In this document: positions 1 through 64,000 of the stretch, in pieces
Layout of the letters: the number at the start of each line of letters is the position of its first letter
Position numbering within the stretch: the first letter of the stretch is position 1
Assembly: GCA_019749945.1 (NCBI GenBank)
Contig: JAIEPF010000016.1
Coordinates: forward strand, 93,269-157,268
Length of the DNA: 64,000 nucleotides
From: Burkholderiales bacterium
Lineage (GTDB): Bacteria; Pseudomonadota; Gammaproteobacteria; Burkholderiales; SG8-41
Direction: 5' to 3'
The notes under the pieces: model-generated
Told to the model about the DNA's origin: nothing
Database searches by the model: none
What the model saw: only the letters and a program-made list of their open reading frames with translations
Position numbers and translations under genes: made by a program

Positions 1-1274
1 GGCTTGTACATGTCGACAATGCTGCGCGTGAAGTCCAGCGCATTGGCGCCTTCGTTGACCAGCATCGCGTCGGGGTTGGCCTTGATCACGTCGCGCATCA
101 CGTTCAGCGCGCTGTGGAAATTCATCGGCGAAGGATTCTTGGCCAGGGTTTCGGCCATTTTCGCGATGTTTTTGGTCTTGCGTTCGTCGATGGCGCCCAG
201 CCAGTCGGCGGAGGGCTGCGGCCAGCCGGCGCCCGCGGCGCTGATGCCGCCCAGCATCGCAGACACGCAGGAACCGATGTCACCGACCACCGGCGCGTCG
301 ATACGCACGTTGCTGTCCGCCTCCTGCGGCGAAATGTCGATCTGGATGAATTTCTGGCCGCCCCAGTCCTTGTGCGACTTGCCGCCCCAGGTCTTGCCTT
401 TGCCGTGCGACAGCAGCCAGTTCAGCCGCGCGCCGATCAGCATCACCACATCGGCTTCCGGCAGCACGTAGGAACGCGCGGCGGCCGCCGACTGCTTGTG
501 CGTATCGGGCAGCAGGCCCTTGGCCATCGACATCGGCAGATAGGGGATGCCGGTTTTTTCGACCAGGGCACGGATGTCGGCGTCGGCCTGGGCGTAGGCC
601 GCGCCCTTGCCCAGCACGATCAGCGGACGTTTGGCGGTTTTCAGCAGATCGAGCGCGCGCTGCACCGCGTCCGGTGCCGGGATCTGGCGCGGCGCCGGAT
701 CGACGACCTTGATCAGCGAGGCGCGGCCGGCGGCGGCGTCCATGCTTTGCGCGAACAGTTTGGCCGGCAGGTCGAGGTAGACGCCGCCCGGACGGCCGGA
801 GACGGCGGCGCGGATGGCGCGCGCGACGCCGATGCCGATATCCTCGGCGTTCAATACGCGGAAAGCGGCCTTGCACAGCGGTTTGGCGATGGCGAGCTGG
901 TCCATCTCCTCGTAATCACCCTGCTGCAGATCGACGATCTCGCGCTCACTGGAGCCGCTGATCAGGATCATCGGGAAGCAGTTGGTGGTGGCATTCGACA
1001 GCGCAGTGAGGCCGTTGAGAAAACCGGGGGCCGACACCGTCAGGCAGATGCCGGGTTTTTGCGTGAGGAAGCCGGCGATGGCGGCGGCGTTGCCGGCGTT
1101 CTGCTCGTGGCGGAACGAAATCACGCGGATGCCGGCGGCCTGGGCCTTGCGGGTGAGGTCGGTGATCGGGATGCCGGGCAGGCCGAAAATGGTGTCGATG
1201 CCGTTGAGCTTGAGGGCGTCAATGACCAGGTTGAAGCCGTCGGTCTGTTCTGCTGATTGGGTGTCGTTTGTCAT
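1..1274 (-). CDS. oxc: Oxalyl-CoA decarboxylase (3' part runs off the window)
   Basis: Not in the ORF track; manual minus-strand translation from ATG 1274: [61 protein letters not shown]...[13 protein letters not shown]...[12 protein letters not shown]. This is the ThDP-dependent Oxc signature, and frc is nearby. Confidence 0.95.
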
Positions 1275-1456
1275 GTTGAGCAGTCTCGTTTTCTTGCCGT
1301 CGATAAAACAGGCGTTTTTCCGGGGTGCATCTGCCGCGAAAGGAAAGCAGGGCCGGATCCGATGCCGAATCTCTGCGATTTACGGCACATCCAGGCCATC
1401 TAAACGTGGCTTTGATTTAACCGGCGAATGATAGGGGAAAGCGTCTGCCGGCGCTC

Positions 1457-1470
1457 TTGACCCCGGTCAA
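1457..1470. promoter_or_regulatory. FNR-type palindrome TTGAC-CCCG-GTCAA upstream of oxc
   Basis: Perfect 5-4-5 inverted repeat. Minus-strand TATCAT -10 at 1433-1428 puts it near -42.5. Near-identical copy upstream of frc. Confidence 0.75.
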
Positions 1471-1555
1471 TTTTTGCCCCCGGGAGGGCATGGCTTTTCA
1501 CGCGCCGGGTATTGCGATGCATCAAAAATGCCCGCGGTTGCTGCAACCGGGCGCG

Positions 1556-2164
1556 CTAAATCTTGCCGCGCCGCTTCAGGCGGCTCAGTGTTTCCGGCGA
1601 CAGGTTGAGGTATGAAGCGAGTTCCTTTTTCGGCAGACGTTCGGCGAGTTCGGTGTGTTTGCGCATGAAGCGTTGCACCCGTCCCGGCGCATTGAGCAGA
1701 TGCAGGGTGATGGTGTGCGCCATGACTTCGCTCATCAGCTTCATCACTTCAAGCTCGAACTCGGCCTTGATTTTGGCGTGGCGTTCGAGGAAGGCGGCCC
1801 ACTGCAGCATCGACAGCTTGGCGGCGCGGACACGGGTGACCGCGCGGATCGAATACGGCATGGGGGTCTTCAGCCGCCAGGCGGCGTAGCTGGTGTCGAT
1901 GTCGCTTTCCGCGGCAAAACGCAGGATCATTTCCTTGCCGTGGGCATTGGAGACGGTCCGTTTCAGAATGCCGTCGATGATGAAATACTGCTTCATGGCG
2001 TGCGTACCCTGGAGCTCCAGCGTTTCGCCCTTGGCATAGTCGGTAATTTCCAGCAGGGGCTCGAATTCGTTCCATTGCGCCACGCCCAGGCTTTTCAGGA
2101 CCATGTTTTGCCGCAATTGCAGGCGGATGACTTTGGACTGGGGATGCAGTGCAAGCTGGGTCAT
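1556..2164 (-). CDS. Crp/Fnr-family transcriptional regulator
   Basis: N-terminal cNMP-binding-like beta-roll and C-terminal HTH (KKELASYLNLSPETLSRLK) with the FNR-like ETxSR recognition helix. Lies between oxc and frc. Confidence 0.9.
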   Translation of the reverse strand: MTQLALHPQSKVIRLQLRQNMVLKSLGVAQWNEFEPLLEITDYAKGETLELQGTHAMKQYFIIDGILKRTVSNAHGKEMILRFAAESDIDTSYAAWRLKTPMPYSIRAVTRVRAAKLSMLQWAAFLERHAKIKAEFELEVMKLMSEVMAHTITLHLLNAPGRVQRFMRKHTELAERLPKKELASYLNLSPETLSRLKRRGKI

Positions 2165-2263
2165 GGGCGGCGGATAAAAACACGAATTAAAAACGTGGCG
2201 ACAAGCAGGTGATTGAATTTTATAACTATTTGTTTAATTCAAGTTAATTATCGGGGTGGAATC

Positions 2264-2305
2264 TTGACTCCGGTCAAGGCCCGGGTGATGGCCATTACCT
2301 ATAGT
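2264..2305 (+). promoter_or_regulatory. Class II Crp/Fnr-activated promoter of frc
   Basis: TTGACTCCGGTCAA at 2264-2277 and TATAGT at 2300-2305; this spacing places the box centre at -41.5. Confidence 0.75.
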
Positions 2306-2380
2306 GGCGCCCTCGCGCTATTACAATCAGAAATGTTGCGGACTGTTTTGCATCCGCCGCAGATTTTTTTGGAGATCAGA

Positions 2381-3649
2381 ATGGAAGCTTTGAAGGGTGT
2401 GCGAATTCTCGACATGACCCATGTCCAGGCCGGGCCGACGTGCTCGCAGCTGCTGGCGTGGATGGGCGCCGACGTGATCAAGTTCGAACCGCCGCAGGGT
2501 GACGCGACGCGCGGCCAGCTGCGCGACGTGCCGAACGCGGACAGCCTTTATTTCACCATGTTGAACTGCAACAAGCGCTCGATCACGGTCAACATGAAAT
2601 CGGCCGAAGGCAAGACGGTATTCATCGATCTGCTCAAGAAGTGCGACATCATCATGGAGAACTTCGGCCCCGGCGTGCTCGACCGTTTCGGTTTCACCTG
2701 GGAAAAAATCCACGGGATCAATCCGAAAATCGTGATGGGCTCGATCAAGGGTTTCGGCTCCAGCGGACCGTACGCCGAGTTCAAGGCTTACGAGAACGTG
2801 GCGCAGGCGATGGGCGGCGCGATGAGCACCACCGGCATGCCGGACAGCCCGCCGTTTGTCACCGGCGCCCAGATCGGCGACTCCGGTACGGGACTGCATC
2901 TGGCGATCGGCCTGCTCGCGGCCCTGCATCAGGCCAACCGCACCGGGCAGGGGCAGTATGTCGAGGTCGCGATGATGGACGGCGTGATGAATCTGTGCCG
3001 CGTCAAATGGCGCGACCACCAGCGGCTGACCCGGCAGTCACTGGCGGAGTATTCGGTGCCGACCTACCAGGGCATGGGCGAGGTGCCGCGCGCCGGCAAT
3101 GATTCCGGCGGCGGCCAGCTCGGCAACGCGATTCACTGCAAGCCGCACGGCGCCAACGACTGGCTGTATATCGTGGTGCAGGAGGCGGTGTGGGATGCGC
3201 TGGCCAAACGCATCGGACCGGATCTCGGCATGCCGGATCTGGCCACGGATCCCAAGTTTGCGACCATCGCAGAGCGCCGCAAGAACCAGCCGCTGATGTG
3301 GACCCTGATCACCAAATTCGCCGAGAAATACACCAAGCGCGAATTCATGGCCATCCTCAATCCGCTGGATGTGCCCTGCGGCCCGATCATGTCGACCGAG
3401 GATCTGGCCAACGACGAACATATCCGCGGCCGCGACATGTATGTCGAACTCGACCACCCCCAGCGCGGCAAGTGGTGGAACGTCGGCATGCCGATCAAGC
3501 TGTCGGCCTCACCCGCGGTGATCAAACGCTCGCCGCTGCTTGGCGAACATACCGATGAAGTGCTGAAGGACGTGCTGGGTTACGGCGACGAGCAGATCGG
3601 CAAGCTGAAGACTGCAGGCGCGTTCAGCGCGCCGCCGAAGAAAAAATAA
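2381..3649 (+). CDS. frc: Formyl-CoA:oxalate CoA-transferase (CoA-transferase family III)
   Basis: MEALKGVRILDMTHVQAGPTCSQLLAWMGADVIK start, IGDSGTG catalytic Asp, RAGNDSGGGQ glycine loop. GGAGA SD before ATG 2381. Confidence 0.93.
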   Translation: MEALKGVRILDMTHVQAGPTCSQLLAWMGADVIKFEPPQGDATRGQLRDVPNADSLYFTMLNCNKRSITVNMKSAEGKTVFIDLLKKCDIIMENFGPGVLDRFGFTWEKIHGINPKIVMGSIKGFGSSGPYAEFKAYENVAQAMGGAMSTTGMPDSPPFVTGAQIGDSGTGLHLAIGLLAALHQANRTGQGQYVEVAMMDGVMNLCRVKWRDHQRLTRQSLAEYSVPTYQGMGEVPRAGNDSGGGQLGNAIHCKPHGANDWLYIVVQEAVWDALAKRIGPDLGMPDLATDPKFATIAERRKNQPLMWTLITKFAEKYTKREFMAILNPLDVPCGPIMSTEDLANDEHIRGRDMYVELDHPQRGKWWNVGMPIKLSASPAVIKRSPLLGEHTDEVLKDVLGYGDEQIGKLKTAGAFSAPPKKK

Positions 3650-3686
3650 CTTTCCGGCAATGGCATGGATTTATAGAGGATTCAGC

Positions 3687-4619
3687 ATGAAAATAGCAAT
3701 CATCGGACAGCAGGATTTTGGCAAGGAAGTGCTGGAAGCCTTTCTTGCGCGCAAGGATGAAGTCGCCGGCGTATTCTGTGCGCCGGAAAAACCGGGCGCC
3801 AAGGCCGATCCGCTGCGCACCGCCGCCGAAGCGCACGGCCTGAAGGTGTTCCAGTTCCCGTCGCTGCGGGTGCCGGAAGCGCATGACGCGCTGAAGTCGC
3901 TGAATACCGACCTCGGCGTGATGGCTTATGTGCTGCAGTTTGCGCCGGATACCTTCGTGCATCTGCCGCGCCTCGGCACGATCCAGTATCACCCCTCGCT
4001 GCTGCCGAAGTACCGCGGACCATCCTCGATCAACTGGCCGATCATCCGCGGCGACAGCAAAACCGGGCTGACCATTTTCCGTCCGAACGAAGGACTCGAC
4101 GAGGGCCCGGTGATCCTGCAGAAAACCTGCGACATCGGCCCCGACGAAACCATCGGCGAGGTGTATTTCAACAAGCTGTTCCCGATGGGCGTCAAGGCCA
4201 TGCTCGAGGCCGCCGACCTGGTGTACGCCGGCAAACACACGGAGACGGTACAGGACGAATCAAAAGCGAGTTACGAAGGCTGGTGTCGCGCCGGGGAAGC
4301 CCAGATCCATTGGGCCCAGCATGTCGATTTTGTCTACAACGTGATCCGCGGCACCAATCCGGCGCCGGGCGCCTGGACCACGCTGAACGGCAAAAAAGTG
4401 CAGATTTTTGATGCGCGCAAACATCTGTTCCGCCGTTTCGCCGATGTCGCCGGCAAAATCGGTGAGGTTTCCGAAGTCAGTGCAGGCAGTTTCAAGGTGA
4501 CGGCGCAGGGCGGTGTGATCGAAGTGCTGCGCGCGCGCGGCGAAGACGGCAAAAAACTGTCGGGCGGCGACTTCGCTCGCGCCCACGGTTTGGCAAAGGG
4601 CGCATTGCTCGGCACCTGA
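3687..4619 (+). CDS. Formyltransferase (Fmt/ALDH1L1 N-terminal-domain-like)
   Basis: YHPSLLPKYRGPSSINW folate-binding motif, GLDEG catalytic Asp, C-terminal IRGTNPAPGAW. AGAGGA SD; directly downstream of frc. Confidence 0.88.
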   Translation: MKIAIIGQQDFGKEVLEAFLARKDEVAGVFCAPEKPGAKADPLRTAAEAHGLKVFQFPSLRVPEAHDALKSLNTDLGVMAYVLQFAPDTFVHLPRLGTIQYHPSLLPKYRGPSSINWPIIRGDSKTGLTIFRPNEGLDEGPVILQKTCDIGPDETIGEVYFNKLFPMGVKAMLEAADLVYAGKHTETVQDESKASYEGWCRAGEAQIHWAQHVDFVYNVIRGTNPAPGAWTTLNGKKVQIFDARKHLFRRFADVAGKIGEVSEVSAGSFKVTAQGGVIEVLRARGEDGKKLSGGDFARAHGLAKGALLGT

Positions 4620-4642
4620 GCCACATCGCCGCGTTCAGGGGC

Positions 4643-4670
4643 AAGGCCACGCTGCGGCGTGGCCTTTTTT
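4643..4670 (+). terminator. Intrinsic terminator after frc-formyltransferase
   Basis: AAGGCCACGC-TGCG-GCGTGGCCTT followed by a T run. Confidence 0.85.
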
Positions 4671-4927
4671 ATTGAAAAACTTAAGTCATTGTTTTTATTG
4701 ATATTTTTATATAACAACGGTCTTAGGGATGAAATCCTGTCCTGCCGTTCTGCGTTTATCGGTGTGCCGTGACCGGCGGTCGGAAGAATGACGATGGCGT
4801 GTGACGTTTGGCACTAAGTCCTTAAAAAAACATAATCCTTAGAGGGGAATATCGTAAAATCTGTGAAACTCCGTCGTTAAGCCATTCAGCGGAAACATAA
4901 AAACAACGCGGAACGGGCGTAAAAGGG

Positions 4928-7495
4928 ATGAAAAAGCTGAGTTTCTGGAAGGCTGACTGGTTTATCGGACTCATTGTCGCCGTGATCATGCTGATCGCTG
5001 CGCGCGGTGACCTGATCCAGAGCCTGGAGCGCAAGGCCTACGACCTTGGTGTCCAGGCCGTCTCCCGCACGCCGTCCGACCGCATTGCCGTGATTGCCAT
5101 CGACGATGCCAGCATCGCCAATATCGGCCGCTGGCCCTGGTCGCGCGACGTCCACGCCCGCATGATTGACCTGCTTGCCGGCGCCAAAGCCAAGGTCATT
5201 GCCAATACCACGTTTTTTTTCGAACCCCAGCGCGATGCGGGGCTGGCGTATGTCGAAAAGCTGCTGAACCTGCACAATGAGCTGACCGCGCAGGGCGCAA
5301 CGGATCCCAAGGCGGCCGCGGTCGCCGACGGTCTGGCGCGGATCGGCGCGGTATTGACCGAAGCGGAGCAGGCGCTCAACACCGATCGCAAACTGGCCAG
5401 CAGCATGAAAACCGCCGGCAATGTGGTGCTGCCGCTGGTGTTCCAGCAGCTGACCGAACCCCAGGGCAATCCGGACAAGCCGCTGCCGGATTACGTGCAG
5501 GCGAGCGGCATGCCCGGCCCGCGCGGCGGGGACGCCTTACCGCCCCCGGGCGTGTTTCCCTTGTACCCGGTCGCCGAGCTGGGACCGGCAATTGCCGGCA
5601 TCGGGCACCTGAACGCCGATATCGACGTCGATGGCGCGGTGCGCGCCGAACCGCTGGTGGTGCGTCATTACGATCGCGTTTTTCCAGCGCTGTCGGTGGT
5701 GGTGGCGGCGCGCAGCCTGAACCTGGGTACGGCCGATATCAAACCGGCCTGGGGCGAGGCGCTGCAGATCGGCAAACTGCGGGTGCGCACGGATGCCGAG
5801 CTGCGCATGCATACCTTTTTTTATGCCGACCGCGACGGCCGCCCGGCATTCCCGGTGGACTCGTTTTTTGACGTGTTGAGCGGCAAGGTGCCGGCGGCCA
5901 AATACCAGGACAAGATCGTGCTGATCGGCGCCACTGCCGCCGGCCTCGGTTCGGCGCAGGTCACGCCGGTGTCACCGGCGACGGCACCGGTGCTGACCCT
6001 GGCGCATACGGTATCGAGCATACTCGGCGAACATTTTTTCGTGACGCCGTCCTGGGGCATCTGGGTGCAGATCGGCGTCTTTTTGCTTGTGGCCTTGTAC
6101 CTGATCCTGGTATTGCCGCGGCTGAAGGCCGGCATTGCGGCGCTGCTCAGCCTGGCGATCGGCGTGGCGCTGCTCGGTGCGCATTTCGGGCTGATGGTGA
6201 CGCAGCTGACCTGGATCCAGCTGATGGCATCGGTGGCCTTGCTGGCCGTGGGTTACGCCGCGCTGACCACCAAACGCTTCCTGGTCACCGAACGCGGCAA
6301 GGAAAAATCCGATGCCGAGTCCGCGGAATCCAACCGCATGCTGGGCATCGCCTACCAGGCCCAGGGCCAGCTTGATCTGGCCTGGGACAAGTTCCGCCAA
6401 TGCCCGCTCGCCGATCCGGTGATGGAAAACCTTTATGCGCTGGCGCTGGATTTCGAGCGCAAGCGGCAGTTCAACAAGGCGGAGTCGGTATTCCAGTACA
6501 TGGCGGAATTCAATCCGAAATTCCGCGATCTGGAGCAGCGGCTGACGCGGGCCAAGGCGCTGTCGGAAACGGTGATCCTCGGCGGCGCGCAAGGACATCC
6601 CGGCGGCACCATGATGCTGGCCGGTGGCGGCATGGAAAAACCGATGCTGGGCCGTTATCAGGTCGAGAAGGAACTCGGCAAGGGTGCGATGGGCGTGGTC
6701 TACCTCGGCAAGGATCCGAAGATCGGCCGCGTGGTGGCGATCAAGACCATGGCCCTGTCGCAGGAGTTCGAAGGCGATGAACTGGTCGAGGTCAAGGAGC
6801 GTTTTTTCCGCGAAGCGGAAACCGCGGGGCGCCTGACGCATCCCTGCATCGTCACCATTTACGATGCCGGCGAAGAACACGATCTGGCGTATATCGCGAT
6901 GGAATTTCTCAAGGGCCGCGATCTGGTGCCCTATACCAAGCCCGATGCGCTGCTGCCGGTGCCGCTGGTGCTGTCGATCATTGCCCGCGTCGCCGAGGCG
7001 CTGGGTTACGCCCACCAGCAGAACGTCGTGCATCGCGACATCAAGCCGGCGAACATCATGTATGAGCCGGAAAGCGATACCGCGAAAGTGACCGACTTCG
7101 GCATTGCCCGGGTCACCGACTCCTCCAAAACCAAGACCGGCATGGTGCTCGGCACGCCGTCCTACATGTCGCCCGAGCAGCTGGCCGGGAAAAAGGTGGA
7201 GGGACGCTCCGACCTGTTTTCGCTGGGTGTCACGCTCTACCAGATGTTGAGCGGCAAGCTGCCCTTCCAGGGCGAGTCCATGGCGCAACTGATGTTCAAG
7301 ATTGCCAACGAAGCACACCCCGACATCCGCACCCTGAAACCGGATCTGCCCGCCTGTGTGGCCGCAGTGACCAACAAGGCACTGGCGAAAGATCCCGACC
7401 AGCGCTACCAGAGCGGTGAACAGATGGCGAAAGCCATCCGGCTGTGCCTGGGCACGCTGGCAGCAAAACCCAAAGCCGACACCGCTGTATCCTGA
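4928..7495 (+). CDS. Membrane CHASE2-domain Hanks-type Ser/Thr protein kinase
   Basis: N-terminal TM, CHASE2 (IDDASIANIGRWPWSR; DVDGAVR; KIVLIGATAAG), 3 TMs, TPR-like segment, then kinase (LGKGAMGVVY, VAIK, HRDIKPAN, DFGIA, GTPSYMSPEQ). Confidence 0.95.
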   Translation: MKKLSFWKADWFIGLIVAVIMLIAARGDLIQSLERKAYDLGVQAVSRTPSDRIAVIAIDDASIANIGRWPWSRDVHARMIDLLAGAKAKVIANTTFFFEPQRDAGLAYVEKLLNLHNELTAQGATDPKAAAVADGLARIGAVLTEAEQALNTDRKLASSMKTAGNVVLPLVFQQLTEPQGNPDKPLPDYVQASGMPGPRGGDALPPPGVFPLYPVAELGPAIAGIGHLNADIDVDGAVRAEPLVVRHYDRVFPALSVVVAARSLNLGTADIKPAWGEALQIGKLRVRTDAELRMHTFFYADRDGRPAFPVDSFFDVLSGKVPAAKYQDKIVLIGATAAGLGSAQVTPVSPATAPVLTLAHTVSSILGEHFFVTPSWGIWVQIGVFLLVALYLILVLPRLKAGIAALLSLAIGVALLGAHFGLMVTQLTWIQLMASVALLAVGYAALTTKRFLVTERGKEKSDAESAESNRMLGIAYQAQGQLDLAWDKFRQCPLADPVMENLYALALDFERKRQFNKAESVFQYMAEFNPKFRDLEQRLTRAKALSETVILGGAQGHPGGTMMLAGGGMEKPMLGRYQVEKELGKGAMGVVYLGKDPKIGRVVAIKTMALSQEFEGDELVEVKERFFREAETAGRLTHPCIVTIYDAGEEHDLAYIAMEFLKGRDLVPYTKPDALLPVPLVLSIIARVAEALGYAHQQNVVHRDIKPANIMYEPESDTAKVTDFGIARVTDSSKTKTGMVLGTPSYMSPEQLAGKKVEGRSDLFSLGVTLYQMLSGKLPFQGESMAQLMFKIANEAHPDIRTLKPDLPACVAAVTNKALAKDPDQRYQSGEQMAKAIRLCLGTLAAKPKADTAVS

Positions 7496-7503
7496 GGCCC
7501 TGA

Positions 7504-8316
7504 ATGAACGATTTGTCCAACGCCATAGAAATCACGACCGCCACCCACCCGGGCATGGTGCGGTCGCATAACGAGGACAGCCTTTCTGCGGATGCTGCGG
7601 CCGGGCTTGCCGTGCTGGCCGACGGCATGGGCGGCTACAATGCCGGCGAGGTGGCCAGCGGCATAGCGGTGGCGATGATCAGCGCCGAACTGAAAAAGGC
7701 GCTGGCCGCAATCAACGGCGAACTCGATACGGCGACCGCGGAACGCCTGGTTGGCGAACATGCGGTGCGCGCCAACAATGCGATTTTCCAGGCCGCGCAG
7801 AACCAGTCGCAGTACGCCGGCATGGGCACCACGCTGGTCGTCGCGCTGTGGCACGACAACTCGCTGGTGGTCGGACATATCGGCGACTCGCGGCTCTACC
7901 GGTTCCGTAACAACAAACTTGAGCAGGTCACGCGCGACCATTCGCTGTTGCAGGAACAGATCGACAGCGGCCTGATCACCAAGGCGCAGGCCCGCCATTC
8001 GCAGAACAAGAATCTGGTGACGCGGGCGGTGGGCATCGACCCGGAAGTCGAGGCCGAAGTCCACAGCTACCCGGTGCAGGCCGGCGATATCTACCTGCTG
8101 TGTTCGGACGGCCTCAACGACATGGTGACGGATGAGGACATGGAGTTGACGCTGGCGTCGCTGCAGGCCAATCTGCCCCTGGCCGCCGCGCAACTGGTGC
8201 AGCAGGCGAACGACAATGGCGGGCGTGACAATGTTTCGGTTATTCTGGTGCGCGTGCTGAAGAGTTTCCCGGCCCGCGCTGGTTTGGTTGACCGGTTGAA
8301 GTCCTGGTTCAGATAA
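7504..8316 (+). CDS. PP2C-family Ser/Thr phosphatase (Stp1/PppA-like)
   Basis: RSHNED, ADGMGG, GMGTT, HIGDSR, TRDHS, LLCSDGL and GGRDN motifs. Confidence 0.95.
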   Translation: MNDLSNAIEITTATHPGMVRSHNEDSLSADAAAGLAVLADGMGGYNAGEVASGIAVAMISAELKKALAAINGELDTATAERLVGEHAVRANNAIFQAAQNQSQYAGMGTTLVVALWHDNSLVVGHIGDSRLYRFRNNKLEQVTRDHSLLQEQIDSGLITKAQARHSQNKNLVTRAVGIDPEVEAEVHSYPVQAGDIYLLCSDGLNDMVTDEDMELTLASLQANLPLAAAQLVQQANDNGGRDNVSVILVRVLKSFPARAGLVDRLKSWFR

Positions 8317-8333
8317 GCAACGGGGATACTACT

Positions 8334-9143
8334 ATGGCGAAGTTGATACTTTCTCTTGAAGGCTCGATGATCCGCGAGGTCCCGCTCGACAAGGAGCGGA
8401 TCATGATCGGGCGCAAGCCTTCCAACGAGATCCAGATCGAGAACCTGGCGGTCAGCGGAGAACACGCATGCATCGTGACCATCCTCAATGATTCGTTTCT
8501 CGAGGACCTGGGCTCGACCAACGGTACCCTGGTCAACGGCAATCCGATCAAAAAACACATCCTGCAGAACAACGATGTGATCGAGATCGGCAAATACAAG
8601 CTGAAATATGTCGCCGAAGCACCGGCGGCGGGCCACGCCGGCGAGGATTTCGAGAAAACCATGATCCTGCGTGCCCCGCCCAAAGCGGCTGCGGCGCCCA
8701 AACCCGCCAATGAGCCCGCGCCGGCGCCGAAGCCCTCGACCCCGCCGCCCACGCCGCGGCCGGTGCCGCCTGCGGCCAAGCCGGCGGCCCCCGCTGCGTC
8801 TCCCGCGGCCGCTGCACCGTCTCCGGCCGCTGTCGCCGCAGCGCCTGCCGTTGCGCCGGCCAAACCCGCCGAAACACAGCCCCTGGCGGCGGTGCAGATC
8901 CTGACCGGGCCCAGCGCGGGCAAGGAGCTCGACCTCGTCAAAAACCTGACGACGCTGGGCAAGCCGGGACTCCAGGTCGCGGTGATCACGCGCCGTCCGC
9001 AGGGTTATTTCATCACCCACGTCGAAGGCGCCAAGTTTCCAGTGATCAACGGCAAGATGATCGACGCCCAGGCGCAGCCCCTGCAGGATCACGACGTGAT
9101 CGAGCTGGCGGGCGTGAAAATGGAATTTTTCATCAAGAAATAA
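8334..9143 (+). CDS. FHA-domain protein (canonical FHA, Pro/Ala linker, second FHA-like domain)
   Basis: IGRKPSN...VSGEHA...DLGSTNGT FHA motif; long PA-rich linker; C-terminal LTTLGK...INGK...LQDHDVIELAG. Confidence 0.93.
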   Translation: MAKLILSLEGSMIREVPLDKERIMIGRKPSNEIQIENLAVSGEHACIVTILNDSFLEDLGSTNGTLVNGNPIKKHILQNNDVIEIGKYKLKYVAEAPAAGHAGEDFEKTMILRAPPKAAAAPKPANEPAPAPKPSTPPPTPRPVPPAAKPAAPAASPAAAAPSPAAVAAAPAVAPAKPAETQPLAAVQILTGPSAGKELDLVKNLTTLGKPGLQVAVITRRPQGYFITHVEGAKFPVINGKMIDAQAQPLQDHDVIELAGVKMEFFIKK

Positions 9144-9268
9144 AAAGAGAACACGCGGTGCATTTTGCAGGATGCCCGCGCTGTGATGGCCGACAGGGGT
9201 CGAGCGGATTGAAGAAACACGCGGAAGACGTGATGACCCTGTTACAGCAGAGACTTTAGGACGACAGG

Positions 9269-11506
9269 GTGAAAAAACATCTGGCCCGCATAGCGATAGG
9301 CATGGCGATTGTCGCCCTGTTTCTCGCGCATGCAGTTCATGTCCTGCGCGTTCCGCTGCTCGACAATCTTGAGGCCATCGTTTACGACACGCGGCTGCGT
9401 TTGACGATGCCGCGCACCGTCGATCCGCGCGTGGTGATTCTCGACATCGACGAAAAAAGCCTGCAGGAAAAGGAAAAGGGCGGCGAAGGCCGCTGGCCGT
9501 GGCCGCGCGACCGGCTGGCGCTGCTGCTGGACAAGCTGTTCGACAAATACGGCATTGCCGTCGTCGGCTTCGACGTGGTGTTTGCCGAACGCGACGAATC
9601 CTCGGGCATCCGCGTGCTGGAGCGGCTGGGCCAGCGGGAGCTGAAGGCCGTGCCGCAATTCCAGTCCGTGCTCGACCAGGTGCGGCCGCAGCTCGAATAC
9701 GATGACATTTTCGCCCGCAAGATGAAGGGCCGTGCGGTGGTGCTGGGCCATGTGTTCCTCAGTGACGATCCGGCCAACGCCACCAAAAAGGGCATGCTGC
9801 CGCCGCCGGTGCTGCCGGCCGGCGCTTTCGGCGAACGCCGCGTCGGCGTCACCTCGTGGGCCGGTTACACCGCCAACCTGGAGCGGTTGCAGCGCGCCGC
9901 CGCCAGTGCCGGGCATATCAATCCGCTGCCGGATCAGGACGGCATCACCCGGCGTGTACCGATACTGGTGGAACACGCCGGCGCCTATTACGAGCCCTTG
10001 TCGCTGGCGATGGTGCGGGCGGTGCATGACCGGCCTCCCGTGGTGCCGGTGGTGAGCCAGGACGGCATTACTGCCAATTACAGCGGCCTCGAGTGGATCA
10101 AGACCGGGCCTTTCGAAATCCCGGTTGATTTTCAGGCGGCGGCACTGGTGCCGTACCGCGGCAGCAAGGGCAGCTACCGGTATTTCTCGCTGGTGGATGT
10201 GCTGAATGAACGTGTTCCGGTCGAAGAACTGCGCGGCAAGATCGCGCTGATCGGCACCACGGCGCCGGGCCTGCTCGATCTGCGGGCGACGCCGGTGGAC
10301 CCGGTGTATCCCGGGGTGGAGATTCACGCCAACCTGATCAGCGGCATCCTCGACGGCAACATCAAGCAGCGTCCGCCGTATGTGGTCGGCGCCGAATTTG
10401 TGCTGCTGCTGCTGTCCGGCGTGGCGCTGGCGCTGCTGCTGCCGCTGCTGACGCCGTTCAAATCCATGCTGGTGACGGCGCTGGTGCTGGTGACGGTGGT
10501 CGGCGCCAACCTGGTGGTGTTTCATACCGGGCATCTGGTGCTGCCGCTGGCCTCCGGCGTGCTGCTGGTCCTGATCCTGTTCACCTTCAACATGGCGTAC
10601 GGCTTCCTGGTCGAGGCGCGCGGCACGCGGCTGATCACCGGACTGTTCGGCCAGTACGTGCCGCCGGAACTGGTCGAGCAGATGGCGCTGAATCCGGAGC
10701 AGTTCAACATGGCGCCGCGCGCCGAGGAACTCACGGTGCTGTTTTCCGATGTGCGGGGATTTACCACCATCTCGGAAAGCCTGAGCCCGGACGACCTGTC
10801 GGTCTACATCAACGATTACCTGACCACGATGAGTCTGGTGATCCGTGAGGGCCATCGCGGTACGCTGGACAAGTACATCGGCGACGCGGTGATGGCGTTC
10901 TGGGGCGCGCCGATGGCCGACCCCAACCACGCGCAGAACGCCGTGCTGGCCGCGCTCGACATGATGAAGCAGTCGGCGGTGCTCAACAAAAAATTCAGCG
11001 ACAAGGGCTGGCCGCCGTTTGCGATCGGCATCGGCGTCAACTCCGGGGTGATGCGCGTCGGCGACATGGGTTCGCAGATCCGCAAGGCCTATACCGTGAT
11101 GGGCGACGCGGTGAACCTGGGTTCACGCCTGGAGGGCATCACCAAGCAGTACGGCGCCGATATCATCATCGGCGAGGCGACCAAAAAGCGCATCACCGGC
11201 ATCGTGCTGCGCGAAATCGACCTGGTGCAGGTCAAGGGCAAGGACGAGCCGGTGGCGATCTTCGAGCCGCTCGGACTGGAAGGCGAGGTTGAACAAAGCA
11301 AGCTCGACGAGATCAAACTCTGGAACCAGGCGCTGCGGTTCTATCGCGCCCAGGACTGGGACAAGGCGGAATTGCAGTTGATGAATCTCAAGAAGATTTC
11401 AGCAAAACCCTATCTCTACGACGTGTTCCTGGAGCGTATTGCCGGGTACCGCGCCAACCCGCCGGATTCCGCATGGAACGGCGTTCACAAGTTTGATACC
11501 AAGTAA
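9269..11506 (+). CDS. Membrane CHASE2-domain class III adenylate cyclase
   Basis: CHASE2 (DIDEKSL...GRWPWPR), 3 TMs, cyclase motifs LFSDVRGFT, DKYIGDAVM and YTVMGDAVNLGSRLE (Lys/Thr adenine specifiers); C-terminal TPR-like tail. Confidence 0.93.
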   Translation: MKKHLARIAIGMAIVALFLAHAVHVLRVPLLDNLEAIVYDTRLRLTMPRTVDPRVVILDIDEKSLQEKEKGGEGRWPWPRDRLALLLDKLFDKYGIAVVGFDVVFAERDESSGIRVLERLGQRELKAVPQFQSVLDQVRPQLEYDDIFARKMKGRAVVLGHVFLSDDPANATKKGMLPPPVLPAGAFGERRVGVTSWAGYTANLERLQRAAASAGHINPLPDQDGITRRVPILVEHAGAYYEPLSLAMVRAVHDRPPVVPVVSQDGITANYSGLEWIKTGPFEIPVDFQAAALVPYRGSKGSYRYFSLVDVLNERVPVEELRGKIALIGTTAPGLLDLRATPVDPVYPGVEIHANLISGILDGNIKQRPPYVVGAEFVLLLLSGVALALLLPLLTPFKSMLVTALVLVTVVGANLVVFHTGHLVLPLASGVLLVLILFTFNMAYGFLVEARGTRLITGLFGQYVPPELVEQMALNPEQFNMAPRAEELTVLFSDVRGFTTISESLSPDDLSVYINDYLTTMSLVIREGHRGTLDKYIGDAVMAFWGAPMADPNHAQNAVLAALDMMKQSAVLNKKFSDKGWPPFAIGIGVNSGVMRVGDMGSQIRKAYTVMGDAVNLGSRLEGITKQYGADIIIGEATKKRITGIVLREIDLVQVKGKDEPVAIFEPLGLEGEVEQSKLDEIKLWNQALRFYRAQDWDKAELQLMNLKKISAKPYLYDVFLERIAGYRANPPDSAWNGVHKFDTK

Positions 11507-12273
11507 TGAAGTTGCGCATCCTCGGCTGCAGCGGCGGTATCGGTGGCGACCTGCGCACGACTTCGATGCTGCTCGACGATGATGTGCTGATTGATGCCGG
11601 GACCGGCGTCGGCGACCTGTCGCTGCAGCAGCTGGCAAACATTGATCACGTTTTTGTGACACATTCCCATCTCGATCATGTGACCTCGATCCCCTTCCTG
11701 CTCGACACCGTCGGCTGGCAGCGCAGCAAACCGGTGACCCTTTATGCGATCCAGGAGACGCTGGACATTCTCAGCGCGCATCTCTTCAACTGGAAGCTGT
11801 GGCCCGATTTCCGGCAGATTCCGGATCCGCAGTCCCCGCTGCTGCGTTATGCCCCGGTCCGGGTGGGCGAGCCGGTGCGCCTCGCCGGGGGGCGGACCAT
11901 CACGCCGGTGCCGGCGAATCACGTGGTGCCCGCCGTCGGTTATCACCTCGATTCCGGCGCCGCCAGCCTGGTCTTCACCGGGGACACCACCAGCCAGGAC
12001 GAGATCTGGAAATATATCAATAAAATCAATAATTTAAAGTATATCATCATCGAGTCCGCGCTGCCGGACGCGGAGCGGGAGCTGGCGATCATCTCCAAAC
12101 ACCTCTGCCCCGGCCTGCTGGCGGAGGAACTGGCCAAACTGCGCTTGGATCCGGCTATTTATGTGACACACTTCAAACCGCGGGAAACGGAACTTATCAT
12201 GGAGCAGATCGTGGCCCGGATACCCGGGCGACGGCTGCACATGCTTGAACAGAACCAGGTTTTTGAATTCTGA
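11506..12273 (+). CDS. MBL-fold 3',5'-cyclic nucleotide phosphodiesterase (class II-like)
   Basis: LGCSGG, DAGTG, THSHLDH, HLFNWKLWPDF, FTGDT, HLCP and THFK. Overlaps the cyclase stop (TAATG coupling). Confidence 0.85.
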   Translation: MKLRILGCSGGIGGDLRTTSMLLDDDVLIDAGTGVGDLSLQQLANIDHVFVTHSHLDHVTSIPFLLDTVGWQRSKPVTLYAIQETLDILSAHLFNWKLWPDFRQIPDPQSPLLRYAPVRVGEPVRLAGGRTITPVPANHVVPAVGYHLDSGAASLVFTGDTTSQDEIWKYINKINNLKYIIIESALPDAERELAIISKHLCPGLLAEELAKLRLDPAIYVTHFKPRETELIMEQIVARIPGRRLHMLEQNQVFEF

Positions 12274-12337
12274 GTCCGGCGCGGGATTGCAGGGGCCGCG
12301 TCAGTACCGGCAGTAACGGAAACAGAAAGAGGTGATC

Positions 12338-14716
12338 ATGAGCACCGTACTCCAGAGCAAACCGGCGGCCGCAGACAATCTCGCTGAGAAGCTTAATTTC
12401 CAGCAGAAGCTGCAGGCGGTTACCAATAAAATCCATGCGACCAAGAACATCGACGAGATCATTCTCGAGATGTCGCAGGAACTCTGCACCCTGTTCAATG
12501 CCGACCGCCTGACCATCTACCTGCTCAGCGAGGACAAGGGCTCGATCATTTCCAAGGTCAAGACCGGGCTGACCTCGTTCAAGGACATCAAGCTGCCGAT
12601 CAACGAGCAGTCGATTGCCGGCTTCGTCGCCGCCAACAAGCGCATCGTCAACATCCGCGATGTTTATGACGATGCGGAATTGAAGTCCTACAGCGCACAG
12701 CTGAATTTCCTCAAGGCGGTGGATGCCAAGACCGGTTACCGCACCAAGCAGATGCTGGTGGCGCCGGTGATCGAGGCCAAGACCAAGGACCTGATCGGCG
12801 TCGTCCAGATCATCAACAACAAGTCGGGCACGCCGTTTCCACCGATGATGGAAGAAGGGGTGCTGTCGCTGACCGAAACGCTGGCCATTGCCTTCCGCCA
12901 GCGCCAGGGCCCGATGATGCAGGTGCGCAGCAAGTATGACGGACTGGTCACCAACGCGGTGATTTCGGGCGAGGAGCTGGAGCTCGCCCAGCGTTCGGCA
13001 AGGCGCAAGAACCTCGATGTCGAAATCGTGCTGAAGGACGAATTCCAGGTCAAGTTGCCGGCAATTGGAGAGGCGCTCGGCACCTATTTCGGCGTGCCGT
13101 ACGAGCCGTTCAAGCAGGACCGCATCAAGCCGCCCGACCTGATGAAAAACATGAACCGCGAGTTCTGCCAGACCAACCAGTGGGTGCCGCTGGACGACAC
13201 CAAGGACGGCATTGTGGTGATGACCACCGACCCGGAGCGGGTCAAGGCATCGCGCATGGTCAGCAACGTGTTTCCGAAGAGCAAGATCATCTTCCGGGTG
13301 ACCACCAACAGCGAATTCATCAGCACGCTGGACCAGATGTTTGGCGCCGGCAGCGGTCTCGAGGATTCCGGCAACATCGAGGACATGCTCGGCACGATGG
13401 ATGACGAGGCCGAGGGCGAAGGTACCGGCGGTGATGATGTCGCCTCCGCCGCGGCCGACAACGAACTGGTCAAACTCGTCAACAAGATCATCATCGACGC
13501 CTACCAGATGGGCGCGTCCGACATCCACATCGAGCCTTATCCGGGCAAGGCGAAAACCGAAATCCGCTTCCGGCGCGACGGCTCGCTGCAGCCCTACATC
13601 CAGGTTCCGGCGAGTTACCGCAGTGCGCTCGCGGCACGCCTGAAGATCATGTGCGACCTGGACATTTCCGAGCGCCGCCGCCCGCAGGACGGCAAGATCA
13701 AGTTCAAGAAATTCGGTCCGCTGGACATCGAACTGCGGGTGGCGACCATCCCGTCAGCCGGCGGCGTCGAAGACATCGTGATGCGTATTCTGGCCGCCGG
13801 CGAGCCGATTCCGCTCGACAAGCTGGGCCTGACCAAATACAACAATGAAACGCTGAAGGAAGTCGTGTCCAAGCCGTACGGCCTGTTTTTCGTCTGCGGC
13901 CCGACCGGTTCCGGCAAAACAACGACGCTGCACTCGGTGCTCGGCTACCTCAACACTTCCGACACCAAGATCTGGACCGCGGAAGACCCGGTGGAGATCA
14001 CGCAAAAAGGTTTGCGCCAGGTGCAGATGAATCCGAAGGCGGGGATGACCTTTGCGGTGGCGATGAAAGCCTTCCTCCGCGCCGACCCGGACATCATCAT
14101 GGTCGGCGAGATGCGCGACAAGGAAACCACAGGCACCGGCATCGAAGCCTCGCTGACGGGTCACCTGGTGTTCGCCACGCTGCATACCAACAGTGCTCCG
14201 GAATCGATCATCCGCCTGCTCGACATGGGGATGGATCCGTTCAACTTTGCCGATGCTTTGCTCGGCATTCTGGCGCAGCGTCTGGCCAAACGGCTGTGCG
14301 GCAAGTGCAAAAAACCGCACGAGGCGACGCCCGAGGAAATCCAGGCGCTGATGGTCGAGTATGCGATGGAGTTACGGAACACCGCGACCTGGAAAAAGGA
14401 TGCCAAGGCGGCGGAGGCCAAGCTGCTGGAGGACTGGATTGCCAATTACGGCAACGAAAACGGCAAACTGGTGATTCACGACCCGGTCGGCTGTGAGGTC
14501 TGCGGCGGCAGCGGTTACAAGGGGCGGGTCGGTCTGCACGAACTGCTGGTGGGCACCGACGCACTCAAGAAGAACATCCAGGAGCATGCGCGCGTGGCGG
14601 AAATGGTGGCCACCGCGCTGGAGGACGGCATGCGCACCCTGAAGCAGGACGGCATCGAAAAAGTGCTGATGGGCATCACCGACATGAAACAGGTGCGCGC
14701 TGTTTGTATCAAATAG
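12338..14716 (+). CDS. GAF-domain PilB/GspE-family secretion ATPase
   Basis: N-terminal GAF; ASDIHIEP, RRPQDG, Walker A GPTGSGKT, AEDPVE, Walker B DPDIIMVGEMRD, TGHLVFATLH, CxxC...CxxC. AGAGG SD. Confidence 0.94.
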   Translation: MSTVLQSKPAAADNLAEKLNFQQKLQAVTNKIHATKNIDEIILEMSQELCTLFNADRLTIYLLSEDKGSIISKVKTGLTSFKDIKLPINEQSIAGFVAANKRIVNIRDVYDDAELKSYSAQLNFLKAVDAKTGYRTKQMLVAPVIEAKTKDLIGVVQIINNKSGTPFPPMMEEGVLSLTETLAIAFRQRQGPMMQVRSKYDGLVTNAVISGEELELAQRSARRKNLDVEIVLKDEFQVKLPAIGEALGTYFGVPYEPFKQDRIKPPDLMKNMNREFCQTNQWVPLDDTKDGIVVMTTDPERVKASRMVSNVFPKSKIIFRVTTNSEFISTLDQMFGAGSGLEDSGNIEDMLGTMDDEAEGEGTGGDDVASAAADNELVKLVNKIIIDAYQMGASDIHIEPYPGKAKTEIRFRRDGSLQPYIQVPASYRSALAARLKIMCDLDISERRRPQDGKIKFKKFGPLDIELRVATIPSAGGVEDIVMRILAAGEPIPLDKLGLTKYNNETLKEVVSKPYGLFFVCGPTGSGKTTTLHSVLGYLNTSDTKIWTAEDPVEITQKGLRQVQMNPKAGMTFAVAMKAFLRADPDIIMVGEMRDKETTGTGIEASLTGHLVFATLHTNSAPESIIRLLDMGMDPFNFADALLGILAQRLAKRLCGKCKKPHEATPEEIQALMVEYAMELRNTATWKKDAKAAEAKLLEDWIANYGNENGKLVIHDPVGCEVCGGSGYKGRVGLHELLVGTDALKKNIQEHARVAEMVATALEDGMRTLKQDGIEKVLMGITDMKQVRAVCIK

Positions 14717-14741
14717 CATCCCTGCCGTCGTCCTGACAATC

Positions 14742-16361
14742 ATGAATCAACCGGAACTCCTGCCGGCGGCGACCGAACTTGACCACCGGCTCGGCGAGCT
14801 GCTGCGCATCGGCGTGGCACTCTCCCGCGAGCGCGACATCAACCGGCTGCTGGAGGCCATCCTGATCGCGGCGAAGGACATCACCAGCGCCGACGGCGGC
14901 ACGCTTTACCGCATGACCGACGAACATGCGCTGCGCTTCGAGATCATGCGCAATGACACGCTGGGCATCGCCATGGGCGGCACCAGCGGCGTCGACATCC
15001 CGTTTTATCCGGTCAACCTGTTCGACAAGGAGGGCAAGGCCATCAACAGCATGGTCGCCACCTATGCCGTGCACCATGACTGCTCGGTCAACGTGGCGGA
15101 TGCCTACACCGAGGCCGGATTCGATTTTTCGGGCACCAAGAATTTCGACAAAAAGACCGGTTACCGCTCCACCTCGTTCCTGACCGTGCCGATGAAAAAT
15201 CACGAGAATGAAATCATCGGCGTGCTGCAGCTGATCAACGCGAAGAACCGTAAAACCGGAGAGGTGGTGCCTTTTTCGCAGAACGACCAGCGGCTCGCGG
15301 AGTCGCTGGCGTCGCAGGCGGCGATCGCGCTGACCAACCGGCTGCTGATCAACCACCTGGAAAGCCTGTTCGAGTCGTTCATCCAGATGATCAATGCCGC
15401 GATCGACGACAAGTCGCCGTACACCGGCGGACATTGCGAGCGGGTGCCGACCCTGACGCTGATGCTGGCCGAGGCGGTCAACAACTGCCAGGTCGGGCCG
15501 CTCAGGGACTTCACGATGAGCGACCGCGACCGTTATGAACTGAAAATCGCCGGTCTGCTGCACGACTGCGGCAAGGTGACGACGCCCGTCCACGTCGTCG
15601 ACAAGGCGACCAAGCTGCAGACGATTTACGACCGCATCGAACTGATCGACACCCGGTTCGAGGTGATCAAGCGCGATGCCCAGCTGGCGCTGCTGACCGG
15701 CAGTGCGTCGGCTTCGGCGACCGAAGCCCTGTTGCGCGACATCGAGCAGGACCGCGAATTCCTGCGCCGGACCAATGTCGGCGGCGAGTCGATGCGTGAT
15801 GAAGATATCGCCCGGGTCAAGGCGATCGCGGCCCGCTACCGCTGGCAGCGACCTGACGGCAGCATCGGGGATTTCCTGGCGGCCGACGAAATCGAGAACC
15901 TGAGCATACGCGCCGGGACGCTGACCGTCGCCGAGCGGCAGGTCATCAACCACCATATCGACGTCACCATACAGATGCTCGAATCCCTGCCCTGGCCGCG
16001 CCACCTGAAGCGGGTGCCCGAATATGCCGGCGGCCACCATGAGCGCATGGACGGCAAGGGTTATCCGCGCGGGCTGACGCGCGAACAGATGTCGGTGCAG
16101 GCGCGCTGCATGGGCATCGCCGATATTTTCGAGGCGCTGACGGCGAAAGACCGGCCCTACAAAAAGGGCAAGACCCTGACCGAGTCACTGACCATACTCG
16201 GCAAGTTCAAGCTCAACGGCCACGTCGATCCGGATCTCTTCGACGTATTCATGTGGGAGAAGGTTTACGAGAAATACGCCAGGGAGTTTCTCGATCCCGA
16301 ACAGATAGACAGCGTTGATGTCACGCGGATCCCGGGTTACCAGCCGCCGCCGGGACGGTAA
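14742..16361 (+). CDS. GAF + HD-GYP phosphodiesterase
   Basis: GAF domain, YTGGHCERV, LHDCGK, HHERMDGKGYP, ADIFEALTAKDRPYK. Confidence 0.92.
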   Translation: MNQPELLPAATELDHRLGELLRIGVALSRERDINRLLEAILIAAKDITSADGGTLYRMTDEHALRFEIMRNDTLGIAMGGTSGVDIPFYPVNLFDKEGKAINSMVATYAVHHDCSVNVADAYTEAGFDFSGTKNFDKKTGYRSTSFLTVPMKNHENEIIGVLQLINAKNRKTGEVVPFSQNDQRLAESLASQAAIALTNRLLINHLESLFESFIQMINAAIDDKSPYTGGHCERVPTLTLMLAEAVNNCQVGPLRDFTMSDRDRYELKIAGLLHDCGKVTTPVHVVDKATKLQTIYDRIELIDTRFEVIKRDAQLALLTGSASASATEALLRDIEQDREFLRRTNVGGESMRDEDIARVKAIAARYRWQRPDGSIGDFLAADEIENLSIRAGTLTVAERQVINHHIDVTIQMLESLPWPRHLKRVPEYAGGHHERMDGKGYPRGLTREQMSVQARCMGIADIFEALTAKDRPYKKGKTLTESLTILGKFKLNGHVDPDLFDVFMWEKVYEKYAREFLDPEQIDSVDVTRIPGYQPPPGR

Positions 16362-16376
16362 GACGCGAGTGCGCGG

Positions 16377-16697
16377 TCAGTCTTTTTTCGAAACCGCCAC
16401 CACCAGCTTTTCGGTCACGGCCTCGATATACCCGGCGTCGTAGCCGCGCTCCTTCATTTCCCAGCGGAAAGTGTTGGCGAGGCGGGCTTTTTTGTAAATG
16501 CCGAGTTTGTGTTCCTTGCGGAACGCAGTGGCTTTTTCGAATAATTCGTCCACCCTGCGCTCCAGGTTTTTGAGCGACAGGCCGGGATTTCCCGGCGTCA
16601 TTTTTCCTTCGGGCGGGCGCAGCTGGCTGACCTCCAGCGCAAGGGCGCAGGCAAATTCATCCACTTGTTTTCCGGAAACGGAGCCAAACAGTCCCAT
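16377..16697 (-). CDS. Small helical hypothetical protein (106 aa)
   Basis: MGLFGSVSGKQVDEFA...LGIYKKARLANTFRWEMKERGYD. AAGGA SD before ATG 16697; protein-like composition. Confidence 0.7.
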   Translation of the reverse strand: MGLFGSVSGKQVDEFACALALEVSQLRPPEGKMTPGNPGLSLKNLERRVDELFEKATAFRKEHKLGIYKKARLANTFRWEMKERGYDAGYIEAVTEKLVVAVSKKD

Positions 16698-16832
16698 GCG
16701 CGTGCATCCTTGTCGGTCGGGCGGCCGGTGAGGCCGTGTACAATGCAAGGATACCAAGCGAATCAAGTCCGGTGTAGCCCCCGGCGGGCAATTCAAGGGC
16801 CGGGTGTGCAAATTCAGACCGGCTGCACAAGC

Positions 16833-18593
16833 ATGCTGAAAAACCTGATGATGCATCTGCTGCGTGCGCCGGCGCGGGCCTTGCGCGCCCGGCGCGATCG
16901 CATGGTGTCGTCGGCGTTGATTCCGGCGATGGCGCAGTTCAATGAGAAAAAATACGGGGATGCGGCCCGGGCCTGCAAGGCGGTGATTGCACAATCACCG
17001 CGCAGCGCCCAGGCCCATCATCTTTGCGGACGCGCGTTGTCCGCGCTGGGCCGGCATGCCGAGGCCATGCAATACCTGCATGCTGCCGTTGCAGCGGATC
17101 CGGATCTGGCGGCGGCCCATGCCGATCTTGCCGATGTGTTGTTCCGGTCCGGCGAACTCGGTGAGGCTGAAGTCAGCAGCCGGCGTGCAGTGGTTTTGCG
17201 CCCTGACGAACTCGAATATCGCCTGCGCCTGGTGGAGATTCTGGAAAATTCGGGCCAGGAAGCGGAGGCGCTCGCCGAATTATCGATTGCGCAGGAGTTT
17301 GCGCCCGGGCGCTTTGATCTGCTGGTCAGGCTGTTCAGAACCCTCAGCCGGCTGGGGATGTACCCGCAAGCCTTGCGCATTGCCGAACGCGCGGTCATCG
17401 AAAACGGCGAAAACGATCAGACCCTGTACCTGCTGGCGGCCGCGCGTTACGGCGTGGCGGATATGCAGGGCGCCGTCGAAGCCTGCCGGAAAATACCGGG
17501 CCACCGCGACGACCGGCCTGAGGTTTATGTGACCCTGGGATCGGCGTTGTTCGCCCTGGGCCGGGTTGATGACGCCAGAGCAGCCTATCAGCGTGCGCTC
17601 GACATGGCGCCGGATTCCGCGGATGCGCTGTTTCACATCGGGCTGATCCAGCTGATGTCGGGCGAATACGGCGAAGGCTGGCGGGGATTCGAGCAGCGCT
17701 TCCGCCGCGAAAAAAACAGGACCATGCGGCCCTGTTCGCCTCCCTGGGACGGCATATCCCTGCAGGGCAGGAGTGCGCTGGTCATGCGCGAACAGGGGCT
17801 GGGTGACGAGATCATGTTTGCGTCCTGTTATCCGCAGTTGATCAGCCAGGCGCGGCGCTGTTTCATCGAATGCGATCCCCGGCTGGCGAAACTGTTTTCC
17901 CGATCGTTCCCGGACGCGCTGATTTATGCGCTGGACGACATCAAAACCGGCGCGCAGACGGATCCGGGCGGCGAAGTGGATGTCCGCATCTATGCCGGCA
18001 GCCTGCCGCGGCACTTCCGCAAGTCACTGGAAGATTTCCCCGTACATGACGGCTACCTCAAGCCTGATCCCTTGCGGACGGCGTATTGGCGCGAACGGCT
18101 GGAATCGCTGGGTCGCGGCCTGAAAGTGGGTGTTTCCTGGCGCGGTGGTACTGTATTTACCCACCAGGAGCGGCGGACGCTGTCGCTGGCGGCACTGTTG
18201 CCGGTGCTGTCCGTGCCGGGCGTGCGCTGGATCAATCTGCAGTACGGCAAGCGTGACCGGGAAATCGCCGGATTACGCCATGCGAGCGGCATAGAAATCG
18301 TTGACTGGCCGGAAGCCATCGACGGTGATTACGATGAAACGGCGGCATTGGTCAGCGCACTCGATCTGGTGATCAGTGTCTGCACCTCGGTCGTCCATCT
18401 GACCGGGGCGCTGGGCCGGCCGGCCTGGGTCATGACGGCGCTGGTGCCGGAGTGGCGTTATGGCTTGCGCGGCCCGACCATGCCCTGGTATCCGCAGGTC
18501 CGGCTGTTCCGGCAGGACAGGCAAGGCGATTGGGATCCGGTGATTTCCGCGATAAGGCGGGAACTGGCACAGAGAGCCGCAGATCACCGTTAG
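16833..18593 (+). CDS. TPR-repeat GT-B glycosyltransferase (paralog 1)
   Basis: TPR array followed by EQGLGDEIMF, VGVSWRGG, NLQYG, DLVISVCTSVVHLTGALG and WRY...PWYP. Start chosen by match to paralog 2 (MLKNL). Confidence 0.85.
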   Translation: MLKNLMMHLLRAPARALRARRDRMVSSALIPAMAQFNEKKYGDAARACKAVIAQSPRSAQAHHLCGRALSALGRHAEAMQYLHAAVAADPDLAAAHADLADVLFRSGELGEAEVSSRRAVVLRPDELEYRLRLVEILENSGQEAEALAELSIAQEFAPGRFDLLVRLFRTLSRLGMYPQALRIAERAVIENGENDQTLYLLAAARYGVADMQGAVEACRKIPGHRDDRPEVYVTLGSALFALGRVDDARAAYQRALDMAPDSADALFHIGLIQLMSGEYGEGWRGFEQRFRREKNRTMRPCSPPWDGISLQGRSALVMREQGLGDEIMFASCYPQLISQARRCFIECDPRLAKLFSRSFPDALIYALDDIKTGAQTDPGGEVDVRIYAGSLPRHFRKSLEDFPVHDGYLKPDPLRTAYWRERLESLGRGLKVGVSWRGGTVFTHQERRTLSLAALLPVLSVPGVRWINLQYGKRDREIAGLRHASGIEIVDWPEAIDGDYDETAALVSALDLVISVCTSVVHLTGALGRPAWVMTALVPEWRYGLRGPTMPWYPQVRLFRQDRQGDWDPVISAIRRELAQRAADHR

Positions 18594-18705
18594 CCGCATC
18601 CCCTGTACTACAGCATGGATTTCGCGCCTGTAGAATACGGGCGCCTGTATTGCCGTCGCCGCCACGTTCAGTTGGCCGGTATTAAAAACAAGGGATTCCA
18701 GACCC

Positions 18706-20469
18706 ATGCTGAAAAACCTGCTGCTCCACCTGCTGCACGCGCCGCTGCGCCTGTTGCGCACCCGGCGCGAGTCCCGGGTGTGGCCGGACCTTGAGTCAGC
18801 AATCGCGGATTTTAATCGGCGGAACTATGCGGAAGTTGTTGCCAAGTGCCGGGCTGCGCTGCTGCGGGAGCCGCGCAGCGCCCAGGCCAATCATTTGTGC
18901 GGCCGGGCGCTGATGGAACTGGAGCGTCATGCCGAGGCGGAAGCTTGCCTCAACGCCGCGGTGGCGGCGGATCCCGCGCTGGCGGAAGCGTACTCCGATC
19001 TTGCACTGGTGATGCTCAAGGCCGGCGATTACCAGGCCGCGGAGAAACATTGCCGGCAGGCGGTGAAAGCGCAGCCGAAGGAGCCGCGTTACAGGCTGCA
19101 TCTGGCGGAAATCCTCGAATCCACGGGACGGGACAACGAGGCTTTGATGGAACTGCTGGTGGCGCAGGAATATGCCCCCGATCAGGTTGATGTGCTGCAG
19201 GAATTGCTGATCAAGCTCGACCAGCTGGGCCAGTACGCTGAAGCCCTGCGTGTGGCTGAACGAGCGCTCGTGGAACTGGGTGAAACTTTCGAGACCTGGT
19301 TTTTTCTGGCCTATGCGCGCTACTCAACCGGTGATTCGCTCGGGGCCGTCGAGGCCAGCGCTCGGGCAATCAGTTTTCGTGCCAACGTACCCGGCATCTA
19401 TGTAACCCGGGGATCCGCGCTGCTGGCCCTGGGAAAAATAGAAGAGGCTGCGGCGTCGTATCAGCGGGCGCTCAGGCTGCAGCCTGATTATCCCGATGCA
19501 CTGTTTCATCTTGGCATGGTGAACCTGATGCGCGGACGGTATCGGGACGGATGGGCCGGATTCGAGTACCGCTTCAAGATCCGGCGCGCCAACAGGCGCT
19601 CCTGTGAGCCGCGCTGGAACGGCACGTCGCTGCGCGAGCGCACCCTGCATGTGATGCGCGAGCAGGGTCTCGGTGACGACATCATGTATTCGTCCTGTTT
19701 CCCGCAACTGATCAAGGACGCAAAACATTGTTATATCGAATGCGAACCGCGCCTTGAGAAGCTGTTCGCACGGTCTTTCCCGGAGGCGACTTTTATCCCG
19801 CTCGTCGATAATGCCACCAAGGAAGCGGTGCTGCAGCGCGACGATATTGACGTCAGGATTTTCAGCGCCAGTGTACCGGGATATCTCAGGAATTCGCTGC
19901 GCGATTTTCCCCGGCATCAGGGGTATCTCCGGGCTGATACGGAGCGGACGAGGTATTGGCGCGAAAAACTGGCGGCGCTGGGGGATGGCCTGAAAGTCGG
20001 CATTTCCTGGCGGGGCGGTACGGTTCATACCAACCGCAAACGGCGCACCCTGTCGCTGGATACATTGCAGCCGTTGCTCGCATTGCCCGGTGTGCACTGG
20101 GTCAATCTGCAGTACGGCGAGCGTGCCGCGGAAATCGCCGGCTGCAGCAAGGCTGCCCACGATATAACCATCACCGATTGGCCCGAGGCCATCGACGGCG
20201 ACTATGACGAAACCGCGGCCCTGGTCAGCGCTCTGGATCTGGTGATCAGTGTTTGTACCTCGGTGATTCACCTCGCCGGGGCGCTGGGACGACCGGTGTG
20301 GGTGATGGTGCCCCGTGCCGCCGAATGGCGTTATGGGCTGGAAGGCGAGACCATGCCCTGGTACCCGACGGCCCGTTTGTTGCGCCAGAGCGAAGCCGGG
20401 TCATGGGAGGCGGTCATCGCAAGGGCCAGAGAGGATTTGGCCCGGCGGTTGAATGCTGCGCTTGAGTGA
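18706..20469 (+). CDS. TPR-repeat GT-B glycosyltransferase (paralog 2)
   Basis: Same architecture and near-identical motifs as 16833-18593, e.g. DWPEAIDGDYDETAALVSALDLVISVCTSV. Confidence 0.87.
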   Translation: MLKNLLLHLLHAPLRLLRTRRESRVWPDLESAIADFNRRNYAEVVAKCRAALLREPRSAQANHLCGRALMELERHAEAEACLNAAVAADPALAEAYSDLALVMLKAGDYQAAEKHCRQAVKAQPKEPRYRLHLAEILESTGRDNEALMELLVAQEYAPDQVDVLQELLIKLDQLGQYAEALRVAERALVELGETFETWFFLAYARYSTGDSLGAVEASARAISFRANVPGIYVTRGSALLALGKIEEAAASYQRALRLQPDYPDALFHLGMVNLMRGRYRDGWAGFEYRFKIRRANRRSCEPRWNGTSLRERTLHVMREQGLGDDIMYSSCFPQLIKDAKHCYIECEPRLEKLFARSFPEATFIPLVDNATKEAVLQRDDIDVRIFSASVPGYLRNSLRDFPRHQGYLRADTERTRYWREKLAALGDGLKVGISWRGGTVHTNRKRRTLSLDTLQPLLALPGVHWVNLQYGERAAEIAGCSKAAHDITITDWPEAIDGDYDETAALVSALDLVISVCTSVIHLAGALGRPVWVMVPRAAEWRYGLEGETMPWYPTARLLRQSEAGSWEAVIARAREDLARRLNAALE

Positions 20470-20500
20470 CAGGTTTTGTCACATGCTGACAGTTTGCGCA
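20466..20500. promoter_or_regulatory. Candidate enhancer (PilR-like sigma54 activator sites)
   Basis: Perfect GTGACA-N5-TGTCAC at 20466-20482 plus a degenerate TGACAGTTTGCGCA copy, about 190 bp upstream of the -24 element. Confidence 0.6.
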
Positions 20501-20559
20501 TGCCTCTAAGGAATGGTTCGTAATATGGATTTGCAGGCTAGACTTCCAGCCACAAAAAA

Positions 20560-20575
20560 TGTGAGTGATGTCACA
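20560..20575. promoter_or_regulatory. CRP/Vfr-type box upstream of pilin
   Basis: AAA-TGTGA-GTGATG-TCACA: 10/10 match to the TGTGA-N6-TCACA core. Confidence 0.75.
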
Positions 20576-20669
20576 CCCGTATCAGTTTGAACTTAAACCC
20601 GATGAAAAAAATAAATAAAAACAATAGTTTATGATCTTTTTGTGAGCCTGCTGCCAGGGTGCCTCCGGC

Positions 20670-20685
20670 TGGTACAGCTCTTGCT
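20670..20685 (+). promoter_or_regulatory. Sigma54 (-24/-12) promoter of pilin
   Basis: TGGTAC-AGCTC-TTGCT with exact GG-N10-GC spacing, 58 bp before the pilin ATG. Confidence 0.85.
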
Positions 20686-20742
20686 CAATAGCTGACGCGG
20701 GCAGCGACCTGCTTAACGTATTTCAATTTTTGGGAGCTACAT

Positions 20743-21180
20743 ATGAGAAACCTGCAAAAAGGCTTTACGCTGATCGAACTGATGATCGTCGTGGCGATTA
20801 TCGGTATCTTGGCGGCGATTGCGATTCCGCAGTATCAGGACTACATCACCCGTGCGAAGTGGCAGGACAACATCGCCCGCGTGCAATCCTGGAAAACGGC
20901 TGTCGCCGAGTGCCTGCAGAACAACGGTGGTGTGCCTTCCGAGTGCGACACCTCGGCCGAGGTAAGTTCAGCCACCGGCGCAGCTTTTCCGGGCGTAGGC
21001 GGCAACCTGTCCGCTATCGCATACGGCTTGGTCGGTGGCAATCTCACGATCAGCCTGGCGGGCACACCTTCAGTGAGTAACTGCTCGGTTGATGTTAGCG
21101 CCCAAGTATCGCCGACATCCGTGACCTGGGGTTATACCAACAGCGGTTGCACCAAGTCCAAAACCGGCGTGGGCACCTGA
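20743..21180 (+). CDS. pilA: Type IVa major pilin
   Basis: Class III signal MRNLQKG|[24 protein letters not shown] with E5; four Cys including a C-terminal pair; GGGAG SD; followed by a terminator. Confidence 0.93.
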
Positions 21181-21205
21181 TCCAGATCCATCGCTTGTTT
21201 CACAG

Positions 21206-21231
21206 AAACCCCGGGAAACCGGGGTTTTTTT
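21206..21231. terminator. Intrinsic (probably bidirectional) terminator after pilin
   Basis: AAACCCCGG-GAAA-CCGGGGTTT plus T run, abutting the stop of the convergent gene. Confidence 0.88.
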
Positions 21232-23023
21232 ATGCCTGACCAGCCGCAGCGAACAAACGCATCAAATCGGCGCGGATGTTCGCCACAACTTCATTCCAGC
21301 CCTTGAGCCGGTCTTCCCGGTAAAGCCTGGCCGAGGCGTACCAGGGGCTGTCAGCCCTTTCGAGCAAGTAGCGCCAGTCCGCGTTGAAACCCAGCGGTAT
21401 CCACACCGGCCTGCCCAGTGCGCCGGTCAGATGCGCCACACTGGTATCCACGCTGATGACCAGGTCGAGCAGTTCACACAAAGCGGCGGTGTCGGAAAGG
21501 TCGTCCAGTTCGAAGCAGCGGATCGCGGGATGTGCGCCCAGAATCTTCCGGTCGGCTTCATTCGCCTCTTTTTGCAGGCTGACATACTCGAATTGGCTGT
21601 CCAGCAAGCCGGTGAGCACGGCCAGCGGAATGCTTCGGTTGTGGTTGTTTTTTTGTAGGGGATTGCCGCTCCAGACCAGGCCCACCCGCGGCTTGGTTTT
21701 GGTTCCCAGCCGGGCCCGCCAGGCTTCGATTTTGCCGGCATCCGCCCTGAGATAGCCGCCGGCCGCAGGGATGTTGTCGAGCCGGGTGCGGAACGCCAGC
21801 GGCAGGCTCATCAGCGGACAATGAAACTGGAATGGCGGCAAGACGCCGCCTTTGCTGACCAGCAGTGCAACCCCGTCCAGATTGGCGAACAGCTTCAGCA
21901 GCGGTTTCTGAACCTCCAGAATGACCCGGGCGCCAAGATCGGCCACCAGTTTTGCATACCGGCAAAACTGGATGGTATCGCCCAGACCCTGCTCGCTGTG
22001 CAACAGGATGGTTTTGCCCGCCAGTGATTCGCGGCCGAGCCAGAGCGGCTGGGAAAACCTGCCTTGCCTGTCCTCGCCATCGTCACCGCGCAGGCGCCAT
22101 TCAAATTCCTCCCAGCCTTGTTCGTAATCGCCGAGCAGCAGGTGGAGGTGGCTGAGATTGCGGTGTGCAATGCGCAGCTTCGGTTGCAGCGCGATGGCCT
22201 GCCTGTAATCCGCCATCGCAGCCTGGTGCTGCCTGATTTCGTGGAAGGCCAGGGCGCGATTGACGTAGGCCTCGGCAAATCCGGGCTTCAGCGCGATGGC
22301 ACGGTCGATGCTGGCAATCGCGGCCTCGTGCTGGCGCAGCTGGATCAAGGAAATGCCAAGATTGTGATGGGCTTCGGCGTTCGCGGGTTCAAGGGCGATG
22401 GCTTGCCGGTAACTTGCGGCGGCCTCCGGATAACGCCCCATCGCGTGCAGGGAAATGCCGCGGTGCAGATGGCTATAGGCGATCCCGGGCTTGAGATTGA
22501 TGGCGTGGTCAAAGCTGGCGATGGCGGATTCGTGCCGGTCCAGTGCGGCCAGTGCGACCCCGCGGTTGGCATAAGCGGGCATCAAGCCGGGGTTGAGGGC
22601 GATGGCCTGGTCATAACTGCTGACGGCGAGTGCGTATTGGCCGAGTTCCTTCAGCGCAATGCCCCGGTTGAAATGGCTTTCCGCGTGCTCCGGCCGCAAG
22701 CGGATGGCAGTGTCGTAACTGGCCAGTGCGGATTCAAATTGTCCCAGCTTGCGCAGCGCGTTACCCATGTTGGCATGGGCGTCGGCATGGTCGGGATTGA
22801 CGGCCAGCGCGCGGTTGATCAATTCGACGGCTCGTGCCGGATTTTTGGACTGGAAGGCGATCAGGCCTGACAGGTGCAGCGCATCGAAATTTTCCGGCTG
22901 CCATTGCAGGACCCGGTCATAAAGCGCCTGTGCCTGCGCCAGCTGCCCTCCCTGATGCAGTGCCAGGGCCTGTTGCAGGGTCGTCAGCGCTGCGGTGGCG
23001 TTGGCTGTGGCGTCGTCAGACAT
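21230..23023 (-). CDS. TPR-repeat GT-B glycosyltransferase (third, divergent copy)
   Basis: About 9 TPRs, then HSEQGLGDTIQF, CPLMSLP, VGLVWSGNP, DLVISVDTSVAHLTGALG and DWRY...SPWY. Confidence 0.9.
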   Translation of the reverse strand: MSDDATANATAALTTLQQALALHQGGQLAQAQALYDRVLQWQPENFDALHLSGLIAFQSKNPARAVELINRALAVNPDHADAHANMGNALRKLGQFESALASYDTAIRLRPEHAESHFNRGIALKELGQYALAVSSYDQAIALNPGLMPAYANRGVALAALDRHESAIASFDHAINLKPGIAYSHLHRGISLHAMGRYPEAAASYRQAIALEPANAEAHHNLGISLIQLRQHEAAIASIDRAIALKPGFAEAYVNRALAFHEIRQHQAAMADYRQAIALQPKLRIAHRNLSHLHLLLGDYEQGWEEFEWRLRGDDGEDRQGRFSQPLWLGRESLAGKTILLHSEQGLGDTIQFCRYAKLVADLGARVILEVQKPLLKLFANLDGVALLVSKGGVLPPFQFHCPLMSLPLAFRTRLDNIPAAGGYLRADAGKIEAWRARLGTKTKPRVGLVWSGNPLQKNNHNRSIPLAVLTGLLDSQFEYVSLQKEANEADRKILGAHPAIRCFELDDLSDTAALCELLDLVISVDTSVAHLTGALGRPVWIPLGFNADWRYLLERADSPWYASARLYREDRLKGWNEVVANIRADLMRLFAAAGQA

Positions 23024-23238
23024 GAGCCGGCGTCAAATTCGGGCCTGCAGGTCATTCGCATGGGGCAGGAATTATAACAAGCGCCCGTGTGCATTCCTGG
23101 CGCTGCTGTTTTTGCGTCCCGCATTTTGCGGAAATCAACAAGATGCTGTTGTTCATCAGCGAAAGATCAATAAACTGGCGTCCCCGCGCATTTCCGTGAT
23201 TTCATCGCGGAAATGCGAAAAATCGCGCACCTGAGGCC

Positions 23239-24729
23239 ATGCCCGACAATCCCCTGATATTTGATGGTTCCGGAAACCGGCGCGATCTGCTGCAGCGCTT
23301 GCCCTGGGCGTTGTGCGTGGCGGCGGTTTTTGTCTTTCTGGCGCCGAACCTGGATTTTGCGTACGCGCTGCCCTGGCACGACGGCCAGCGGCTGGCCCAG
23401 CTGGGCTTGCTTGCGGCCGTGCTGCTGACGCTGGCGGTGCCCGGCAGCGCGACCGATGTCGCGGTGGTCTGGGCCGGCTTGCCGCGAGCGGTACGCTGCG
23501 CGTTGCCGGCGGCATTCGTGCTGGGTGTGCTGTCCGGTTTCGCCGCGGCATTGCCGCGGTGGGCATGGCTTGAGAGCGGCCTGCTGTTGCTGCTGATCGT
23601 GCTCGGTCTGTCGATCGCGGCCAATCGCCGCGCGCTGGGCGATCGCGCCGATCCTGTGCTGGTGCTGCTGTTTTTTGCAACGGCGACCGCCTATGCCTTC
23701 ACCACCTGCAGCGTCTATGTCGCCATGCTGCTGGTCGGCCCGGCCTATGGCCAGGGTTTTGATATCCGCGAGCTCTACACCAGTTTTTCCAACGTGCGCT
23801 TTTTCGGCCAGATCCAGACCATGCTGTTGCCTTTTTTGCTGTTGCCGGCGATGTGGTGGGGCAGGACGCGGGCACGTCGCCTGTGGTTGTGGAGTGTGCC
23901 CGCAATCTGGTGGATGCTGGCGGTGGGCTCCGGCACACGCGGCACCTGGGTCGCGCTGCTGGTGGGGGTGATCGCTGCGCTGCTGTTTGGCGGCAAGGCC
24001 GGCTGGCGGTGGGCAAAATGGCAGGGTGCCGGGCTGCTGTGCGGCCTGTTGTGTTACGGCGTATTCGTTCTGGGAATACCGCAATTTCTCGATCTGCCGG
24101 CATCGTTCCTGCACCGCACGGATGACATCCTGTCCCTGTCGCGCCGCGAGGTGTTGTGGACGACGGCGCTGGATTACATCGTGCATTATCCCTGGCTCGG
24201 CGTTGGCCCCATGCATTACGCCTATTGGGCCACCGAAGTGGCGGCTCACCCGCATAACGCCGTGCTGCAATGGCTGGCAGAGTGGGGCGTGCCGGCCGGG
24301 TTGCTGTTGACGGGGGTGTGGGCCGCGGGTGGCATTTCGCTGGCGGCCCATGTGCGGCGTGTGGCTGGTCAGGGCGGTGATCAGTCGTGCCTGTTCCGCG
24401 CCGCCTTGCTCGCAGCGCTGGCCGGCGCATCCGCGCAGGCGATGGTCGACGGCGTGCTGGTGATGCCGGTCAGTCAGACGCTGTTGGCGCTGCTCGCCGG
24501 CTGGGCGCTGGGCATGATGCCTGCCGCAGCGGGGGGCGTTGCCGGCAGGGCGGGGCGGCTGATGCTGGTGCCCGTTGTATTGATTGCGGCCGCTGCAGTG
24601 GCCTATGGCGTGGCGCCGGAAATCGGCCGTCTTGCCGAACGGCAGCAGAGCTACCTCGCCGCCCGCGGTCCGGATACGGCCCTGCTGCCGCGATTCTGGA
24701 CGCTGGGCTGGATCAACATTGATCATTAG
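23239..24729 (+). CDS. O-antigen ligase / O-oligosaccharyltransferase family (Wzy_C) membrane protein
   Basis: Polytopic hydrophobic protein with FSNVRFFGQ, SGTRG, PWLGVGP and AHPHNAVLQWLAEWG motifs; 2 kb from the pilin. Confidence 0.88.
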   Translation: MPDNPLIFDGSGNRRDLLQRLPWALCVAAVFVFLAPNLDFAYALPWHDGQRLAQLGLLAAVLLTLAVPGSATDVAVVWAGLPRAVRCALPAAFVLGVLSGFAAALPRWAWLESGLLLLLIVLGLSIAANRRALGDRADPVLVLLFFATATAYAFTTCSVYVAMLLVGPAYGQGFDIRELYTSFSNVRFFGQIQTMLLPFLLLPAMWWGRTRARRLWLWSVPAIWWMLAVGSGTRGTWVALLVGVIAALLFGGKAGWRWAKWQGAGLLCGLLCYGVFVLGIPQFLDLPASFLHRTDDILSLSRREVLWTTALDYIVHYPWLGVGPMHYAYWATEVAAHPHNAVLQWLAEWGVPAGLLLTGVWAAGGISLAAHVRRVAGQGGDQSCLFRAALLAALAGASAQAMVDGVLVMPVSQTLLALLAGWALGMMPAAAGGVAGRAGRLMLVPVVLIAAAAVAYGVAPEIGRLAERQQSYLAARGPDTALLPRFWTLGWINIDH

Positions 24730-24844
24730 CGCCTGTTGCAATGGGCGCGGGGCCCGGCGGGAATGCAGCGGCAATTGCCTTGCCTGAGTGTCAGCGGGTA
24801 CGATCCCTTGCAGAGTCAACGTAATCCCGAATAGAGGTGGGGCT

Positions 24845-27250
24845 GTGTCCGAGAAGCGACTGCGGATGTTGATTGGATACTGTGTCAGGTCTCTGCGGGG
24901 TCGTTTTGGCGGTCGCGCGGAGTCCCGGCTCTCGCCGTCGGCCGCGTCTTCGGAAGCCGGCGATGCGAAGCCGGACGAATCAGGCCGCGCGTTCACTTAT
25001 CTCCAGCAGGGGCGGCTGGATGAGGCGGAAGGGATTTACCGGAAAATATTGCTGCAACAACCCGATAACGCGGATGCCTTGCATTTTTTCGGGGTGCTGC
25101 AGGCGCAGCGACAGAATCTTGCCGAGGCAGCCGATCTGATCGATCGGGCACTCGCGCTTGATCCCGGCAATGCGACGGCGCACTCGAACCGCGGCAACGT
25201 GTTCAGGATGCAGGGGCGCAGCGAAGACGCATTGGCCAGTTATGAGCGGGCGCTTCGGCTTGCCCCGGAAAGTGTCGAGGCACGGATCAACCACGGCGAT
25301 GTGCTTCTCGATCTGGGGCGGCATGAGGCGGCGTTGGCGAGTTATGACGCTTTGTTGTCGCTCATGCCCGATCACCGGGAGGTGCAGATCAGGCGCAGCC
25401 TTGTGCTGAGGGCATTGCGGCGGCTTGAAGAGGCGCTGGCCGGATACGATCGGGCGCTTGCCATCAGGGCTGACGATGCCGAGACATTGTTCCAGCGTGG
25501 ACAGGTGCTCGGGGCGTTGAAGCGCCACGCCGAAGCCGTTGACAGCTATGACCGGGCGCTGGCGATCAAACCTGGTTCGGTGACAGTCCTCAATGATCGC
25601 GGCATCGCGTTGCGGCATCTGCAGCGGCGGACCGAGGCTTTGGCCAGTTTTGATCGCGCCCTGGACCTGAATCCCGGATATGCAGAAGCCCACAATAACC
25701 GCGGCGCCCTGCTGGCGGACATGGGGCGGCACGACGAGGCGCTGGCGAGTTATGACCGGGCCCTGGAACTGAGGCCGGATGCCGCAGGATTTCTCAATAA
25801 CCGCGGTGATCTCCTGCGGGTGATGGGGCTGCACGAACGGGCGGCCCGGGATTATGCGCGGCTGTTCGAACTGGAGCCCGCATTCGACCAGGCGCTGGGT
25901 CACAAGCTCCATGCAGACCTGCAGATCTGCAACTGGAAAAACCACGACGCGGACAGGCAGCGGCTTTTTGCGGCCGTGCGCGCCGGCCGGAGTTTTTTGC
26001 CATTCACCGTCCTGGTGCTGTCAGGTTCTGGCGCGGAACCCCTGCAGTCCGCCCGGACTTATGCGGCACAGAAATATCCGATGGCCGTCAGACCCCTGTG
26101 GACCGGGGAACGCTACCGGCACGACAGAATCCGCATCGCCTATCTGTCGGCGGATTTTTATCTGCATGCAACCACCATGTTGATGGCGGAGTTGTTTGAG
26201 CGGCATGACAGGGGGCGGTTCGAATTGTCGGCATGGTCGTTCGGACCCGATGTCAGGGACGGCATGCGCGAAAGGCTGCAACAATCATTCGAGCATTTTC
26301 ATGATGTGCGGGGCATCAGCGACATTGAGGTGGCAGCCATGCTGCGCGCCCGGGAAATCGACATCGCGGTCGATCTCAAGGGCTACTCCAAGGGTTGTCG
26401 CCCGGCAATTTTTGCCCAACGTGCGGCGCCGATCCAGGTCAATTACCTGGTGTATCCGGGCACCATGGGTGCGGATTTCATCGACTACATCATTGGCGAC
26501 AAGGATGTGATTCCGGAAGGGGATGAAATTTTTTACGCGGAGAAAGTGGTGCGCCTGCCCGAAAGCTACCAGGTCAACGGTTCGAGGCGCGTGAAGTCGG
26601 CGCAGATTCCCCTGCGTGCCGATGCCGGGCTGCCGGAATCGGGCTTTGTGTTCTGCTGCTTCAACCATAATTACAAGATCACGCCGGAGGTTTTCGCCGT
26701 CTGGATGCGATTGCTCAATCGCGTCGAGGGCAGTGTTCTGTGGTTATTGCAGGGTAATGCCGCCGCTTGCCGCAACCTGAAACGCGAAGCCGAAGCAAGG
26801 GGCGTGCATCCGGAGAGACTGATTTTTGCGCCACGCCTGCCGCCCGCGGATCACATGGCGCGTCACCGGCTGGCGGATTTGTTTCTGGATACGCTGCCCT
26901 GTAACGCCCATACCACGGCGAGTGATGCCTTGTGGGCCGGCCTGCCGCTGTTGACCTGCAGGGGGGGCGCCTTTCCGGGCAGGGTTGCCGCGAGTGTGTT
27001 GCGCGCGATCGGTTTGCCGGAACTGATTACAGGATCCCTCGATGAATATGAGGCGCTGGCGTTCAGGCTGGCCACAACGCCGGAACTGCTGGCGGATATC
27101 CGGAGCCGGCTTGCGCAAAACAAAACGACCCATCCCCTGTTTGACACGGATCGCTACCGGCGCCACCTGGAATCCGCCTATGTCACGATGTATGAGCGCT
27201 GCCAGCAGGGTGAACTGCCGCGCGGGTTTTCAGTGCCGGCTTTATCGTGA
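24845..27250 (+). CDS. TPR-repeat O-GlcNAc transferase / SPINDLY-like (GT41)
   Basis: TPR array, then RIAYLSADFYLHAT, IDIAVDLKGYS, RAAPIQVNYL, FCCFNHNYKI, DLFLDTLPCNAHTTASDALWAG. Start uncertain (GTG 24845 after GAGG, or ATG 24866). Confidence 0.9.
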   Translation: MSEKRLRMLIGYCVRSLRGRFGGRAESRLSPSAASSEAGDAKPDESGRAFTYLQQGRLDEAEGIYRKILLQQPDNADALHFFGVLQAQRQNLAEAADLIDRALALDPGNATAHSNRGNVFRMQGRSEDALASYERALRLAPESVEARINHGDVLLDLGRHEAALASYDALLSLMPDHREVQIRRSLVLRALRRLEEALAGYDRALAIRADDAETLFQRGQVLGALKRHAEAVDSYDRALAIKPGSVTVLNDRGIALRHLQRRTEALASFDRALDLNPGYAEAHNNRGALLADMGRHDEALASYDRALELRPDAAGFLNNRGDLLRVMGLHERAARDYARLFELEPAFDQALGHKLHADLQICNWKNHDADRQRLFAAVRAGRSFLPFTVLVLSGSGAEPLQSARTYAAQKYPMAVRPLWTGERYRHDRIRIAYLSADFYLHATTMLMAELFERHDRGRFELSAWSFGPDVRDGMRERLQQSFEHFHDVRGISDIEVAAMLRAREIDIAVDLKGYSKGCRPAIFAQRAAPIQVNYLVYPGTMGADFIDYIIGDKDVIPEGDEIFYAEKVVRLPESYQVNGSRRVKSAQIPLRADAGLPESGFVFCCFNHNYKITPEVFAVWMRLLNRVEGSVLWLLQGNAAACRNLKREAEARGVHPERLIFAPRLPPADHMARHRLADLFLDTLPCNAHTTASDALWAGLPLLTCRGGAFPGRVAASVLRAIGLPELITGSLDEYEALAFRLATTPELLADIRSRLAQNKTTHPLFDTDRYRRHLESAYVTMYERCQQGELPRGFSVPALS

Positions 27251-27363
27251 AGGCCGGGATGCCCGCCCGCCGGTTTCATCATAAGTAATTGTTTTTAAAG
27301 ACATTTTTATTGTAAGGGGGTTGACCCCGCACGGCCTGCCACCCCGTTCAGCTGGAGCCGGGT

Positions 27364-27996
27364 TTACTGGTTGATCGGCGATTGCGGGTCGAGCAGGTAG
27401 GCCACCATGTGCGCGATCTGCTCCGGCGTCAGGTGTCCGGTCGCGCCGAGGCGCGGCATGTTGGAGCACGGAAAATACATCCAGGCGTTGTAGATTTTTT
27501 CGTAGGTGTATTTGACGATGGCCTCGGAGTTGCCGCGTTGTTTGCCGTAACCGGTCAGGCTGGGGCCGACGTTGCCGACGTTGATTTCACCCGGGGCGAG
27601 GGCGTGGCAGTTCTGGCACAACGCGCCGTTTTCCTTGTTGGGCTCGGTCTTGCCGTTGCGGATGCGGTCGCCGGAACCGTCATGGGCCAGCCGGTCGCCG
27701 GCTTTCCAGTCGCCGCTGAGCCGGCCTGAAGCCGGATACCGGATCGAGGCGCGTGCCAGCTTGACCACTTCGGCGGCTTCTTCCGCACTCAGTTTCGCGT
27801 CGCCGATCTTGCTGCAGATCTGCTGCGACCGGTCCTGCTCCAGGCGTTTCATGTGCGCCGGCGAGGCGGTGAACGCCTCGAACACCATTTTTTCGGCCAT
27901 CTGCCGGGTTGTCTCCTGATCCGGGTAGGTGGCGCAGCCGGCAACCACCAGTCCGGTGGCGGCGGACAGCGTCCATTTGATCCAGCTTGTTTTCAT
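27364..27996 (-). CDS. soxX: SoxX c-type cytochrome (lipoprotein)
   Basis: Lipobox VVAGC, CQNCH heme motif, GNVGPSL, CSNMPRLG, YLLDPQSPIN. Confidence 0.9.
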   Translation of the reverse strand: MKTSWIKWTLSAATGLVVAGCATYPDQETTRQMAEKMVFEAFTASPAHMKRLEQDRSQQICSKIGDAKLSAEEAAEVVKLARASIRYPASGRLSGDWKAGDRLAHDGSGDRIRNGKTEPNKENGALCQNCHALAPGEINVGNVGPSLTGYGKQRGNSEAIVKYTYEKIYNAWMYFPCSNMPRLGATGHLTPEQIAHMVAYLLDPQSPINQ

Positions 27997-28005
27997 CGCA
28001 TCCTC

Positions 28006-28821
28006 CTACCGTTTGAACCCGGGCACCTGCATCACTGCATCATTGCCCTGGCGGTTGAGATAGGTGGTCAGTGCGATCGAATAATCCGTCGCATACTTGA
28101 GGTCGGGCAGTCGCATTTGCCACACGCAGTCGTTGAGGCGCCATTGCATGGTGCGCACGACATAGTGCGAGCCGCGATACGCGGGCCAGGTCGAAGCCAC
28201 CTCCTGCGCGCCCGCCTTGCTGGTCATGTGCACCAGATCCTGCAGACGGATGCGCTTGTCGGGTTCGCCGTGACACTGCACGCAGCCGAAATCGGTCTGG
28301 CCGCTGCGGCGATAGAACAGGTATTCGCCGGCCTTGTACATGTCGTACTCTTTCTGGTGGTTCAGCGTGACATTGACTTTCATGCCGTTGGAGCGCGAGG
28401 TCACGTACAGCGCCAGCGCCTCGATGTCCGAACCCCTGCTCGCCGGTGCGCTGATGGCTTCCCTGATCAGCTGGCCGCGGTCAAATCCCTGCAGCCGCGT
28501 CATGCAGGTCAACAGCCGTGATTCCAGGTCCTCGACGCGGTCGGTATCCGCAAAATAGCGCGGCAGACGCACGGCTGCGCCTTCGAGTTTGCCCGGGCCC
28601 ATGCCGAAATCGCACTGCTCCAGCGAGGCGTTCCTGGGGCCGCGCTTCTGGTAAAACAAATCCCTGCCCTGGTCGATCCACAGTTCGCCGGGATTGTCTT
28701 CCATCAGCATCCTGCGGCCTACGGCAAGGTCGCCGCCTTGGGCCTGTGCAATGGCCGCGGGCACTGCGGCGAGACAGAGTGCCGCGCCCAATAACAGGCT
28801 GATGCCTCGGATTGTTTTCAC
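28006..28821 (-). CDS. soxA: SoxA monoheme c-type cytochrome
   Basis: Signal peptide, DNPGELW, LPRYFADT, CVQCH, WPAYR, RLNDCVWQMR active-site Cys, PGFKR end. Confidence 0.92.
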   Translation of the reverse strand: MKTIRGISLLLGAALCLAAVPAAIAQAQGGDLAVGRRMLMEDNPGELWIDQGRDLFYQKRGPRNASLEQCDFGMGPGKLEGAAVRLPRYFADTDRVEDLESRLLTCMTRLQGFDRGQLIREAISAPASRGSDIEALALYVTSRSNGMKVNVTLNHQKEYDMYKAGEYLFYRRSGQTDFGCVQCHGEPDKRIRLQDLVHMTSKAGAQEVASTWPAYRGSHYVVRTMQWRLNDCVWQMRLPDLKYATDYSIALTTYLNRQGNDAVMQVPGFKR

Positions 28822-28867
28822 GATCCCCCCCCTTGTCTTTTATTGTCATGCGGACGCACAGTCGTGG

Positions 28868-29185
28868 TCATGTGCCCGCAGAAACCGTGACTTCATCGCT
28901 GCGTTTGTCGCCCTTGTTGTCGGTCCAGGTGACGCTGATCTTGTCGCCGATTTTGGCGCCTTTGATGCGCAGGCCGAGAAACGGATCCCGTGAAATGGCC
29001 TGACTCCATTGCGCATCAATCACGGTTTTGCCGTTGTGTTCGACGATCACGCTCTGGATGAAATGCAGGGGCACGACGCCGGTCGCGGTTTTGCGGGTGC
29101 CGGTCTCCATCGGATGGCGCATCAGGATGCGCACATCCGCGGTGTCGCCCTGCAGCGTGGCGCGGATTTTCATCGGTTCAGCCAT
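28868..29185 (-). CDS. soxZ: SoxZ
   Basis: MAEPMKIRA...HPMETG...HFIQ...W.DNKGD. Confidence 0.93.
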   Translation of the reverse strand: MAEPMKIRATLQGDTADVRILMRHPMETGTRKTATGVVPLHFIQSVIVEHNGKTVIDAQWSQAISRDPFLGLRIKGAKIGDKISVTWTDNKGDKRSDEVTVSAGT

Positions 29186-29229
29186 TGGGTTTTCCTCGTT
29201 TCGCCGGTGTGGTCGCAGGTATTAAATGA

Positions 29230-29685
29230 TCAGCCGCAGCCGCCGACGGTGATTTTGACTTCCTTGATCGCCGTGTAGAACCTGCCATCGGCTTTGACAA
29301 TGGCGCGCACGTTCGAGGTCTGGCCCATCTTCAGCCGCGTCGAGACATAGGCTTCGCCGCCCGCGCTGATGTCGAAACTCGCGGCCAGCGGAAACGGATT
29401 TTTTTCGGCGATGATGGCGATGCTCTGGGTATTGGGGATTTTGCTGGTGATGGCGATCGGCACGATGGCGCCGTTTTCGGCGATATCCGGCGCGGTGATG
29501 ATAATGTCCTTGCTGTCGATCAGGCTGCCTGCACCCAGGCTGCTCTGTGCATCAGCCGCGGTTTTGGCATCGAATCCGGCTTTGTTCCAGGGCGCCGCCC
29601 ACGCCGCCCCCGCCTTGAGCAGGCCCGCGGCGGCGGCACAGGCCGCGGCCGAGAGTTTCAGGAAATCACGACGTAAATTCTTCAT
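29230..29685 (-). CDS. soxY: SoxY sulfur carrier
   Basis: Tat signal LRRDFLK, APDIAENGA, EKNPFP, C-terminal VKITVGGCG. Confidence 0.95.
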   Translation of the reverse strand: MKNLRRDFLKLSAAACAAAAGLLKAGAAWAAPWNKAGFDAKTAADAQSSLGAGSLIDSKDIIITAPDIAENGAIVPIAITSKIPNTQSIAIIAEKNPFPLAASFDISAGGEAYVSTRLKMGQTSNVRAIVKADGRFYTAIKEVKITVGGCG

Positions 29686-29875
29686 TGACTGGCTTCTCCT
29701 GTTGATATGGCGTGGCGGTTTCAGGGCTGATGGCCAGCCACCGCAGTGTTGCCTGCCGGAAACCGGATGCGGTATCGCCGGTTTTTTTAATCCTAGCCAA
29801 CAGCACAGGGATTGTCCACCGCGAAACCCTGATATGCCCTGCGGGAATATCCTCAGCGCCCGAAAGTCTGAAGAG

Positions 29876-30382
29876 TCAGGCGGTGCGCCGGGGGGCTTTC
29901 CATACCCCTGATTTTCCGCCGCGCTTTTCCTCGAGATGCAGCATTTCGATGCGCATGCCGCGGTCCACCGCCTTGCACATGTCGTAGATGGTCAGCAGGG
30001 CGATGCTGGCGGCGGTCAGGGCCTCCATTTCCACGCCGGTGCGGCCCACGGTTTCCGCCGTGGCCGCACAAGTGACGGCATTGCGCCGACGTTCGATTTT
30101 GAAATCGATTTCCACCCGCGTCAGTGCCAGCGGATGGCACAGCGGGATCAGCGTCGAGGTGTGTTTGGCGGCTTGAATGCCGGCAATCCGCGCAATGCCC
30201 AGCACATCGCCCTTTTTTGCGCTGCCGGCAATGATCTGTCGCAGCGTCGCCGCTTGCATCACGATGCACCCCGAGGCCCTGGCGATGCGATGGGTTTGCG
30301 CCTTGTTCGCGACATCGACCATCCACGCCTGACCATGCGCGTCAAAATGTGTCAAGGCAGCTGCAACAGATTGTTTTTTCAT
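29876..30382 (-). CDS. moaC: Cyclic pyranopterin monophosphate synthase MoaC
   Basis: LTHFD...[34 protein letters not shown]. Confidence 0.96.
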
Positions 30383-30418
30383 TATGGAACTCCGACTTCC
30401 CGGAATTATCATAGCACC

Positions 30419-31849
30419 ATGCTGCAACGCCTATTCCCCCCGCTCCTGCTGCTGATCCTGCTGTGCATGCCGCGCGTGCTGGCGCAGGGATTGCCCGAGC
30501 TCGGCGATGCCTCCGCGGCAGCGATCACGCCGGCGGACGAGCGTCGTCTCGGCGAAAGCATCATGCTCGAAATCCGCCGCGATCCCGCGTACCTGGATGA
30601 TGCGGAGGTGGCGGACTACGCCAACAGCCTGGGCGCCCGGCTCACCGCGCGCAGCGACGCGGTGCGGCAGGAGTTTGAGTTTTTTGTGATACGCGATCCG
30701 CAGATCAACGCCTTTGCCCTGCCCGGCGGGTTCATCGGCATCAACACCGGGTTGCTGCTGGCTGCGCAGAGCGAGTCCGAGGTCGCCGGTGTTCTTGGCC
30801 ACGAGGTCGCGCATGTCACGCAACGCCATATTGCGCGGATGATTGGCCAGCAGAGTCAGAACCAGCTGCTGTCCATCGCCGCACTGGCGGTCGCCATACT
30901 TGCCGCGCGTTCCAACTCACAGATCGGCGAGGCCGCGGTGGCGTTCGGGCAGGCCGGCATCATGCAAAGCCAGCTGAACTTCTCCCGTGACAATGAACGC
31001 GAAGCAGACCGGATCGGATTGCAATTGCTGGATAGCGCAGGCCTGGATCCCCGGGGAATGGCGTTTTTTTTTGAGCGACTGCAGCGCGCCACGCGGATTT
31101 ACGAAGGCGGCGCGCCGTCCTATCTGCGCACCCACCCGTTGACCTTCGAGCGGATTGCCGACATCCAGAATCGCATCGAAAACCTGCCCTACCGGCAAGT
31201 GCCTGACAGCCTTGATTTCCAATTGATCCGTGCGAAGTTGCGCGCCGAAACCGGAACACCCCGGGATGCGGTGGCATTTTTCGAGGCGAGTTTCAACGAG
31301 CGAAAATTCCTGTCGGAAACGGCCAGCCGTTACGGGCTGGTTGCCAGCCTGATCCGTGCCCGCGATTTCGCCCGTGCCCGGACGGAAATTGTGCCGCTGC
31401 GCAAGACGGCCAACCCGATCATCGAAACACTGGCCTGCCAGCTGGTAGACGCAGCAGGAGACGCTGCGAATGCGCTGAAATGTTATCAGGACGCCCGGCG
31501 CACCTATCCCGGCTATCGCGCGTTGTTTTATGGCCATGCCGAACAACTGTTGCGGGCGCGGCAACCGGCCACCGTGCTGCAGATGATCGACAGCCGCATG
31601 CAGACGCAGCCGTCCGATGCCCGGCTCTACCGGTTGCAGGCACAGGCTTACGCGGCGCAGGGCAACAGTCTGCAGCAGCATCGTGCCCAGGGGGAGGCTT
31701 ACTTCAGAAGCGGACAACTGAGCCTGGCCGTTGAACAGATGCAGATTGCACTGAAGGCCGGCGGCGGGGATTTTTACCAACTCTCCGCGATTGAGGCGCG
31801 TCTGCGCGAGTTCCGCCGCTTGCTGCTTGAGCAGGAGCGCAAGCGCTGA
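30419..31849 (+). CDS. bepA: M48 metalloprotease with TPRs (BepA/YfgC-like)
   Basis: Signal peptide, [28 protein letters not shown]. Confidence 0.88.
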
Positions 31850-31915
31850 AGCGTCAACCGCCCGGCTGATTTTGTGTGCGCAGCGACTTTGCCGAATTAG
31901 TGATACTTTTGCCTG

Positions 31916-33259
31916 ATGAGCAACGATACCGTCACGGATACTGTTCCGCAGCCCGCCGAAACACGGCGGGTCGGCAAGTACGAAATCATCAAGGAACTGG
32001 GGCGCGGCGCAACCAGTGTCGTGTACAAGGCCTATGACCCGTTCCAGGACCGGGAGGTCGCGGTCAAGGTCGTGTTTCCCGAGGCACTGGGCGACCAGGA
32101 ATACGGACAGCGCTACCGCAAACTTTTCGTGACCGAAGCTTCCCTCGCCGGCAAATTGTCCCATCCGCACATCGTGGCCATTTACGATGCGGTGGCCGAA
32201 GAGGAGGCCAGTTATATTGTGATGGAATACGTGGATGGCACGACGCTTGAGCCGTATGCGCGGGTGGACCATCTGTTGCCGCTGTCCCGGGTGCTGGAAA
32301 TCATCTACAAATGTGCGCGGGCGCTGGACTATGCTGCGCGCGAAGGTGTCATTCACCGCGATATCAAGCCGGCGAACATCCTGCTGGCCGGAGAAACCGA
32401 TATCAAGGTTTCGGACTTCGGCGCTGCGCTGAATGCGGCCAGCGACTCGACCCAGATCACCGGCATCGGTTCCCCGGCCTATATGTCCCCCGAGCAGGTC
32501 AGGGAGCAGCAGCTGACCTACCAGACGGATATTTTTTCACTGGGCGTGGTGTTTTACCAGCTGCTGACCGGGCGCCTGCCGTTTCTGGGCAACAACAACT
32601 ACAGCATTATTTACCAGATCATCAATGTGGAACCTGCGCCGCCCAGCCGCTTTCGCAACGAAGTGACGCCGCAGATTGATGCCATTGTGTTGCGGATGCT
32701 GAAAAAAAACACGGCGGATCGTTATCAGACCTGGGGAGATCTGGCGGGAGACCTGGTTGATGTGCTGGGAGGCTCCCGCGCGAAGGCCCGGGATGGCATG
32801 CCTGAGGCCGAAAAATTCGACACCCTGCGCAAGCTTGAATTTTTCCGCAACTTCACCGATGTTGAACTGTGGGAAGTGCTGCGGCTGGCGAAATGGCACC
32901 GGCTGCCGCTGGATTCAGTGTTGATCCAGGAAGGCGATATCGGCTCATCTTTTTTCATTCTTGCCGGTGGCGAGGTTCAGGTGCGCAAGCAGGGCCGGTT
33001 GCTGACCGTGCTGAAAAGCGGCGAGTGTTTCGGGGAAATGGCCTATCTCGGCAAGCAGAAATTCCAGCGTTCTGCGAGCGTTGTTGCCACTACCGAGATC
33101 GTGGTTATAGAGATTCGTGCCGAGACCCTGCCACAGTCTTCCGAGCTCTGCCGTCATCATTTCAACGGCGCATTTCTGGAACTCCTGGTGGACCGCCTGG
33201 GCATGGCTAATCTGCGATTGTCGCAATTGCTCGCAGAAAAAAATATCAGCGTTTTTTGA
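31916..33259 (+). CDS. Cytoplasmic Ser/Thr kinase with C-terminal cNMP-binding domain
   Basis: LGRGATSVVY, HRDIKPAN, DFG, GSPAYMSPEQ; C-terminal LIQEGD...GECFGEMAYL...RSASV phosphate-binding cassette. Confidence 0.92.
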   Translation: MSNDTVTDTVPQPAETRRVGKYEIIKELGRGATSVVYKAYDPFQDREVAVKVVFPEALGDQEYGQRYRKLFVTEASLAGKLSHPHIVAIYDAVAEEEASYIVMEYVDGTTLEPYARVDHLLPLSRVLEIIYKCARALDYAAREGVIHRDIKPANILLAGETDIKVSDFGAALNAASDSTQITGIGSPAYMSPEQVREQQLTYQTDIFSLGVVFYQLLTGRLPFLGNNNYSIIYQIINVEPAPPSRFRNEVTPQIDAIVLRMLKKNTADRYQTWGDLAGDLVDVLGGSRAKARDGMPEAEKFDTLRKLEFFRNFTDVELWEVLRLAKWHRLPLDSVLIQEGDIGSSFFILAGGEVQVRKQGRLLTVLKSGECFGEMAYLGKQKFQRSASVVATTEIVVIEIRAETLPQSSELCRHHFNGAFLELLVDRLGMANLRLSQLLAEKNISVF

Positions 33260-33441
33260 TGTGTCGGGAGCCGGGGGGCTTCACGATTCAGGTCCAGCGC
33301 ATGGTGGCCCTGCGGCGAGCGTGACCTGCCGGCAAACAGATTCCCGATTCCGGGGCCATCTGCAGCAAGCCTATAATGCGAAGGTGCAAATCCACGGCAT
33401 ACCGATTTTATTGTGGTGATCATTTGGAGGATGAAGCCGAA

Positions 33442-33669
33442 ATGCAATTTGACAAGGAACTTGATGCGCGCGGACTGAATTGCCCGCTGCCGATACTGCG
33501 CACGAAAAAAGCACTGACCGACATGACCGCAGGCCAGGTGCTGAAGATCATGGCCACCGATGCCGGTTCGGTGAAGGACTTCCAGGCCTTCGCGCGACAG
33601 ACGGGCAATGACCTGCTGTCCTCGGAGACCGTGGAAAAGGAATTCATTTTTTTCATGAAAAAGAAATAA
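33442..33669 (+). CDS. TusA/SirA-family sulfur carrier
   Basis: LDARGLNCPLP motif, 75 aa, GGAGG upstream. Confidence 0.92.
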   Translation: MQFDKELDARGLNCPLPILRTKKALTDMTAGQVLKIMATDAGSVKDFQAFARQTGNDLLSSETVEKEFIFFMKKK

Positions 33670-33672
33670 GGT

Positions 33673-34371
33673 ATGCCGCGTCGTTCGACGGCAACGGTTT
33701 TCCGCCCGGGTCGCCGCAGCTGGCTGCGCGGCGCAACGGCGGCGGCGATGGCTGCCGGGATGTTGCAGTTACGCAGCGCACTGGCCGCGGGCAGCCTGCC
33801 GCCGGGTGTGGCGCAGATCAAGGGTGATGTACGTATCAACGGCAAGCCCGCGGAGCGCGGACAACGGGTCGTGCAGGGGGACGTGATTGTCACCGGCAGC
33901 AACGGTGAACTGGTGTTTGTCACCGAGCGCGACGCCTTTCTGGTGCGCGCCAACAGCCGCATCGAATTCGGATCCGCCGCCGCCCGTGGTGCAGCGACGG
34001 TGCTGCGGGTGCTGACCGGCGCACTGCTGTCGGTTTTCGAATCCGGCGCGCGCCGTGAAATCCACACCACCACCGCGACCATCGGCATTCGCGGCACCGG
34101 CATTTACATCGAAATCGAAGCGCAGCGGACTTATGCCTGCACCTGTTACGGCGAGGCGGTGCTGACTCCGGTTGATGATCCGGCGGCGGCGGAAACCGTG
34201 CGCACCAAGCGCCACGACCAGCCGCGTTATATTTACGGCAAAGGCATGCCGCAGATGATGGAGGCGGCGCCGGTGGTTAATCACACCGATGCCGAACTGC
34301 AGATGCTGGAGGCTCTGGTCGGCAGGAAAGTGCCTTTCGAGCCCGGCACTTACCAGGGTCGGGAGAAATAA
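33673..34371 (+). CDS. Tat-exported FecR-domain protein
   Basis: GRRSWL twin-arginine signal; GDVIVTG and TATIGIRGTG FecR-like motifs. Confidence 0.75.
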   Translation: MPRRSTATVFRPGRRSWLRGATAAAMAAGMLQLRSALAAGSLPPGVAQIKGDVRINGKPAERGQRVVQGDVIVTGSNGELVFVTERDAFLVRANSRIEFGSAAARGAATVLRVLTGALLSVFESGARREIHTTTATIGIRGTGIYIEIEAQRTYACTCYGEAVLTPVDDPAAAETVRTKRHDQPRYIYGKGMPQMMEAAPVVNHTDAELQMLEALVGRKVPFEPGTYQGREK

Positions 34372-34373
34372 AT

Positions 34374-34967
34374 TCAGGCCCGATCCGGTGAACTGAAGAC
34401 CACCGCAACAACGCGCCGCAGGCCGCGCCACAGTTTCGGCAGCAGCCATATTGCGGCCACCACAAACAGCACCAGCAAGCCGAGAAACAGCAGCGGATAC
34501 TGCAGCGCCATCCACAACGCGCCCAGTGATACCGCGTCTTCGGTAAACGAGGCGGTCCAGTTGCTGAACGGTTCCGGTGAGGTATTGATCAGCGCGCGAC
34601 TGCCTGCCTTGGTGAAATGCGCACCTGCAGCGACCGTGCCGCCGAGCAGTCCCGCGGCCAGCGCCAGTCCGGGGTCGCCGCCGGCAACCGCGCCGGCAGC
34701 GAGCAAAGCGCCACCGGGTATACGAATGAAGGTGTGGACGGCATCCCACAAGGTGTCCACCCCGGGAATTTTGTCGGCGAAAAATTCGGTCAGAAACAGC
34801 AGTCCCGAAATCGCCAGCACCCAGGGGTGCGCCAGCATGTCGAGTTGTCCGGGCAGCGTGTAGATGCCGCTGCGATGCATCGACCCGAGAAAAAACAGCA
34901 CGGCATAAAAACGCAGGCCGCTGGTCCAGCCCAGTCCGGTAATCAAAGCCAGTGTCAGTGCGTCCAT
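34374..34967 (-). CDS. DUF4126-like membrane protein
   Basis: SGLRFYA, EFFADKIPGVDTLWD, RIPGGA, NTSPEPFSN...ED. Confidence 0.85.
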   Translation of the reverse strand: MDALTLALITGLGWTSGLRFYAVLFFLGSMHRSGIYTLPGQLDMLAHPWVLAISGLLFLTEFFADKIPGVDTLWDAVHTFIRIPGGALLAAGAVAGGDPGLALAAGLLGGTVAAGAHFTKAGSRALINTSPEPFSNWTASFTEDAVSLGALWMALQYPLLFLGLLVLFVVAAIWLLPKLWRGLRRVVAVVFSSPDRA

Positions 34968-35014
34968 CCGGGCAGTCTAGCTTGCGCCCGGAAAGTGTTC
35001 ATAAGTATTTGTTT

Positions 35015-36265
35015 TTATTGAATTATTTTAAGGCGCTGGTAAATCGGCCGGAGGTGGGCACGCAAGGCCGGCATGCGCCGCCACAGCAGCAGCGCGGCGA
35101 TGGTGCAAAAGCCGCCGCCGATGGCCAGCGTTTTCGGTGCGCCGATGACTTCGGCGAGGGCGCCGCCGGCGAGGCTGCCCAGTGGATACATGCCGAGAAA
35201 AGCCATCGAAAAAATGCCCATGACGCGTCCGCGCATGCGGTCGTCAACGATGGTCTGCAGCATCGTGCTGACCGACATGCCGTTGACGACGATGCCGAAG
35301 CCGGTAAACGCCAGTGCGACCAGTGAAAGCGGCAGCCACGACGACAGTGCGAACACCAGCATGCCGAGTCCGGAAGCCAGAGAAGCTGCGGTGATCCAGC
35401 GCGTCAACCCGCGCACGTCGCGGCGCGAGGCCAGCGCCAGCATGCCGATGACACCACCGCAGCCCGCGGCGCCGATCAGGAAGCCGAGCATGCCGGCGCC
35501 GCCGCTGTAGACCTCGACGGCAAAGATCGGCATCAGTGTCTGATAGGGCGTGACCATGAAACTGATGGTCGCCACCATCGGCAGCAGCCAGCGCGCCGGG
35601 ATCAGCTCCCAGGCATAACGCGCACCCTCGGTGAGTTGCTGCCAGGGGGAAGCCGTGATGGTTTTGCGCTGGTAGGGCGCAATGGTCATCGCCAGTACCA
35701 TGGCGACGATGACCACCTTGCTCAGCGTGTTCACCACAAAGCAGAAGGCTTCGGTGGATACCGTAAGCAGCAGACCGGCCACAGTGGGGCCGATCATGCG
35801 GCCGGCGTTCTGCATCAGCGCATTCATCGCGATCGCGCTGGGCAGGTCCTCCTTCGCCGTCACCATTTCGGTGGTGAAGGTGAGGCGGATCGGTGTGTCG
35901 ATGGCGTTGATGATGCCGAGCAGCAGTGCCATGACGATGATGTGCCAGACCTCGATCAGGCCGGCGTAGGCGAGTATCGCCAGCAGCAGCGGCGGTACCG
36001 CGGACAGGATCTGCGTGAGCAGCAGCAGTTTGTAGCGGTCGAAGCGGTCGGCCCACAGTCCGCCGAAGGGCGCGAAGACGAGAATGGCGATCTGCCCGGC
36101 GAAACCGGTGACGCCGAGCAGCCACGCCGATTCGGTCATCCGGTAAACCAGCCAGGCCATGGCAATCTGCTGGATCCAGTTGCCGATGATCGACAGCGAC
36201 TGGCCGACAAAAAACAGCCGGTAATTGCGGTAACCCAGCGCGCGCAGCGAGTGGCGGAAATCCAT
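35015..36265 (-). CDS. MFS transporter (MFS_3/DHA3-like)
   Basis: RNYRLFFVGQSLS..GNWIQ, GLWADRFDR, MRGRVMG; about 12 TMs. Confidence 0.92.
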   Translation of the reverse strand: MDFRHSLRALGYRNYRLFFVGQSLSIIGNWIQQIAMAWLVYRMTESAWLLGVTGFAGQIAILVFAPFGGLWADRFDRYKLLLLTQILSAVPPLLLAILAYAGLIEVWHIIVMALLLGIINAIDTPIRLTFTTEMVTAKEDLPSAIAMNALMQNAGRMIGPTVAGLLLTVSTEAFCFVVNTLSKVVIVAMVLAMTIAPYQRKTITASPWQQLTEGARYAWELIPARWLLPMVATISFMVTPYQTLMPIFAVEVYSGGAGMLGFLIGAAGCGGVIGMLALASRRDVRGLTRWITAASLASGLGMLVFALSSWLPLSLVALAFTGFGIVVNGMSVSTMLQTIVDDRMRGRVMGIFSMAFLGMYPLGSLAGGALAEVIGAPKTLAIGGGFCTIAALLLWRRMPALRAHLRPIYQRLKIIQ

Positions 36266-36293
36266 CGTGCAGCGCTGTGTTGCTGACGCGCGC

Positions 36294-39200
36294 TCAGCCG
36301 CCGAGTTTGGCGAGCTGGGCGCGCATCTGCTCGAGCGTGGCCGAAAAGCGGGCCAGGCGTTCCTTTTCCTGGGCGACCACCAGCGGCGGCGCCTTGGCGA
36401 CAAAACTTTCGTTGGCGAGTTTGGCCCGGGCCTTGGTGGTTTCGCCGTCCAGCCGGGCGATTTCCTTGGTCAGGCGTTCGCGTTCGGCGGCAACGTCGAT
36501 TTCCACTTTCAGCATCAGCTTGAAGTCGCCGACGATGGACACCGGTGCGTCTTCATCCGGCAGGGTGTTGACGACCATGACTTCGGAAAGACGGGCCAGG
36601 TACATCAGATAGGGCGTGACGGCGCGCAATTGCGCCGCGTCACCCTGGGCCAGCAGCGGCAGTTTCTGCGACGGCGCCACGTTCATTTCACCGCGCAGGG
36701 TGCGACAGGCCGACACCAGCTGCTTCAGCAGGACGATGTGCCGTTCGGCGGCCTCGTCGATTTTCGCGGCTTCGGGTTGCGGGTATTTCTGCAGCATGAT
36801 GCTGGCGCCGCTTTTGCCGGCGAGCGGTGCCACCTTCTGCCACAGCTCCTCGGTGATGAACGGGATCACCGGATGCGCCAGGCGCAGGATGGTTTCGAGT
36901 ACACGCACCAGCGTGCGGCGCGTGCCGCGGTTTTGCGCTTCACTGCCGCCGGCGAGCTGCACCTTGGCCAATTCGAGGTACCAGTCGCAGTATTCGTCCC
37001 ATACCAGCTCGTAGATGGTGCGCGCGAGATTGTCAAAACGGTATTCGCGGTAGGCCTGCTGTGCTTCGGCTTCGGCGCGCTGCAACCGGCTGATCAGCCA
37101 GCGGTCCGCAGTCGTGAGTTCAACCGGCGCATCGGCATCGAGGCCGCTGTCGTTCAACCCGGTATCTTTGCCCTCACAGTTCATCATCACGAAGCGCGTG
37201 GCATTCCACAGCTTGTTGCAGAAATTGCGGTAACCCTCGCAGCGTTTCTGGTCGAACTTGATGTCGCGACCGAGGCTGGCGAGGCTGGCGAAAGTGAAAC
37301 GCAGTGCGTCGGTGCCGTAGGCGGGTATACCGTCGGGGAATTCGGCGCGGGTGCGTTTGGCGATGCTCTCGGCCTGTTTCGGATTCATCAGGCCGGCGGT
37401 GCGTTTGGCGATCAGCGCATCGATGCCGATGCCGTCGATCAGGTCCAGCGGGTCCAAGGTGTTGCCCTTGGACTTGGACATTTTCTGGCCTTCGGCGTCG
37501 CGCACCAGGCCGTGCACATAAACATGGTGAAACGGCACCTTGCCGGTCATGTACTTGGTGATCATCACCATGCGCGCGACCCAGAAGAAAATGATGTCGA
37601 AACCGGTGACCAGCACTGACGAAGGCAGGTAGAGATCGAGTGCCGGGTTCGATTTCGCCGGCCATTCCGGGGTCCAGTCGAGCGTGGAGAAACACCACAG
37701 CTGCGACGAGAACCAGGTGTCGAGCACATCGGGATCCTGCCGTAGCGGTTTGCCGCCCGACTGGCGCAGAGCTTCGGCTTCATCATGGGCGACGTAGATA
37801 TTGCCGGCATCGTCATGCCAGGCCGGCACCCGGTGGCCCCACCACAGCTGGCGCGAGATGCACCAGTCCTGGATGTTGTTGAGCCAGTGGTTGTAGGTGT
37901 TGATCCACTGCTCGGGGAACAGTTTGACTTCACCGCTGGCCACGGCGTCGAGGCCGAGTTTGGCCAGCGGCTCCATTTTGACAAACCACTGGCTGGTCAG
38001 CATCGGCTCGATGACAACGCCGGTGCGGTCGCCGCGCGGCACCACCATGCGGTGCGGCTTTTCCGATTCGAGCAGGCCCTGGGCCTTGAGGTCGGCGATG
38101 ATGGCGTCGCGCGCGACATAGCGGTCAAGGCCGCGATATTTTTCCGGGGCGCTGTCATTGATCGCCGCATCGAGCGTGAATATGTTCAGCTGCGGCAGCT
38201 TGTGGCGCAGGCCGACCTGGTAGTCGTTGAAATCGTGGGCGGGCGTGATCTTCACGCAGCCGGTGCCGAAGGCCTTGTCGACGTATTCATCGGCGATGAT
38301 CGGGATGGTGCGTCCGGTCAGCGGCAGCATCACCTGGCGGCCGATCATTGCGCGGTAACGTTCGTCCTCCGGATGCACCGCGACTGCGGCGTCACCGAGC
38401 AGGGTTTCCGGGCGGGTGGTGGCGACGGTGAGATGGCCGCTGCCGTCGGCCAGCGGATAACGGATCTGCCACAGCTTGCCGTCTTCTTCCTCCGACTGTA
38501 CTTCGAGGTCGGAAATTACCGTGTGCAGCACCGGGTCCCAGTTCGACAGGCGCAGGCCGCGATAGATCAGGCCATCGCGGTAGAGTTTGACGAAGGTGTG
38601 GGTGACGAGTTTGGCCAGTGGCTCGTCCATGGTGAAACGTTCGCGTTCCCAGTCACAGGAGGCGCCGAGGCGGCGCATCTGGCGTGTGATGGTCGATCCG
38701 GACTGTTCTTTCCATGCCCAGACTTTTTTGATGAATTCGTCGCGGCCCAGCGCGTTGCGGGACTGGCCTTGTTGCTCCAGCTGGCGGGTCACCACCATTT
38801 CGGTGGCGATGCCGGCGTGGTCGGTGCCGGGCTGCCACAGCGTGTTGTCGCCGCTCATGCGGTGATAACGCGTCAGGCCATCCATGATGGTCTGGTTGAA
38901 GGCGTGGCCCATGTGCAACACGCCGGTGACGTTCGGCGGCGGCAGCTGGATGCAGTAGGCCTTGGTATTGGTCTGGTCGAGTCCGGCCTTGAAGTAGCCG
39001 CTTTTTTCCCATAGCGGATACCAGCGCGACTCGATGGTCGCCGGTTCAAAACTTTTCGGGAGTTCCATGTGTGGTGTTGCCGGAGGGGGTGCGGGAGCGT
39101 TCGCGATTATACCGGAGGAGGTTTGTTGTCCCTCCGCCGTGGGCGCCTGCAGTTGTCTGAGTTGCGCCTGCAGGGTTTCCGCGACCGTCGTCCGCACCAG

Positions 39201-39602
39201 TTCGGCGATGCCGGATTGCAGCTCGCCGGTCACGCGTGACAGGGCCTGTTCCAGCGCGGCGCCGATTTCCGGCAGATAACGTTCCTCCACGACTTTGGCG
39301 ATCTGGTCGTTGAGTCCGCGTTTGATCCGGAGATGGACTGCGTGTTCGATGTTCTGGGCCTGTACGCGGGAGATAACAGGTGAGGCTGCGGGCCCGTCGG
39401 TTGCGCGCGGCGGATCCGGCCGCGGTTCCGCGCGGGGCAGCACTTCGCCTTCGATGACAATGTCGGTCAGGGTCGGAATTTCCGCGCCGGGATCGGTTGC
39501 GGCGGGCGCGGCAGCAGGTGCTTGGCGATGCCGCTGCAGCAGGGCATCGGCACGCTGCAGCACGTCGTCGGCGTTGTCGCCTGGGGGAGGGGTATCGGCC
39601 AT
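36294..39602 (-). CDS. valS: Valine--tRNA ligase with in-frame 178-aa N-terminal extension (core starts MELPKS at 39068)
   Basis: [14 protein letters not shown] (HIGH), [18 protein letters not shown]-terminal coiled coil. No stop between ATG 39602 and 39068. Confidence 0.93.
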
Positions 39603-39673
39603 GGGTGCGCTGATGGTAACGGACGGGCGGTGTTGCACTCAACCCGTGCCGCGGCGCCCGGCCTCTCCCGTCA

Positions 39674-40102
39674 TTAAGAGGATGCGCCCGACAGGTCGTG
39701 GGTGCGGATGGTGTAACCGCGGTCGCGGTAGAACTTGTAGCGGCTGCGGGCCTGGACCCGGTCAGCATCATCGCGGGTGACGATTTCCGCCAGGCGCTGG
39801 TAGCGGCTGAAAAAAGCCGGCCATTCGCTGTGCAGGTTGATCAGCATTTCATCGTGCAGATGCGTCTCGCCGCTGCTGTCGATCAGCACCGGCGTGACGG
39901 CGGCCAGTTTGTCGTCCGGCGCGCAGTGCGGCAGGAAGCCGGTGGCCGGCACCGTCCACAGCAGCCGGTCGAGGCGCGACGCGGTGTCGTGATCCGGGCA
40001 GTACAGGGTCACGCGCAGGCCGTGACTGCGCGCCTTCGCCGTCAGCCGGCACGCGGTATGCAGCCGGTCGCCGGCCTGGGTGTAAAAATCGATCTGCGTC
40101 AT
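39674..40102 (-). CDS. holC: DNA polymerase III chi subunit
   Basis: MTQIDFY, LDRLLW...FLPH, ARSRYKFYRDRGY; pepA-holC-valS synteny. Confidence 0.95.
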   Translation of the reverse strand: MTQIDFYTQAGDRLHTACRLTAKARSHGLRVTLYCPDHDTASRLDRLLWTVPATGFLPHCAPDDKLAAVTPVLIDSSGETHLHDEMLINLHSEWPAFFSRYQRLAEIVTRDDADRVQARSRYKFYRDRGYTIRTHDLSGASS

Positions 40103-40120
40103 CGACGGAGTTGCTGCAGA

Positions 40121-41614
40121 TCAGCGTTTGTCCGCCCGGTTGATCAGGAATTGCGTCAGCAGCGGCACCGGGCGGCCGGTAGAGCCTTTTTCGCGTCCGG
40201 ATTTCCACGCGGTGCCGGCGACGTCGAGATGCGCCCAGTGATATTTTTTGGTGAAGCGGGAGAGGAAACAGGCCGCGGTCACGGCACCGGCGGGGCGGCC
40301 GCCGATGTTGGCGAAATCGGCGAAGTTGCTGCGCAGCTGTTCCTGGTATTCATCGTGCAGCGGCAGGTGCCAGGCGCCGTCGCCGGCGATTTCACCCGCG
40401 GCCAGCACTTCGCGCGCCAGCGGATCGTTGTTGGCAAACAGCCCGCTCACCACGTGGCCGAGCGCGATGACGCAGGCGCCGGTGAGTGTGGCGATGTCGA
40501 TGACCGCTGCCGGCTGGTAACGCTCGGCGTAGGTCAGTGCATCGCACAGGATCAGGCGGCCTTCGGCGTCGGTGTTGAGGATTTCCACGGTCTGGCCCGA
40601 CATGCTGGTGACGATGTCGCCGGGCTTGGTGGCGCGCCCGCCGGGCATGTTTTCGGTGGCGGGAATGATGCCGACCATGTTCACCGGCAGTTTCATCTCG
40701 GCGATGGCCTTGATGGTGCCCAGCACGCTGCCGGCGCCGCTCATGTCGAACTTCATTTCGTCCATTTCCGGCGCCGGCTTGATCGAAATGCCACCGGTGT
40801 CGAAAGTGACGCCCTTGCCGACCAGCACCACCGGTTTTTGCGACTTCGGCCCGTTGCTGTATTCGATGACGATCAGTTTCGGCGGCTCGCTGCTGCCGGC
40901 CGCCACCGACAACAGCGTGTTCATGCCGAGTTTTTTCATGTCGGCGCGTTCGAGCACCTGGATTTTCAGGCGGTAGTGTTTGGCGAGTTTGCGCGCTGCG
41001 TCGGCGAGGTAGCTTGGCGTGCAGACATTGCCCGGCAGGTTGCCGAGGTCGCGGGCGAGGTTCACGCCATGGGCGAGGGCGAGTCCGCGACTGAGGCCGC
41101 GTGCGGCGCGTTTGACGTCGCCCTGGGCCTTTACCGATATCACGGCCTTGCTCAATGCCGGTGCGGCTTTTTCCGGCTTGCTTTTCATCTGTTCGAAACG
41201 GTAGATCGCGGTGCGGGCTGCGCAGGCGGCGTGCATCACCTTCCATTCGACGTCGCGCCGGCTGACGCTGAGCTCGGCAAAATGCAGTTCGACATCAGCC
41301 GTTCCGGTATTGGCGAGGGCATTGATGGCTGCGCTGACGCTGCGGCGGAACTGTTTATCCCCGAATTCGGCTTGCGGGCCCAGCCCGACCAGCAGTACGC
41401 GCGCGCTGGCGATGCCGGGTACGTCGTGCAGCAGCAGCGTGGTGCCGATGAGGCCTTCCATGTCGCCGCGTTGCAGCAGCCGCTTCAGGTAACCTTTGGT
41501 GCTGCGATCGAGCGCCGTGGCGGCGCCGCTGAGTGTTCTGCCGGCATACACGCCGACCACGGTGCAGCCGCTGGCGTTGCGGCCCGGTACAAGGGGTTTT
41601 ATGCTAAATTCCAC
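40121..41614 (-). CDS. pepA: Leucyl aminopeptidase
   Basis: [33 protein letters not shown]. Confidence 0.96.
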
Positions 41615-41800
41615 GCGTCAACTCCTGTGCGTATTACGAGCTTGTCAAGAACATGTTGGCGGTCAGTGTCGCGCGGCATTTTGTGCGGAGCCGGCCATCG
41701 TGACCATCGCTGACTTTTGGCGGCATGCAAGGCAACACACCGGTATCCAAAGTCGTTCATTGATTATCTGCGCGTTCTTTTCAAAAAGCAAAATGCCGGC

Positions 41801-42880
41801 ATGATTTTCCGGGCTGCATTGCTGCGCGAACTTGCGACCTCGGCGGTGGCGATATTCCTGGTGCTGCTCGGCATTTCCATTACCACCCAGCTGGTGCGCC
41901 TGCTCGGCCAGGCAGCCAGCGGATTGATCACGTCCACGGGTGTCGTTGCATTGCTCGGGTTTACGCTGGTCGGCTACCTGCCGATCCTGCTGTCGGTGAC
42001 CCTGTTCATCGCTGTGCTGATGACGCTGACCCGCAGTTACCGGGATTCGGAAATGGTGGTGTGGTTTTCCTGCGGTCTGGGGCTGACCCGCTGGATCCGC
42101 CCGGTGCTGACGTTTTCCCTGCCGCTGGTGCTGACGATTGCGCTGCTGTCGCTGCTGCTGTCGCCCTGGGCCGTGCAGAAGGCGGAGGATTTCCGCCGGC
42201 AGATGGACAGCCGGGACGAAGTGGCGCAGGTGACCCCTGGTGTATTTCACGAGTCACGCCGGGCCGACCGGGTCTACCTGGTCGAGGAGGTTGCCGGCAA
42301 GGCGAACCTGGTGGCCAATGTGTTTGTCAGTTCGACACAGAACGGCAAGCTGGGCGTGATGGTTGCGCAAAGCGGTTTCCAGGAAACCGCTGCCAACGGC
42401 GACCGTTTCCTGGTGCTGCTCAACGGCCGGCGCTACGAGGGAGAGCCGGGCTCCCCCGAATACAAGATTTTCGAGTTCGGACGTTATGCGATGCGCATCG
42501 AGACCGCGGAATCCGCGTTGCGCGCACCCACCACCAAGACCATGTCGACCCTGGAGCTGATAAGTGATCCCCAGCCGCGCAACCTCGGCGAGCTGTCCTG
42601 GCGTGTGGGCCTGCCGGCGAGCGCGCTGATTTTATGCCTGCTCGCCATTCCGCTGTCGTTCGTGAATCCCGGGGCGGGCCGTTCAATGAACATCGTGCTG
42701 GCAATCCTGGTGTACATGATTTACAGCAACCTGCTGTCGATCATGCAGGCATCGATCGCGCAGTCCCGGATTGATTTCCTTGCCGGCATGTGGGGTGTGC
42801 ATGTCGCCATGGTGCTGCTGCTGCTGGGGATGTTCTACCAGAGGTTGTCGGTGTTTTCGGTCTGGCGGTTGCTGCGGTGA
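41801..42880 (+). CDS. lptF: LPS export permease LptF
   Basis: MIFRAALLRE, RSYRDSEMVVW, LAIPLSFVNP; divergent from pepA. Confidence 0.93.
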   Translation: MIFRAALLRELATSAVAIFLVLLGISITTQLVRLLGQAASGLITSTGVVALLGFTLVGYLPILLSVTLFIAVLMTLTRSYRDSEMVVWFSCGLGLTRWIRPVLTFSLPLVLTIALLSLLLSPWAVQKAEDFRRQMDSRDEVAQVTPGVFHESRRADRVYLVEEVAGKANLVANVFVSSTQNGKLGVMVAQSGFQETAANGDRFLVLLNGRRYEGEPGSPEYKIFEFGRYAMRIETAESALRAPTTKTMSTLELISDPQPRNLGELSWRVGLPASALILCLLAIPLSFVNPGAGRSMNIVLAILVYMIYSNLLSIMQASIAQSRIDFLAGMWGVHVAMVLLLLGMFYQRLSVFSVWRLLR

Positions 42881-43950
42881 GGACGCTGCGCAGCTATGTG
42901 GCGCGGGAAGTCGTGATGGCGACGCTGCTGGTGTTTGTCGCGCTGCTGCTGCTGTTCGCGTTTTTTGATCTGGTGGAACAGATGAAGGATCTCGGGCGCG
43001 GCGGCTACCAGCTGCGCCACATCGTGTTGCACGTGCTGTTGTCCGCGCCGAACCATGTCTATGAGCTGTTTCCGATTGCCGCGTTGATCGGCACGCTGTT
43101 TGCGCTGGCGCAGCTGGTCGCCAGTTCTGAATACACGGTGATGCGTGCCTCGGGCGTGTCCCTGGCGCGCATGGTGGGGGCTCTTGCCACGGTGGGCGCG
43201 GCGTTCGGCGTGCTGACATTTATAGTCGGCGAATTTGTTGCGCCCCCCGCGGAGCAGTACGCGCAGCGGCTGCGTTCGCAGGCGATTTCCGGCATTGTGG
43301 CGCAGGAATTCCGCTCCGGTTTGTGGATCAAGGACGGCACCGCGTTTGTGAATGTTCTGGAGGTCACGCCCTCCGGCGGGCTCAAGGGGGTGCGAATTTA
43401 CGATTTTGATGCCGACTACCGCCTGCGCAATCTCCGGTTTGCGGCAAGTGCGGAGTACAAAGGCGCCAATCGCTGGGAGTTGATGGATGTCGCACAAACC
43501 ACTTTTGAAGGGCTGAAAACGCGGGTGAGCAAAATTGAGAGCATGGGCTGGCAGTCGGTGCTGGAGCCGGCACTGCTCACCGTGTTGCTGGTCAAGCCCG
43601 AAAAAATGTCGGCGTGGAGCCTGTACTCGTATTCTCAGCATCTCAAGGAAAACCGGCAGAAAGCGCTGCGTTACGAGATCGCCCTTTGGATCAAGTTGCT
43701 CTATCCGGTGGCGGTGCTGGTGATGATGGTGCTGGCGCTGCCGTTTGCCTATTTCCAGAACCGTCAGGGCGGCGTCGGCGCCAAGCTGTTTGCCGGCATC
43801 ATGCTGGGACTGGCATTTCATTTCCTCAATCGCCTGTTCGGGCACCTGGGCCTGCTTTATGACTGGCCGCCGTTCACCAGCGCGGTGGTGCCGACGCTGC
43901 TGTTTCTCAGCATCGCGCTGGGCATGATGTGGTGGCAGGAGCGGCGCTGA
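42877..43950 (+). CDS. lptG: LPS export permease LptG
   Basis: GTGA overlap with lptF; SSEYTVMRASGVS, GLWIKDG, ALPFAY. Confidence 0.93.
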   Translation: MRTLRSYVAREVVMATLLVFVALLLLFAFFDLVEQMKDLGRGGYQLRHIVLHVLLSAPNHVYELFPIAALIGTLFALAQLVASSEYTVMRASGVSLARMVGALATVGAAFGVLTFIVGEFVAPPAEQYAQRLRSQAISGIVAQEFRSGLWIKDGTAFVNVLEVTPSGGLKGVRIYDFDADYRLRNLRFAASAEYKGANRWELMDVAQTTFEGLKTRVSKIESMGWQSVLEPALLTVLLVKPEKMSAWSLYSYSQHLKENRQKALRYEIALWIKLLYPVAVLVMMVLALPFAYFQNRQGGVGAKLFAGIMLGLAFHFLNRLFGHLGLLYDWPPFTSAVVPTLLFLSIALGMMWWQERR

Positions 43951-43959
43951 GCTTGCGCA

Positions 43960-44379
43960 CTATGCGCAGCTGACCAGCCGGGTTCCGGCCAGCCGGTCGT
44001 GCAGAAACTGGCGGTCACGGTCAATGAGCGCCCAGATGACCGATATGCCGAGCAGCAGATAACCTGCGGTCGCGAGGAGGGCGCGCAGCAAGGCCCTGGG
44101 CACGGCGACGCGCATGCCGTCCACGGTTTCGAGGCGCATGCGCCAGGTTTTCATCGGCAGCGTCTGGCCGCGGTAATGCCATTGCCAGGCAAAATAAGCA
44201 GTACATGCGGTGATGGCGATAACCCGGGTGAACAGCCGCGTGTACGCCGGATTGGTGATTTGCGCCAGTGCTGCAGCCATGCCGCCGGCCAGCAGTGCGA
44301 CGGCAATCAGCAGCAAAATCTCGTAGACGAGGCTGAGCAGGCGCCTGCCGATGCCCGGCGTCTTGGCATGTCCTGTCAC
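43960..44379 (-). CDS. RDD-family membrane protein
   Basis: RRLLSLVYE, GQTLPMKTW, QFLHDRLAGT. Confidence 0.9.
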   Translation of the reverse strand: MTGHAKTPGIGRRLLSLVYEILLLIAVALLAGGMAAALAQITNPAYTRLFTRVIAITACTAYFAWQWHYRGQTLPMKTWRMRLETVDGMRVAVPRALLRALLATAGYLLLGISVIWALIDRDRQFLHDRLAGTRLVSCA

Positions 44380-44855
44380 TGACGCTGGGCTGAAGGTGCC
44401 GGAGCAGGGCCGGCGCCCGGTGTGATCAGATCGCTGACCGGCGGATCAAACTGGGTTTCGGGTTGGGCCAGCGAATTCTTGTAATCGCGGTATTGTTTGG
44501 CCATTTCGCGGCGCTGTTCCGGGGTCAGTTTTTTCAGTTCCTTGTAACGATCCCGTGCCGCCTGGCGTTGCGCGGGTGTCAGCGCCGCCCAGTCTTTCAT
44601 CCGTTTCTGCAGCCGTTGCTGTTCGGCAGGCTTCATTTTCGGATAACGGTTGGCGATGTCCACCCATTTTTTGCGCCTTGCCGAATCCATTTCGGACCAC
44701 TCTGCGGCGAGGGGGGCGAGCACCTGTTGCTGGGCCGGCGCGAGTTCCGACCAGGCCGGCCGTGCGGGTTTAGTGCTCTGTTTTGCGGGCTGTGCGGCGA
44801 CGGCGGGAAGCGCAAGGCATAGCCAGAGGGTCAGCGCGATTGCCGTTTTAGCCAT
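44376..44855 (-). CDS. DUF3106-like periplasmic protein
   Basis: Signal peptide and repeated W..L.P.Q helices; in the ECF sigma cluster. Confidence 0.85.
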   Translation of the reverse strand: MAKTAIALTLWLCLALPAVAAQPAKQSTKPARPAWSELAPAQQQVLAPLAAEWSEMDSARRKKWVDIANRYPKMKPAEQQRLQKRMKDWAALTPAQRQAARDRYKELKKLTPEQRREMAKQYRDYKNSLAQPETQFDPPVSDLITPGAGPAPAPSAQRQ

Positions 44856-45217
44856 GAATCGAAGCCTTTGTCGAGGTAGGCATCGATCGGCAGATCGTCT
44901 GTCAGCAAGCGGACATCAAGATCGGCCAATTCATTGTTTTGCCAGTTGCCGGACTGCCAGTAAGCGATGCCGGTCAGGCCGATGATCAGCAAGGCGATGG
45001 GCAGTGCGTAGCGCAAGCCTGCTGCCGGCCGTTCACCATTTCGCGAAGTCCACGAACCCGCCCAGGCGAGTTTCCAGCCCGGCGCTACGTGATATTCCGC
45101 AAGTGCCTGTTCGCGTGCTGCGGCCAGTCGCGCCACGGTTTCGCCGCCCATGTCGCGGGTGCCGCGGTCGAGCACACGGGCGATTTTTTGCGCGGTCTCG
45201 TGTTCATGGGCATTCAT
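44831..45217 (-). CDS. DUF3619-like single-pass protein (probable anti-sigma)
   Basis: RLAAAREQAL, one TM, LLTDDLPIDAYLDKGF. Confidence 0.85.
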   Translation of the reverse strand: MNAHEHETAQKIARVLDRGTRDMGGETVARLAAAREQALAEYHVAPGWKLAWAGSWTSRNGERPAAGLRYALPIALLIIGLTGIAYWQSGNWQNNELADLDVRLLTDDLPIDAYLDKGFDSWLKRQSR

Positions 45218-45780
45218 AACTCAATTCCCTGTTTTTTGAGCAAAATTGCCAAAGCATGTGTTGCCCGGGAGCAATGCGTTTTTACGCTACCCTCGGAGCA
45301 TCCCATGGCTTTAGCGGCTTCGGCGACATCCAGTTCCTCCCAGTAACGCAACATGAACGCCTGACGTTGACGCAACGGCAGGGTTGCCACAGCTTTTTCA
45401 ATAAAATCAAGAACTTGTTTTTGCTCAAGCTGCTCCGCGGGGCGGTTGGCGGCTTTTGAGGTGTTGTCGACCTCCAAGGTTTCCAAGGGATCATAGTCTT
45501 CGTCGGCGTCGCTGCCAAACAGTGTGCTGAGCGGGGTGAGCCAGGCGGAGCGCACTTTCTGGCGGCGGAAGAAGTCGCGAATGGCATTCTGCAGGATACG
45601 CTGGAACAGCATCGGGAACTCGGTGACGGGACGATCCGAGTATTTCTCCGAGAGCTTGAGCATGGCGTCCTGCACGATATCCAGCGCAAGATGTTCATCC
45701 CGTACGGAAAATACCGCCTGCTTGAACGCCCTGCGCTCGACTCCAGCCAGGAAATCCGCGAGTTCCTTGTAAGTGGCCAG
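45214..45780 (-). CDS. ECF RNA polymerase sigma factor (probable CTG start)
   Basis: LATYKELADFLAGVERRAFK, DIVQDAMLKL, LPLRQRQAF, MGCSEGSVKTHCSRA. Confidence 0.9.
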   Translation of the reverse strand: MATYKELADFLAGVERRAFKQAVFSVRDEHLALDIVQDAMLKLSEKYSDRPVTEFPMLFQRILQNAIRDFFRRQKVRSAWLTPLSTLFGSDADEDYDPLETLEVDNTSKAANRPAEQLEQKQVLDFIEKAVATLPLRQRQAFMLRYWEELDVAEAAKAMGCSEGSVKTHCSRATHALAILLKKQGIEL

Positions 45781-46029
45781 CTGGTTGCCTTTTTTTATGT
45801 GCCGGTGCCGGTGGTGGCGCTGCGGGGCCCGGAAGTCCCTGAATCCGCGGCATCTTAGCAAAACACCGAGTTGAGGCAAGCGTTGTTTACCATGCGCTGC
45901 AAACGCTTGTATCCTGCTGTTTACAGGGATATTTTGCTTGACCAGCAAGGTCCGGCGCGGTAATGTTTCAAGTTTCCTCCTCACCTTAAAACCCGCGTTG
46001 AGCGTTCCAACGTGAGCGGGTCCAAAATC

Positions 46030-47727
46030 ATGCAATTGTCGGGTGCAGAGATCGTTGTGCGCTGTCTGCAGGAAGAAGGTATTGACCATATCTTCGGCTA
46101 TCCGGGCGGCGCCGTGTTGTTCCTGTATGACGAGTTGTTCAAACAGGACAAAGTAAAACATGTGCTGGTTCGCCATGAGCAGGCGGCGGTGCATGCGGCC
46201 GACGCATACGCGCGGTCAACCGACAAGGTCGGTGTCGCGCTGGTGACTTCCGGTCCCGGCGTGACCAATGCGATCACCGGCATTGCCACGGCGTACATGG
46301 ATTCCATTCCGATGGTGATCCTGACCGGGCAGGTGCCTACGCACGCCATCGGCGAAGACGCCTTCCAGGAATGCGATACCGTCGGCATCACGCGGCCCTG
46401 CGTGAAGCACAATTTCCTGGTGAAGGACATCAGGGATCTGGCGCTGACCATCAAGAAGGCGTTTTACATCGCCGCGACTGGCCGGCCGGGTCCGGTGGTT
46501 GTCGATATTCCCAAGGACATCACCGCGATGAAGACTGACTTCGAGTATCCGAAGTCGATCGCGATGCGTTCGTACAACCCCGTGGTCAAGGGGCATGCCG
46601 GCCAGATCAAGAAGGCGGTGAAGCTGCTGCTCGAAGCCAAGCGTCCGATGATTTACACCGGTGGCGGCGTGATCCTTGGCGATGCTTCCGCGGAACTCGC
46701 GCAGCTGGTGAAGCTGATCGGTTTTCCGTGCACCAACACGCTGATGGGGCTGGGCGGATTCCCGGCCACCGACCGCCATTTCCTCGGCATGCTCGGCATG
46801 CATGGCACCTATGAAGCCAACATGGCCATGCAGCATTGCGACGTGCTGCTCGCCGTCGGCGCGCGGTTCGATGACCGCGTGATCGGCAATCCCAAACATT
46901 TCTTCGAGCAGCCGCGCCAGATCATCCATATCGACATCGACCCCGCTTCGATATCGAAGCGCGTGAAAGTCGACGTGCCGGTGGTGGGCAACGTGGGCGA
47001 AGTGCTGAAGGAGCTGATCCGCCAGATCGAAGCGGCGCGCGGCGGCCCGGACAAGGAGGCGCTGAAAGCCTGGTGGACGCAGATCGAACAGTGGCGAGGG
47101 CGCGACTGTCTGAAGTACGACCGTTCGAGCGCGATCATCAAGCCGCAATTCGTGATCGAGAAACTGTATCAGGTGACCAAGGGCGATGCATTCATCACCT
47201 CGGATGTCGGCCAGCACCAGATGTGGGCGGCGCAATTCTACAAATTCGACAAGCCGCGGCGCTGGATCAATTCCGGCGGCCTGGGCACGATGGGTGTCGG
47301 CCTGCCGTACGCGATGGGCGTGCAGATGGCGCATCCCCGGGCACAGGTGGCCTGTGTGACCGGCGAAGCCTCGATCCAGATGTGCATCCAGGAACTGTCA
47401 ACCTGCAAACAATACCGCCTGCCGTTGAAGCTGGTGAATCTGAACAACCGCTACATGGGCATGGTGCGGCAGTGGCAGGAGTTTTTCCACGGCAACCGCT
47501 ACTCCGAGTCGTACATGGACGCGTTGCCGGATTTCGTCAAGCTGGCCGAGTCCTATGGCCATGTCGGCATGCGTATCGACAAGCCGGCTGATGTCGAGCC
47601 GGCGCTGAAAGAGGCGTTTGCCCGCAAGAAGGATCTGGTATTCCTGGACTTCATCACCGACCAGACTGAAAACGTGTTCCCGATGGTGCCCGGCGGCAAG
47701 GGCCTCTCGGAAATGATCCTGGTCTGA
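46030..47727 (+). CDS. ilvI: Acetolactate synthase large subunit
   Basis: FGYPGGAV, RHEQ, GRPGPV, MLGMHG, DVGQHQMW, SGGLGTMG, GMVRQWQ. Confidence 0.96.
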   Translation: MQLSGAEIVVRCLQEEGIDHIFGYPGGAVLFLYDELFKQDKVKHVLVRHEQAAVHAADAYARSTDKVGVALVTSGPGVTNAITGIATAYMDSIPMVILTGQVPTHAIGEDAFQECDTVGITRPCVKHNFLVKDIRDLALTIKKAFYIAATGRPGPVVVDIPKDITAMKTDFEYPKSIAMRSYNPVVKGHAGQIKKAVKLLLEAKRPMIYTGGGVILGDASAELAQLVKLIGFPCTNTLMGLGGFPATDRHFLGMLGMHGTYEANMAMQHCDVLLAVGARFDDRVIGNPKHFFEQPRQIIHIDIDPASISKRVKVDVPVVGNVGEVLKELIRQIEAARGGPDKEALKAWWTQIEQWRGRDCLKYDRSSAIIKPQFVIEKLYQVTKGDAFITSDVGQHQMWAAQFYKFDKPRRWINSGGLGTMGVGLPYAMGVQMAHPRAQVACVTGEASIQMCIQELSTCKQYRLPLKLVNLNNRYMGMVRQWQEFFHGNRYSESYMDALPDFVKLAESYGHVGMRIDKPADVEPALKEAFARKKDLVFLDFITDQTENVFPMVPGGKGLSEMILV

Positions 47728-47731
47728 TGCC

Positions 47732-48223
47732 ATGAGACACATTATTTCGGTTTTGCTGGAAAACGAAGCGGGCGCGTTGTCCCGGGTCGCCGGGCTGTTT
47801 TCGGCGCGCGGCTACAATATCGAATCGCTGACCGTGGCGCCTACCGAGGACGCAACCCTGTCGCGGATGACCATCGTCACCTCCGGATCCGACGACGTCA
47901 TCGAGCAGATCAACAAGCAGCTGAACAAGCTGATTGACGTGGTCAAGGTCGTGGATCTTTCCGAAGGTGACCATATCGAGCGCGAACTGATGCTGGTGAA
48001 GGTGCGCGCGGTGGGCAAGGATCGTGAAGAGATGAAGCGCATGGCGGATATTTTCCGCGGACGCATCATTGATGTCACCGACAAGGATTACACCATAGAG
48101 CTGACCGGACCGGGTTCGAAACTCGACGCGTTCCTCAAGGCCATCGACCAGACCGCGATTCTTGAAACCGTGCGCACCGGCGCTTCCGGCATCGGCCGCG
48201 GTGACCGCGTTTTAAAGGTTTGA
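47732..48223 (+). CDS. ilvH: Acetolactate synthase small subunit
   Basis: MRHIISVLLENEAGALSRVAGLFSARGYNIESL. Confidence 0.96.
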   Translation: MRHIISVLLENEAGALSRVAGLFSARGYNIESLTVAPTEDATLSRMTIVTSGSDDVIEQINKQLNKLIDVVKVVDLSEGDHIERELMLVKVRAVGKDREEMKRMADIFRGRIIDVTDKDYTIELTGPGSKLDAFLKAIDQTAILETVRTGASGIGRGDRVLKV

Positions 48224-48260
48224 GGGGGCGGGCAGGGTGTTTGCCCATGCCCGCGCATGA

Positions 48261-49307
<1,047 letters not shown>

Positions 49308-49400
49308 CAAGCACGCAAACAGCGACGTGAAAGGCGGTTTTTGCCGGGGAATTTGCCTCGAACGGCGAGCCCTGCGTAAACCGCCTTTCGCCATTTGCCT

Positions 49401-50045
49401 ATGAAACACTATCCCCATCCGATCATTGCCCGAGAGGGCTGGCCGTTTATTGCCATTGCGCTGGTGGTGACGGTCGGCATCCACGCCTGGGCGGGTTTCG
49501 GCTGGGCGGCGTTTCCGTGGTTTATCGTCATTTTCATGATCCAGTTTTTCCGCGATCCGCAGCGGAGAATTCCCGGTGAAGCCGGTGTGGTGCTGTCCCC
49601 CGCTGACGGGCGCATCGTGTCGGTGGAAAAAACCCGCGATCCCTACCTCGAACGCGATGCACTGAAGATCAGCGTGTTCATGAATGTGTTCAACGCGCAT
49701 TCCAACCGCAGTCCGGTGGACGGCGTGGTGGAGAAGACCTGGTATTTTCCCGGCAAGTTTTTCAACGCCGATCTGGCCAAGGCTTCCACCGAAAACGAGC
49801 GCGCGGTGATTTACCTGCGTACACCTGCCGGCCAGGATGTGACCTGCGTGCAGGTTGCCGGACTGATTGCTCGGCGCATCCTCTGTTACGCCAAAGAAGG
49901 GCAGCAACTGGCGCGCGGGCAGCGTTTTGGTTTTATCCGTTTTGGCTCCCGTGTCGACGTTTATTTGCCCCTTGCCGCAATGCCGCGGGTCACCGTCGGC
50001 GACAAGGTCTACGCGACCGAGACCGTGCTGGCTGCCTTGCCTTGA
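49401..50045 (+). CDS. psd: Phosphatidylserine decarboxylase
   Basis: FFRDP, SPADG, HSNRSP, NER, RFGSRVD autocleavage site. Confidence 0.94.
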
Positions 50046-50098
50046 AGCCCGCCGGACTTTCCTGACGCCGCCCGGGGCTATGGTTTAAGATGCCCATC

Positions 50099-50914
50099 AT
50101 GACCGAACTCAAGGAAAACAAGGCCTTCATCAAATCCCGCTTTGCGCGGCGCGGGATTTACTGGCTGCCCAACATGTTTACCCTGGCGGCGCTGTTCGCC
50201 GGTTTTTACGCCATTGTGCAAGCGGTCGGCGGCCGTTTCGAACAGGCGGCGATCGCCATATTCGTTGCGCTGGTGCTGGACGGGCTGGATGGCCGTGTGG
50301 CGCGACTGACCCATACTCAGAGCGCATTCGGCGCCGAACTCGACAGCCTGTCCGACATGGTGTCCTTCGGCGTGGCGCCGGCGCTGGTGGTTTATGTCTG
50401 GGCGTTGAAGGATTTCGCCGCGATGAAAACGGTGCCGCTGCTCGGGCCGTGGCTGTCGACCAAGCTGGGCTGGATCGCGGCCTTTGTTTATTGCGCCTGC
50501 GCGGCGCTGCGGCTGGCGCGCTTCAATACCAATATCGATGTCGTCGACAAACGGTTTTTCCAGGGACTGCCCAGCCCCGCGGCTGCAGCGCTGGTCGCCG
50601 GTCTGGTGCTGGCCATGTCGGAATATCAGGTCAAGGGTGCCGACGTGAAATGGCTGGCCTGGGGATTGACGCTGGTGGCCGGCCTGACCATGGTCAGCAA
50701 TCTGCGTTTTTACAGCGGCAAGGACATCAACCTGCGCAAAAGCGTGCCGTTTTCGGCGGTGGTCGCGATTGCACTGGGTTTTGTGTTGCTGATTTCGTTT
50801 GCAAACACGCTGCCCGAGATGTTGTTCACGCTGTTCGGACTGTACGGTCTTTCGGGATATGCGCTGTGGGTCTATGACCGCTTTCGCCGCAAAACCTCGC
50901 CGGCCCCCGAATAG
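50099..50914 (+). CDS. pssA: CDP-diacylglycerol--serine O-phosphatidyltransferase
   Basis: LPNMFT, DGLDGRVAR...FGAELDSLSD, RLARFN, FQGLPSP. Start at 50090 or 50099. Confidence 0.94.
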   Translation: MTELKENKAFIKSRFARRGIYWLPNMFTLAALFAGFYAIVQAVGGRFEQAAIAIFVALVLDGLDGRVARLTHTQSAFGAELDSLSDMVSFGVAPALVVYVWALKDFAAMKTVPLLGPWLSTKLGWIAAFVYCACAALRLARFNTNIDVVDKRFFQGLPSPAAAALVAGLVLAMSEYQVKGADVKWLAWGLTLVAGLTMVSNLRFYSGKDINLRKSVPFSAVVAIALGFVLLISFANTLPEMLFTLFGLYGLSGYALWVYDRFRRKTSPAPE

Positions 50915-50956
50915 CCGGCTTGCATGCCTGGAAAAAAGCCGATATATTTCATTCGT

Positions 50957-51052
50957 ATGGAACGTTTAACGCAGACCCAGAAGCTTTTTCAGCTTTCCTC
51001 CGTTGCCGCGCTTGCGCTGGCCGGTCTGCTGCTGCGCGGCCGCGCGCGCTAA
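50957..51052 (+). CDS. Putative leuA leader peptide (31 aa, 8 Leu)
   Basis: Manual translation MERLTQTQKLFQLSSVAALALAGLLLRGRAR*, ending 111 bp before leuA. Confidence 0.72.
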   Translation: MERLTQTQKLFQLSSVAALALAGLLLRGRAR

Positions 51053-51163
51053 CCCCCCCCTCCCATTTTGTAGTGCTTTCAGTCCGGCCCGGAACACGGT
51101 GCCGGGAACCCCGATTGCGGGCGCGCAATGATTGCGCCCGGCGCAAAGACTGAGGTTTGAATC

Positions 51164-52705
51164 ATGCCCCAAGATAAATTGATCATATTTGATACGACCA
51201 TGCGTGATGGTGAGCAGAGCCCCGGCGCGTCGATGAGCAGGGACGACAAGCTGCGCATTGCGCGGCAACTGGAGCGCATGCGCGTGGATGTCATCGAGGC
51301 CGGATTTCCGGCCGCGAGTGACGGTGATTTTGAATCGGTGCAGGCGGTCGCGCGCGCAATCAAGGACAGCACCATCTGCGGTCTGGCGCGCGCCAACGAG
51401 CGCGACATCCGCCGTTGTGGCGAGGCGGTCGGGGTGGCGGCGCGGCCGCGCATTCACACCTTCATTGCGACTTCACCGATCCACATGGAAAAGAAGCTGC
51501 GCATGGAGCCTTCACAGGTCATTGATCAGGCGGTGCGTGCGATCAAGTGGGCGCGGGAATATACCGATAACGTGGAATTTTCGCCGGAGGATGCCGGCCG
51601 TTCTGACCTTGATTTCCTGTGCCGCATCCTCGAACAGGTGATCAAGGCCGGCGCTAAAACCATCAACGTGCCGGACACGGTGGGGTATACCTTGCCCGAC
51701 CAGTTCGGGCGGCTGATCAAAAACCTGCGCGAACGCATCCCCAATGCCGATCAGGTGATCTGGTCGGTGCACTGCCACAACGACCTCGGACTGGCGGTCG
51801 CCAACTCACTGGCCGCGGTGCAGAACGGCGCGCGCCAGGTGGAATGCACCATCAACGGTCTCGGCGAGCGCGCCGGCAACGCGGCGCTGGAGGAGATCGT
51901 GATGGCGGTGCGCACGCGCCAGGACCTTTTTTCCTGCGATACCAATATCGATATTACGCAGATCGTTCCGGCCTCGAAACTCGTGTCCGGCATCACCGGT
52001 TATCCGGTGCAGCCGAACAAGGCCATTGTCGGCGCCAATGCGTTTGCGCATGAATCGGGGATTCACCAGGATGGCGTGCTGAAGCATCGCGAGACCTACG
52101 AAATCATGAGCGCGGAATCGGTGGGCTGGACCACCAACCGGCTGACGCTGGGCAAGTTGTCCGGACGCAATGCCTTCAAGACGCGCCTGCACGAAATCGG
52201 CGTCGATCTGGAGTCGGAAGAGGCGCTGAACGCCGCGTTCAAGCGCTTCAAGGAACTCGCCGACAAGAAACGCGAGATTTTCGACGAGGACCTGCACGCG
52301 CTGATTACCGAGGAAAATCTCGAACACATCGAAAACGAGCGTTACAATCTGGTCTCGCTGACTGCGCATTCCGAAACCGGCGAGCAGCCCTATGCGCGCA
52401 TTGTCATGTCCGACGAGGGTCGGGAGCTGCCCTCGCAGTCGGAAGGCAGCGGGCCGGTGGATGCCGCGTTCAAGGCGATCGAGGCGCTGGTGGCGAGCAA
52501 GGCCGAATTGCTGCTCTATTCGGTCAATGCCATCACCACCGGCACCGATGCCCAGGGCGAGGTGACGGTGCGGCTGTCGAAAGACGGACGCATCGTCAAC
52601 GGCCAGGGTGCGGATACCGATATCGTGGTGGCTTCCGCCAAGGCCTACATCAACGCGCTGAACAAGCTTTGCGCCAAAGCGGAGCGGCTGAATCCGCAGC
52701 TCTGA
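51164..52705 (+). CDS. leuA: 2-isopropylmalate synthase
   Basis: [33 protein letters not shown]-terminal regulatory domain. Confidence 0.97.
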
Positions 52706-52738
52706 TCAAGGTGCACGTGCAATACAGGAAAGACGGGC

Positions 52739-52907
52739 ATGCTGAAATGGCTGGTCACGCTGCTCGTCGTACTGTTTGCGCTGGGCCTGCTGCGGCCGCT
52801 ACTGGTCAAATTGGGTCTGGGCCGCCTGCCCGGTGATCTTGAACTGCAGCACCGCGGGCGGAAGTTTTATTTCCCTCTGGCCACCAGTATCATTTTTTCG
52901 CTGGTGA

Positions 52908-52933
<26 letters not shown>
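52739..52933 (+). CDS. DUF2905-like small membrane protein
   Basis: GLGRLPGD...FYFPLATSI. Confidence 0.85.
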
Positions 52934-54502
<1,569 letters not shown>

Positions 54503-54515
<13 letters not shown>

Positions 54516-56215
54516 ACCATTGATTTTATTGAGTTTTTTGCTTCGTTCAGAGACAGGTTGCGGGCCTCGGCATCGCGCCGGCCTTTGTATTCGATCTGGC
54601 CTTCCTTCAGGCCACGGTCGCCGATGACCACACGGTGTGGCACGCCGATCAACTCCATGTCGGCGAACATCGCGCCGGGGCGTTCGTCGCGATTGTCGAG
54701 CAGCACATCAATACCCTCAGCCTGCAGATCGGCATACAACTGATCGGCCGCCGCCTTGACCTGCGCGCTCTTGTGGTAACCGATGGGCACGATGGCGACA
54801 TCAAAGGGCGCGATGGCGCGCGGAAACATGATGCCGCGTTCGTCATGGTTCTGTTCGATGGCGGCGGCGACGATGCGCGTGACGCCGATGCCGTAACAGC
54901 CCATTTCCATGATCTGTGTTTTGCCCGCCTCGTCGAGGAATCCCAGTTTGAGGGCCTCGGAATACTTGGTGCGCAGCTGGAAAATGTGGCCGACTTCAAT
55001 ACCGCGGCAGAGCTCCAGCGTGCCCTTGCCGTCGGGCGAGGGATCGCCGGTGACGACATTGCGGATATCGGCAACAGCGGGCTCGGCGAAATCACGGCCG
55101 ATGTTGGCGCCGGTGTAATGATGATCGTTGGCATTGGCGCCGATGACAAAATCCGCCATGGCCATCACGGCGCGATCGGCGATCACGGTTCCCTTGAAGC
55201 CCGCCGGGCCCAGCGAACCGGGATCGGCGCCGAATGCGGCGCGAATGGATTCCACGGATGAAAATGTCACCGGCTGCTTCAACTGCGTCAGCTTGCCGGC
55301 CTTGATCATGTTCAGTTCGTGATCCCCGCGCACCAGCAGCAGCACCGGTTTGCCGTCGGCGCCGTCGACGACCACGGCCTTGACGGTATGCTGCGCCGGC
55401 ACTTTGAGGAAAGCGCACAACTCGGCGATGGTTTTGACGCCGGGGGTATGCACTTTCTGCAGGGGCAATATTGCCGCCGCGCGCGTCGTGGCCGGGGCCA
55501 CGGCTTCCGCCAGCTCGACATTCGCTGCGTAGTCGGATTGCGGGCAATAGGCGATGGCGTCCTCGCCGGAATCGGCGAGGACATGGAATTCATGCGAGCC
55601 GGTGCCGCCGATCGAGCCGGTGTCGGCGGCGACGGCGCGGAATTTCAGCCCGAGCCGCGTGAATATGCGGCTGTAGGTGTCGTGCATGTTGCGGTACTCG
55701 CGCACCAGGTCGGCGTAACTGGCATGGAAGGAATAGGCGTCCTTCATCACGAACTCGCGCCCGCGCATGACGCCGAAACGCGGCCGGATCTCGTCGCGGA
55801 ACTTGGTCTGGATCTGGTAGAAATTCAGCGGCAGCTGGCGGTAGCTTTTGACCTCTCGCCGCACCACGTCGCTGACCACTTCCTCGTGCGTCGGGCCGAA
55901 ACAGAAATCGCGCTGGTGGCGGTCCTTGATGCGCAGCAGTTCGGGGCCGTACTGTTCCCAGCGCGTCGATTCCTGCCACAGCTCGGCAGGCTGCACAGCC
56001 GGCATCAGCAGTTCGATGGCGCCGCCGCGGTTCATTTCCTCGCGGATGATGTTCTCGACCCTGCGCAGCACGCGCAGGCCCAGCGGCATCCAGGTGTACA
56101 CGCCGCTGGTCAGGCGTTTGATCAAACCGGCGCGCAGCATGAGCTTGTGGCTGATGACTTCCGCCTCGGAAGGCGCCTCCTTCAGCGTGGAAATGAAAAA
56201 CTGCGAGACACGCAT
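54503..56215 (-). CDS. proS: Proline--tRNA ligase
   Basis: [44 protein letters not shown]. Confidence 0.97.
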
Positions 56216-56281
56216 GCCTGTTCCCGATCCGATAAAACCCTTATTCTACCGAACCTTACGAAACCTCCGCTTTAAATACGC

Positions 56282-57070
56282 ATGAAATTCCTGCCCAAAT
56301 GGCGCTTGCGCAAACCGTCGGAAGACACCGAGACGGTCTATGTCAGCGAGAAGTTCGGCGTGCGTTCCCTGCACATCGGCAGCGACACGGTGCAAAGCGC
56401 CATGCGCCTCGCGCGGCCGAACGACCTCGAGCTGTCCTACACGCGGTCGATGATGGCCTGCCTGCTGTTCCAGCCCGACCCGCGCAACGTGCTGATGATC
56501 GGCCTCGGCGGCGGTTCGGTGGCCAAGTATTTGTATCACCAGCTGCCGGAGGCGAAAGTGCGGGTGCTGGAGCTCGATCCGCAGGTGGTGGCGATTGCCC
56601 GGCAGTGTTTCCTGGTCCCGCCGGATGACGCGCGTTTCCAGATCATCGTCGGTGACGGTGCCGAGTACATGGCGCGTCACGAGGCACGGGCCGATCTCAT
56701 CATGGTCGACGGTTACGACGCGGAATCCCATGTCGAGGCACTGGCGACGCGCGAGTTCTACAATCATTGCCGTGCGCGGCTTGGCGCCGGCGGCGTGCTG
56801 GTGGTAAACCTGTGGGGCGGTGACCGCCAGTTCAATGAAGTCCTCAAACGCATCGAGGCCGTGTTTCCCGACGGCACCCTGTGCCTGCCGGCGCGCAAAC
56901 CGGGCAATGTGATTGCCTTTGGCTTTCGCGATCCGCCGGGCTCGCTGGCCTGGGCGGACCTGGAAAGCCGGGCAGCAGAGCTGGAAGCGCGCCACGGGCT
57001 GGAGTTCCCGCAGTTTGTCGCCGGGCTGGCCGCCATGAACCGCAACGACGCCGCCCACCTTTATCCCTGA
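56282..57070 (+). CDS. Spermidine synthase-like SAM-dependent transferase
   Basis: [36 protein letters not shown]. Confidence 0.82.
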
Positions 57071-57153
57071 AATCCCTCCGGATTGCGGGCTTTCAATGCC
57101 CGGGGATTTGTGAAAAAATCAATTCCATATGGTTAACAGATTCGGGGATGCCC

Positions 57154-57693
57154 ATGATCGACAGAGACGGCTATCGCCCCAACGTCGGAATCGTTTTGTG
57201 CAATTGCAAAAACGAGGTGTTCTGGGGTAAGCGGGTACGCGAACATTCGTGGCAGTTTCCGCAGGGCGGGATCAATGGCGGCGAACGCCCGGAAGCCGCG
57301 ATGTACCGCGAATTGCACGAAGAAGTCGGCCTGAAGCCGGAGCACGTGCAGGTGCTGGGACGCACCCGCGACTGGCTGCGTTACGAGGTGCCGGAGCGCT
57401 GGCTGCGGCGTGAGTGGCGCGGCAACTACCGCGGCCAGAAACAAATCTGGTTCCTGCTGCGGCTGGTGGGGCGTGATTGCGACGTCTGCCTGCGCACCAC
57501 GGAAAAACCCGAATTCGACGCCTGGCGCTGGCACGATTACTGGGCGCCGACCCAGGATGTCATCGAGTTCAAGCGCGCGGTTTATGAACAGGCTCTCAAC
57601 GAGTTGTCACGGTATCTGGTGCGCAACACCGGTCCGCGAATCCGCCGGGGGGCGTATGCTGGCGATGCAGCTAGTCCGGTAACCGCCAAGTAA
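57154..57693 (+). CDS. rppH: RNA pyrophosphohydrolase
   Basis: [19 protein letters not shown], Nudix box [14 protein letters not shown]. Confidence 0.96.
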
Positions 57694-57741
57694 TCACATC
57701 CCGGCTGCAACCGCGGCCCGTCAAACCGAAGCGGAGAGCAC

Positions 57742-58335
57742 ATGGCCCGTGAATACCACGCACTGAAATCGACATCGCTGGAGGCCGAGTCGGGGTATGC
57801 GCAACCGGTGCAGAAAGTGCCCGAGCGCGTGCGCATTGAGAGCCCCGCGTTCGAGGTGATGACCGATCTGACCCGGGTTGCCGCGGTCATCATATTGGCG
57901 GGGGACACGGTCGACGAAGCGCACCGCCGCATGATCCAGCGCGGCGTGCGCCTGCTGCTGGTGGTCGATCAGAACCGCAAGGTGCATGGCGTCATCACCG
58001 CCAATGACGTGCTCGGTGAAAAGCCGGTCAAGGTGGCCGTGCAGCGCGGGGTGCCGCGCAGCGAGATCCAAGTCCGCGACATCATGACGCCGCGTGATGC
58101 GCTGCAGGTGCTGGAATTCGACGATGTCAGCGCGGCCAGCGTGGGCCATGTGGTCGCCACGCTGAAGGCGGCAGGGCGCCAGCATACGCTGGTGGTGGAT
58201 CGTGATGATCGCGGGCGCCAGCGCGTGCGCGGCATTTTTTCTGCAACGCAGATTGCGCGCCAGTTGGGCGTGGCGATCACTACCGAAGCCACTGTGCGCA
58301 CGTTTGCGGAAATCGAGGCCGCTTTGGCGCGCTGA
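57742..58335 (+). CDS. CBS-domain protein
   Basis: VMTD, GVRLLLV...GVIT..D, VRDIMTP, GIFS CBS pair. Confidence 0.88.
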   Translation: MAREYHALKSTSLEAESGYAQPVQKVPERVRIESPAFEVMTDLTRVAAVIILAGDTVDEAHRRMIQRGVRLLLVVDQNRKVHGVITANDVLGEKPVKVAVQRGVPRSEIQVRDIMTPRDALQVLEFDDVSAASVGHVVATLKAAGRQHTLVVDRDDRGRQRVRGIFSATQIARQLGVAITTEATVRTFAEIEAALAR

Positions 58336-58412
58336 TCCCCCGTTTGATTGCGGCAATGCCCGCACGGGCAGTTGACGTGACGCGGTGGCCGGAATTAAAC
58401 TCCAATCACAGA

Positions 58413-58427
58413 TTAGATTCAGTCTAA
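58413..58427. promoter_or_regulatory. Fur-family (Irr/PerR-like) 7-1-7 box upstream of rubrerythrin
   Basis: TTAGATT-C-AGTCTAA, one mismatch from a perfect 7-1-7 palindrome. Confidence 0.6.
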
Positions 58428-58497
58428 AACTCTTGATCTGGATGATGTTGTTTGGCTCGGCAAATAAAGTTAATTTATTGATTTTAAAGGAGTTTTT

Positions 58498-58917
58498 ATG
58501 CAACTCAAGAACTCGAAAACCCACGGCAATTTGAAAGCGGCATTTGCCGGCGAATCCCAGGCCAATCGTCGCTACCTCTATTTCGCAGCCAAGGCCGACG
58601 TTGAAGGCCAGAACGATGTGGCCACGGTGTTCCGTTCCACCGCTGAAGGTGAAACCGGTCACGCTCACGGTCACCTCGAATACATGGAAGCCTGCGGCGA
58701 TCCCGCAACCGATCTGCCGATCGGCCGCACCCGCGAAAACCTGAAGGCCGCGATTGCCGGCGAAACCCACGAGTACACCGACATGTATCCGGGCATGGCC
58801 AAAACCGCGCGCGACGAAGGTTTCGGCGAAATCGCCGACTGGTTCGAGACGCTGGCGAAAGCCGAACGTTCGCACGCCAACCGTTTCCAGAAAGCCCTGG
58901 ACGGTCTGGCTGACTGA
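58498..58917 (+). CDS. Short-chain rubrerythrin (no rubredoxin domain)
   Basis: [36 protein letters not shown] di-iron motifs. Confidence 0.95.
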
Positions 58918-58938
58918 TCAGGCCTGTTGTTCGTGATG

Positions 58939-58968
58939 GAAAGAGGCGCGTCTGCGCCTCTTTCTTTT
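58939..58968 (+). terminator. Intrinsic terminator after rubrerythrin
   Basis: GAAAGAGGCGC-GTCT-GCGCCTCTTTC followed by TTTT. Confidence 0.8.
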
Positions 58969-59070
58969 CTGCCGCTGTAAATATTGAAAGTTCCATAAAC
59001 AATGACAAAACATGCACCCGCACAAGCTGTCATGTTTTTTGGAAAATATTAATAAACGGTACTGCACACC

Positions 59071-60423
59071 ATGACTGTACGCGAAGGTAGTCTCGAGCCC
59101 CCCACCAGGCACCCGCTGGACTGGCAGTCGGCTGATTTCTACGACGAAGGCAAACTCAACCACGAGCTTGAGCGCGTTTTTGACATCTGCCACGGCTGCC
59201 GCCGTTGCGTGAATCTGTGCACGGCCTTTCCCAAGCTGTTCGACCTGGTCGATGAAAGCCCGACACTGGAAGTCGACGGCATCCCGAAGAAGGATTACCG
59301 GGAAGTCATCGACCGCTGTTACCTCTGCGACATGTGTTACATGACCAAGTGCCCGTATGTGCCGCCGCACGAATGGAACGTGGATTTCCCGCACCTGATG
59401 CTGCGCGCCAAGGCGGTCAAGTTCCGCAAGGGCGAAACCTCGTTCCGCGACAAGCTGCTGTCGAGCACCGATGCACTGGGCAAGCTGGCCTCGATTCCGG
59501 TGGTGGTGCAGATGGTCAATGCCGCGAACAAGGCGGCACCCGTGCGCAGGCTCATGGACAGCGTGCTGGGCATCCACCAGGATCGCGTGCTGCCCGAATA
59601 CGACAGCGCCAAATTCCGCGCGACGGCGAAACCCGATGCGTCATTCCCGGTCAGGGACGGCAAAACCGCGCCGGGCAAGGTCGCGATTTTTTCGACCTGC
59701 TATGTGAATTACAACGAGCCCGGCATCGGCCACGATTTGCTGAAAGTCCTCGCCCACAACGAGATTCCCGCGATCATCGTCGACAAGGAGGCCTGTTGCG
59801 GCATGCCCAAGCTGGAACTGGGCGACCTTGAAGCCGTGGCGCGCAACAAGGATCTGAACATCCCCGTGCTGGCAAAGCTGGCGCGCGAGGGTTACGCCAT
59901 CCTGACCGCGGTGCCGTCGTGCACGCTGATGTTCAAGCAGGAACTGCCGCTGATGTTCCCGGATGACGCCGAGGTGCAGGCGGTGGCCGAGGCGATGTTC
60001 GATCCCTTCGAATACCTGGTGCTGCGCCACAAGGACGGCCTGCTGAATAAAACCTTCAGCCAGACGCTGGGCAGGGTGTCGTACCACATCCCCTGCCACC
60101 TGCGGGTGCAGAACATGGGGCAGAAGACCCGGGAACTGCTGGAAATGATCCCGGGCACCACGGTCACCACCGTCGAGCGCTGCGCCGGTCATGACGGCAC
60201 CTGGGGCGTCAAAAGCGAATTTTTCGAGCAGTCGATGAAAATCGGCCGCCCGGTGTTCCGCCTGATGAACGATGCCGCACCGGATTACATCAGCTCCGAC
60301 TGCGCGATCGCCGGCCGCCATATCCAGCAGGGTATTAATGGATCGGGCGACAACGAAGCGGGCGGCAGCAAAGCGCAGAAGCAGCATCCCATCACATTGA
60401 TACGCATAGCCTACGGACTTTGA
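59071..60423 (+). CDS. Fe-S oxidoreductase (GlpC/HdrD-like, CCG domains)
   Basis: CHGCRRCVNLC, CYLCDMC...CP, CCGMP, PCH, CAGH, SSDC. Confidence 0.9.
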   Translation: MTVREGSLEPPTRHPLDWQSADFYDEGKLNHELERVFDICHGCRRCVNLCTAFPKLFDLVDESPTLEVDGIPKKDYREVIDRCYLCDMCYMTKCPYVPPHEWNVDFPHLMLRAKAVKFRKGETSFRDKLLSSTDALGKLASIPVVVQMVNAANKAAPVRRLMDSVLGIHQDRVLPEYDSAKFRATAKPDASFPVRDGKTAPGKVAIFSTCYVNYNEPGIGHDLLKVLAHNEIPAIIVDKEACCGMPKLELGDLEAVARNKDLNIPVLAKLAREGYAILTAVPSCTLMFKQELPLMFPDDAEVQAVAEAMFDPFEYLVLRHKDGLLNKTFSQTLGRVSYHIPCHLRVQNMGQKTRELLEMIPGTTVTTVERCAGHDGTWGVKSEFFEQSMKIGRPVFRLMNDAAPDYISSDCAIAGRHIQQGINGSGDNEAGGSKAQKQHPITLIRIAYGL

Positions 60424-60431
60424 TCACTGCC

Positions 60432-61016
60432 ATGCCGCACATTAGCCAAGACTCCCTGATGTCTCTTGAAAACTACGCCAAGGCGCGCCCGGAGTTCCGT
60501 GCCAGGGTGATTGCGCACAAAAAGGATCGCGCAATCCAGCTCGGTGCAAACGTGACGCTGATTTTCGAGGACGAGCTGACCATCCGTTACCAGGTGCAGG
60601 AAATGCTGCGCGCCGAAAAGATTTTCGAGCAGGCCGGCATTATCGACGAGCTGGAGGCCTACAACCCGCTGATTCCGGACGGCAGCAACTGGAAGGCGAC
60701 AATGATGATCGAGTATCCCGACGAGAACGAACGCCGCAGCAAGCTCGCCCAGCTGATCGGGATCGAGGATCGTGTCTGGGTGCAGGTCGAGGGCTGTGAG
60801 CGCGTACATGCGATTGCGGACGAGGATCTGGAACGCGACAACGGCCAGAAAACCTCGGCCGTGCATTTTCTCCGGTTCGAGCTCACCGCGCACATGATCG
60901 CCGCGTTGCGCGGCGGGGCGGCGCTGGGAATGGGGGTGGATCATCCGAACTATTCCGCGACCGTCGCACGGGTGGGGGACGCGATGCGCGCGTCGCTCCT
61001 CGTCGATCTCGCCTGA
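60432..61016 (+). CDS. DUF3501-like protein
   Basis: YQVQEMLRAE, YNPLIP, KATMMIEY, KTSAVHFLRF, DHPNY; known neighbour of short rubrerythrins. Confidence 0.88.
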   Translation: MPHISQDSLMSLENYAKARPEFRARVIAHKKDRAIQLGANVTLIFEDELTIRYQVQEMLRAEKIFEQAGIIDELEAYNPLIPDGSNWKATMMIEYPDENERRSKLAQLIGIEDRVWVQVEGCERVHAIADEDLERDNGQKTSAVHFLRFELTAHMIAALRGGAALGMGVDHPNYSATVARVGDAMRASLLVDLA

Positions 61017-61069
61017 TCCTGATCTGTTATGGCTCCCACGCCGGTGCTGCAGGCAGTACAATCGACGGC

Positions 61070-61594
61070 GTGCAAACCTTCCGCTTCAAACTCGCGTGCT
61101 GGGCCGTCCTCGGCTGGCTGGCCGCCGCTCCGGCGCTGGCCCAGTGGGATGGCTGGGATTACAAGTTCGACCGCGAAATCACGCCGTGGGCCGAACTGCA
61201 GCAGCAGCTTCCCGCGTACCCCTTGGACGAAAACCTGATACCGCTGGATGTCGGCGCCGCAACGGCCCACCGTTTTTTTGTTGATGGCAAGTCAGTGTCG
61301 GCCGGCGCCGACGGTGTGGTGCGTTATACGCTGGTGATCAAGGCTGCCGGTGGCGCCAGCAATGTGTCGTTCGAGGGCATCCGCTGCGAATCCCGGGAGC
61401 AGAAATACTATGCCATCGGCCGCAGCGACCGGACCTGGGCGCGCGCGCGCAATCCGCAATGGCGTTATATTGAATTCCAGCACGTCAACGCGCATCACAT
61501 CACCCTTTATGGCGAATACCTGTGCCGCGGAAAAATCATGGTGGAATCGGCCGAGGAGATTGTTCGGGCCCTGCGCCGCGGTCGCGTCGGCTAG
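61070..61594 (+). CDS. CNP1-like exported protein
   Basis: Signal peptide, W.E....[23 protein letters not shown]. Confidence 0.82.
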
Positions 61595-62727
61595 ATCAGC
61601 ACCAGATTGTCGCGGTGTATCAGTTCCGGTTCATCGACGTAGCCCAGTCTGGCCTCGATCTGGCCGGACGGCGTGCGCAGGATGCGGCAGGTGTCGGCAC
61701 GGCTGTAGTTGATCAGCCCGCGGGCGATTTCCCGGCCTGATTCATCGAGGCAGCTCACCACCTCGCCGCGCTCGAATTCTCCCGCTGCGTCGCAGACGCC
61801 CACCGGCAGCAGGCTTTTGCCGTCGACCACCAGCGCTTTTACCGCACCCGCATCCAGCGTCAACCGGCCGCGCACCTGCAGGTGATCGGCCAGCCATTGT
61901 TTGCGCGCCGCAATCGTCGCCTGCTGTGCGAGCAGCTGGGTGCCCAGGCGTTCACCCGCAGCGAGCCGCAGCAATACGTCGGGTTCGCGCCCCCAGGCGA
62001 TGACGGTGTCCGCGCCGCTGCGGGCCGCACGTTTTGCGGCGAGGATTTTGGTCAGCATGCCACCGCGCGCGATGGCGCTGCCGGTGGCACCGGCAATGGT
62101 TTCAAGATACGGATCACCGGCTACGCCGTCGGCGATGGGTTTGGCATCGGGATGTTTGCGCGGATCGGCGCTGTAGAGACCTTTCTGGTCCGTCAAAATC
62201 ACCAGCGCGTCGGCTTCGATCAGATTGGCAACCAGTGCGGCCAGGGTGTCGTTGTCACCGAAGCGGATTTCATCGATGGCCACCGTGTCGTTTTCGTTGA
62301 TGACCGGAATCACGCCAAGATCAAGCAGCGTGCGCAACGTCGAGCGCGCATTGAGGTAACGCTTGCGGTCGGCGAGGTCCTCGTGGGTGAGCAGGATCTG
62401 CGATGTCAGCAGGCCGTGGCTGCGAAAACAGGACTCATAGACCTGCACCATGCCCATCTGCCCTACGGCTGCAGCCGCCTGCAGTTCATGCAGCGCATGC
62501 GGCCTCTGTGCCCAGCCCAGGCGCTGCATGCCCTCGGCAATCGCGCCGCTGGAGACCAGCACGATCTGCCGCCCGTCATTGTGCAGGCGCGCGATCTGTT
62601 CGGCCCAGCCGGTCAGCGCGCCATGATCCAGGCCCTGTCCGGCATTGGTCACCAGCCCGCTGCCGACCTTGACCACCAGCCGCCGGGCTTTTTTGATGAC
62701 GGATTCCATGGTCTGAGGCGCGCTCAT
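61591..62727 (-). CDS. proB: Glutamate 5-kinase
   Basis: VVKVGS, VSSGA, NENDTV, FGDNDTL, GGMLTK, C-terminal PUA domain. Confidence 0.96.
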
Positions 62728-63785
62728 GCGGCGTCGGCTGCCGCGGTTTTGCGGTGCGTCGTCGTTTTGTGCGCGGCGGTGGCCTCGACATGTTCCATCA
62801 CGGCAAAGGTCATCGCCCGGCATCCCTCCCCTGTCAGCGCGGAAATATTAAAGCTTTTGCGTTTGACACCCAACTGTTTCAGCAGGGATCGCACCAGTTT
62901 TTCGCGCTCGGCTTCGGGCACCAGGTCGAGCTTGTTGAACACCAGCCAGCGCGGCTTGCGGTACAGGGCTTCGTCATATTTGCGCAGTTCCCGCACCAGG
63001 GCCTTGGCGTCACGCACCACATCCGCAGCAGGGTCGGGCGGCATCACATCGATGATGTGCAGCAGCAGGCGAGTGCGCGCGAGGTGGCGCAGGAACTGGT
63101 GGCCCAGTCCCGCGCCCTCGGCGGCGCCTTCGATCAGCCCCGGGATGTCGGCAACGACAAAACTGCGGTTGTCGTCGACGCGCACCACGCCGAGGTTGGG
63201 CTGCAGGGTGGTGAACGGATAATCGGCCACCTTGGGCCGTGCCGCGGAGATCGCGCGGATCAGCGTCGATTTGCCCGCATTGGGCAGGCCGAGCAGGCCG
63301 ACGTCGGCGAGCACCTTCAGTTCGAGCTTGAGGTAACGCGAAACCCCGGGGCCGCCGACGGTGAACTGCCGCGGCGCGCGGTTGGTGCTGGATTTGAAGT
63401 GCAGGTTGCCGAGCCCGCCGCTGCCGCCCTGGGCCAGCGTGACCTGCTCGCCGTCCTGCGCCAGGTCAAACAGGATCTCGCCGGTCTCGGCATCGCTGAT
63501 CACGGTGCCCACGGGCATGCGCAGCACGATGTCCGCCGCGGCGCGGCCGAAGCAGTCCGAGCCCATGCCCTTCTGGCCGTTTTTCGCGCGGTGGATGCGG
63601 GCGTAGCGATAGTCGATCAGGGTATTGATGTTGCGGTCGGCCACGGCAAAAATGCTGCCGCCGCGACCGCCGTCACCGCCGTCGGGGCCGCCGCGCGGCA
63701 CGAATTTTTCGCGCCGGAAACTGGCAACACCGTCGCCGCCCTTGCCGGCATGCACTTCGATTCGCGCTTCATCGATGAATTTCAT
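62724..63785 (-). CDS. obgE: GTPase ObgE/CgtA
   Basis: [38 protein letters not shown]. Confidence 0.97.
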
Positions 63786-63800
63786 GGGATCCCCCAAATA

Positions 63801-63830
63801 AAAAGGCCCTGTCGTTCAACAGGGCCTTTT
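63801..63830 (-). terminator. Intrinsic terminator after rpmA
   Basis: AAAAGGCCCTGT-CGTTCA-ACAGGGCCTTTT. Confidence 0.85.
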
Positions 63831-63849
63831 CAGCACTACAAACTAATGA

Positions 63850-64000
63850 TCAGGCAGGAACGACGCTCACGGTCTGGCGCTGTTGCGGGCCTTTGTGCGC
63901 GAACTGCACGCGGCCGTCAACTTTGGCGAACAGCGTGTGGTCACGGCCGATGCCGACGTTTTCGCCGGGATGCATGCGCGTGCCGCGCTGGCGCACGATG
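63850..64000 (-). CDS. rpmA: 50S ribosomal protein L27 (5' part outside the window)
   Basis: Manual translation [33 protein letters not shown]...TVSVVPA*; rpmA-obgE-proB synteny. Confidence 0.95.

What the first reader, a model, noticed from the sequence alone, without database searches (positions are those of the whole stretch)
3687..4619. Stand-alone ALDH1L1-like formyltransferase in the frc operon: candidate formyl-CoA:tetrahydrofolate formyltransferase
Seen: the gene lies 37 bp after frc and shares its terminator. It reads MKIAIIGQ..FG.EV, KADPL, YHPSLLP..RG.S.INW, GLD.G, LFP.G.K.M and A.YEG. Established (my recall of the family): these segments resemble the N-terminal domain of 10-formyl-THF dehydrogenase ALDH1L1 better than Met-tRNA Fmt, whose NxH Asn is replaced here by QYH. 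In ALDH1L1 that domain moves formyl between folate and a phosphopantetheine thiol. Inference: with no carrier domain attached, the free pantetheine thiol of CoA could be the partner. Formyl-CoA made by Oxc could then load THF directly, bypassing ATP-dependent formate-THF ligase. I know of no description of this C1-entry reaction. A 10-formyl-THF hydrolase is the alternative.
Basis: partly seen in the sequence, partly recalled or inferred. Interest (0 to 1): 0.85.

Follow-up and report, generated by a model that had tools for sequence, protein, structure and literature searches.

The report
Formyltransferase partner of formyl-CoA transferase
A gene annotated as a second Met-tRNA formyltransferase is instead a stand-alone relative of the folate domain of ALDH1L1 that sits beside formyl-CoA transferase and often formate-THF ligase, so it probably moves formyl groups between CoA and folate.

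Summary
Window 3687-4619 (+) encodes a 310-aa two-domain formyltransferase. It starts 37 bp after frc and ends at one shared terminator. It matches the ALDH1L1 N-domain (203 bits) far better than Fmt (127 bits). It has QYH in place of NxH and lacks the Fmt loop insertion. The genome has a normal Fmt elsewhere.

Context is the main evidence.
- frc lies directly upstream in 77 of 80 Burkholderiales loci, and in distant relatives down to 40% identity.
- In a 401-genome sample of another class, 28 of 32 carriers have frc, against 4 carriers among 363 genomes without frc.
- fhs (formate-THF ligase) is adjacent in 14 of 30 loci there.
- Natural fusions of this protein to Fhs exist.

Best reading (0.6): reversible formyl transfer between formyl-CoA and 10-formyl-THF.

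This chemistry is not new. LctF (2025) was shown to formylate CoA from 10-formyl-THF, and the same step is proposed for HypX. What appears undescribed is its use in the oxalate/formyl-CoA operon.

The direction of the reaction remains open, and no biochemistry was done.

The parts
3687..4619 (+). fmtL: stand-alone ALDH1L1-N-like formyltransferase, 310 aa (P0001). Catalytic-type residues are H102, S104 and D138. It has QYH instead of NxH.
3675..3680 (+). Shine-Dalgarno-like AGAGGA, 6 nt before the ATG
   Evidence: Read from the sequence. Not tested.
4643..4676 (+). Intrinsic-terminator-like hairpin plus T-run that closes the frc-fmtL unit
   Evidence: The scan found no such site between frc and fmtL.
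2378..3649 (+). frc, formyl-CoA:oxalate CoA-transferase
   Evidence: TIGR03253 scores 557 bits against a cut-off of 504. Pfam CoA_transf_3.
1556..2164 (-). Crp/Fnr-type regulator, conserved beside oxc/frc in related loci
   Evidence: Pfam cNMP_binding, and HTH_Crp_2 below its cut-off. Found in most of the 80 loci.
3..1274 (-). oxc, oxalyl-CoA decarboxylase. This is the N-terminal 424 aa; the gene runs on past the window start.
   Evidence: NF006721 scores 719.9 bits. The whole gene is at G000:C34:92827-94515 with 983 bits.

Best explanation
The gene encodes a stand-alone formyltransferase, here called FmtL. It belongs to the ALDH1L1-N-like branch of the Fmt superfamily.

Proposed reaction: FmtL uses the conserved His/Ser/Asp site to move a formyl group between N10 of tetrahydrofolate and the pantetheine thiol of free CoA (formyl-CoA + THF <-> 10-formyl-THF + CoA). 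This would connect the formyl-CoA pool of the Frc/Oxc oxalate cycle with the folate C1 pool served by Fhs.

What is shown: family placement, conserved catalytic-type residues, co-transcription-like anatomy with frc, and wide conservation of the frc-fmtL(-fhs) arrangement including FmtL::Fhs fusions.

What is inferred: CoA as the thiol partner, and the direction.

My preferred direction, at about 55:45, is 10-formyl-THF -> formyl-CoA. In that case Fhs plus FmtL act as a THF-mediated, ADP-forming formate activation. This would start or refill the Frc/Oxc cycle whenever formyl-CoA is lost by hydrolysis or oxalyl-CoA is drained (for example by reduction to glyoxylate). The opposite direction, formyl-CoA -> 10-formyl-THF for C1 supply, is thermodynamically easier by my recalled estimates. 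It may dominate in carriers that lack fhs.
For: Family placement:
- The best PDB sequence matches are ALDH1L1/FDH N-domains (203 bits, against 127 for Fmt).
- The protein scores below the cut-offs of the fmt, ArnA, PurN and PurU models.
- In trees it falls in a clade with 100% SH-aLRT support that excludes NxH Fmts and includes long ALDH1L1-like proteins.
- H102 and S104 are invariant and D138 nearly invariant across 38 clade members.
- The 5-residue loop insertion seen in the 2 true Fmts aligned is absent.
- A canonical Fmt is encoded elsewhere in the genome.

Linkage to formyl-CoA enzymes:
- frc is directly upstream on the same strand in 77 of 80 related loci; 1 locus is cut and 2 lack it.
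- frc is adjacent in 5 of 7 distant genomes (40-62% identity) and is 8 kb away in a sixth.
- In 10 of 10 metagenome loci with enough upstream DNA, frc is upstream.
- In the class sample, 17 of 30 loci have frc upstream.
- At genome level, 28 of 32 carriers have frc over the cut-off, 28 of 38 frc genomes carry FmtL, and 4 of 363 genomes without frc carry it.

Linkage to 10-formyl-THF:
- fhs is adjacent in 14 of 30 class loci and in 14 metagenome loci.
- One genome has an fhs-fmtL operon away from frc.
- A named plasmid carries oxc-frc-fmt_2-fhs_2.
- About 40 protein clusters of 878-898 aa fuse FmtL to Fhs through a Pro/Ala/Lys-rich linker. They nest inside the frc-linked clade.

Chemical precedent:
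- LctF formylates CoA from 10-formyl-THF in vitro.
- The HypX N-domain is proposed to do the same.
- The ALDH1L1 N-domain passes formyl to a 4'-phosphopantetheine thiol.
- The concept of a separate enzyme that primes the Frc/Oxc cycle exists already (YfdE), and that paper's supplementary legend gives formyl-CoA a spontaneous-hydrolysis half-life of 1.9 h in quenched reaction mixtures.
Against: - There is no enzymology for any member of this clade.
- HypX is only a distant relative (E 3.5e-7; 19% identity and TMq 0.67).
- The fold does not separate FDH-N, Fmt and ArnA-N; all give TM 0.83-0.93.
- About a third of class-sample loci (11 of 30) have neither frc nor fhs within 1.5 kb.
- 2 of 80 Burkholderiales loci lack frc nearby.
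- 10 of 38 frc genomes manage without FmtL.
- Three carriers lack fhs, so an Fhs partnership is not universal.
- A PanE-like reductase subfamily, taken as a possible oxalyl-CoA reductase, is no commoner with FmtL (21 of 27) than without it (7 of 10). This gives no support for the priming direction.
- The counts come from related genomes and are not independent.
Confidence: 0.6

Rival explanations
1. It is a hydrolase. Either it is a PurU-like 10-formyl-THF deformylase, or it hydrolyses formyl-CoA to release formate and free the cofactor.
For: The ALDH1L1 N-domain is called a 'hydrolase domain' in its PDB entries and papers. The window's genome shows only three PF00551 genes and no PurU-type match. 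Formyl-CoA is labile.
Against: The PurU models score 23 bits against cut-offs of 223-286. A deformylase adjacent or fused to Fhs would form an ATP-wasting loop. A PurU substitute would not be expected to track frc (28 of 32 against 4 of 363).
Confidence: 0.12
2. It formylates some other acceptor from 10-formyl-THF, such as an amine metabolite, a sugar nucleotide or a carrier-protein thiol. Under this reading it is linked to frc only because both handle C1 units.
For: The superfamily has many acceptors, including ArnA and the sugar N-formyltransferases. The acceptor site was not analysed. A third of the loci are orphans.
Against: No carrier protein, sugar-nucleotide gene or amine-pathway gene recurs beside it. 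The recurring neighbours are exactly the enzymes that make or use formyl-CoA and 10-formyl-THF.
Confidence: 0.18
3. It is a second Met-tRNA formyltransferase, as public records annotate it.
For: The sources name it so. The fold and domain pair are those of Fmt.
Against: It scores below the fmt cut-off. It has QYH instead of NxH and lacks the Fmt loop insertion. It forms a separate clade. A canonical Fmt is present. In the phylum sample the score gap coincides with the motif: the top 8 hits are Q/CxH and 21 of the next 22 are NxH.
Confidence: 0.03

Closest known systems
N-terminal (hydrolase/formyltransferase) domain of 10-formyl-THF dehydrogenase, ALDH1L1/FDH
   Same: It is the best sequence match (36-37% identity, 203 bits). 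It has the same two sub-domains, His/Ser/Asp in register, no Asn before the His, and the short loop. It falls in the same superclade.
   Different: There is no carrier domain and no aldehyde dehydrogenase domain; the gene ends at 310 aa with a stop and a terminator. It belongs to a different subclade. It is bacterial and operonic with frc.
LctF of Streptomyces lactacystinicus (10-formyl-THF:CoA formyltransferase)
   Same: LctF is a stand-alone Fmt-like protein with free CoA as formyl acceptor, shown in vitro. This is the same reaction proposed here.
   Different: LctF feeds a PKS/NRPS loading step in secondary metabolism. The context here is the oxalate/formyl-CoA operon.
HypX/HoxX N-terminal domain
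   Same: It is a formyltransferase fold with His/Asp. Formyl transfer from 10-formyl-THF to bound CoA has been proposed for it.
   Different: It is only distantly related (E 3.5e-7; 19% identity) and is fused to a crotonase-like decarbonylase. It serves hydrogenase maturation.
Met-tRNA formyltransferase (Fmt)
   Same: The Pfam domain pair and the fold are the same.
   Different: See the membership test: it is below the cut-off, has no Asn, lacks the loop insertion, forms a separate clade, and a true Fmt is also present.
YfdE / acetyl-CoA:oxalate CoA-transferase (functional analogue only)
   Same: It is a separate enzyme proposed to prime the Frc/Oxc cycle with a CoA thioester.
   Different: It belongs to an unrelated family (class III CoA-transferase) and uses acetyl-CoA, not folate.

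Membership tests
Met-tRNA formyltransferase (TIGR00460) | Score at or above the curated cut-off | tested here: not met
   156.2 bits against 201.5
Met-tRNA formyltransferase (TIGR00460) | N-x-H catalytic motif | tested here: not met
   The protein has IQYH. True Fmts in the same searches have NxH.
Met-tRNA formyltransferase (TIGR00460) | Loop insertion after PDRPxG. Its role in tRNA recognition is recalled, not tested. | tested here: not met
   A 5-residue gap relative to the two Fmts in the alignment
Met-tRNA formyltransferase (TIGR00460) | Groups with Fmt in a tree | tested here: not met
   Separated by a branch with 100% SH-aLRT support (quick method)
ALDH1L1/FDH | N-domain with His106/Ser108/Asp142 equivalents | tested here: met
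   H102, S104 and D138 aligned. Residue roles are as stated in PMC6802093.
ALDH1L1/FDH | Fused carrier (4'-PP) and aldehyde dehydrogenase domains | tested here: not met
   The 310-aa ORF has a stop and a terminator. Among the longer relatives found, only one carried an Aldedh domain (P0327, 38% identity).
10-formyl-THF:CoA formyltransferase (LctF, HypX-N) | Formyl transfer to or from CoA | not testable with these tools
   Needs an enzyme assay
10-formyl-THF:CoA formyltransferase (LctF, HypX-N) | Sequence kinship to LctF | not tested
10-formyl-THF:CoA formyltransferase (LctF, HypX-N) | Genomic coupling to an enzyme that uses formyl-CoA | tested here: met
   frc adjacency and co-occurrence
PurU (formyl-THF deformylase) | Score at the cut-off; ACT domain | tested here: not met
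   23 bits against 223-286, and no ACT domain
ArnA / sugar N-formyltransferases | Score at the cut-off | tested here: not met
   118.8 against 777, and 31 against 238

The most novel reading that the evidence does not exclude
FmtL and Fhs together form a natural, THF-mediated, ADP-forming formyl-CoA synthetase (formate + ATP + CoA -> formyl-CoA + ADP + Pi). In some bacteria the two are fused into one polypeptide. With Frc this gives net ATP-driven activation of oxalate to oxalyl-CoA and keeps the Frc/Oxc cycle primed. This would be a missing third component of bacterial oxalate metabolism and a ready-made formate-to-formyl-CoA module.
Probability: 0.33. Interest if true: 0.85.

Novelty: new variant of a known kind. 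Interest (0 to 1): 0.72.

Why it matters
The Frc/Oxc pathway is usually described as a closed two-enzyme cycle. In the alphaproteobacterial-type sample, 28 of 38 frc genomes carry this third gene, which is everywhere annotated as Met-tRNA formyltransferase.

If it links formyl-CoA with 10-formyl-THF, it would explain two things. One is how the cycle is started or refilled. The other is how oxalate-derived C1 units reach folate.

Formyl-CoA is also the entry metabolite of current synthetic C1-elongation designs (recalled). A natural route from formate to formyl-CoA through Fhs and FmtL that forms ADP would cost one phosphoanhydride bond. The acetyl-CoA-synthetase route costs two.

The finding would also correct a widespread mis-annotation.

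Tried and rejected
- Fold comparison cannot separate FDH-N, Fmt and ArnA-N, so it adds only that the model (pLDDT 94.1) has the expected fold.
- fhs presence does not separate oxc genomes with FmtL (5 of 8) from those without (5 of 12).
- A PanE-like reductase subfamily (NF005089) is about as frequent with FmtL (21 of 27) as without (7 of 10) among frc genomes. My test of the priming direction therefore failed to discriminate. No PanE-like gene lies in the window or in the other loci.
- The metagenome scan with the fused protein P0276 returned no fused gene. In all 13 loci checked, fmtL ends in a stop before fhs. The genomic context of the true fusions is therefore unknown, and some long calls (P0273, P0287, P0319-P0321) look like read-through artefacts. 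The three Frc+FmtL calls (P0301, P0302, P0326) are singletons and were not trusted.
- The class search with the fused N-domain found no fused gene either.
- RNA evidence is weak. Only short contigs, mostly under 90% alike, from one soil metatranscriptome touch frc and fmtL. None bridges the two genes. This gives no conclusion on expression.
- The rest of the window (ilvB, ilvC, leuA, lptFG, proS) is housekeeping.
- Neighbours of orphan copies show no common theme.
- Literature: no paper was found that links frc/oxc with such a formyltransferase. Subscription journals are not covered and supplements were closed.
- Not done: complex prediction, since I make no binding claim.

Full report
**The gene.** Window 3687-4619 (+) is an intact 310-codon ORF. 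It starts 37 bp after the TAA of frc and is preceded by AGAGGA. It is followed by the only strong terminator-like hairpin of the region, at 4643-4666 with a T-run; none lies between frc and the gene. frc (2378-3649) passes the curated formyl-CoA transferase cut-off. A Crp/Fnr-type regulator (1556-2164, -) and oxc (3-1274, -, cut by the window edge) lie upstream.

**Family.** Pfam finds Formyl_trans_N plus Formyl_trans_C. The NCBIfam fmt model scores 156 bits, below its cut-off of 201.5, and the ArnA, PurN and PurU models are far below theirs. Against PDB sequences, the ALDH1L1/FDH N-domains score 203 bits (E 4.5e-59), E. coli Fmt 127 bits, ArnA about 100 bits and HypX 33 bits. The genome holds three PF00551 genes: a short one I take to be PurN (open frame 220 aa; not checked further), a canonical Fmt with GCLNIHASLLPRWRG, and this one.

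An alignment shows QYH in place of NxH. His, Ser and Asp are kept (H102, S104, D138). A 5-residue gap sits where the two true Fmts carry a loop insertion.

In a tree of 55 rows (53 of 150 representatives kept, plus the window protein and the genome's own Fmt) the protein falls in a clade with 100% SH-aLRT support. That clade consists mostly of non-Asn proteins, includes the long ALDH1L1-like sequences, and excludes the NxH Fmts. In a second tree of 79 hand-picked rows, all context-linked genes form one clade (96% support), distinct from the subclade that holds ALDH1L1. Both trees used the quick method.

The AlphaFold model is confident (pLDDT 94.1). The fold matches FDH-N, Fmt and ArnA-N about equally, so it does not discriminate between them.

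**Linkage to frc/oxc.**
- Among the 80 closest loci from species genomes (71-96% identity, uncultured Burkholderiales), frc lies directly upstream on the same strand in 77. One locus is cut and two lack it (neighbours of the two exceptions). oxc is in the same locus in 55, in two arrangements.
- In an even sample of 401 genomes of the phylum, 8 carry the gene. There is a clear score gap (269 bits down to 194) that coincides with the motif: the top 8 hits are Q/CxH and 21 of the next 22 are NxH. Seven of these 8 are among the 18 genomes with oxc over the cut-off.
- In the seven carriers other than the window's genome (40-62% identity), frc and oxc are directly adjacent in five and 8 kb away in one. 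The seventh has an fhs-fmtL operon. That genome carries frc on another contig, next to a non-Oxc ThDP enzyme and a PanE-like reductase.
- In a second sample of 401 genomes, from the class of one distant carrier, 32 carry the gene. frc is directly upstream in 17 of 30 loci.
- At genome level in that sample, 28 of 32 carriers have frc over the cut-off, 28 of 38 frc genomes carry the gene, and 4 of 363 genomes without frc carry it. The odds ratio is about 250. Kin are not independent, so the p-value overstates the case. One unpublished genome, G621, is included; without it the counts are 27 of 31 and 27 of 37.

**Linkage to folate.**
- fhs (formate-THF ligase) is adjacent in 14 of the 30 class-sample loci, usually as frc-fmtL-fhs.
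- fhs is also adjacent in 14 metagenome loci. These are separate genes: a stop was seen in all 13 loci checked.
- It is adjacent in locus L058 (fdh-fhs-frc-fmtL) and in G072 (oxc-frc-fmtL-fhs).
- A named record shows the same order. Paracoccaceae bacterium La 6 plasmid pLA6_002 (CP031587.1) is annotated oxc, frc_5, fmt_2 'Methionyl-tRNA formyltransferase', fhs_2. Ketopantoate reductase, glyA2, ppc and a sucCD pair lie nearby.
- In the window's own genome, fhs lies about 10 kb upstream of the gene. The order is sucCD, NAD-type formate dehydrogenase, fhs, transporters (including TctC and TctA), then oxc.
- A search for longer relatives found 56 proteins. About 40 of them, at 878-898 aa, join this domain (50-53% identical to the window protein) to a complete Fhs through a Pro/Ala/Lys-rich linker. 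Their N-domains nest within the frc-fmtL-fhs group.

**Interpretation.** The two recurrent partners make or use formyl-CoA (Frc, Oxc) and 10-formyl-THF (Fhs). The closest characterised relative passes formyl from 10-formyl-THF to a pantetheine thiol. The simplest reaction consistent with all of this is formyl-CoA + THF <-> 10-formyl-THF + CoA.

That chemistry is documented. LctF was shown by LC-MS to make formyl-CoA from 10-formyl-THF and CoA (PMC11730586, passages read). The HypX N-domain is proposed to do the same (PMC6802093, passages read). The reaction itself is therefore not new. Its place in the oxalate/formyl-CoA operon appears to be new: six literature searches found no such link, within the limits of the library.

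**Direction.** A hydrolase fused to Fhs would waste ATP, and a 'bypass of Fhs' does not fit the frequent adjacency and fusion.

In a closed Frc/Oxc cycle, every formyl-CoA drained to folate must be replaced by another thioester. The drain therefore saves no ATP overall; this is my reasoning, not a result.

The reverse direction would give net, ATP-driven formyl-CoA, and through Frc, oxalyl-CoA. That would be useful to start the cycle, to replace hydrolysed formyl-CoA, or to support oxalyl-CoA reduction. On hydrolysis, the YfdE paper's legend reports a half-life of 1.9 h in quenched mixtures, and the same paper introduces the priming concept.

By my recalled estimates of group-transfer energies, formyl-CoA -> 10-formyl-THF is the downhill direction. 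Three carriers also lack fhs. In addition, neither fhs presence nor PanE-like reductase presence separates frc genomes with and without the gene. I therefore leave the direction open at about 55:45 in favour of formyl-CoA synthesis.

**Verdict.** This is a large, conserved and mis-annotated orthologous group that most likely links CoA-bound and folate-bound formyl groups. It needs an enzyme assay.

Supplementary files of the cited papers were not seen.

Noticed in passing
Proteins P0274-P0315: These are natural fusions of the FmtL domain to a complete formate-THF ligase, 878-898 aa, joined by a Pro/Ala/Lys-rich linker. Their genomic context was not found.
   Followed up: partly
L126:4417-6231, L178:3286-4677, L123:6203-7927 (G395:C47): This is a variant operon in which frc(-fmtL-fhs) follows a ThDP enzyme that is not Oxc. 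The enzyme is 25-27% identical to Oxc. Its best models are PRK05858 and 2-hydroxyacyl-CoA lyase, both below their cut-offs. It may be another source of formyl-CoA.
   Followed up: partly
L122:13471-16724 (G000:C34, just upstream of the window) and 53 loci: TctC/TctA tripartite tricarboxylate transporter genes are conserved next to oxc in 53 fetched loci. They are a candidate oxalate uptake system.
   Followed up: no
L232 (CP031587.1 65036-83950): This named plasmid island is annotated with ppc, a sucCD pair, oxc, frc, fmt_2, fhs_2, TctB/TctA, ketopantoate reductase and glyA2. It looks like an oxalate assimilation/serine-cycle module.
   Followed up: no
L145:7729-10695: Here frc lies directly upstream of fhs with no FmtL between them. 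It is the 1 such case among 66 plain-fhs metagenome loci.
   Followed up: no
window 4928-11506: Downstream of the terminator lie large ORFs that by eye carry a Ser/Thr-kinase motif (HRDIKPAN) and, further on, a cyclase-like C-terminus. No tool was run on them.
   Followed up: no
G000 whole genome: Only three PF00551 genes were found and no PurU-type match, in a genome that is 95.8% complete.
   Followed up: no

Follow-up and report, generated by a model that had tools for sequence, protein, structure and literature searches.

A PilB-class ATPase with a probably altered regulatory input is encoded in the window, the 64,000-nucleotide stretch of DNA that was analyzed from an environmental betaproteobacterium (Burkholderiales bacterium, GCA_019749945.1, contig JAIEPF010000016.1, positions 93,269 to 157,268 of the forward strand). 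The c-di-GMP motifs of its MshEN domain have been lost. An added N-terminal GAF domain, judged by its similarity to characterized domains, on balance probably binds a cyclic mononucleotide in an operon that also encodes a nucleotide cyclase. The operon setting and the cAMP-type GAF domain together suggest that cAMP may control a pilus motor directly. The genes lie in the order CHASE2 kinase, PP2C, FHA, CHASE2 class III adenylate cyclase, class-II-like phosphodiesterase, GAF-ATPase, and GAF-HD-GYP, with a type IV pilin gene further downstream. The genes, and the domains of the ATPase, are as follows.

4928..7495, + strand: CHASE2 sensor fused to a Ser/Thr protein kinase (Pfam)
7504..8316, + strand: PP2C protein phosphatase (Pfam)
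8334..9143, + strand: FHA-domain (phosphothreonine-binding) protein (Pfam)
9269..11506, + strand: CHASE2 membrane sensor with a class III adenylate cyclase (Pfam; best PDB match CyaB 3r5g, E 4e-30)
11506..12273, + strand: class-II-like cyclic-nucleotide phosphodiesterase of metallo-beta-lactamase fold, with HSHLDH (Pfam PDEase_II; PDB 4ojv)
12332..14716, + strand: GAF-MshEN-T2SSE ATPase, 794 aa (open reading frame; Pfam GAF, MshEN and T2SSE)
12449..12892, + strand: GAF domain of the PDE/CyaB cyclic-nucleotide type, aa 40-187 (CyaB2 GAF-B contacts aligned)
12932..13087, + strand: helical half of the MshEN fold, aa 201-252, both c-di-GMP motifs degenerate
13088..13351, + strand: alpha/beta half of MshEN (N1-like domain), aa 253-340 (Pfam PF05157)
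13454..14695, + strand: PilB/GspE-type ATPase core (Pfam T2SSE, E 2e-113, and motif positions)
14742..16361, + strand: GAF-HD-GYP protein, predicted c-di-GMP phosphodiesterase (Pfam HD_5, HD and GAF)
20743..21180, + strand: type IV pilin gene, 8.4 kb downstream of the ATPase start (prepilin motif scan and open reading frame)

The ATPase and its domains

The reading frame of the ATPase (12332-14716, +) contains the strings quoted in the initial annotation. Residues are numbered here from the GTG at 12332. The true start is probably the ATG at 12338 (codon 3), giving a protein of 792 aa, because most homologs are 792 aa long and their alignment begins at residue 3. Pfam places a GAF domain at aa 40-187 (E 5e-8), an MshEN domain at aa 253-340 (E 8e-13), where the PF05157 model covers the alpha/beta half of the fold, and T2SSE at aa 375-788 (E 2e-113). 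A fusion artifact was considered and dropped, since the same three domains are found in homologs of 790-816 aa across hundreds of assemblies.

The T2SSE core is complete. With motif names that we assign from knowledge of the family, Walker A is GPTGSGKTT (aa 523-531), the Asp box is TAEDPVE (aa 549-555), Walker B is DPDIIMVGEMRD (aa 585-596), the His box is TGHLVFATLHTN (aa 609-620), and the tetracysteine motif is composed of CGKC (aa 656-659) and CEVC (aa 721-724). The full set of catalytic motifs is intact, and the earlier assignment of the protein to the PilB family is borne out. The best NCBIfam model is PilB (TIGR02538), and the ATPase scores under every equivalog cut-off: 487 bits against 675 for PilB, 440 against 630 for GspE, and 387 against 850 for TfpB.

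Conservation of the operon

Eighty related loci share the operon, which in most cases precedes a type IV pilin gene; because these loci are kin, 64-95% identical, they are not independent observations. The cyclase gene is upstream in 66 of the 67 loci whose upstream sequence reaches 3.2 kb or more, and the HD-GYP gene is downstream in 54 of the 55 whose downstream sequence reaches 4.1 kb or more. The kinase, PP2C, and FHA genes are each present wherever at least 7.6 kb of upstream sequence is available (51/51). A same-strand pilin gene follows in 29 of the 40 loci with at least 8.5 kb downstream. A full-length phosphodiesterase gene is found in only 46 of 67 loci and is dispensable to the locus.

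Outside this group, 13 distant genomes from other families of the phylum or class were compared. An orthologous GAF-HD-GYP gene (E 1e-111 to 1e-115) lies in the 20-kb stretch in six of them, and a CHASE2 or REC cyclase in three. No cyclase, phosphodiesterase, or HD-GYP gene was found within 10 kb in 7 of 16 genomes outside the close clade. At E <= 1e-30, 189 clusters at 50% identity match the ATPase. Of 401 genomes sampled from the phylum, 40 have a match.

The phosphodiesterase of the operon matches PDEase_II with 56.9 bits (Pfam cut-off 23.7), and its best PDB match is 3',5'-cyclic-nucleotide phosphodiesterase 1 (4ojv, E 4.9e-8). The class II signature HxHLDH is present, with THSHLDHVTS aligned to the PDE1 chain 4ojv, and the score to NCBIfam NF041851 is 42.7 bits (cut-off 400). 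In the GAF-HD-GYP translation, HD and HHERMDGKGYP are readable. Its GAF domain is of the cyclic-nucleotide type, matching the PDE5 GAF (E 1.7e-19) and CyaB2 (E 6.7e-14), and has Gly at the position of R59 in the ATPase.

The GAF domain of the ATPase

The N-terminal domain of the ATPase has the GAF fold. It had been described as a GAF of the PDE/CyaB cyclic-nucleotide type, and sequence searches agree. When aa 1-211 were searched against the PDB with phmmer, the best match was the CyaB2 tandem GAF 1ykd, both domains of which bind cAMP (E 2e-28, well above chance), followed by PDE2A GAF-B (E 8e-12) and then PDE6, PDE10, and PDE5. The motifs of the domain are ADRLT (aa 57-61), DAKTGYRT (aa 131-138), IINNK (aa 160-164), and FPPMMEE (aa 169-175).

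CyaB2 GAF-B contacts cAMP through R291, T293, I308, D356, and N359 (PMC4411481). In the phmmer alignment, three of these residues are identical in the ATPase (R291 is R59, T293 is T61, and D356 is D131), and two are changed conservatively (I308 to V76 and N359 to T134). Conservation was assessed in an alignment of 54 sequences, made of the window protein and 53 of the 150 representatives listed, hand-picked as single-stretch matches of up to ~810 aa. R59 is kept in 45 of the 54 sequences, T61 in 47, D131 in 53, N162 in 53, and F169 in 51. Among 10 genome-derived homologs, eight of which are just 25-30% identical, all 10 have the Arg and nine have the Thr.

The initial annotation had also pointed to two motifs of cyclic-nucleotide-binding GAF domains, of which the first, DAKTGYRT, stands and the second is incomplete. 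This second motif, NKFDE (N-K-Xn-F-X3-D-E), is conserved in most characterized cNMP-binding GAF domains (PMC4411481). In the ATPase, N162, K164, F169, and E174 are kept, and Met173 occupies the Asp position. In the 54-sequence alignment, this position is Asp in 21 sequences, Ala in 10, Met in six, and Glu in six, and complete NKFDE motifs are found in some family members.

Only a minority of GAF domains bind cyclic nucleotides. The one in the ATPase may be a dimerization or scaffold domain, or a sensor of some other small molecule, in which case the ATPase would not be regulated by cyclic nucleotides. The missing NKFDE Asp is in keeping with such a role, as is the observation that, by fold, GAF domains with different ligands score equally high; the top structural match is PmGH, the ligand of which is unidentified (bioRxiv 10.1101/2021.11.05.467447). 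We nevertheless consider this role unlikely, because the nucleotide-contact residues are kept down to 25-30% identity, a constraint not expected of a plain scaffold, and because the gene is recurrently linked to a cyclase, a phosphodiesterase, and a second protein with a cyclic-nucleotide-type GAF domain.

Paralogs and platform genes

The genome encodes four PilB-size ATPases against three platform (T2SSF) genes. Two of the platform genes adjoin other ATPases, and the third lies in a pilC-pilD-coaE-zapD locus that has no neighboring ATPase. There is no platform gene in the operon of the GAF-ATPase, and none (GspF/PilC) was found beside homologous ATPases, either in 16 loci searched with phmmer or in eight of those searched with Pfam. 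The downstream pilin gene is the single tie between the ATPase and pili. That the GAF-ATPase is the ordinary PilB of this genome was considered and dropped, because a TfpB paralog, L002, fills that role. L002 scores 900 bits to NCBIfam TfpB (cut-off 850) and has no GAF domain.

The same gene counts bear on whether the protein is a filament motor at all. It could be a signaling ATPase without a machine of its own that reports nucleotide state to other pathways. The surplus of ATPases over platforms and the lack of an own platform gene would fit, the TfpB paralog is able to serve the pilC-pilD locus, the surrounding operon is purely regulatory, and PilB of M. xanthus has been reported as a signaling protein for exopolysaccharide (PMC5544727). 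This too is improbable in our judgment, given that the protein retains every catalytic motif as well as the tetracysteine motif characteristic of extension ATPases, and that in 29 of 40 related loci the operon is followed by a pilin gene.

The probable ligand of the GAF domain

The cyclase encoded two genes upstream of the ATPase aligns with CyaB 3r5g, its FSDVRGFT, TLDKYIGD, and AYTVMGD facing FSDIRGFT, TIDKFVGD, and DYTIIG. The metal-binding Asp residues are present. The specificity pair is Lys (in TLDKYIGD) and Thr (in AYTVMGD), the same as in 3r5g; from knowledge of class III cyclases, we take these two positions to be the substrate-specifying ones. The pair places the enzyme in the adenylate cyclase type, as had been proposed. 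Besides the cyclase gene of the operon, the genome carries three others of class III, four in all, so the neighboring cyclase is possibly not the sole source of ligand.

A module built on cGMP, with a GAF domain that binds cGMP or both nucleotides, is quite unlikely. The operon cyclase has Lys/Thr, whereas the chain 2w01 (Cya2), presumably a guanylate cyclase, has Glu/Gly. CyaB2 is by far the strongest match of the GAF domain, and T61 equals the CyaB2 residue that touches N6/N7 of adenine (PMC4411481). PDE2A GAF-B, which binds cGMP, has Ile and Ser where the ATPase has R59 and T61. On the other hand, the cGMP-binding GAF domains of PDE2A, PDE5, and PDE6 are also significant matches, and the cGMP-specific PDE5 GAF-A has an Arg at the R59 position as well (SADRYS in the alignment), so sequence alone does not decide between cAMP and cGMP. 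Isolated CyaB2 GAF-B also binds cGMP, and the specificity of CyaB2 required the tandem pair (PMC4411481); the ATPase has a single GAF domain. We infer a cyclic mononucleotide as the ligand, with cAMP as the most likely one.

The MshEN domain

The MshEN fold, a four-helix bundle with an alpha/beta part, is retained in the ATPase (Foldseek match to 5htl_B, a structure of MshE with c-di-GMP, E 1.4e-6, TMt 0.72, 140 columns). The MshEN consensus is two tandem 24-residue motifs, RLGxx(L/V/I)(L/V/I)xxG(L/V/I)(L/V/I)xxxxLxxxLxxQ, for which the relaxed form of Wang et al. was used (PMC5013675). In a MAFFT alignment, motif I of the ATPase has a 3-residue gap facing RLG (SKY---DGLV against KIRLGDILV and KLRLGELLV of the paralogs; KYDGLV is at aa 201-206). 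In motif II, NLDV faces RRLG/IPLG. The terminal Gln of both motifs is replaced, by Ala223 and Thr251. A regular-expression search with the relaxed motif gave no match in the ATPase and two in the paralog L003. It also gave none in 144 GAF-fused ATPases, made up of 117 of the 120 homologs listed, 11 of the 150 representatives listed, and 16 proteins from genomes. RLG is kept in the same genome by L003, which passes the relaxed motif twice, and by L001, which has RLG twice; it is also missing from the GAF-less TfpB paralog L002. The helical segment of the family has a conserved motif of its own, (K/P)(Y/F)(D/E)xL(V/I). One family member, P0229, has RLGYLVI directly behind its GAF domain.

The segment behind the GAF domain thus lacks RLG, as had been noted from the sequence. 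The further proposal that c-di-GMP sensing was swapped for a GAF domain is right as to the loss of the RLG motifs and too simple otherwise, because the MshEN fold remains behind a GAF domain that was added at the N-terminus. Mutation of conserved MshEN residues has been reported to strongly reduce c-di-GMP binding, and in a GspE with such changes binding was lost (Wang et al., PMC5013675). A MshEN-fold domain that still binds c-di-GMP non-canonically, in an ATPase that integrates both messengers, would be compatible with the kept fold, the conserved (K/P)(Y/F)(D/E)xL(V/I) segment, and the RLGYLVI of P0229, but is very improbable given the replacement of the two Arg-Leu-Gly triplets and of the two terminal Gln residues, the effect of such changes elsewhere (PMC5013675), and the 0/144 relaxed-motif matches.

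Proposed mechanism

In the mechanism that we favor, the ATPase would be a hexameric extension-type motor of the PilB class with an altered regulatory input. The CHASE2 cyclase of the operon would make cAMP on a periplasmic or membrane cue, and the adjacent class-II-like phosphodiesterase would remove it. Ligand on the GAF domain may then signal via the C-terminal helix of that domain to the MshEN/N1 domain, and the change there would alter ATPase activity or docking on a type IV pilus platform. In which direction the ATPase would respond, and which machine it drives, we likewise infer. The same cAMP pulse is predicted to act on the GAF-HD-GYP protein, lowering c-di-GMP. The kinase, PP2C, and FHA genes may form an extra phosphothreonine layer.

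A more specific picture is possible but doubtful. The family could be a second, signal-gated type IV pilus extension motor that shares one PilC platform with the housekeeping TfpB. A cAMP pulse and a phosphothreonine/FHA switch would select the GAF-ATPase, and the same pulse would activate the GAF-HD-GYP protein and lower c-di-GMP.

Relation to known systems and significance

Where second messengers are known to control the ATPases of pili and of type II secretion, the route is c-di-GMP; cAMP, to our knowledge, influences pili through transcription factors. Control by c-di-GMP is exerted directly through the MshEN domain (PMC5013675) and also through adaptors such as FimX (PMC5595344). Like V. 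cholerae MshE (5HTL; PMC5013675), the GAF-ATPase belongs to this ATPase class, has the MshEN fold ahead of the core, and is predicted to read a nucleotide second messenger with an N-terminal domain. Unlike MshE, it lacks the two 24-residue RLG...Q motifs, has an extra GAF domain in front, and has a cyclic mononucleotide as its predicted ligand.

The tandem GAF domains of Anabaena CyaB2/CyaB1 (1YKD; PMC4411481) resemble the GAF domain of the ATPase, for which CyaB2 is the best match, with the R/T/D contacts identical and two others conservative. They differ in that the ATPase has a single GAF domain in place of a tandem pair, Met in place of the NKFDE Asp, and a secretion/pilus ATPase in place of a cyclase as its output. 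In Thermosynechococcus vulcanus, the GAF-HD-GYP protein Tlr0485 is described as a c-di-GMP phosphodiesterase that cAMP activates (Enomoto et al. 2020, via PMC10124867 and bioRxiv 10.1101/2021.11.05.467447). Going by that description, it is like the downstream gene (14742-16361) in architecture and in using GAF-read cAMP to alter c-di-GMP signaling; its counterpart is this neighboring GAF-HD-GYP gene and not the ATPase. The TfpB/PilB assembly ATPases share the catalytic core with the GAF-ATPase, PilB being its best NCBIfam model at 487 bits. They differ in that the GAF-ATPase falls under all equivalog cut-offs and that the TfpB of the genome, L002, has no GAF domain. The output domain of Leptospira Lcd1 is presumably a diguanylate cyclase, unlike that of the GAF-ATPase. 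The GAF domain of Lcd1 is recorded bound to cAMP (PDB entry 5W10).

In the literature searched, no paper describing a GAF-fused PilB/GspE ATPase and no biochemical data on any family member were found. The text consulted in PMC12943098, PMC3164672, and PMC7690835 does not deal with this architecture. GAF does not occur in the main text of Wang et al. 2016 (PMC5013675), and the fusion may be listed in its supplementary tables.

The family is large and lends itself to simple assays, since its domains are soluble, the point mutants to make are clear, and a pilin gene is linked. If the favored reading is true, type IV filaments would have a new kind of regulatory input in a motor ATPase that senses cAMP directly, and the GAF-ATPase would be a concrete node of cAMP/c-di-GMP crosstalk. 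If the family is indeed a second motor, pilus extension in these bacteria would be under post-translational control by cAMP and not by c-di-GMP.

Operon and domain architecture

The ATPase carrying GAF, MshEN and T2SSE domains (GAF-ATPase) is encoded by a single open frame of 794 codons at window 12332-14716 (+). Residues are numbered from the GTG at 12332; the true start is likely the ATG at 12338, because most homologues are 792 residues long and align from residue 3. All strings quoted in the initial annotation are found at their place in this frame, and its observation is therefore confirmed.

Genes and domains around the GAF-ATPase (window coordinates; Pfam assignments unless noted)
4928-7495 (+), CHASE2 Ser/Thr kinase
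7504-8316 (+), PP2C
8334-9143 (+), FHA protein
9269-11506 (+), CHASE2 class III cyclase
11506-12273 (+), class-II-like phosphodiesterase
12332-14716 (+), GAF-ATPase: GAF, aa 40-187; MshEN, aa 253-340; T2SSE, aa 375-788
14742-16361 (+), GAF-HD-GYP
20743-21180 (+), type IV pilin gene (prepilin motif scan, ORF)

Walker A, Asp box, Walker B and His box motifs are all present in the ATPase core, together with two CxxC pairs separated by 61 residues (window 14297-14503, aa 656-724). An insertion is likely somewhere in the T2SSE region, because the Pfam match covers 414 residues but only 365 profile positions. In an AlphaFold2 model of aa 1-345 (54-row alignment, mean pLDDT 93), the first half matches solved GAF structures and the second half resembles c-di-GMP-bound MshE (5htl_B; TMt 0.72 over 140 columns).

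The best match of the operon cyclase is CyaB (3r5g, E 4e-30), with which it shares a Lys (TLDKYIGD) and a Thr (AYTVMGD). Cya2 (chain 2w01) carries Glu and Gly at these two positions, which specify the substrate in class III cyclases. The phosphodiesterase contains HSHLDH and matches PDE1 (chain 4ojv). The GAF-HD-GYP protein has the HD and HHERMDGKGYP motifs, and its GAF matches PDE5 (1.7e-19) and CyaB2 (6.7e-14). Two TPR genes and then the pilin gene follow. In total, four TPR-repeat proteins surround the pilin gene (16665-20469 (+), 21230-23023 (-) and 24788-27250 (+)). The last includes a GT41 (O-GlcNAc-transferase-like) domain, and the other three have in common a conserved C-terminal domain without a Pfam name. 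These TPR proteins may modify the pilin.

Cyclic-nucleotide signaling is extensive in this genome, as the window holds two more cNMP_binding proteins (1556-2164 (-) and 31916-33259 (+)), one of which is a fusion to a Ser/Thr kinase. The genome has four class III cyclase genes. One of these, an 873-codon open frame (G000:C36:25109-27055 (+)), has two GAF matches followed by the cyclase domain, a CyaB1/2-like architecture.

The GAF domain

The top match to aa 1-211 is the tandem cAMP-binding GAF pair of CyaB2 (1ykd, E 2e-28, both GAFs aligned), followed by PDE2A GAF-B (8e-12), PDE6, the GAF of the HD-GYP protein PmGH, PDE10 and PDE5. According to PMC4411481, in CyaB2 GAF-B R291 contacts N1 of cAMP, T293 contacts N6 and N7, D356 and N359 contact N3 via water, and the contact of I308 is hydrophobic. 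In the HMMER alignment, R291, T293, D356, N359 and I308 correspond to R59, T61, D131, T134 and V76 of the GAF-ATPase. At the R59 and T61 positions, the cGMP-binding PDE2A GAF-B carries Ile and Ser instead.

Conservation was scored in an alignment of the window protein with 53 of 150 listed representatives, chosen as single-stretch matches of at most ~810 residues, many of them fragments. R59 is conserved in 45/54 rows, T61 in 47/54, D131 and N162 each in 53/54, and F169 in 51/54. Among 10 homologues from other genomes, 8 of which are only 25-30% identical, the Arg is kept in all 10 and the Thr in 9.

The cAMP/cGMP-type pattern initially proposed stands in its best match and retained contacts, but the NKFDE motif lacks its Asp, replaced by Met173; across the 54 rows, this position holds Asp 21 times, Ala 10 times, and Met and Glu 6 times each. 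Met173 counts against a simple cAMP reading, as do the Arg also present at the R59 position in the cGMP-specific PDE5 GAF-A and the binding of cGMP, too, by isolated CyaB2 GAF-B (PMC4411481).

The c-di-GMP site

MshEN contains two 24-residue motifs, each with RLG at the start and Q at the end, as defined by Wang et al. (PMC5013675). Aligned with the paralogous ATPases of the same genome, the GAF-ATPase shows a 3-residue gap where motif I has RLG, and reads NLDV where motif II has RRLG/IPLG. In place of the terminal Gln residues it has Ala223 (Ala in 42/53 rows) and Thr251. The relaxed pattern of Wang et al. has no match in the GAF-ATPase and two in paralogue L003. Paralogue L001 retains RLG and Q in both motifs, though not the central Gly, and the TfpB paralogue L002 likewise lacks MshEN motifs. 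The MshEN-like segment without RLG is therefore as first described, with both motifs degenerate.

The family agrees: upstream of Walker A, the relaxed pattern matches 0/144 GAF-fused ATPases. A looser R-h-G-x-x-h-h pattern matches four, three times within the GAF domain and once (P0229) just past it. At the former RLG place, (K/P)(Y/F)(D/E)xL(V/I) is conserved. The GAF-ATPase has kept the MshEN fold and lost its c-di-GMP-binding residues.

ATPases and platform genes of the genome

The genome (95.8% complete, 40 contigs) encodes four PilB-size and three PilT-like T2SSE proteins and three platform genes. Two platform genes adjoin the RLG-bearing ATPases L001 and L003; the third lies within pilC-pilD-coaE-zapD (L094, G000:C36:171000-186000, 4602-8258 (-)), without an adjoining ATPase. 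There, a CNNM/CorC transporter gene stands beside pilC instead of pilB. NCBIfam identifies L002 as TfpB (900 bits, cut-off 850), and this gene is likewise isolated, on contig C37. Because the platform genes pair with L001, L003 or the pilC locus and L002 is TfpB, the GAF-ATPase is left as the fourth ATPase, with no platform gene to itself. It reaches none of the NCBIfam equivalog cut-offs. What ties it to type IV pili is the pilin gene that recurs downstream.

Conservation and distribution

Eighty related loci were found in assemblies of uncultured Burkholderiales/Betaproteobacteria, with 64-95% identity over the N-terminal 345 residues. Gene presence was scored by tblastn at >= 45% identity, and the counts are not independent because the loci are kin. 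The cyclase lies upstream in 66/67 loci having at least 3.2 kb upstream. The phosphodiesterase is full-length in 46 of the 67, with the remaining operon kept (L008-L087); L072 has a short remnant. Kinase, PP2C and FHA genes are each present in 51/51 loci having at least 7.6 kb upstream, and HD-GYP follows in 54/55 having at least 4.1 kb downstream. A pilin gene on the same strand lies within 10.5 kb in 29/40 loci having at least 8.5 kb downstream. Some operon-bearing bins (L008, L085 and others) are titled Bordetella or Streptomycetaceae; their operons are 64-95% identical to those of Burkholderiales-titled bins, and the titles are probably mislabelled in the database.

In an even sample of the phylum (401 genomes, 212 genera; E <= 1e-25), the GAF-ATPase is matched in 40 genomes and 17 genera. 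The 20 kb around 16 of these matches were compared by phmmer, and 8 of the 16 stretches also by Pfam (112 ORFs). By phmmer, the orthologous GAF-HD-GYP occurs in 7/16 stretches, the CHASE2 cyclase in 2, the phosphodiesterase in 2 and kinase-module genes in 1; all of these are absent from 7/16. Pfam adds a REC-cyclase in one further stretch. GspF or PilD was found by phmmer in none of the 16 stretches, and a platform gene in none of the 8 scanned with Pfam, among which only L125 has a pilin. In L126 (G159:C1, 1889-11594), whose closed genome belongs to the same order, a universal stress protein precedes a phosphodiesterase-GAF-ATPase pair, with a bicarbonate transporter (Sbt_1), a P-II-like protein and a carbonic anhydrase further upstream. 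This neighborhood hints at an inorganic carbon-cAMP connection.

Proposed function

The GAF-MshEN-ATPase architecture is abundant in databases, and literature on GAF with PilB, MshEN, GspE or Tlr0485 yielded no functional study of GAF-fused PilB/GspE ATPases. The initial annotation proposed that the ATPase may have "swapped" c-di-GMP sensing for a cyclic-nucleotide-type GAF. The loss of c-di-GMP residues is upheld, but the GAF is an addition and the MshEN fold is still present; the change should rather be described as GAF added, c-di-GMP residues lost. On the best-supported reading, the protein is an ATPase of the PilB class that would sense a cyclic mononucleotide, with cAMP the likeliest, through its N-terminal GAF. 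The CHASE2 cyclase of the operon would produce the cAMP, and its binding by the GAF would affect the ATPase, the direction of this effect and the partner machine being equally presumptive. The adjoining GAF-HD-GYP is likened to Tlr0485, the GAF-HD-GYP of Thermosynechococcus vulcanus, for which a cAMP response is reported (as cited in PMC10124867 and bioRxiv 10.1101/2021.11.05.467447). By this analogy, it may respond to cAMP in parallel with the ATPase.

Follow-up and report, generated by a model that had tools for sequence, protein, structure and literature searches.

In-frame fusion of valyl-tRNA synthetase to a small holC-linked protein, with a conserved TATAAT inside the joint

In the metagenome-assembled draft genome of an uncultured betaproteobacterium (40 contigs, 95.8% complete), the gene of valyl-tRNA synthetase (ValRS), valS, continues in frame from a small upstream gene, which we call X and which belongs to a family usually found as a separate gene behind holC. 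That X-ValRS is a true, inherited gene fusion is practically certain from its distribution in relatives. The joint between the two parts carries a conserved TATAAT, which is a newly found element, and our whole account, in which an inherited fusion with an embedded valS promoter gives two products and X serves as an adaptor, is probably correct. No paper on an X-ValRS fusion was found; the literature found on PopZ and valS covers synteny only, and searches on DUF2486, on holC-valS-pepA, on an N-terminal extension of proteobacterial ValRS and on the promoter returned nothing relevant.

Results

One open frame from X into ValRS

Positions are given in the window, that is, the whole stretch of 64,000 nucleotides that was analysed, and the features are collected in Table 1. 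The sequence-only reading had described 178 stop-free codons leading into MELPKSFEP; the ORF coordinates, on the minus strand, agree with this, as does the complete ValRS that Pfam finds behind X (tRNA-synt_1, 3e-136; Anticodon_1, 8.2e-41; Val_tRNA-synt_C, 5.2e-20). The HMGH (LHMGHAF) and KMSKS (KMSKSKGN) motifs are both seen in the ValRS translation. Residues 179–1102 resemble canonical bacterial ValRS of the E. coli/Thermus type, including the editing insertion, the anticodon-binding domain and the tRNA-binding C-terminal arm, whereas the canonical enzyme has neither the 178-residue N-terminal addition from another family nor the Pro/Ala-rich linker that holds the putative −10 box. Counted from a GTG at 39638, the long frame has 1114 aa; counted from 39602, where the conserved ATG stands, it has 1102 aa. 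The ancestral start Met of ValRS, now M179 in the long form, is nearly invariant. holC lies directly upstream of the long ORF, and both valS and X are present in a single copy in the genome.

Table 1. Positions in the window of the X-ValRS frame, its parts and its upstream neighbours.
Feature	Position	Strand	Remarks
Long ORF, X fused to ValRS	36294..39602	-	1102 aa from conserved ATG
Canonical valS	36294..39068	-	924 aa; MELPKSFEP from ATG at 39068
X domain	39069..39602	-	178 codons; post-holC / DUF2486-like family
Pro/Ala-rich joint	39069..39146	-	Residues 153-178; length and sequence variable
CTCCGGTATAAT, putative valS −10 box	39106..39117	-	TATAAT = 39111-39106; long frame reads S-G-I-I
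Single long amphipathic helix	39147..39368	-	Residues 79-152 (74 residues); pLDDT >94
IPTLTD short linear motif	39462..39479	-	Residues 42-47, within disordered tract
N-terminal helix	39525..39575	-	Residues 10-26; AF2 model
Promoter-like pair (putative)	39613..39642	-	TTGAGT (39642-39637), 18 nt, TACCAT (39618-39613)
holC (DNA polymerase III chi)	39674..40102	-	142 aa; PF04364, E 1.5e-40

The fusion in relatives

When the same arrangement was sought in relatives, X was present in 22 of 24 genomes of the same genus, with no stop inside any match. Counting our own genome, open frames of 1101–1159 aa were found in 17 of 23 genus rows, and five of the six shorter rows (L003, L007, L009, L014 and L017) also run from X into ValRS. 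Among 54 genus loci, 52 read as open from X into ValRS; L049 is open as well, and L038, whose joint is interrupted by one in-frame stop, is not. After removal of duplicates, 35 of 36 distinct genus sequences were open. Public gene callers arrived at similar products: 30 of the 38 longer proteins found measured 1079–1226 aa, and they were called valyl-tRNA synthetase where they had a name.

The joint itself is short (26 codons, 61.5% G+C), and from base composition the chance that it contains no stop was estimated at ~0.46. It is the conservation of the open joint, not its openness alone, that exceeds chance; indels are numerous in the genus joint, and all of them are multiples of three.

Outside the genus, the X profile was run on 401 genomes sampled from the order and matched 194; of these, 24 had open frames of at least 1000 aa (the unpublished G226 among them). 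X and ValRS were seen in one frame in the inspected families f1, f7, f9, f18, f32, f39 and f52, and also in two genomes of other gammaproteobacterial orders; all inspected genomes of f1 and f7 keep the frame open through many indels. The sequence-only reading had left room for a recent stop-codon loss or an assembly error, and this is refuted because the fusion is genus-wide and present in at least six other families of the order. A ValRS tree with 41 rows requires 8 changes of the fused state, and well-supported branches force at least five of them. Since the state has toggled at least five times and the L038 joint has acquired a stop, it may matter little whether the two genes are fused or not. 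In-frame maintenance is not proof of an advantage; a frameshift would carry ribosomes over the valS start in a wrong frame and could be selected against on this ground alone.

A TATAAT conserved at the nucleotide level

The TATAAT of the joint lies 37 nt before the valS ATG. Of the 20 genus loci inspected first, 19 carry its extended form CTCCGGTATAAT and the remaining one carries CTCCGCTATAAT. Among 196 conserved amino-acid columns, only three use one codon in all 36 sequences, and two of the three are TCC (S163) and ATA (I165) of CTCCGGTATAAT. ATA makes up 63 of the 662 Ile codons in the genus sequences, and 35 of these 63 stand at the TATAAT column. A comparison across families covered 23 fused loci. 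In 20 of them TATAAT stands 40–103 nt ahead of the conserved L-[AP]-K-S motif at the ValRS start (in the window, its L is codon three), and the frame is nnT-ATA-ATn every time. Ahead of Ile-Ile the residue can be G, A, S, R, P or V, which fits conservation of the base T itself. The unfused relatives have TATAAT in the spacer between X and valS in 11 of 15 cases, often 2–20 nt past the X stop.

Genome-wide, CCGNTATAAT was found at 11 sites, against 3 for the reversed control, and ten of the 11, the valS site included, lie 6–110 nt before the start of a long ORF on the same strand; the genes behind them include rpsF-like and transketolase-like ones. At another CCGATATAAT site, a second fusion was considered and rejected, the 727-aa frame there being a chance frame over MFS-like and dehydrogenase-like genes.

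The best match to a −35 hexamer before the TATAAT had 1–3 of six bases in all but one locus, and a consensus promoter scanner reported no promoter in 38800–41800 because this hexamer is missing. No Shine-Dalgarno sequence precedes the ATG of X or that of valS, and the same is true in unfused relatives. The element could also act as UAUAAU at the RNA level. Before X, the TACCAT of the promoter-like pair ends 10 nt from the start codon; the pair is absent from the scanner output and is conserved as GGTTGAG(C/T)...TCCGTTA(A/C)CAT in those genus members whose holC-X spacer is ~70 nt long.

Structure and selection of X

The AF2 model of X, built on a 20-row alignment, has the layout that had been read from the translation: an N-terminal helix, a disordered tract with IPTLTD and a helical C-terminus. 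D19 and L21 in the N-terminal helix are nearly invariant across the X family. The pLDDT is <50 over most of residues 28–73, IPTLTD included; within the motif, P43 and L45 are invariant in 85 of 85 family members, and in some relatives IPxLTD occurs as 2–4 repeats. The hydrophobic period of the long helix is ~3.9 residues, and X is acidic (pI 4.9).

We estimated dN/dS values of 0.21 for the N-terminal helix, 0.16 for the motif and 0.12 for the long helix, with 0.14 for the first 200 ValRS codons as a comparison. The conserved parts of X are thus under purifying selection as strong as that on ValRS. The disordered tract (0.41) and the joint (0.53) gave higher values.

X had no match in NCBIfam or PHROGs, and Rfam had none over 38700–40200. 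A sequence search of the PDB gave a single Cox6b row (E 5.5e-05) over the Pro/Ala-rich part, which was taken as compositional, and a weak sub-threshold Pfam row for Anthrax-tox_M (E 0.034) on one outgroup X protein was attributed to chance.

The X family and DUF2486

The X family comprises about 1,283 clusters (clustered at 50% identity; E ≤ 0.001), mostly of 130–170 aa. Its members are usually encoded by a separate gene behind holC, and in most Burkholderiales in the GTDB sense this is a small gene between holC and valS. The DUF2486-like small gene with an IPxLT motif that the sequence-only reading had placed behind holC does exist, and in the profile–profile comparison proposed for it, hhalign aligned the X family to nine DUF2486 members with a probability of 97.1% (E 4.8e-11) over the C-terminal 78 columns, and to the short gammaproteobacterial form with 97.9%. 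One ORF of G245 was matched by both the X profile and PF10667, and 14 of 30 language-model neighbours of X fell into clusters in which a minority of the members carry DUF2486 (27% in the best cluster). The PF10667 (DUF2486) model gave no row on X at E ≤ 1, with its gathering cut-off at 22 bits; in our own genome its sole match was an unrelated 33-aa frame (14 bits), with nothing at X, and on 85 X-family members it gave five weak matches (best E 0.00096). The profile comparisons indicate that X is remotely homologous to DUF2486.

DUF2486 is an uncharacterised family of Burkholderiaceae. Like X, it is encoded right after pepA-holC and has IPTLTD (at times repeated) near the N-terminus, a long disordered tract and a C-terminal helical part. 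The DUF2486 proteins examined differ from X in being without the N-terminal DALLxRHR helix, and their genes have no valS behind them, none being fused. A link between the N-terminal helix of X and a neighbouring valS was considered and dropped, as short gammaproteobacterial forms are without the helix and yet stand before valS or are fused to it.

Discussion

A model for the fusion and its products

We suggest that X lost its stop codon and came to read through the short X-valS spacer into valS. This spacer would have carried the own promoter of valS, whose TATAAT persists, now translated as (x)-Ile-Ile and frozen at the nucleotide level. The long X-ValRS (1102 aa) would be made from transcripts begun upstream, either together with holC or at the promoter-like site before X. 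The ordinary ValRS of 924 aa would come from an mRNA beginning a few bases past the internal −10 box, with translation from the conserved Met. We think it likely that long and normal ValRS are both made in this way, with the box presumably firing, because TATAAT is fixed at synonymous sites, is present in the unfused spacer too, and belongs to CCGNTATAAT sites that stand before gene starts. The two-isoform model is not valid for all fused forms, since f32 (L074, L075) and probably f9 (L025) are without the internal Met and without TATAAT.

As for X, it is a functional, selected protein part made up of the N-terminal helix, the acidic disordered tract with IPxLTD and the long amphipathic helix. 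It seems built like an adaptor, the short conserved elements of which would grip a partner while the long helix would bundle with itself or with a partner; its constant neighbours, chi (HolC) and ValRS, would be the first candidates. Through the long isoform, part of the ValRS would then be brought to the site where X works.

Eukaryotic ValRS has an N-terminal extension, appended domains are known in synthetases, and internal promoters can give two isoforms. X-ValRS is similar in that an essential synthetase is joined to a non-catalytic N-terminal module and that long and short forms are possible from one gene. It differs in that the module comes from an uncharacterised bacterial family and arose by read-through of the upstream neighbour over a promoter, and in that the fused state is evolutionarily labile.

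By-product, artefact and possible partners

The fusion could instead be a tolerated by-product without a function of its own, X working with ValRS attached and valS keeping its promoter; we hold this to be possible, if doubtful. In unfused relatives the X stop lies 2–20 nt before TATAAT, so that the path to fusion is very short and a single change fuses the frames. The at least five changes of state on the ValRS tree, the genus member that reverted via the stop in its joint (L038) and the weak constraint on the joint (dN/dS 0.53) all fit such tolerance. Against it, the frame has survived many indels in all but one of the 36 distinct genus sequences and in all inspected f1 and f7 genomes, the fusion recurs in distant orders, and two families have lost the internal Met and the promoter, which means that the long form is the only ValRS there. 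It is exceedingly improbable that we are looking at faulty assembly or binning, at a very recent stop loss or at a chance frame in which only the short ValRS is real. The assembly is a draft metagenome assembly of 40 contigs, and chance open frames do occur in this genome, as the spurious 727-aa frame spanning another promoter demonstrates; however, 35 of 36 distinct genus assemblies, and other families too, have X and ValRS in one frame, and X is under purifying selection (dN/dS 0.12–0.21) and has a family of 1,283 clusters.

The partner of X may alternatively be chi, X acting for example as an internal mimic of the SSB tail or as a stand-in for psi, with ValRS as a mere passenger. This we consider unlikely, even though the adjacency of holC and X is the most constant feature of the locus and is kept where valS lies elsewhere. 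In G060, DUF2486 stands behind pepA-holC, and none of the DUF2486 loci L028 and L083-L092 has a ValRS frame as judged by the HMGH motif. Of 15 holC-X pairs outside the genus, 14 have the stop of holC overlapping the start of X or at most 15 nt away from it (counted by hand from coordinates; the start of L082 is uncertain). In E. coli, chi binds the C-terminal tip of SSB, and the acidic residues followed by IP-x-L in the X motif resemble the SSB tip of our genome, DDMDDDIPF; the 2–4 motif repeats of some relatives would suit a ligand motif. However, the SSB tip of E. coli depends on having a free C-terminal carboxylate, whereas the motif of X lies within the chain, and the fusions are to ValRS, with none to HolC seen. 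For psi, PF03603 found nothing in our 95.8%-complete genome at E ≤ 10, and the Pfam scans of X and the outgroup X proteins contain no psi row. Among 250 genomes of the class, the psi model matched 12 and X 22 without overlap, which carries no weight because chance predicts about one.

The sequence-only reading had proposed X as a possible beta/gammaproteobacterial counterpart of PopZ (DUF2497, PF10691), the pole-organising protein of Alphaproteobacteria, so that the fusion would tether ValRS to a polar scaffold or condensate; we now find this very unlikely. Its factual premises held up. The AF2 model of X and the PopZ alignment share the three-part layout of N-terminal helix, acidic Pro-rich disordered tract and C-terminal helical part, and popZ is directly upstream of valS, like X, in 13 of the 16 PopZ loci fetched, in agreement with PMC5686542, which describes this order in Agrobacterium and Caulobacter. 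PopZ was present in 44 of 201 genomes of a phylum sample and in none of its Burkholderiales rows, and from this absence the PopZ and X families may replace each other. The sequence relationship itself is unsupported. DUF2497 had no match on X, on five outgroup X proteins, at the X locus in the genome or on 85 family members, in a scan whose control, the Caulobacter genome, scored above the cut-off. Three hhalign comparisons of X with PopZ, the profile–profile check that had been proposed, gave probabilities of 0.8%, 4.3% and 3.9% (E 0.073, 0.0096 and 0.011); the best of these non-significant alignments do sit on the C-terminal helices of both families. In contrast to the single 74-residue helix with a 3.9-residue period modelled for X, PopZ has several short helices according to PMC5686542. 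A HolC-like ORF was upstream of popZ in 0 of 14 loci, whereas X is tied to holC, and the three-part layout is generic for adaptors and not diagnostic. One sub-threshold DUF2497 match elsewhere in the genome, on a 502-aa ORF unlike PopZ in length and build, was taken as spurious; judged from sequence alone, this ORF reads as a peptidase.

Implications

Our preferred reading remains the inherited fusion with an embedded valS promoter and two probable products. With it, a widespread family without a Pfam or NCBIfam model or a solved relative gains a first functional lead: it has repeatedly been joined to ValRS in a single polypeptide, and its gene sits close behind holC. We also see here a clean natural case of a coding frame read through a working-looking promoter, in which a constraint on nucleotides (TATAAT) shows as a conserved Ile-Ile that looks odd and uses a rare codon. 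For annotators there is a caution, in that database entries of "ValRS" of ~1100 aa probably stand for two proteins. The popZ-valS parallel in Alphaproteobacteria is a testable hint only.

It is a long shot that X is a scaffold or adaptor physically linking ValRS to another machine, be it as a PopZ-like, self-assembling organiser that takes the position of popZ before valS or as a chi/SSB replisome adaptor docking via IPxL, its counterpart to the SSB tail. If this were true, repeated fusion would serve as a "Rosetta stone" for a sub-population of ValRS deliberately placed at the site of X, and the embedded promoter would determine how much of the enzyme is tethered and how much is free.

The X-ValRS frame and its conservation

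In the locus followed up here, 178 codons (X) precede the gene for valyl-tRNA synthetase (ValRS) in frame, and analysis of ORFs and Pfam domains reproduced exactly the stop-free run into valS described by the sequence-only reading. The ValRS part is complete, with the tRNA-synt_1 (3e-136) and Anticodon_1 domains, the Val_tRNA-synt_C arm and the HMGH and KMSKS motifs. Both valS and X are single-copy in the genome that holds the window (hereafter its own genome); a second valS-like match there (34% identity over 200 residues) turned out to be another class I enzyme.

Features of the pepA-holC-X-valS locus (window coordinates)
Feature	Position	Strand	Remarks
lptF- and lptG-like permease genes	41717-43950	plus	divergent from pepA; judged from translations only
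pepA	41614-40121	minus	
holC	40102-39674	minus	PF04364, E 1.5e-40
TTGAG(C/T)-18 nt-TA(A/C)CAT pair	39613-39642	minus	ends 10 nt 5' of X ATG
Long ORF	39638/39602-36294	minus	single ORF after pepA, holC
X	ATG at 39602	minus	178 codons, open into MELPKSFEP
Joint (X residues 153-178)	39069-39146	minus	Pro/Ala-rich, variable
TATAAT	39111-39106	minus	within CTCCGGTATAAT
ValRS start	ATG at 39068	minus	MELPKSFEP

An assembly error or a recent loss of a stop codon had been considered for this fusion, but both are contradicted by the genus, where the frame is open in 35 of 36 distinct sequences after removal of duplicates. X was found in 22 of the 24 other genus genomes, with no stop inside the matches; open frames of 1101-1159 aa were seen in 17 of the 23 genus rows (own genome counted), and five of the six shorter rows (L003, L007, L009, L014, L017) stay in a single frame from X as far as HMGH of ValRS. 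Scanning named records added 34 loci, all from metagenome-assembled Burkholderiales or "Betaproteobacteria bacterium". Combined, 52/54 loci read open from X into ValRS; L049, missed by the motif, was also shown to be open, and in L038 a single in-frame stop interrupts the joint, 3' of TATAAT. The joint varies in length through many indels on either side of a conserved element, every one a multiple of three. The long form also appears in public gene calls: of 38 longer proteins retrieved, 30 have 1079-1226 aa, and those with a name are called valyl-tRNA synthetase.

X is a protein part under selection. Pairwise Nei-Gojobori dN/dS within the genus (35 sequences, all distinct ones except the truncated L003) was 0.21 for the N-terminal helix, 0.16 for the motif region and 0.12 for the long helix, compared with 0.14 for the first 200 ValRS codons, 0.41 for the disordered tract and 0.53 for the joint. 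The proposed layout of an N-terminal helix, a disordered tract and C-terminal helices agrees with the AF2 model (20-row alignment), which has a helix at residues 10-26, a low-confidence tract at 28-73 and one helix at 79-152 with pLDDT >94. X is acidic (pI 4.9), and the hydrophobic period of its long helix is ~3.9 residues, whereas that of a classical coiled coil is 3.5.

The same fusion occurs in other families. Frames of at least 1000 aa are open over the X match in 24 genomes of the order sample, the unpublished G226 among them, and inspection found X and ValRS in one frame in families f1, f7, f9, f18, f32, f39 and f52 of the order, as well as in two genomes from outside the order (L133, L135). 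A maximum-likelihood tree was built from the N-terminal part of ValRS (41 rows, with L066, L082 and L110 omitted as too short). On it the fused state requires 8 changes, at least 5 of them forced by well-supported branches, and only 3 of 500 label shuffles matched this parsimony; gain or loss of the fusion has thus happened on several occasions. The unpublished genomes in our counts are G226, G314 and G399 (order profile search) and G679 (class sample), and no claim rests solely on these.

Relation of X to DUF2486 and PopZ

X and its outgroup relatives gave no match to Pfam, NCBIfam or PHROGs models. The X profile matches 194/401 genomes sampled from the order; in a 50%-identity library it matches 1,283 clusters, mostly of 130-170 aa. 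Two residues of the IPxLTD motif, P43 and L45, never vary across 85 diverse members, and D19, L21 and T46 hardly do. The usual gene order is pepA-holC-X-valS with X separate; motif scans placed valS downstream of X in 13/20 sampled unfused loci, and the holC stop and X start, compared by hand from coordinates, overlap or are at most 15 nt apart in 14/15 pairs outside the genus. In L086 (G432), L065, L072, L073, L077, L078 and L025, the disordered tract carries two to four IPxLTD repeats, which fits the expectation for a multivalent ligand motif. In family f6 (e.g., G029:C1:1133283-1133471, G344, G267, G090), the match is confined to the N-terminal module of X (helix and motif; profile positions about 3-66) and lies within ORFs of 437-601 aa.

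DUF2486 (PF10667) was detected in 1/151 genomes of the order sample and in 11/41 genomes of that genome's family. Its gene stands directly after pepA-holC and carries IPTLTD at its start, as the X family has the motif, but valS was not downstream in the DUF2486 loci seen, unlike the usual order for X. The X family aligned with nine DUF2486 members by hhalign at a probability of 97.1% (E 4.8e-11) across the C-terminal helices, and in G245 one ORF was matched by both the X profile and PF10667. Judged from these profile comparisons, X is a remote relative of DUF2486 that falls below the Pfam threshold for membership; the DUF2486-like gene of the sequence-only reading thus holds as an IPxLT gene after holC and as remote homology, but not as a Pfam match on X itself. 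A shorter form without the N-terminal helix, present in other orders of the class (22/250 genomes, with the unpublished G679), aligned with the X family at 97.9%.

The sequence-only reading had further proposed X as a PopZ counterpart. The position it gave for popZ was borne out, with valS at most 900 nt downstream in 13/16 PopZ loci, and popZ is reported to lie directly upstream of valS in Agrobacterium and Caulobacter (PMC5686542). Homology, however, is unsupported by sequence. No DUF2497 match was obtained on X, five outgroup X proteins, the locus or any of the 85 family members, and hhalign against 13 PopZ proteins gave 0.8% (E 0.073) for the X family, 4.3% (E 0.0096) for the DUF2486 members and 3.9% (E 0.011) for the short gammaproteobacterial form. 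Because these weak alignments lie on the C-terminal helices of both families, a very remote link is conceivable. Whereas X directly follows holC, a HolC-like ORF was found upstream of popZ in 0/14 loci. PopZ was found in 44/201 genomes sampled from the phylum; the Burkholderiales rows of that sample gave no match. In another family of the phylum (L137, G490:C147:29000-33600), an ORF directly upstream of valS (2960-4600, minus strand) encodes a protein of >546 aa made almost wholly of acidic EEEDxEEEEAIG-type repeats; with a PopZ-like motif and a weak DUF2497 match (E 7e-7) at its C-terminal end, it looks like a much enlarged PopZ relative occupying the same place before valS.

A predicted valS -10 box inside the joint

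Of the first 20 genus loci, 19 carry the element CTCCGGTATAAT between variable flanks; the remaining locus has CTCCGCTATAAT. Among 196 columns with a conserved amino acid, only 3 show the same codon throughout the 36 sequences, and two of these, TCC (S163) and ATA (I165), belong to the element. ATA is a rare Ile codon (63/662 in the genus sequences, 35 of the 63 at the I165 column; 3/55 in the window's long ORF). Across families, 20/23 fused loci carry TATAAT 40-103 nt 5' of the conserved L-[AP]-K-S motif at the ValRS start (its L is the third ValRS codon in the window), invariably in the frame nnT-ATA-ATn. Ahead of Ile-Ile or Ile-Met stands G, A, S, R, P or V, as would be expected if the base T and not an amino acid is conserved. 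TATAAT also lies in the X-valS spacer of 11/15 unfused relatives, in other frames and often 2-20 nt past the X stop, so that the path to fusion is short. Beyond the genus, many lineages have a G+C-rich stretch 3' of the box, with TTTTC after it.

The 64-kb window has just 3 copies of TATAAT, counting both strands, and CCGNTATAAT occurs 11 times in the whole genome versus 3 for the reversed control. Ten of these 11 sites lie 6-110 nt ahead of a long same-strand ORF start, e.g., of rpsF-like and transketolase-like genes, and the valS site has the same geometry (37 nt to the start). We infer that a predicted valS promoter, an ancestral -10 box, is embedded in the joint. No -35 hexamer was recognized before TATAAT (with one exception, the best match per locus was 1-3 of 6), a consensus promoter scanner found no promoters, Rfam gave no family match, and neither ATG is preceded by a Shine-Dalgarno sequence, whether the species is fused or unfused. 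At two CCGNTATAAT sites (L158 and L164, own-genome contigs C26 and C35) the ATG of a long ORF is only 6 nt past the hexamer, suggesting that the organism uses leaderless mRNAs.

Possible isoforms and role of X

If the box fires, it would yield a short valS mRNA, and transcripts from upstream would yield the X-ValRS long form. The TTGAG(C/T)/TA(A/C)CAT pair, conserved in genus members with a ~70-nt holC-X spacer, may be a promoter for a nearly leaderless long-isoform mRNA; in the remaining members X starts 15-25 nt after holC and the pair is absent.

The build of X suggests an adaptor: two short elements of high conservation lie within or beside disorder, and a long amphipathic helix accompanies them. 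Obvious candidates for a partner are chi and ValRS, the constant neighbours of X. In E. coli, chi binds the SSB tip. The own-genome SSB ends in DDMDDDIPF, which the X motif, acidic residues followed by IP-x-L, recalls; psi was not found in this genome. Across 250 genomes of the class, psi (12 genomes) and X (22) never coincide, where chance alone predicts about 1 overlap. The fusion may instead be a tolerated by-product and not an adaptation, as upkeep of the frame could merely keep out-of-frame ribosomes from crossing the valS start.

Two loci of f32 (L074, L075) have neither an internal Met nor TATAAT, and one of f9 (L025) is without an internal Met. These families fall outside the two-isoform model; the long form may be their only ValRS, in which case X does not block the enzyme. 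In X-ValRS, a DUF2486-like post-holC protein is joined to the sole ValRS; the fusion is real, conserved and recurrent, and two isoforms are probably made from the X-valS locus.
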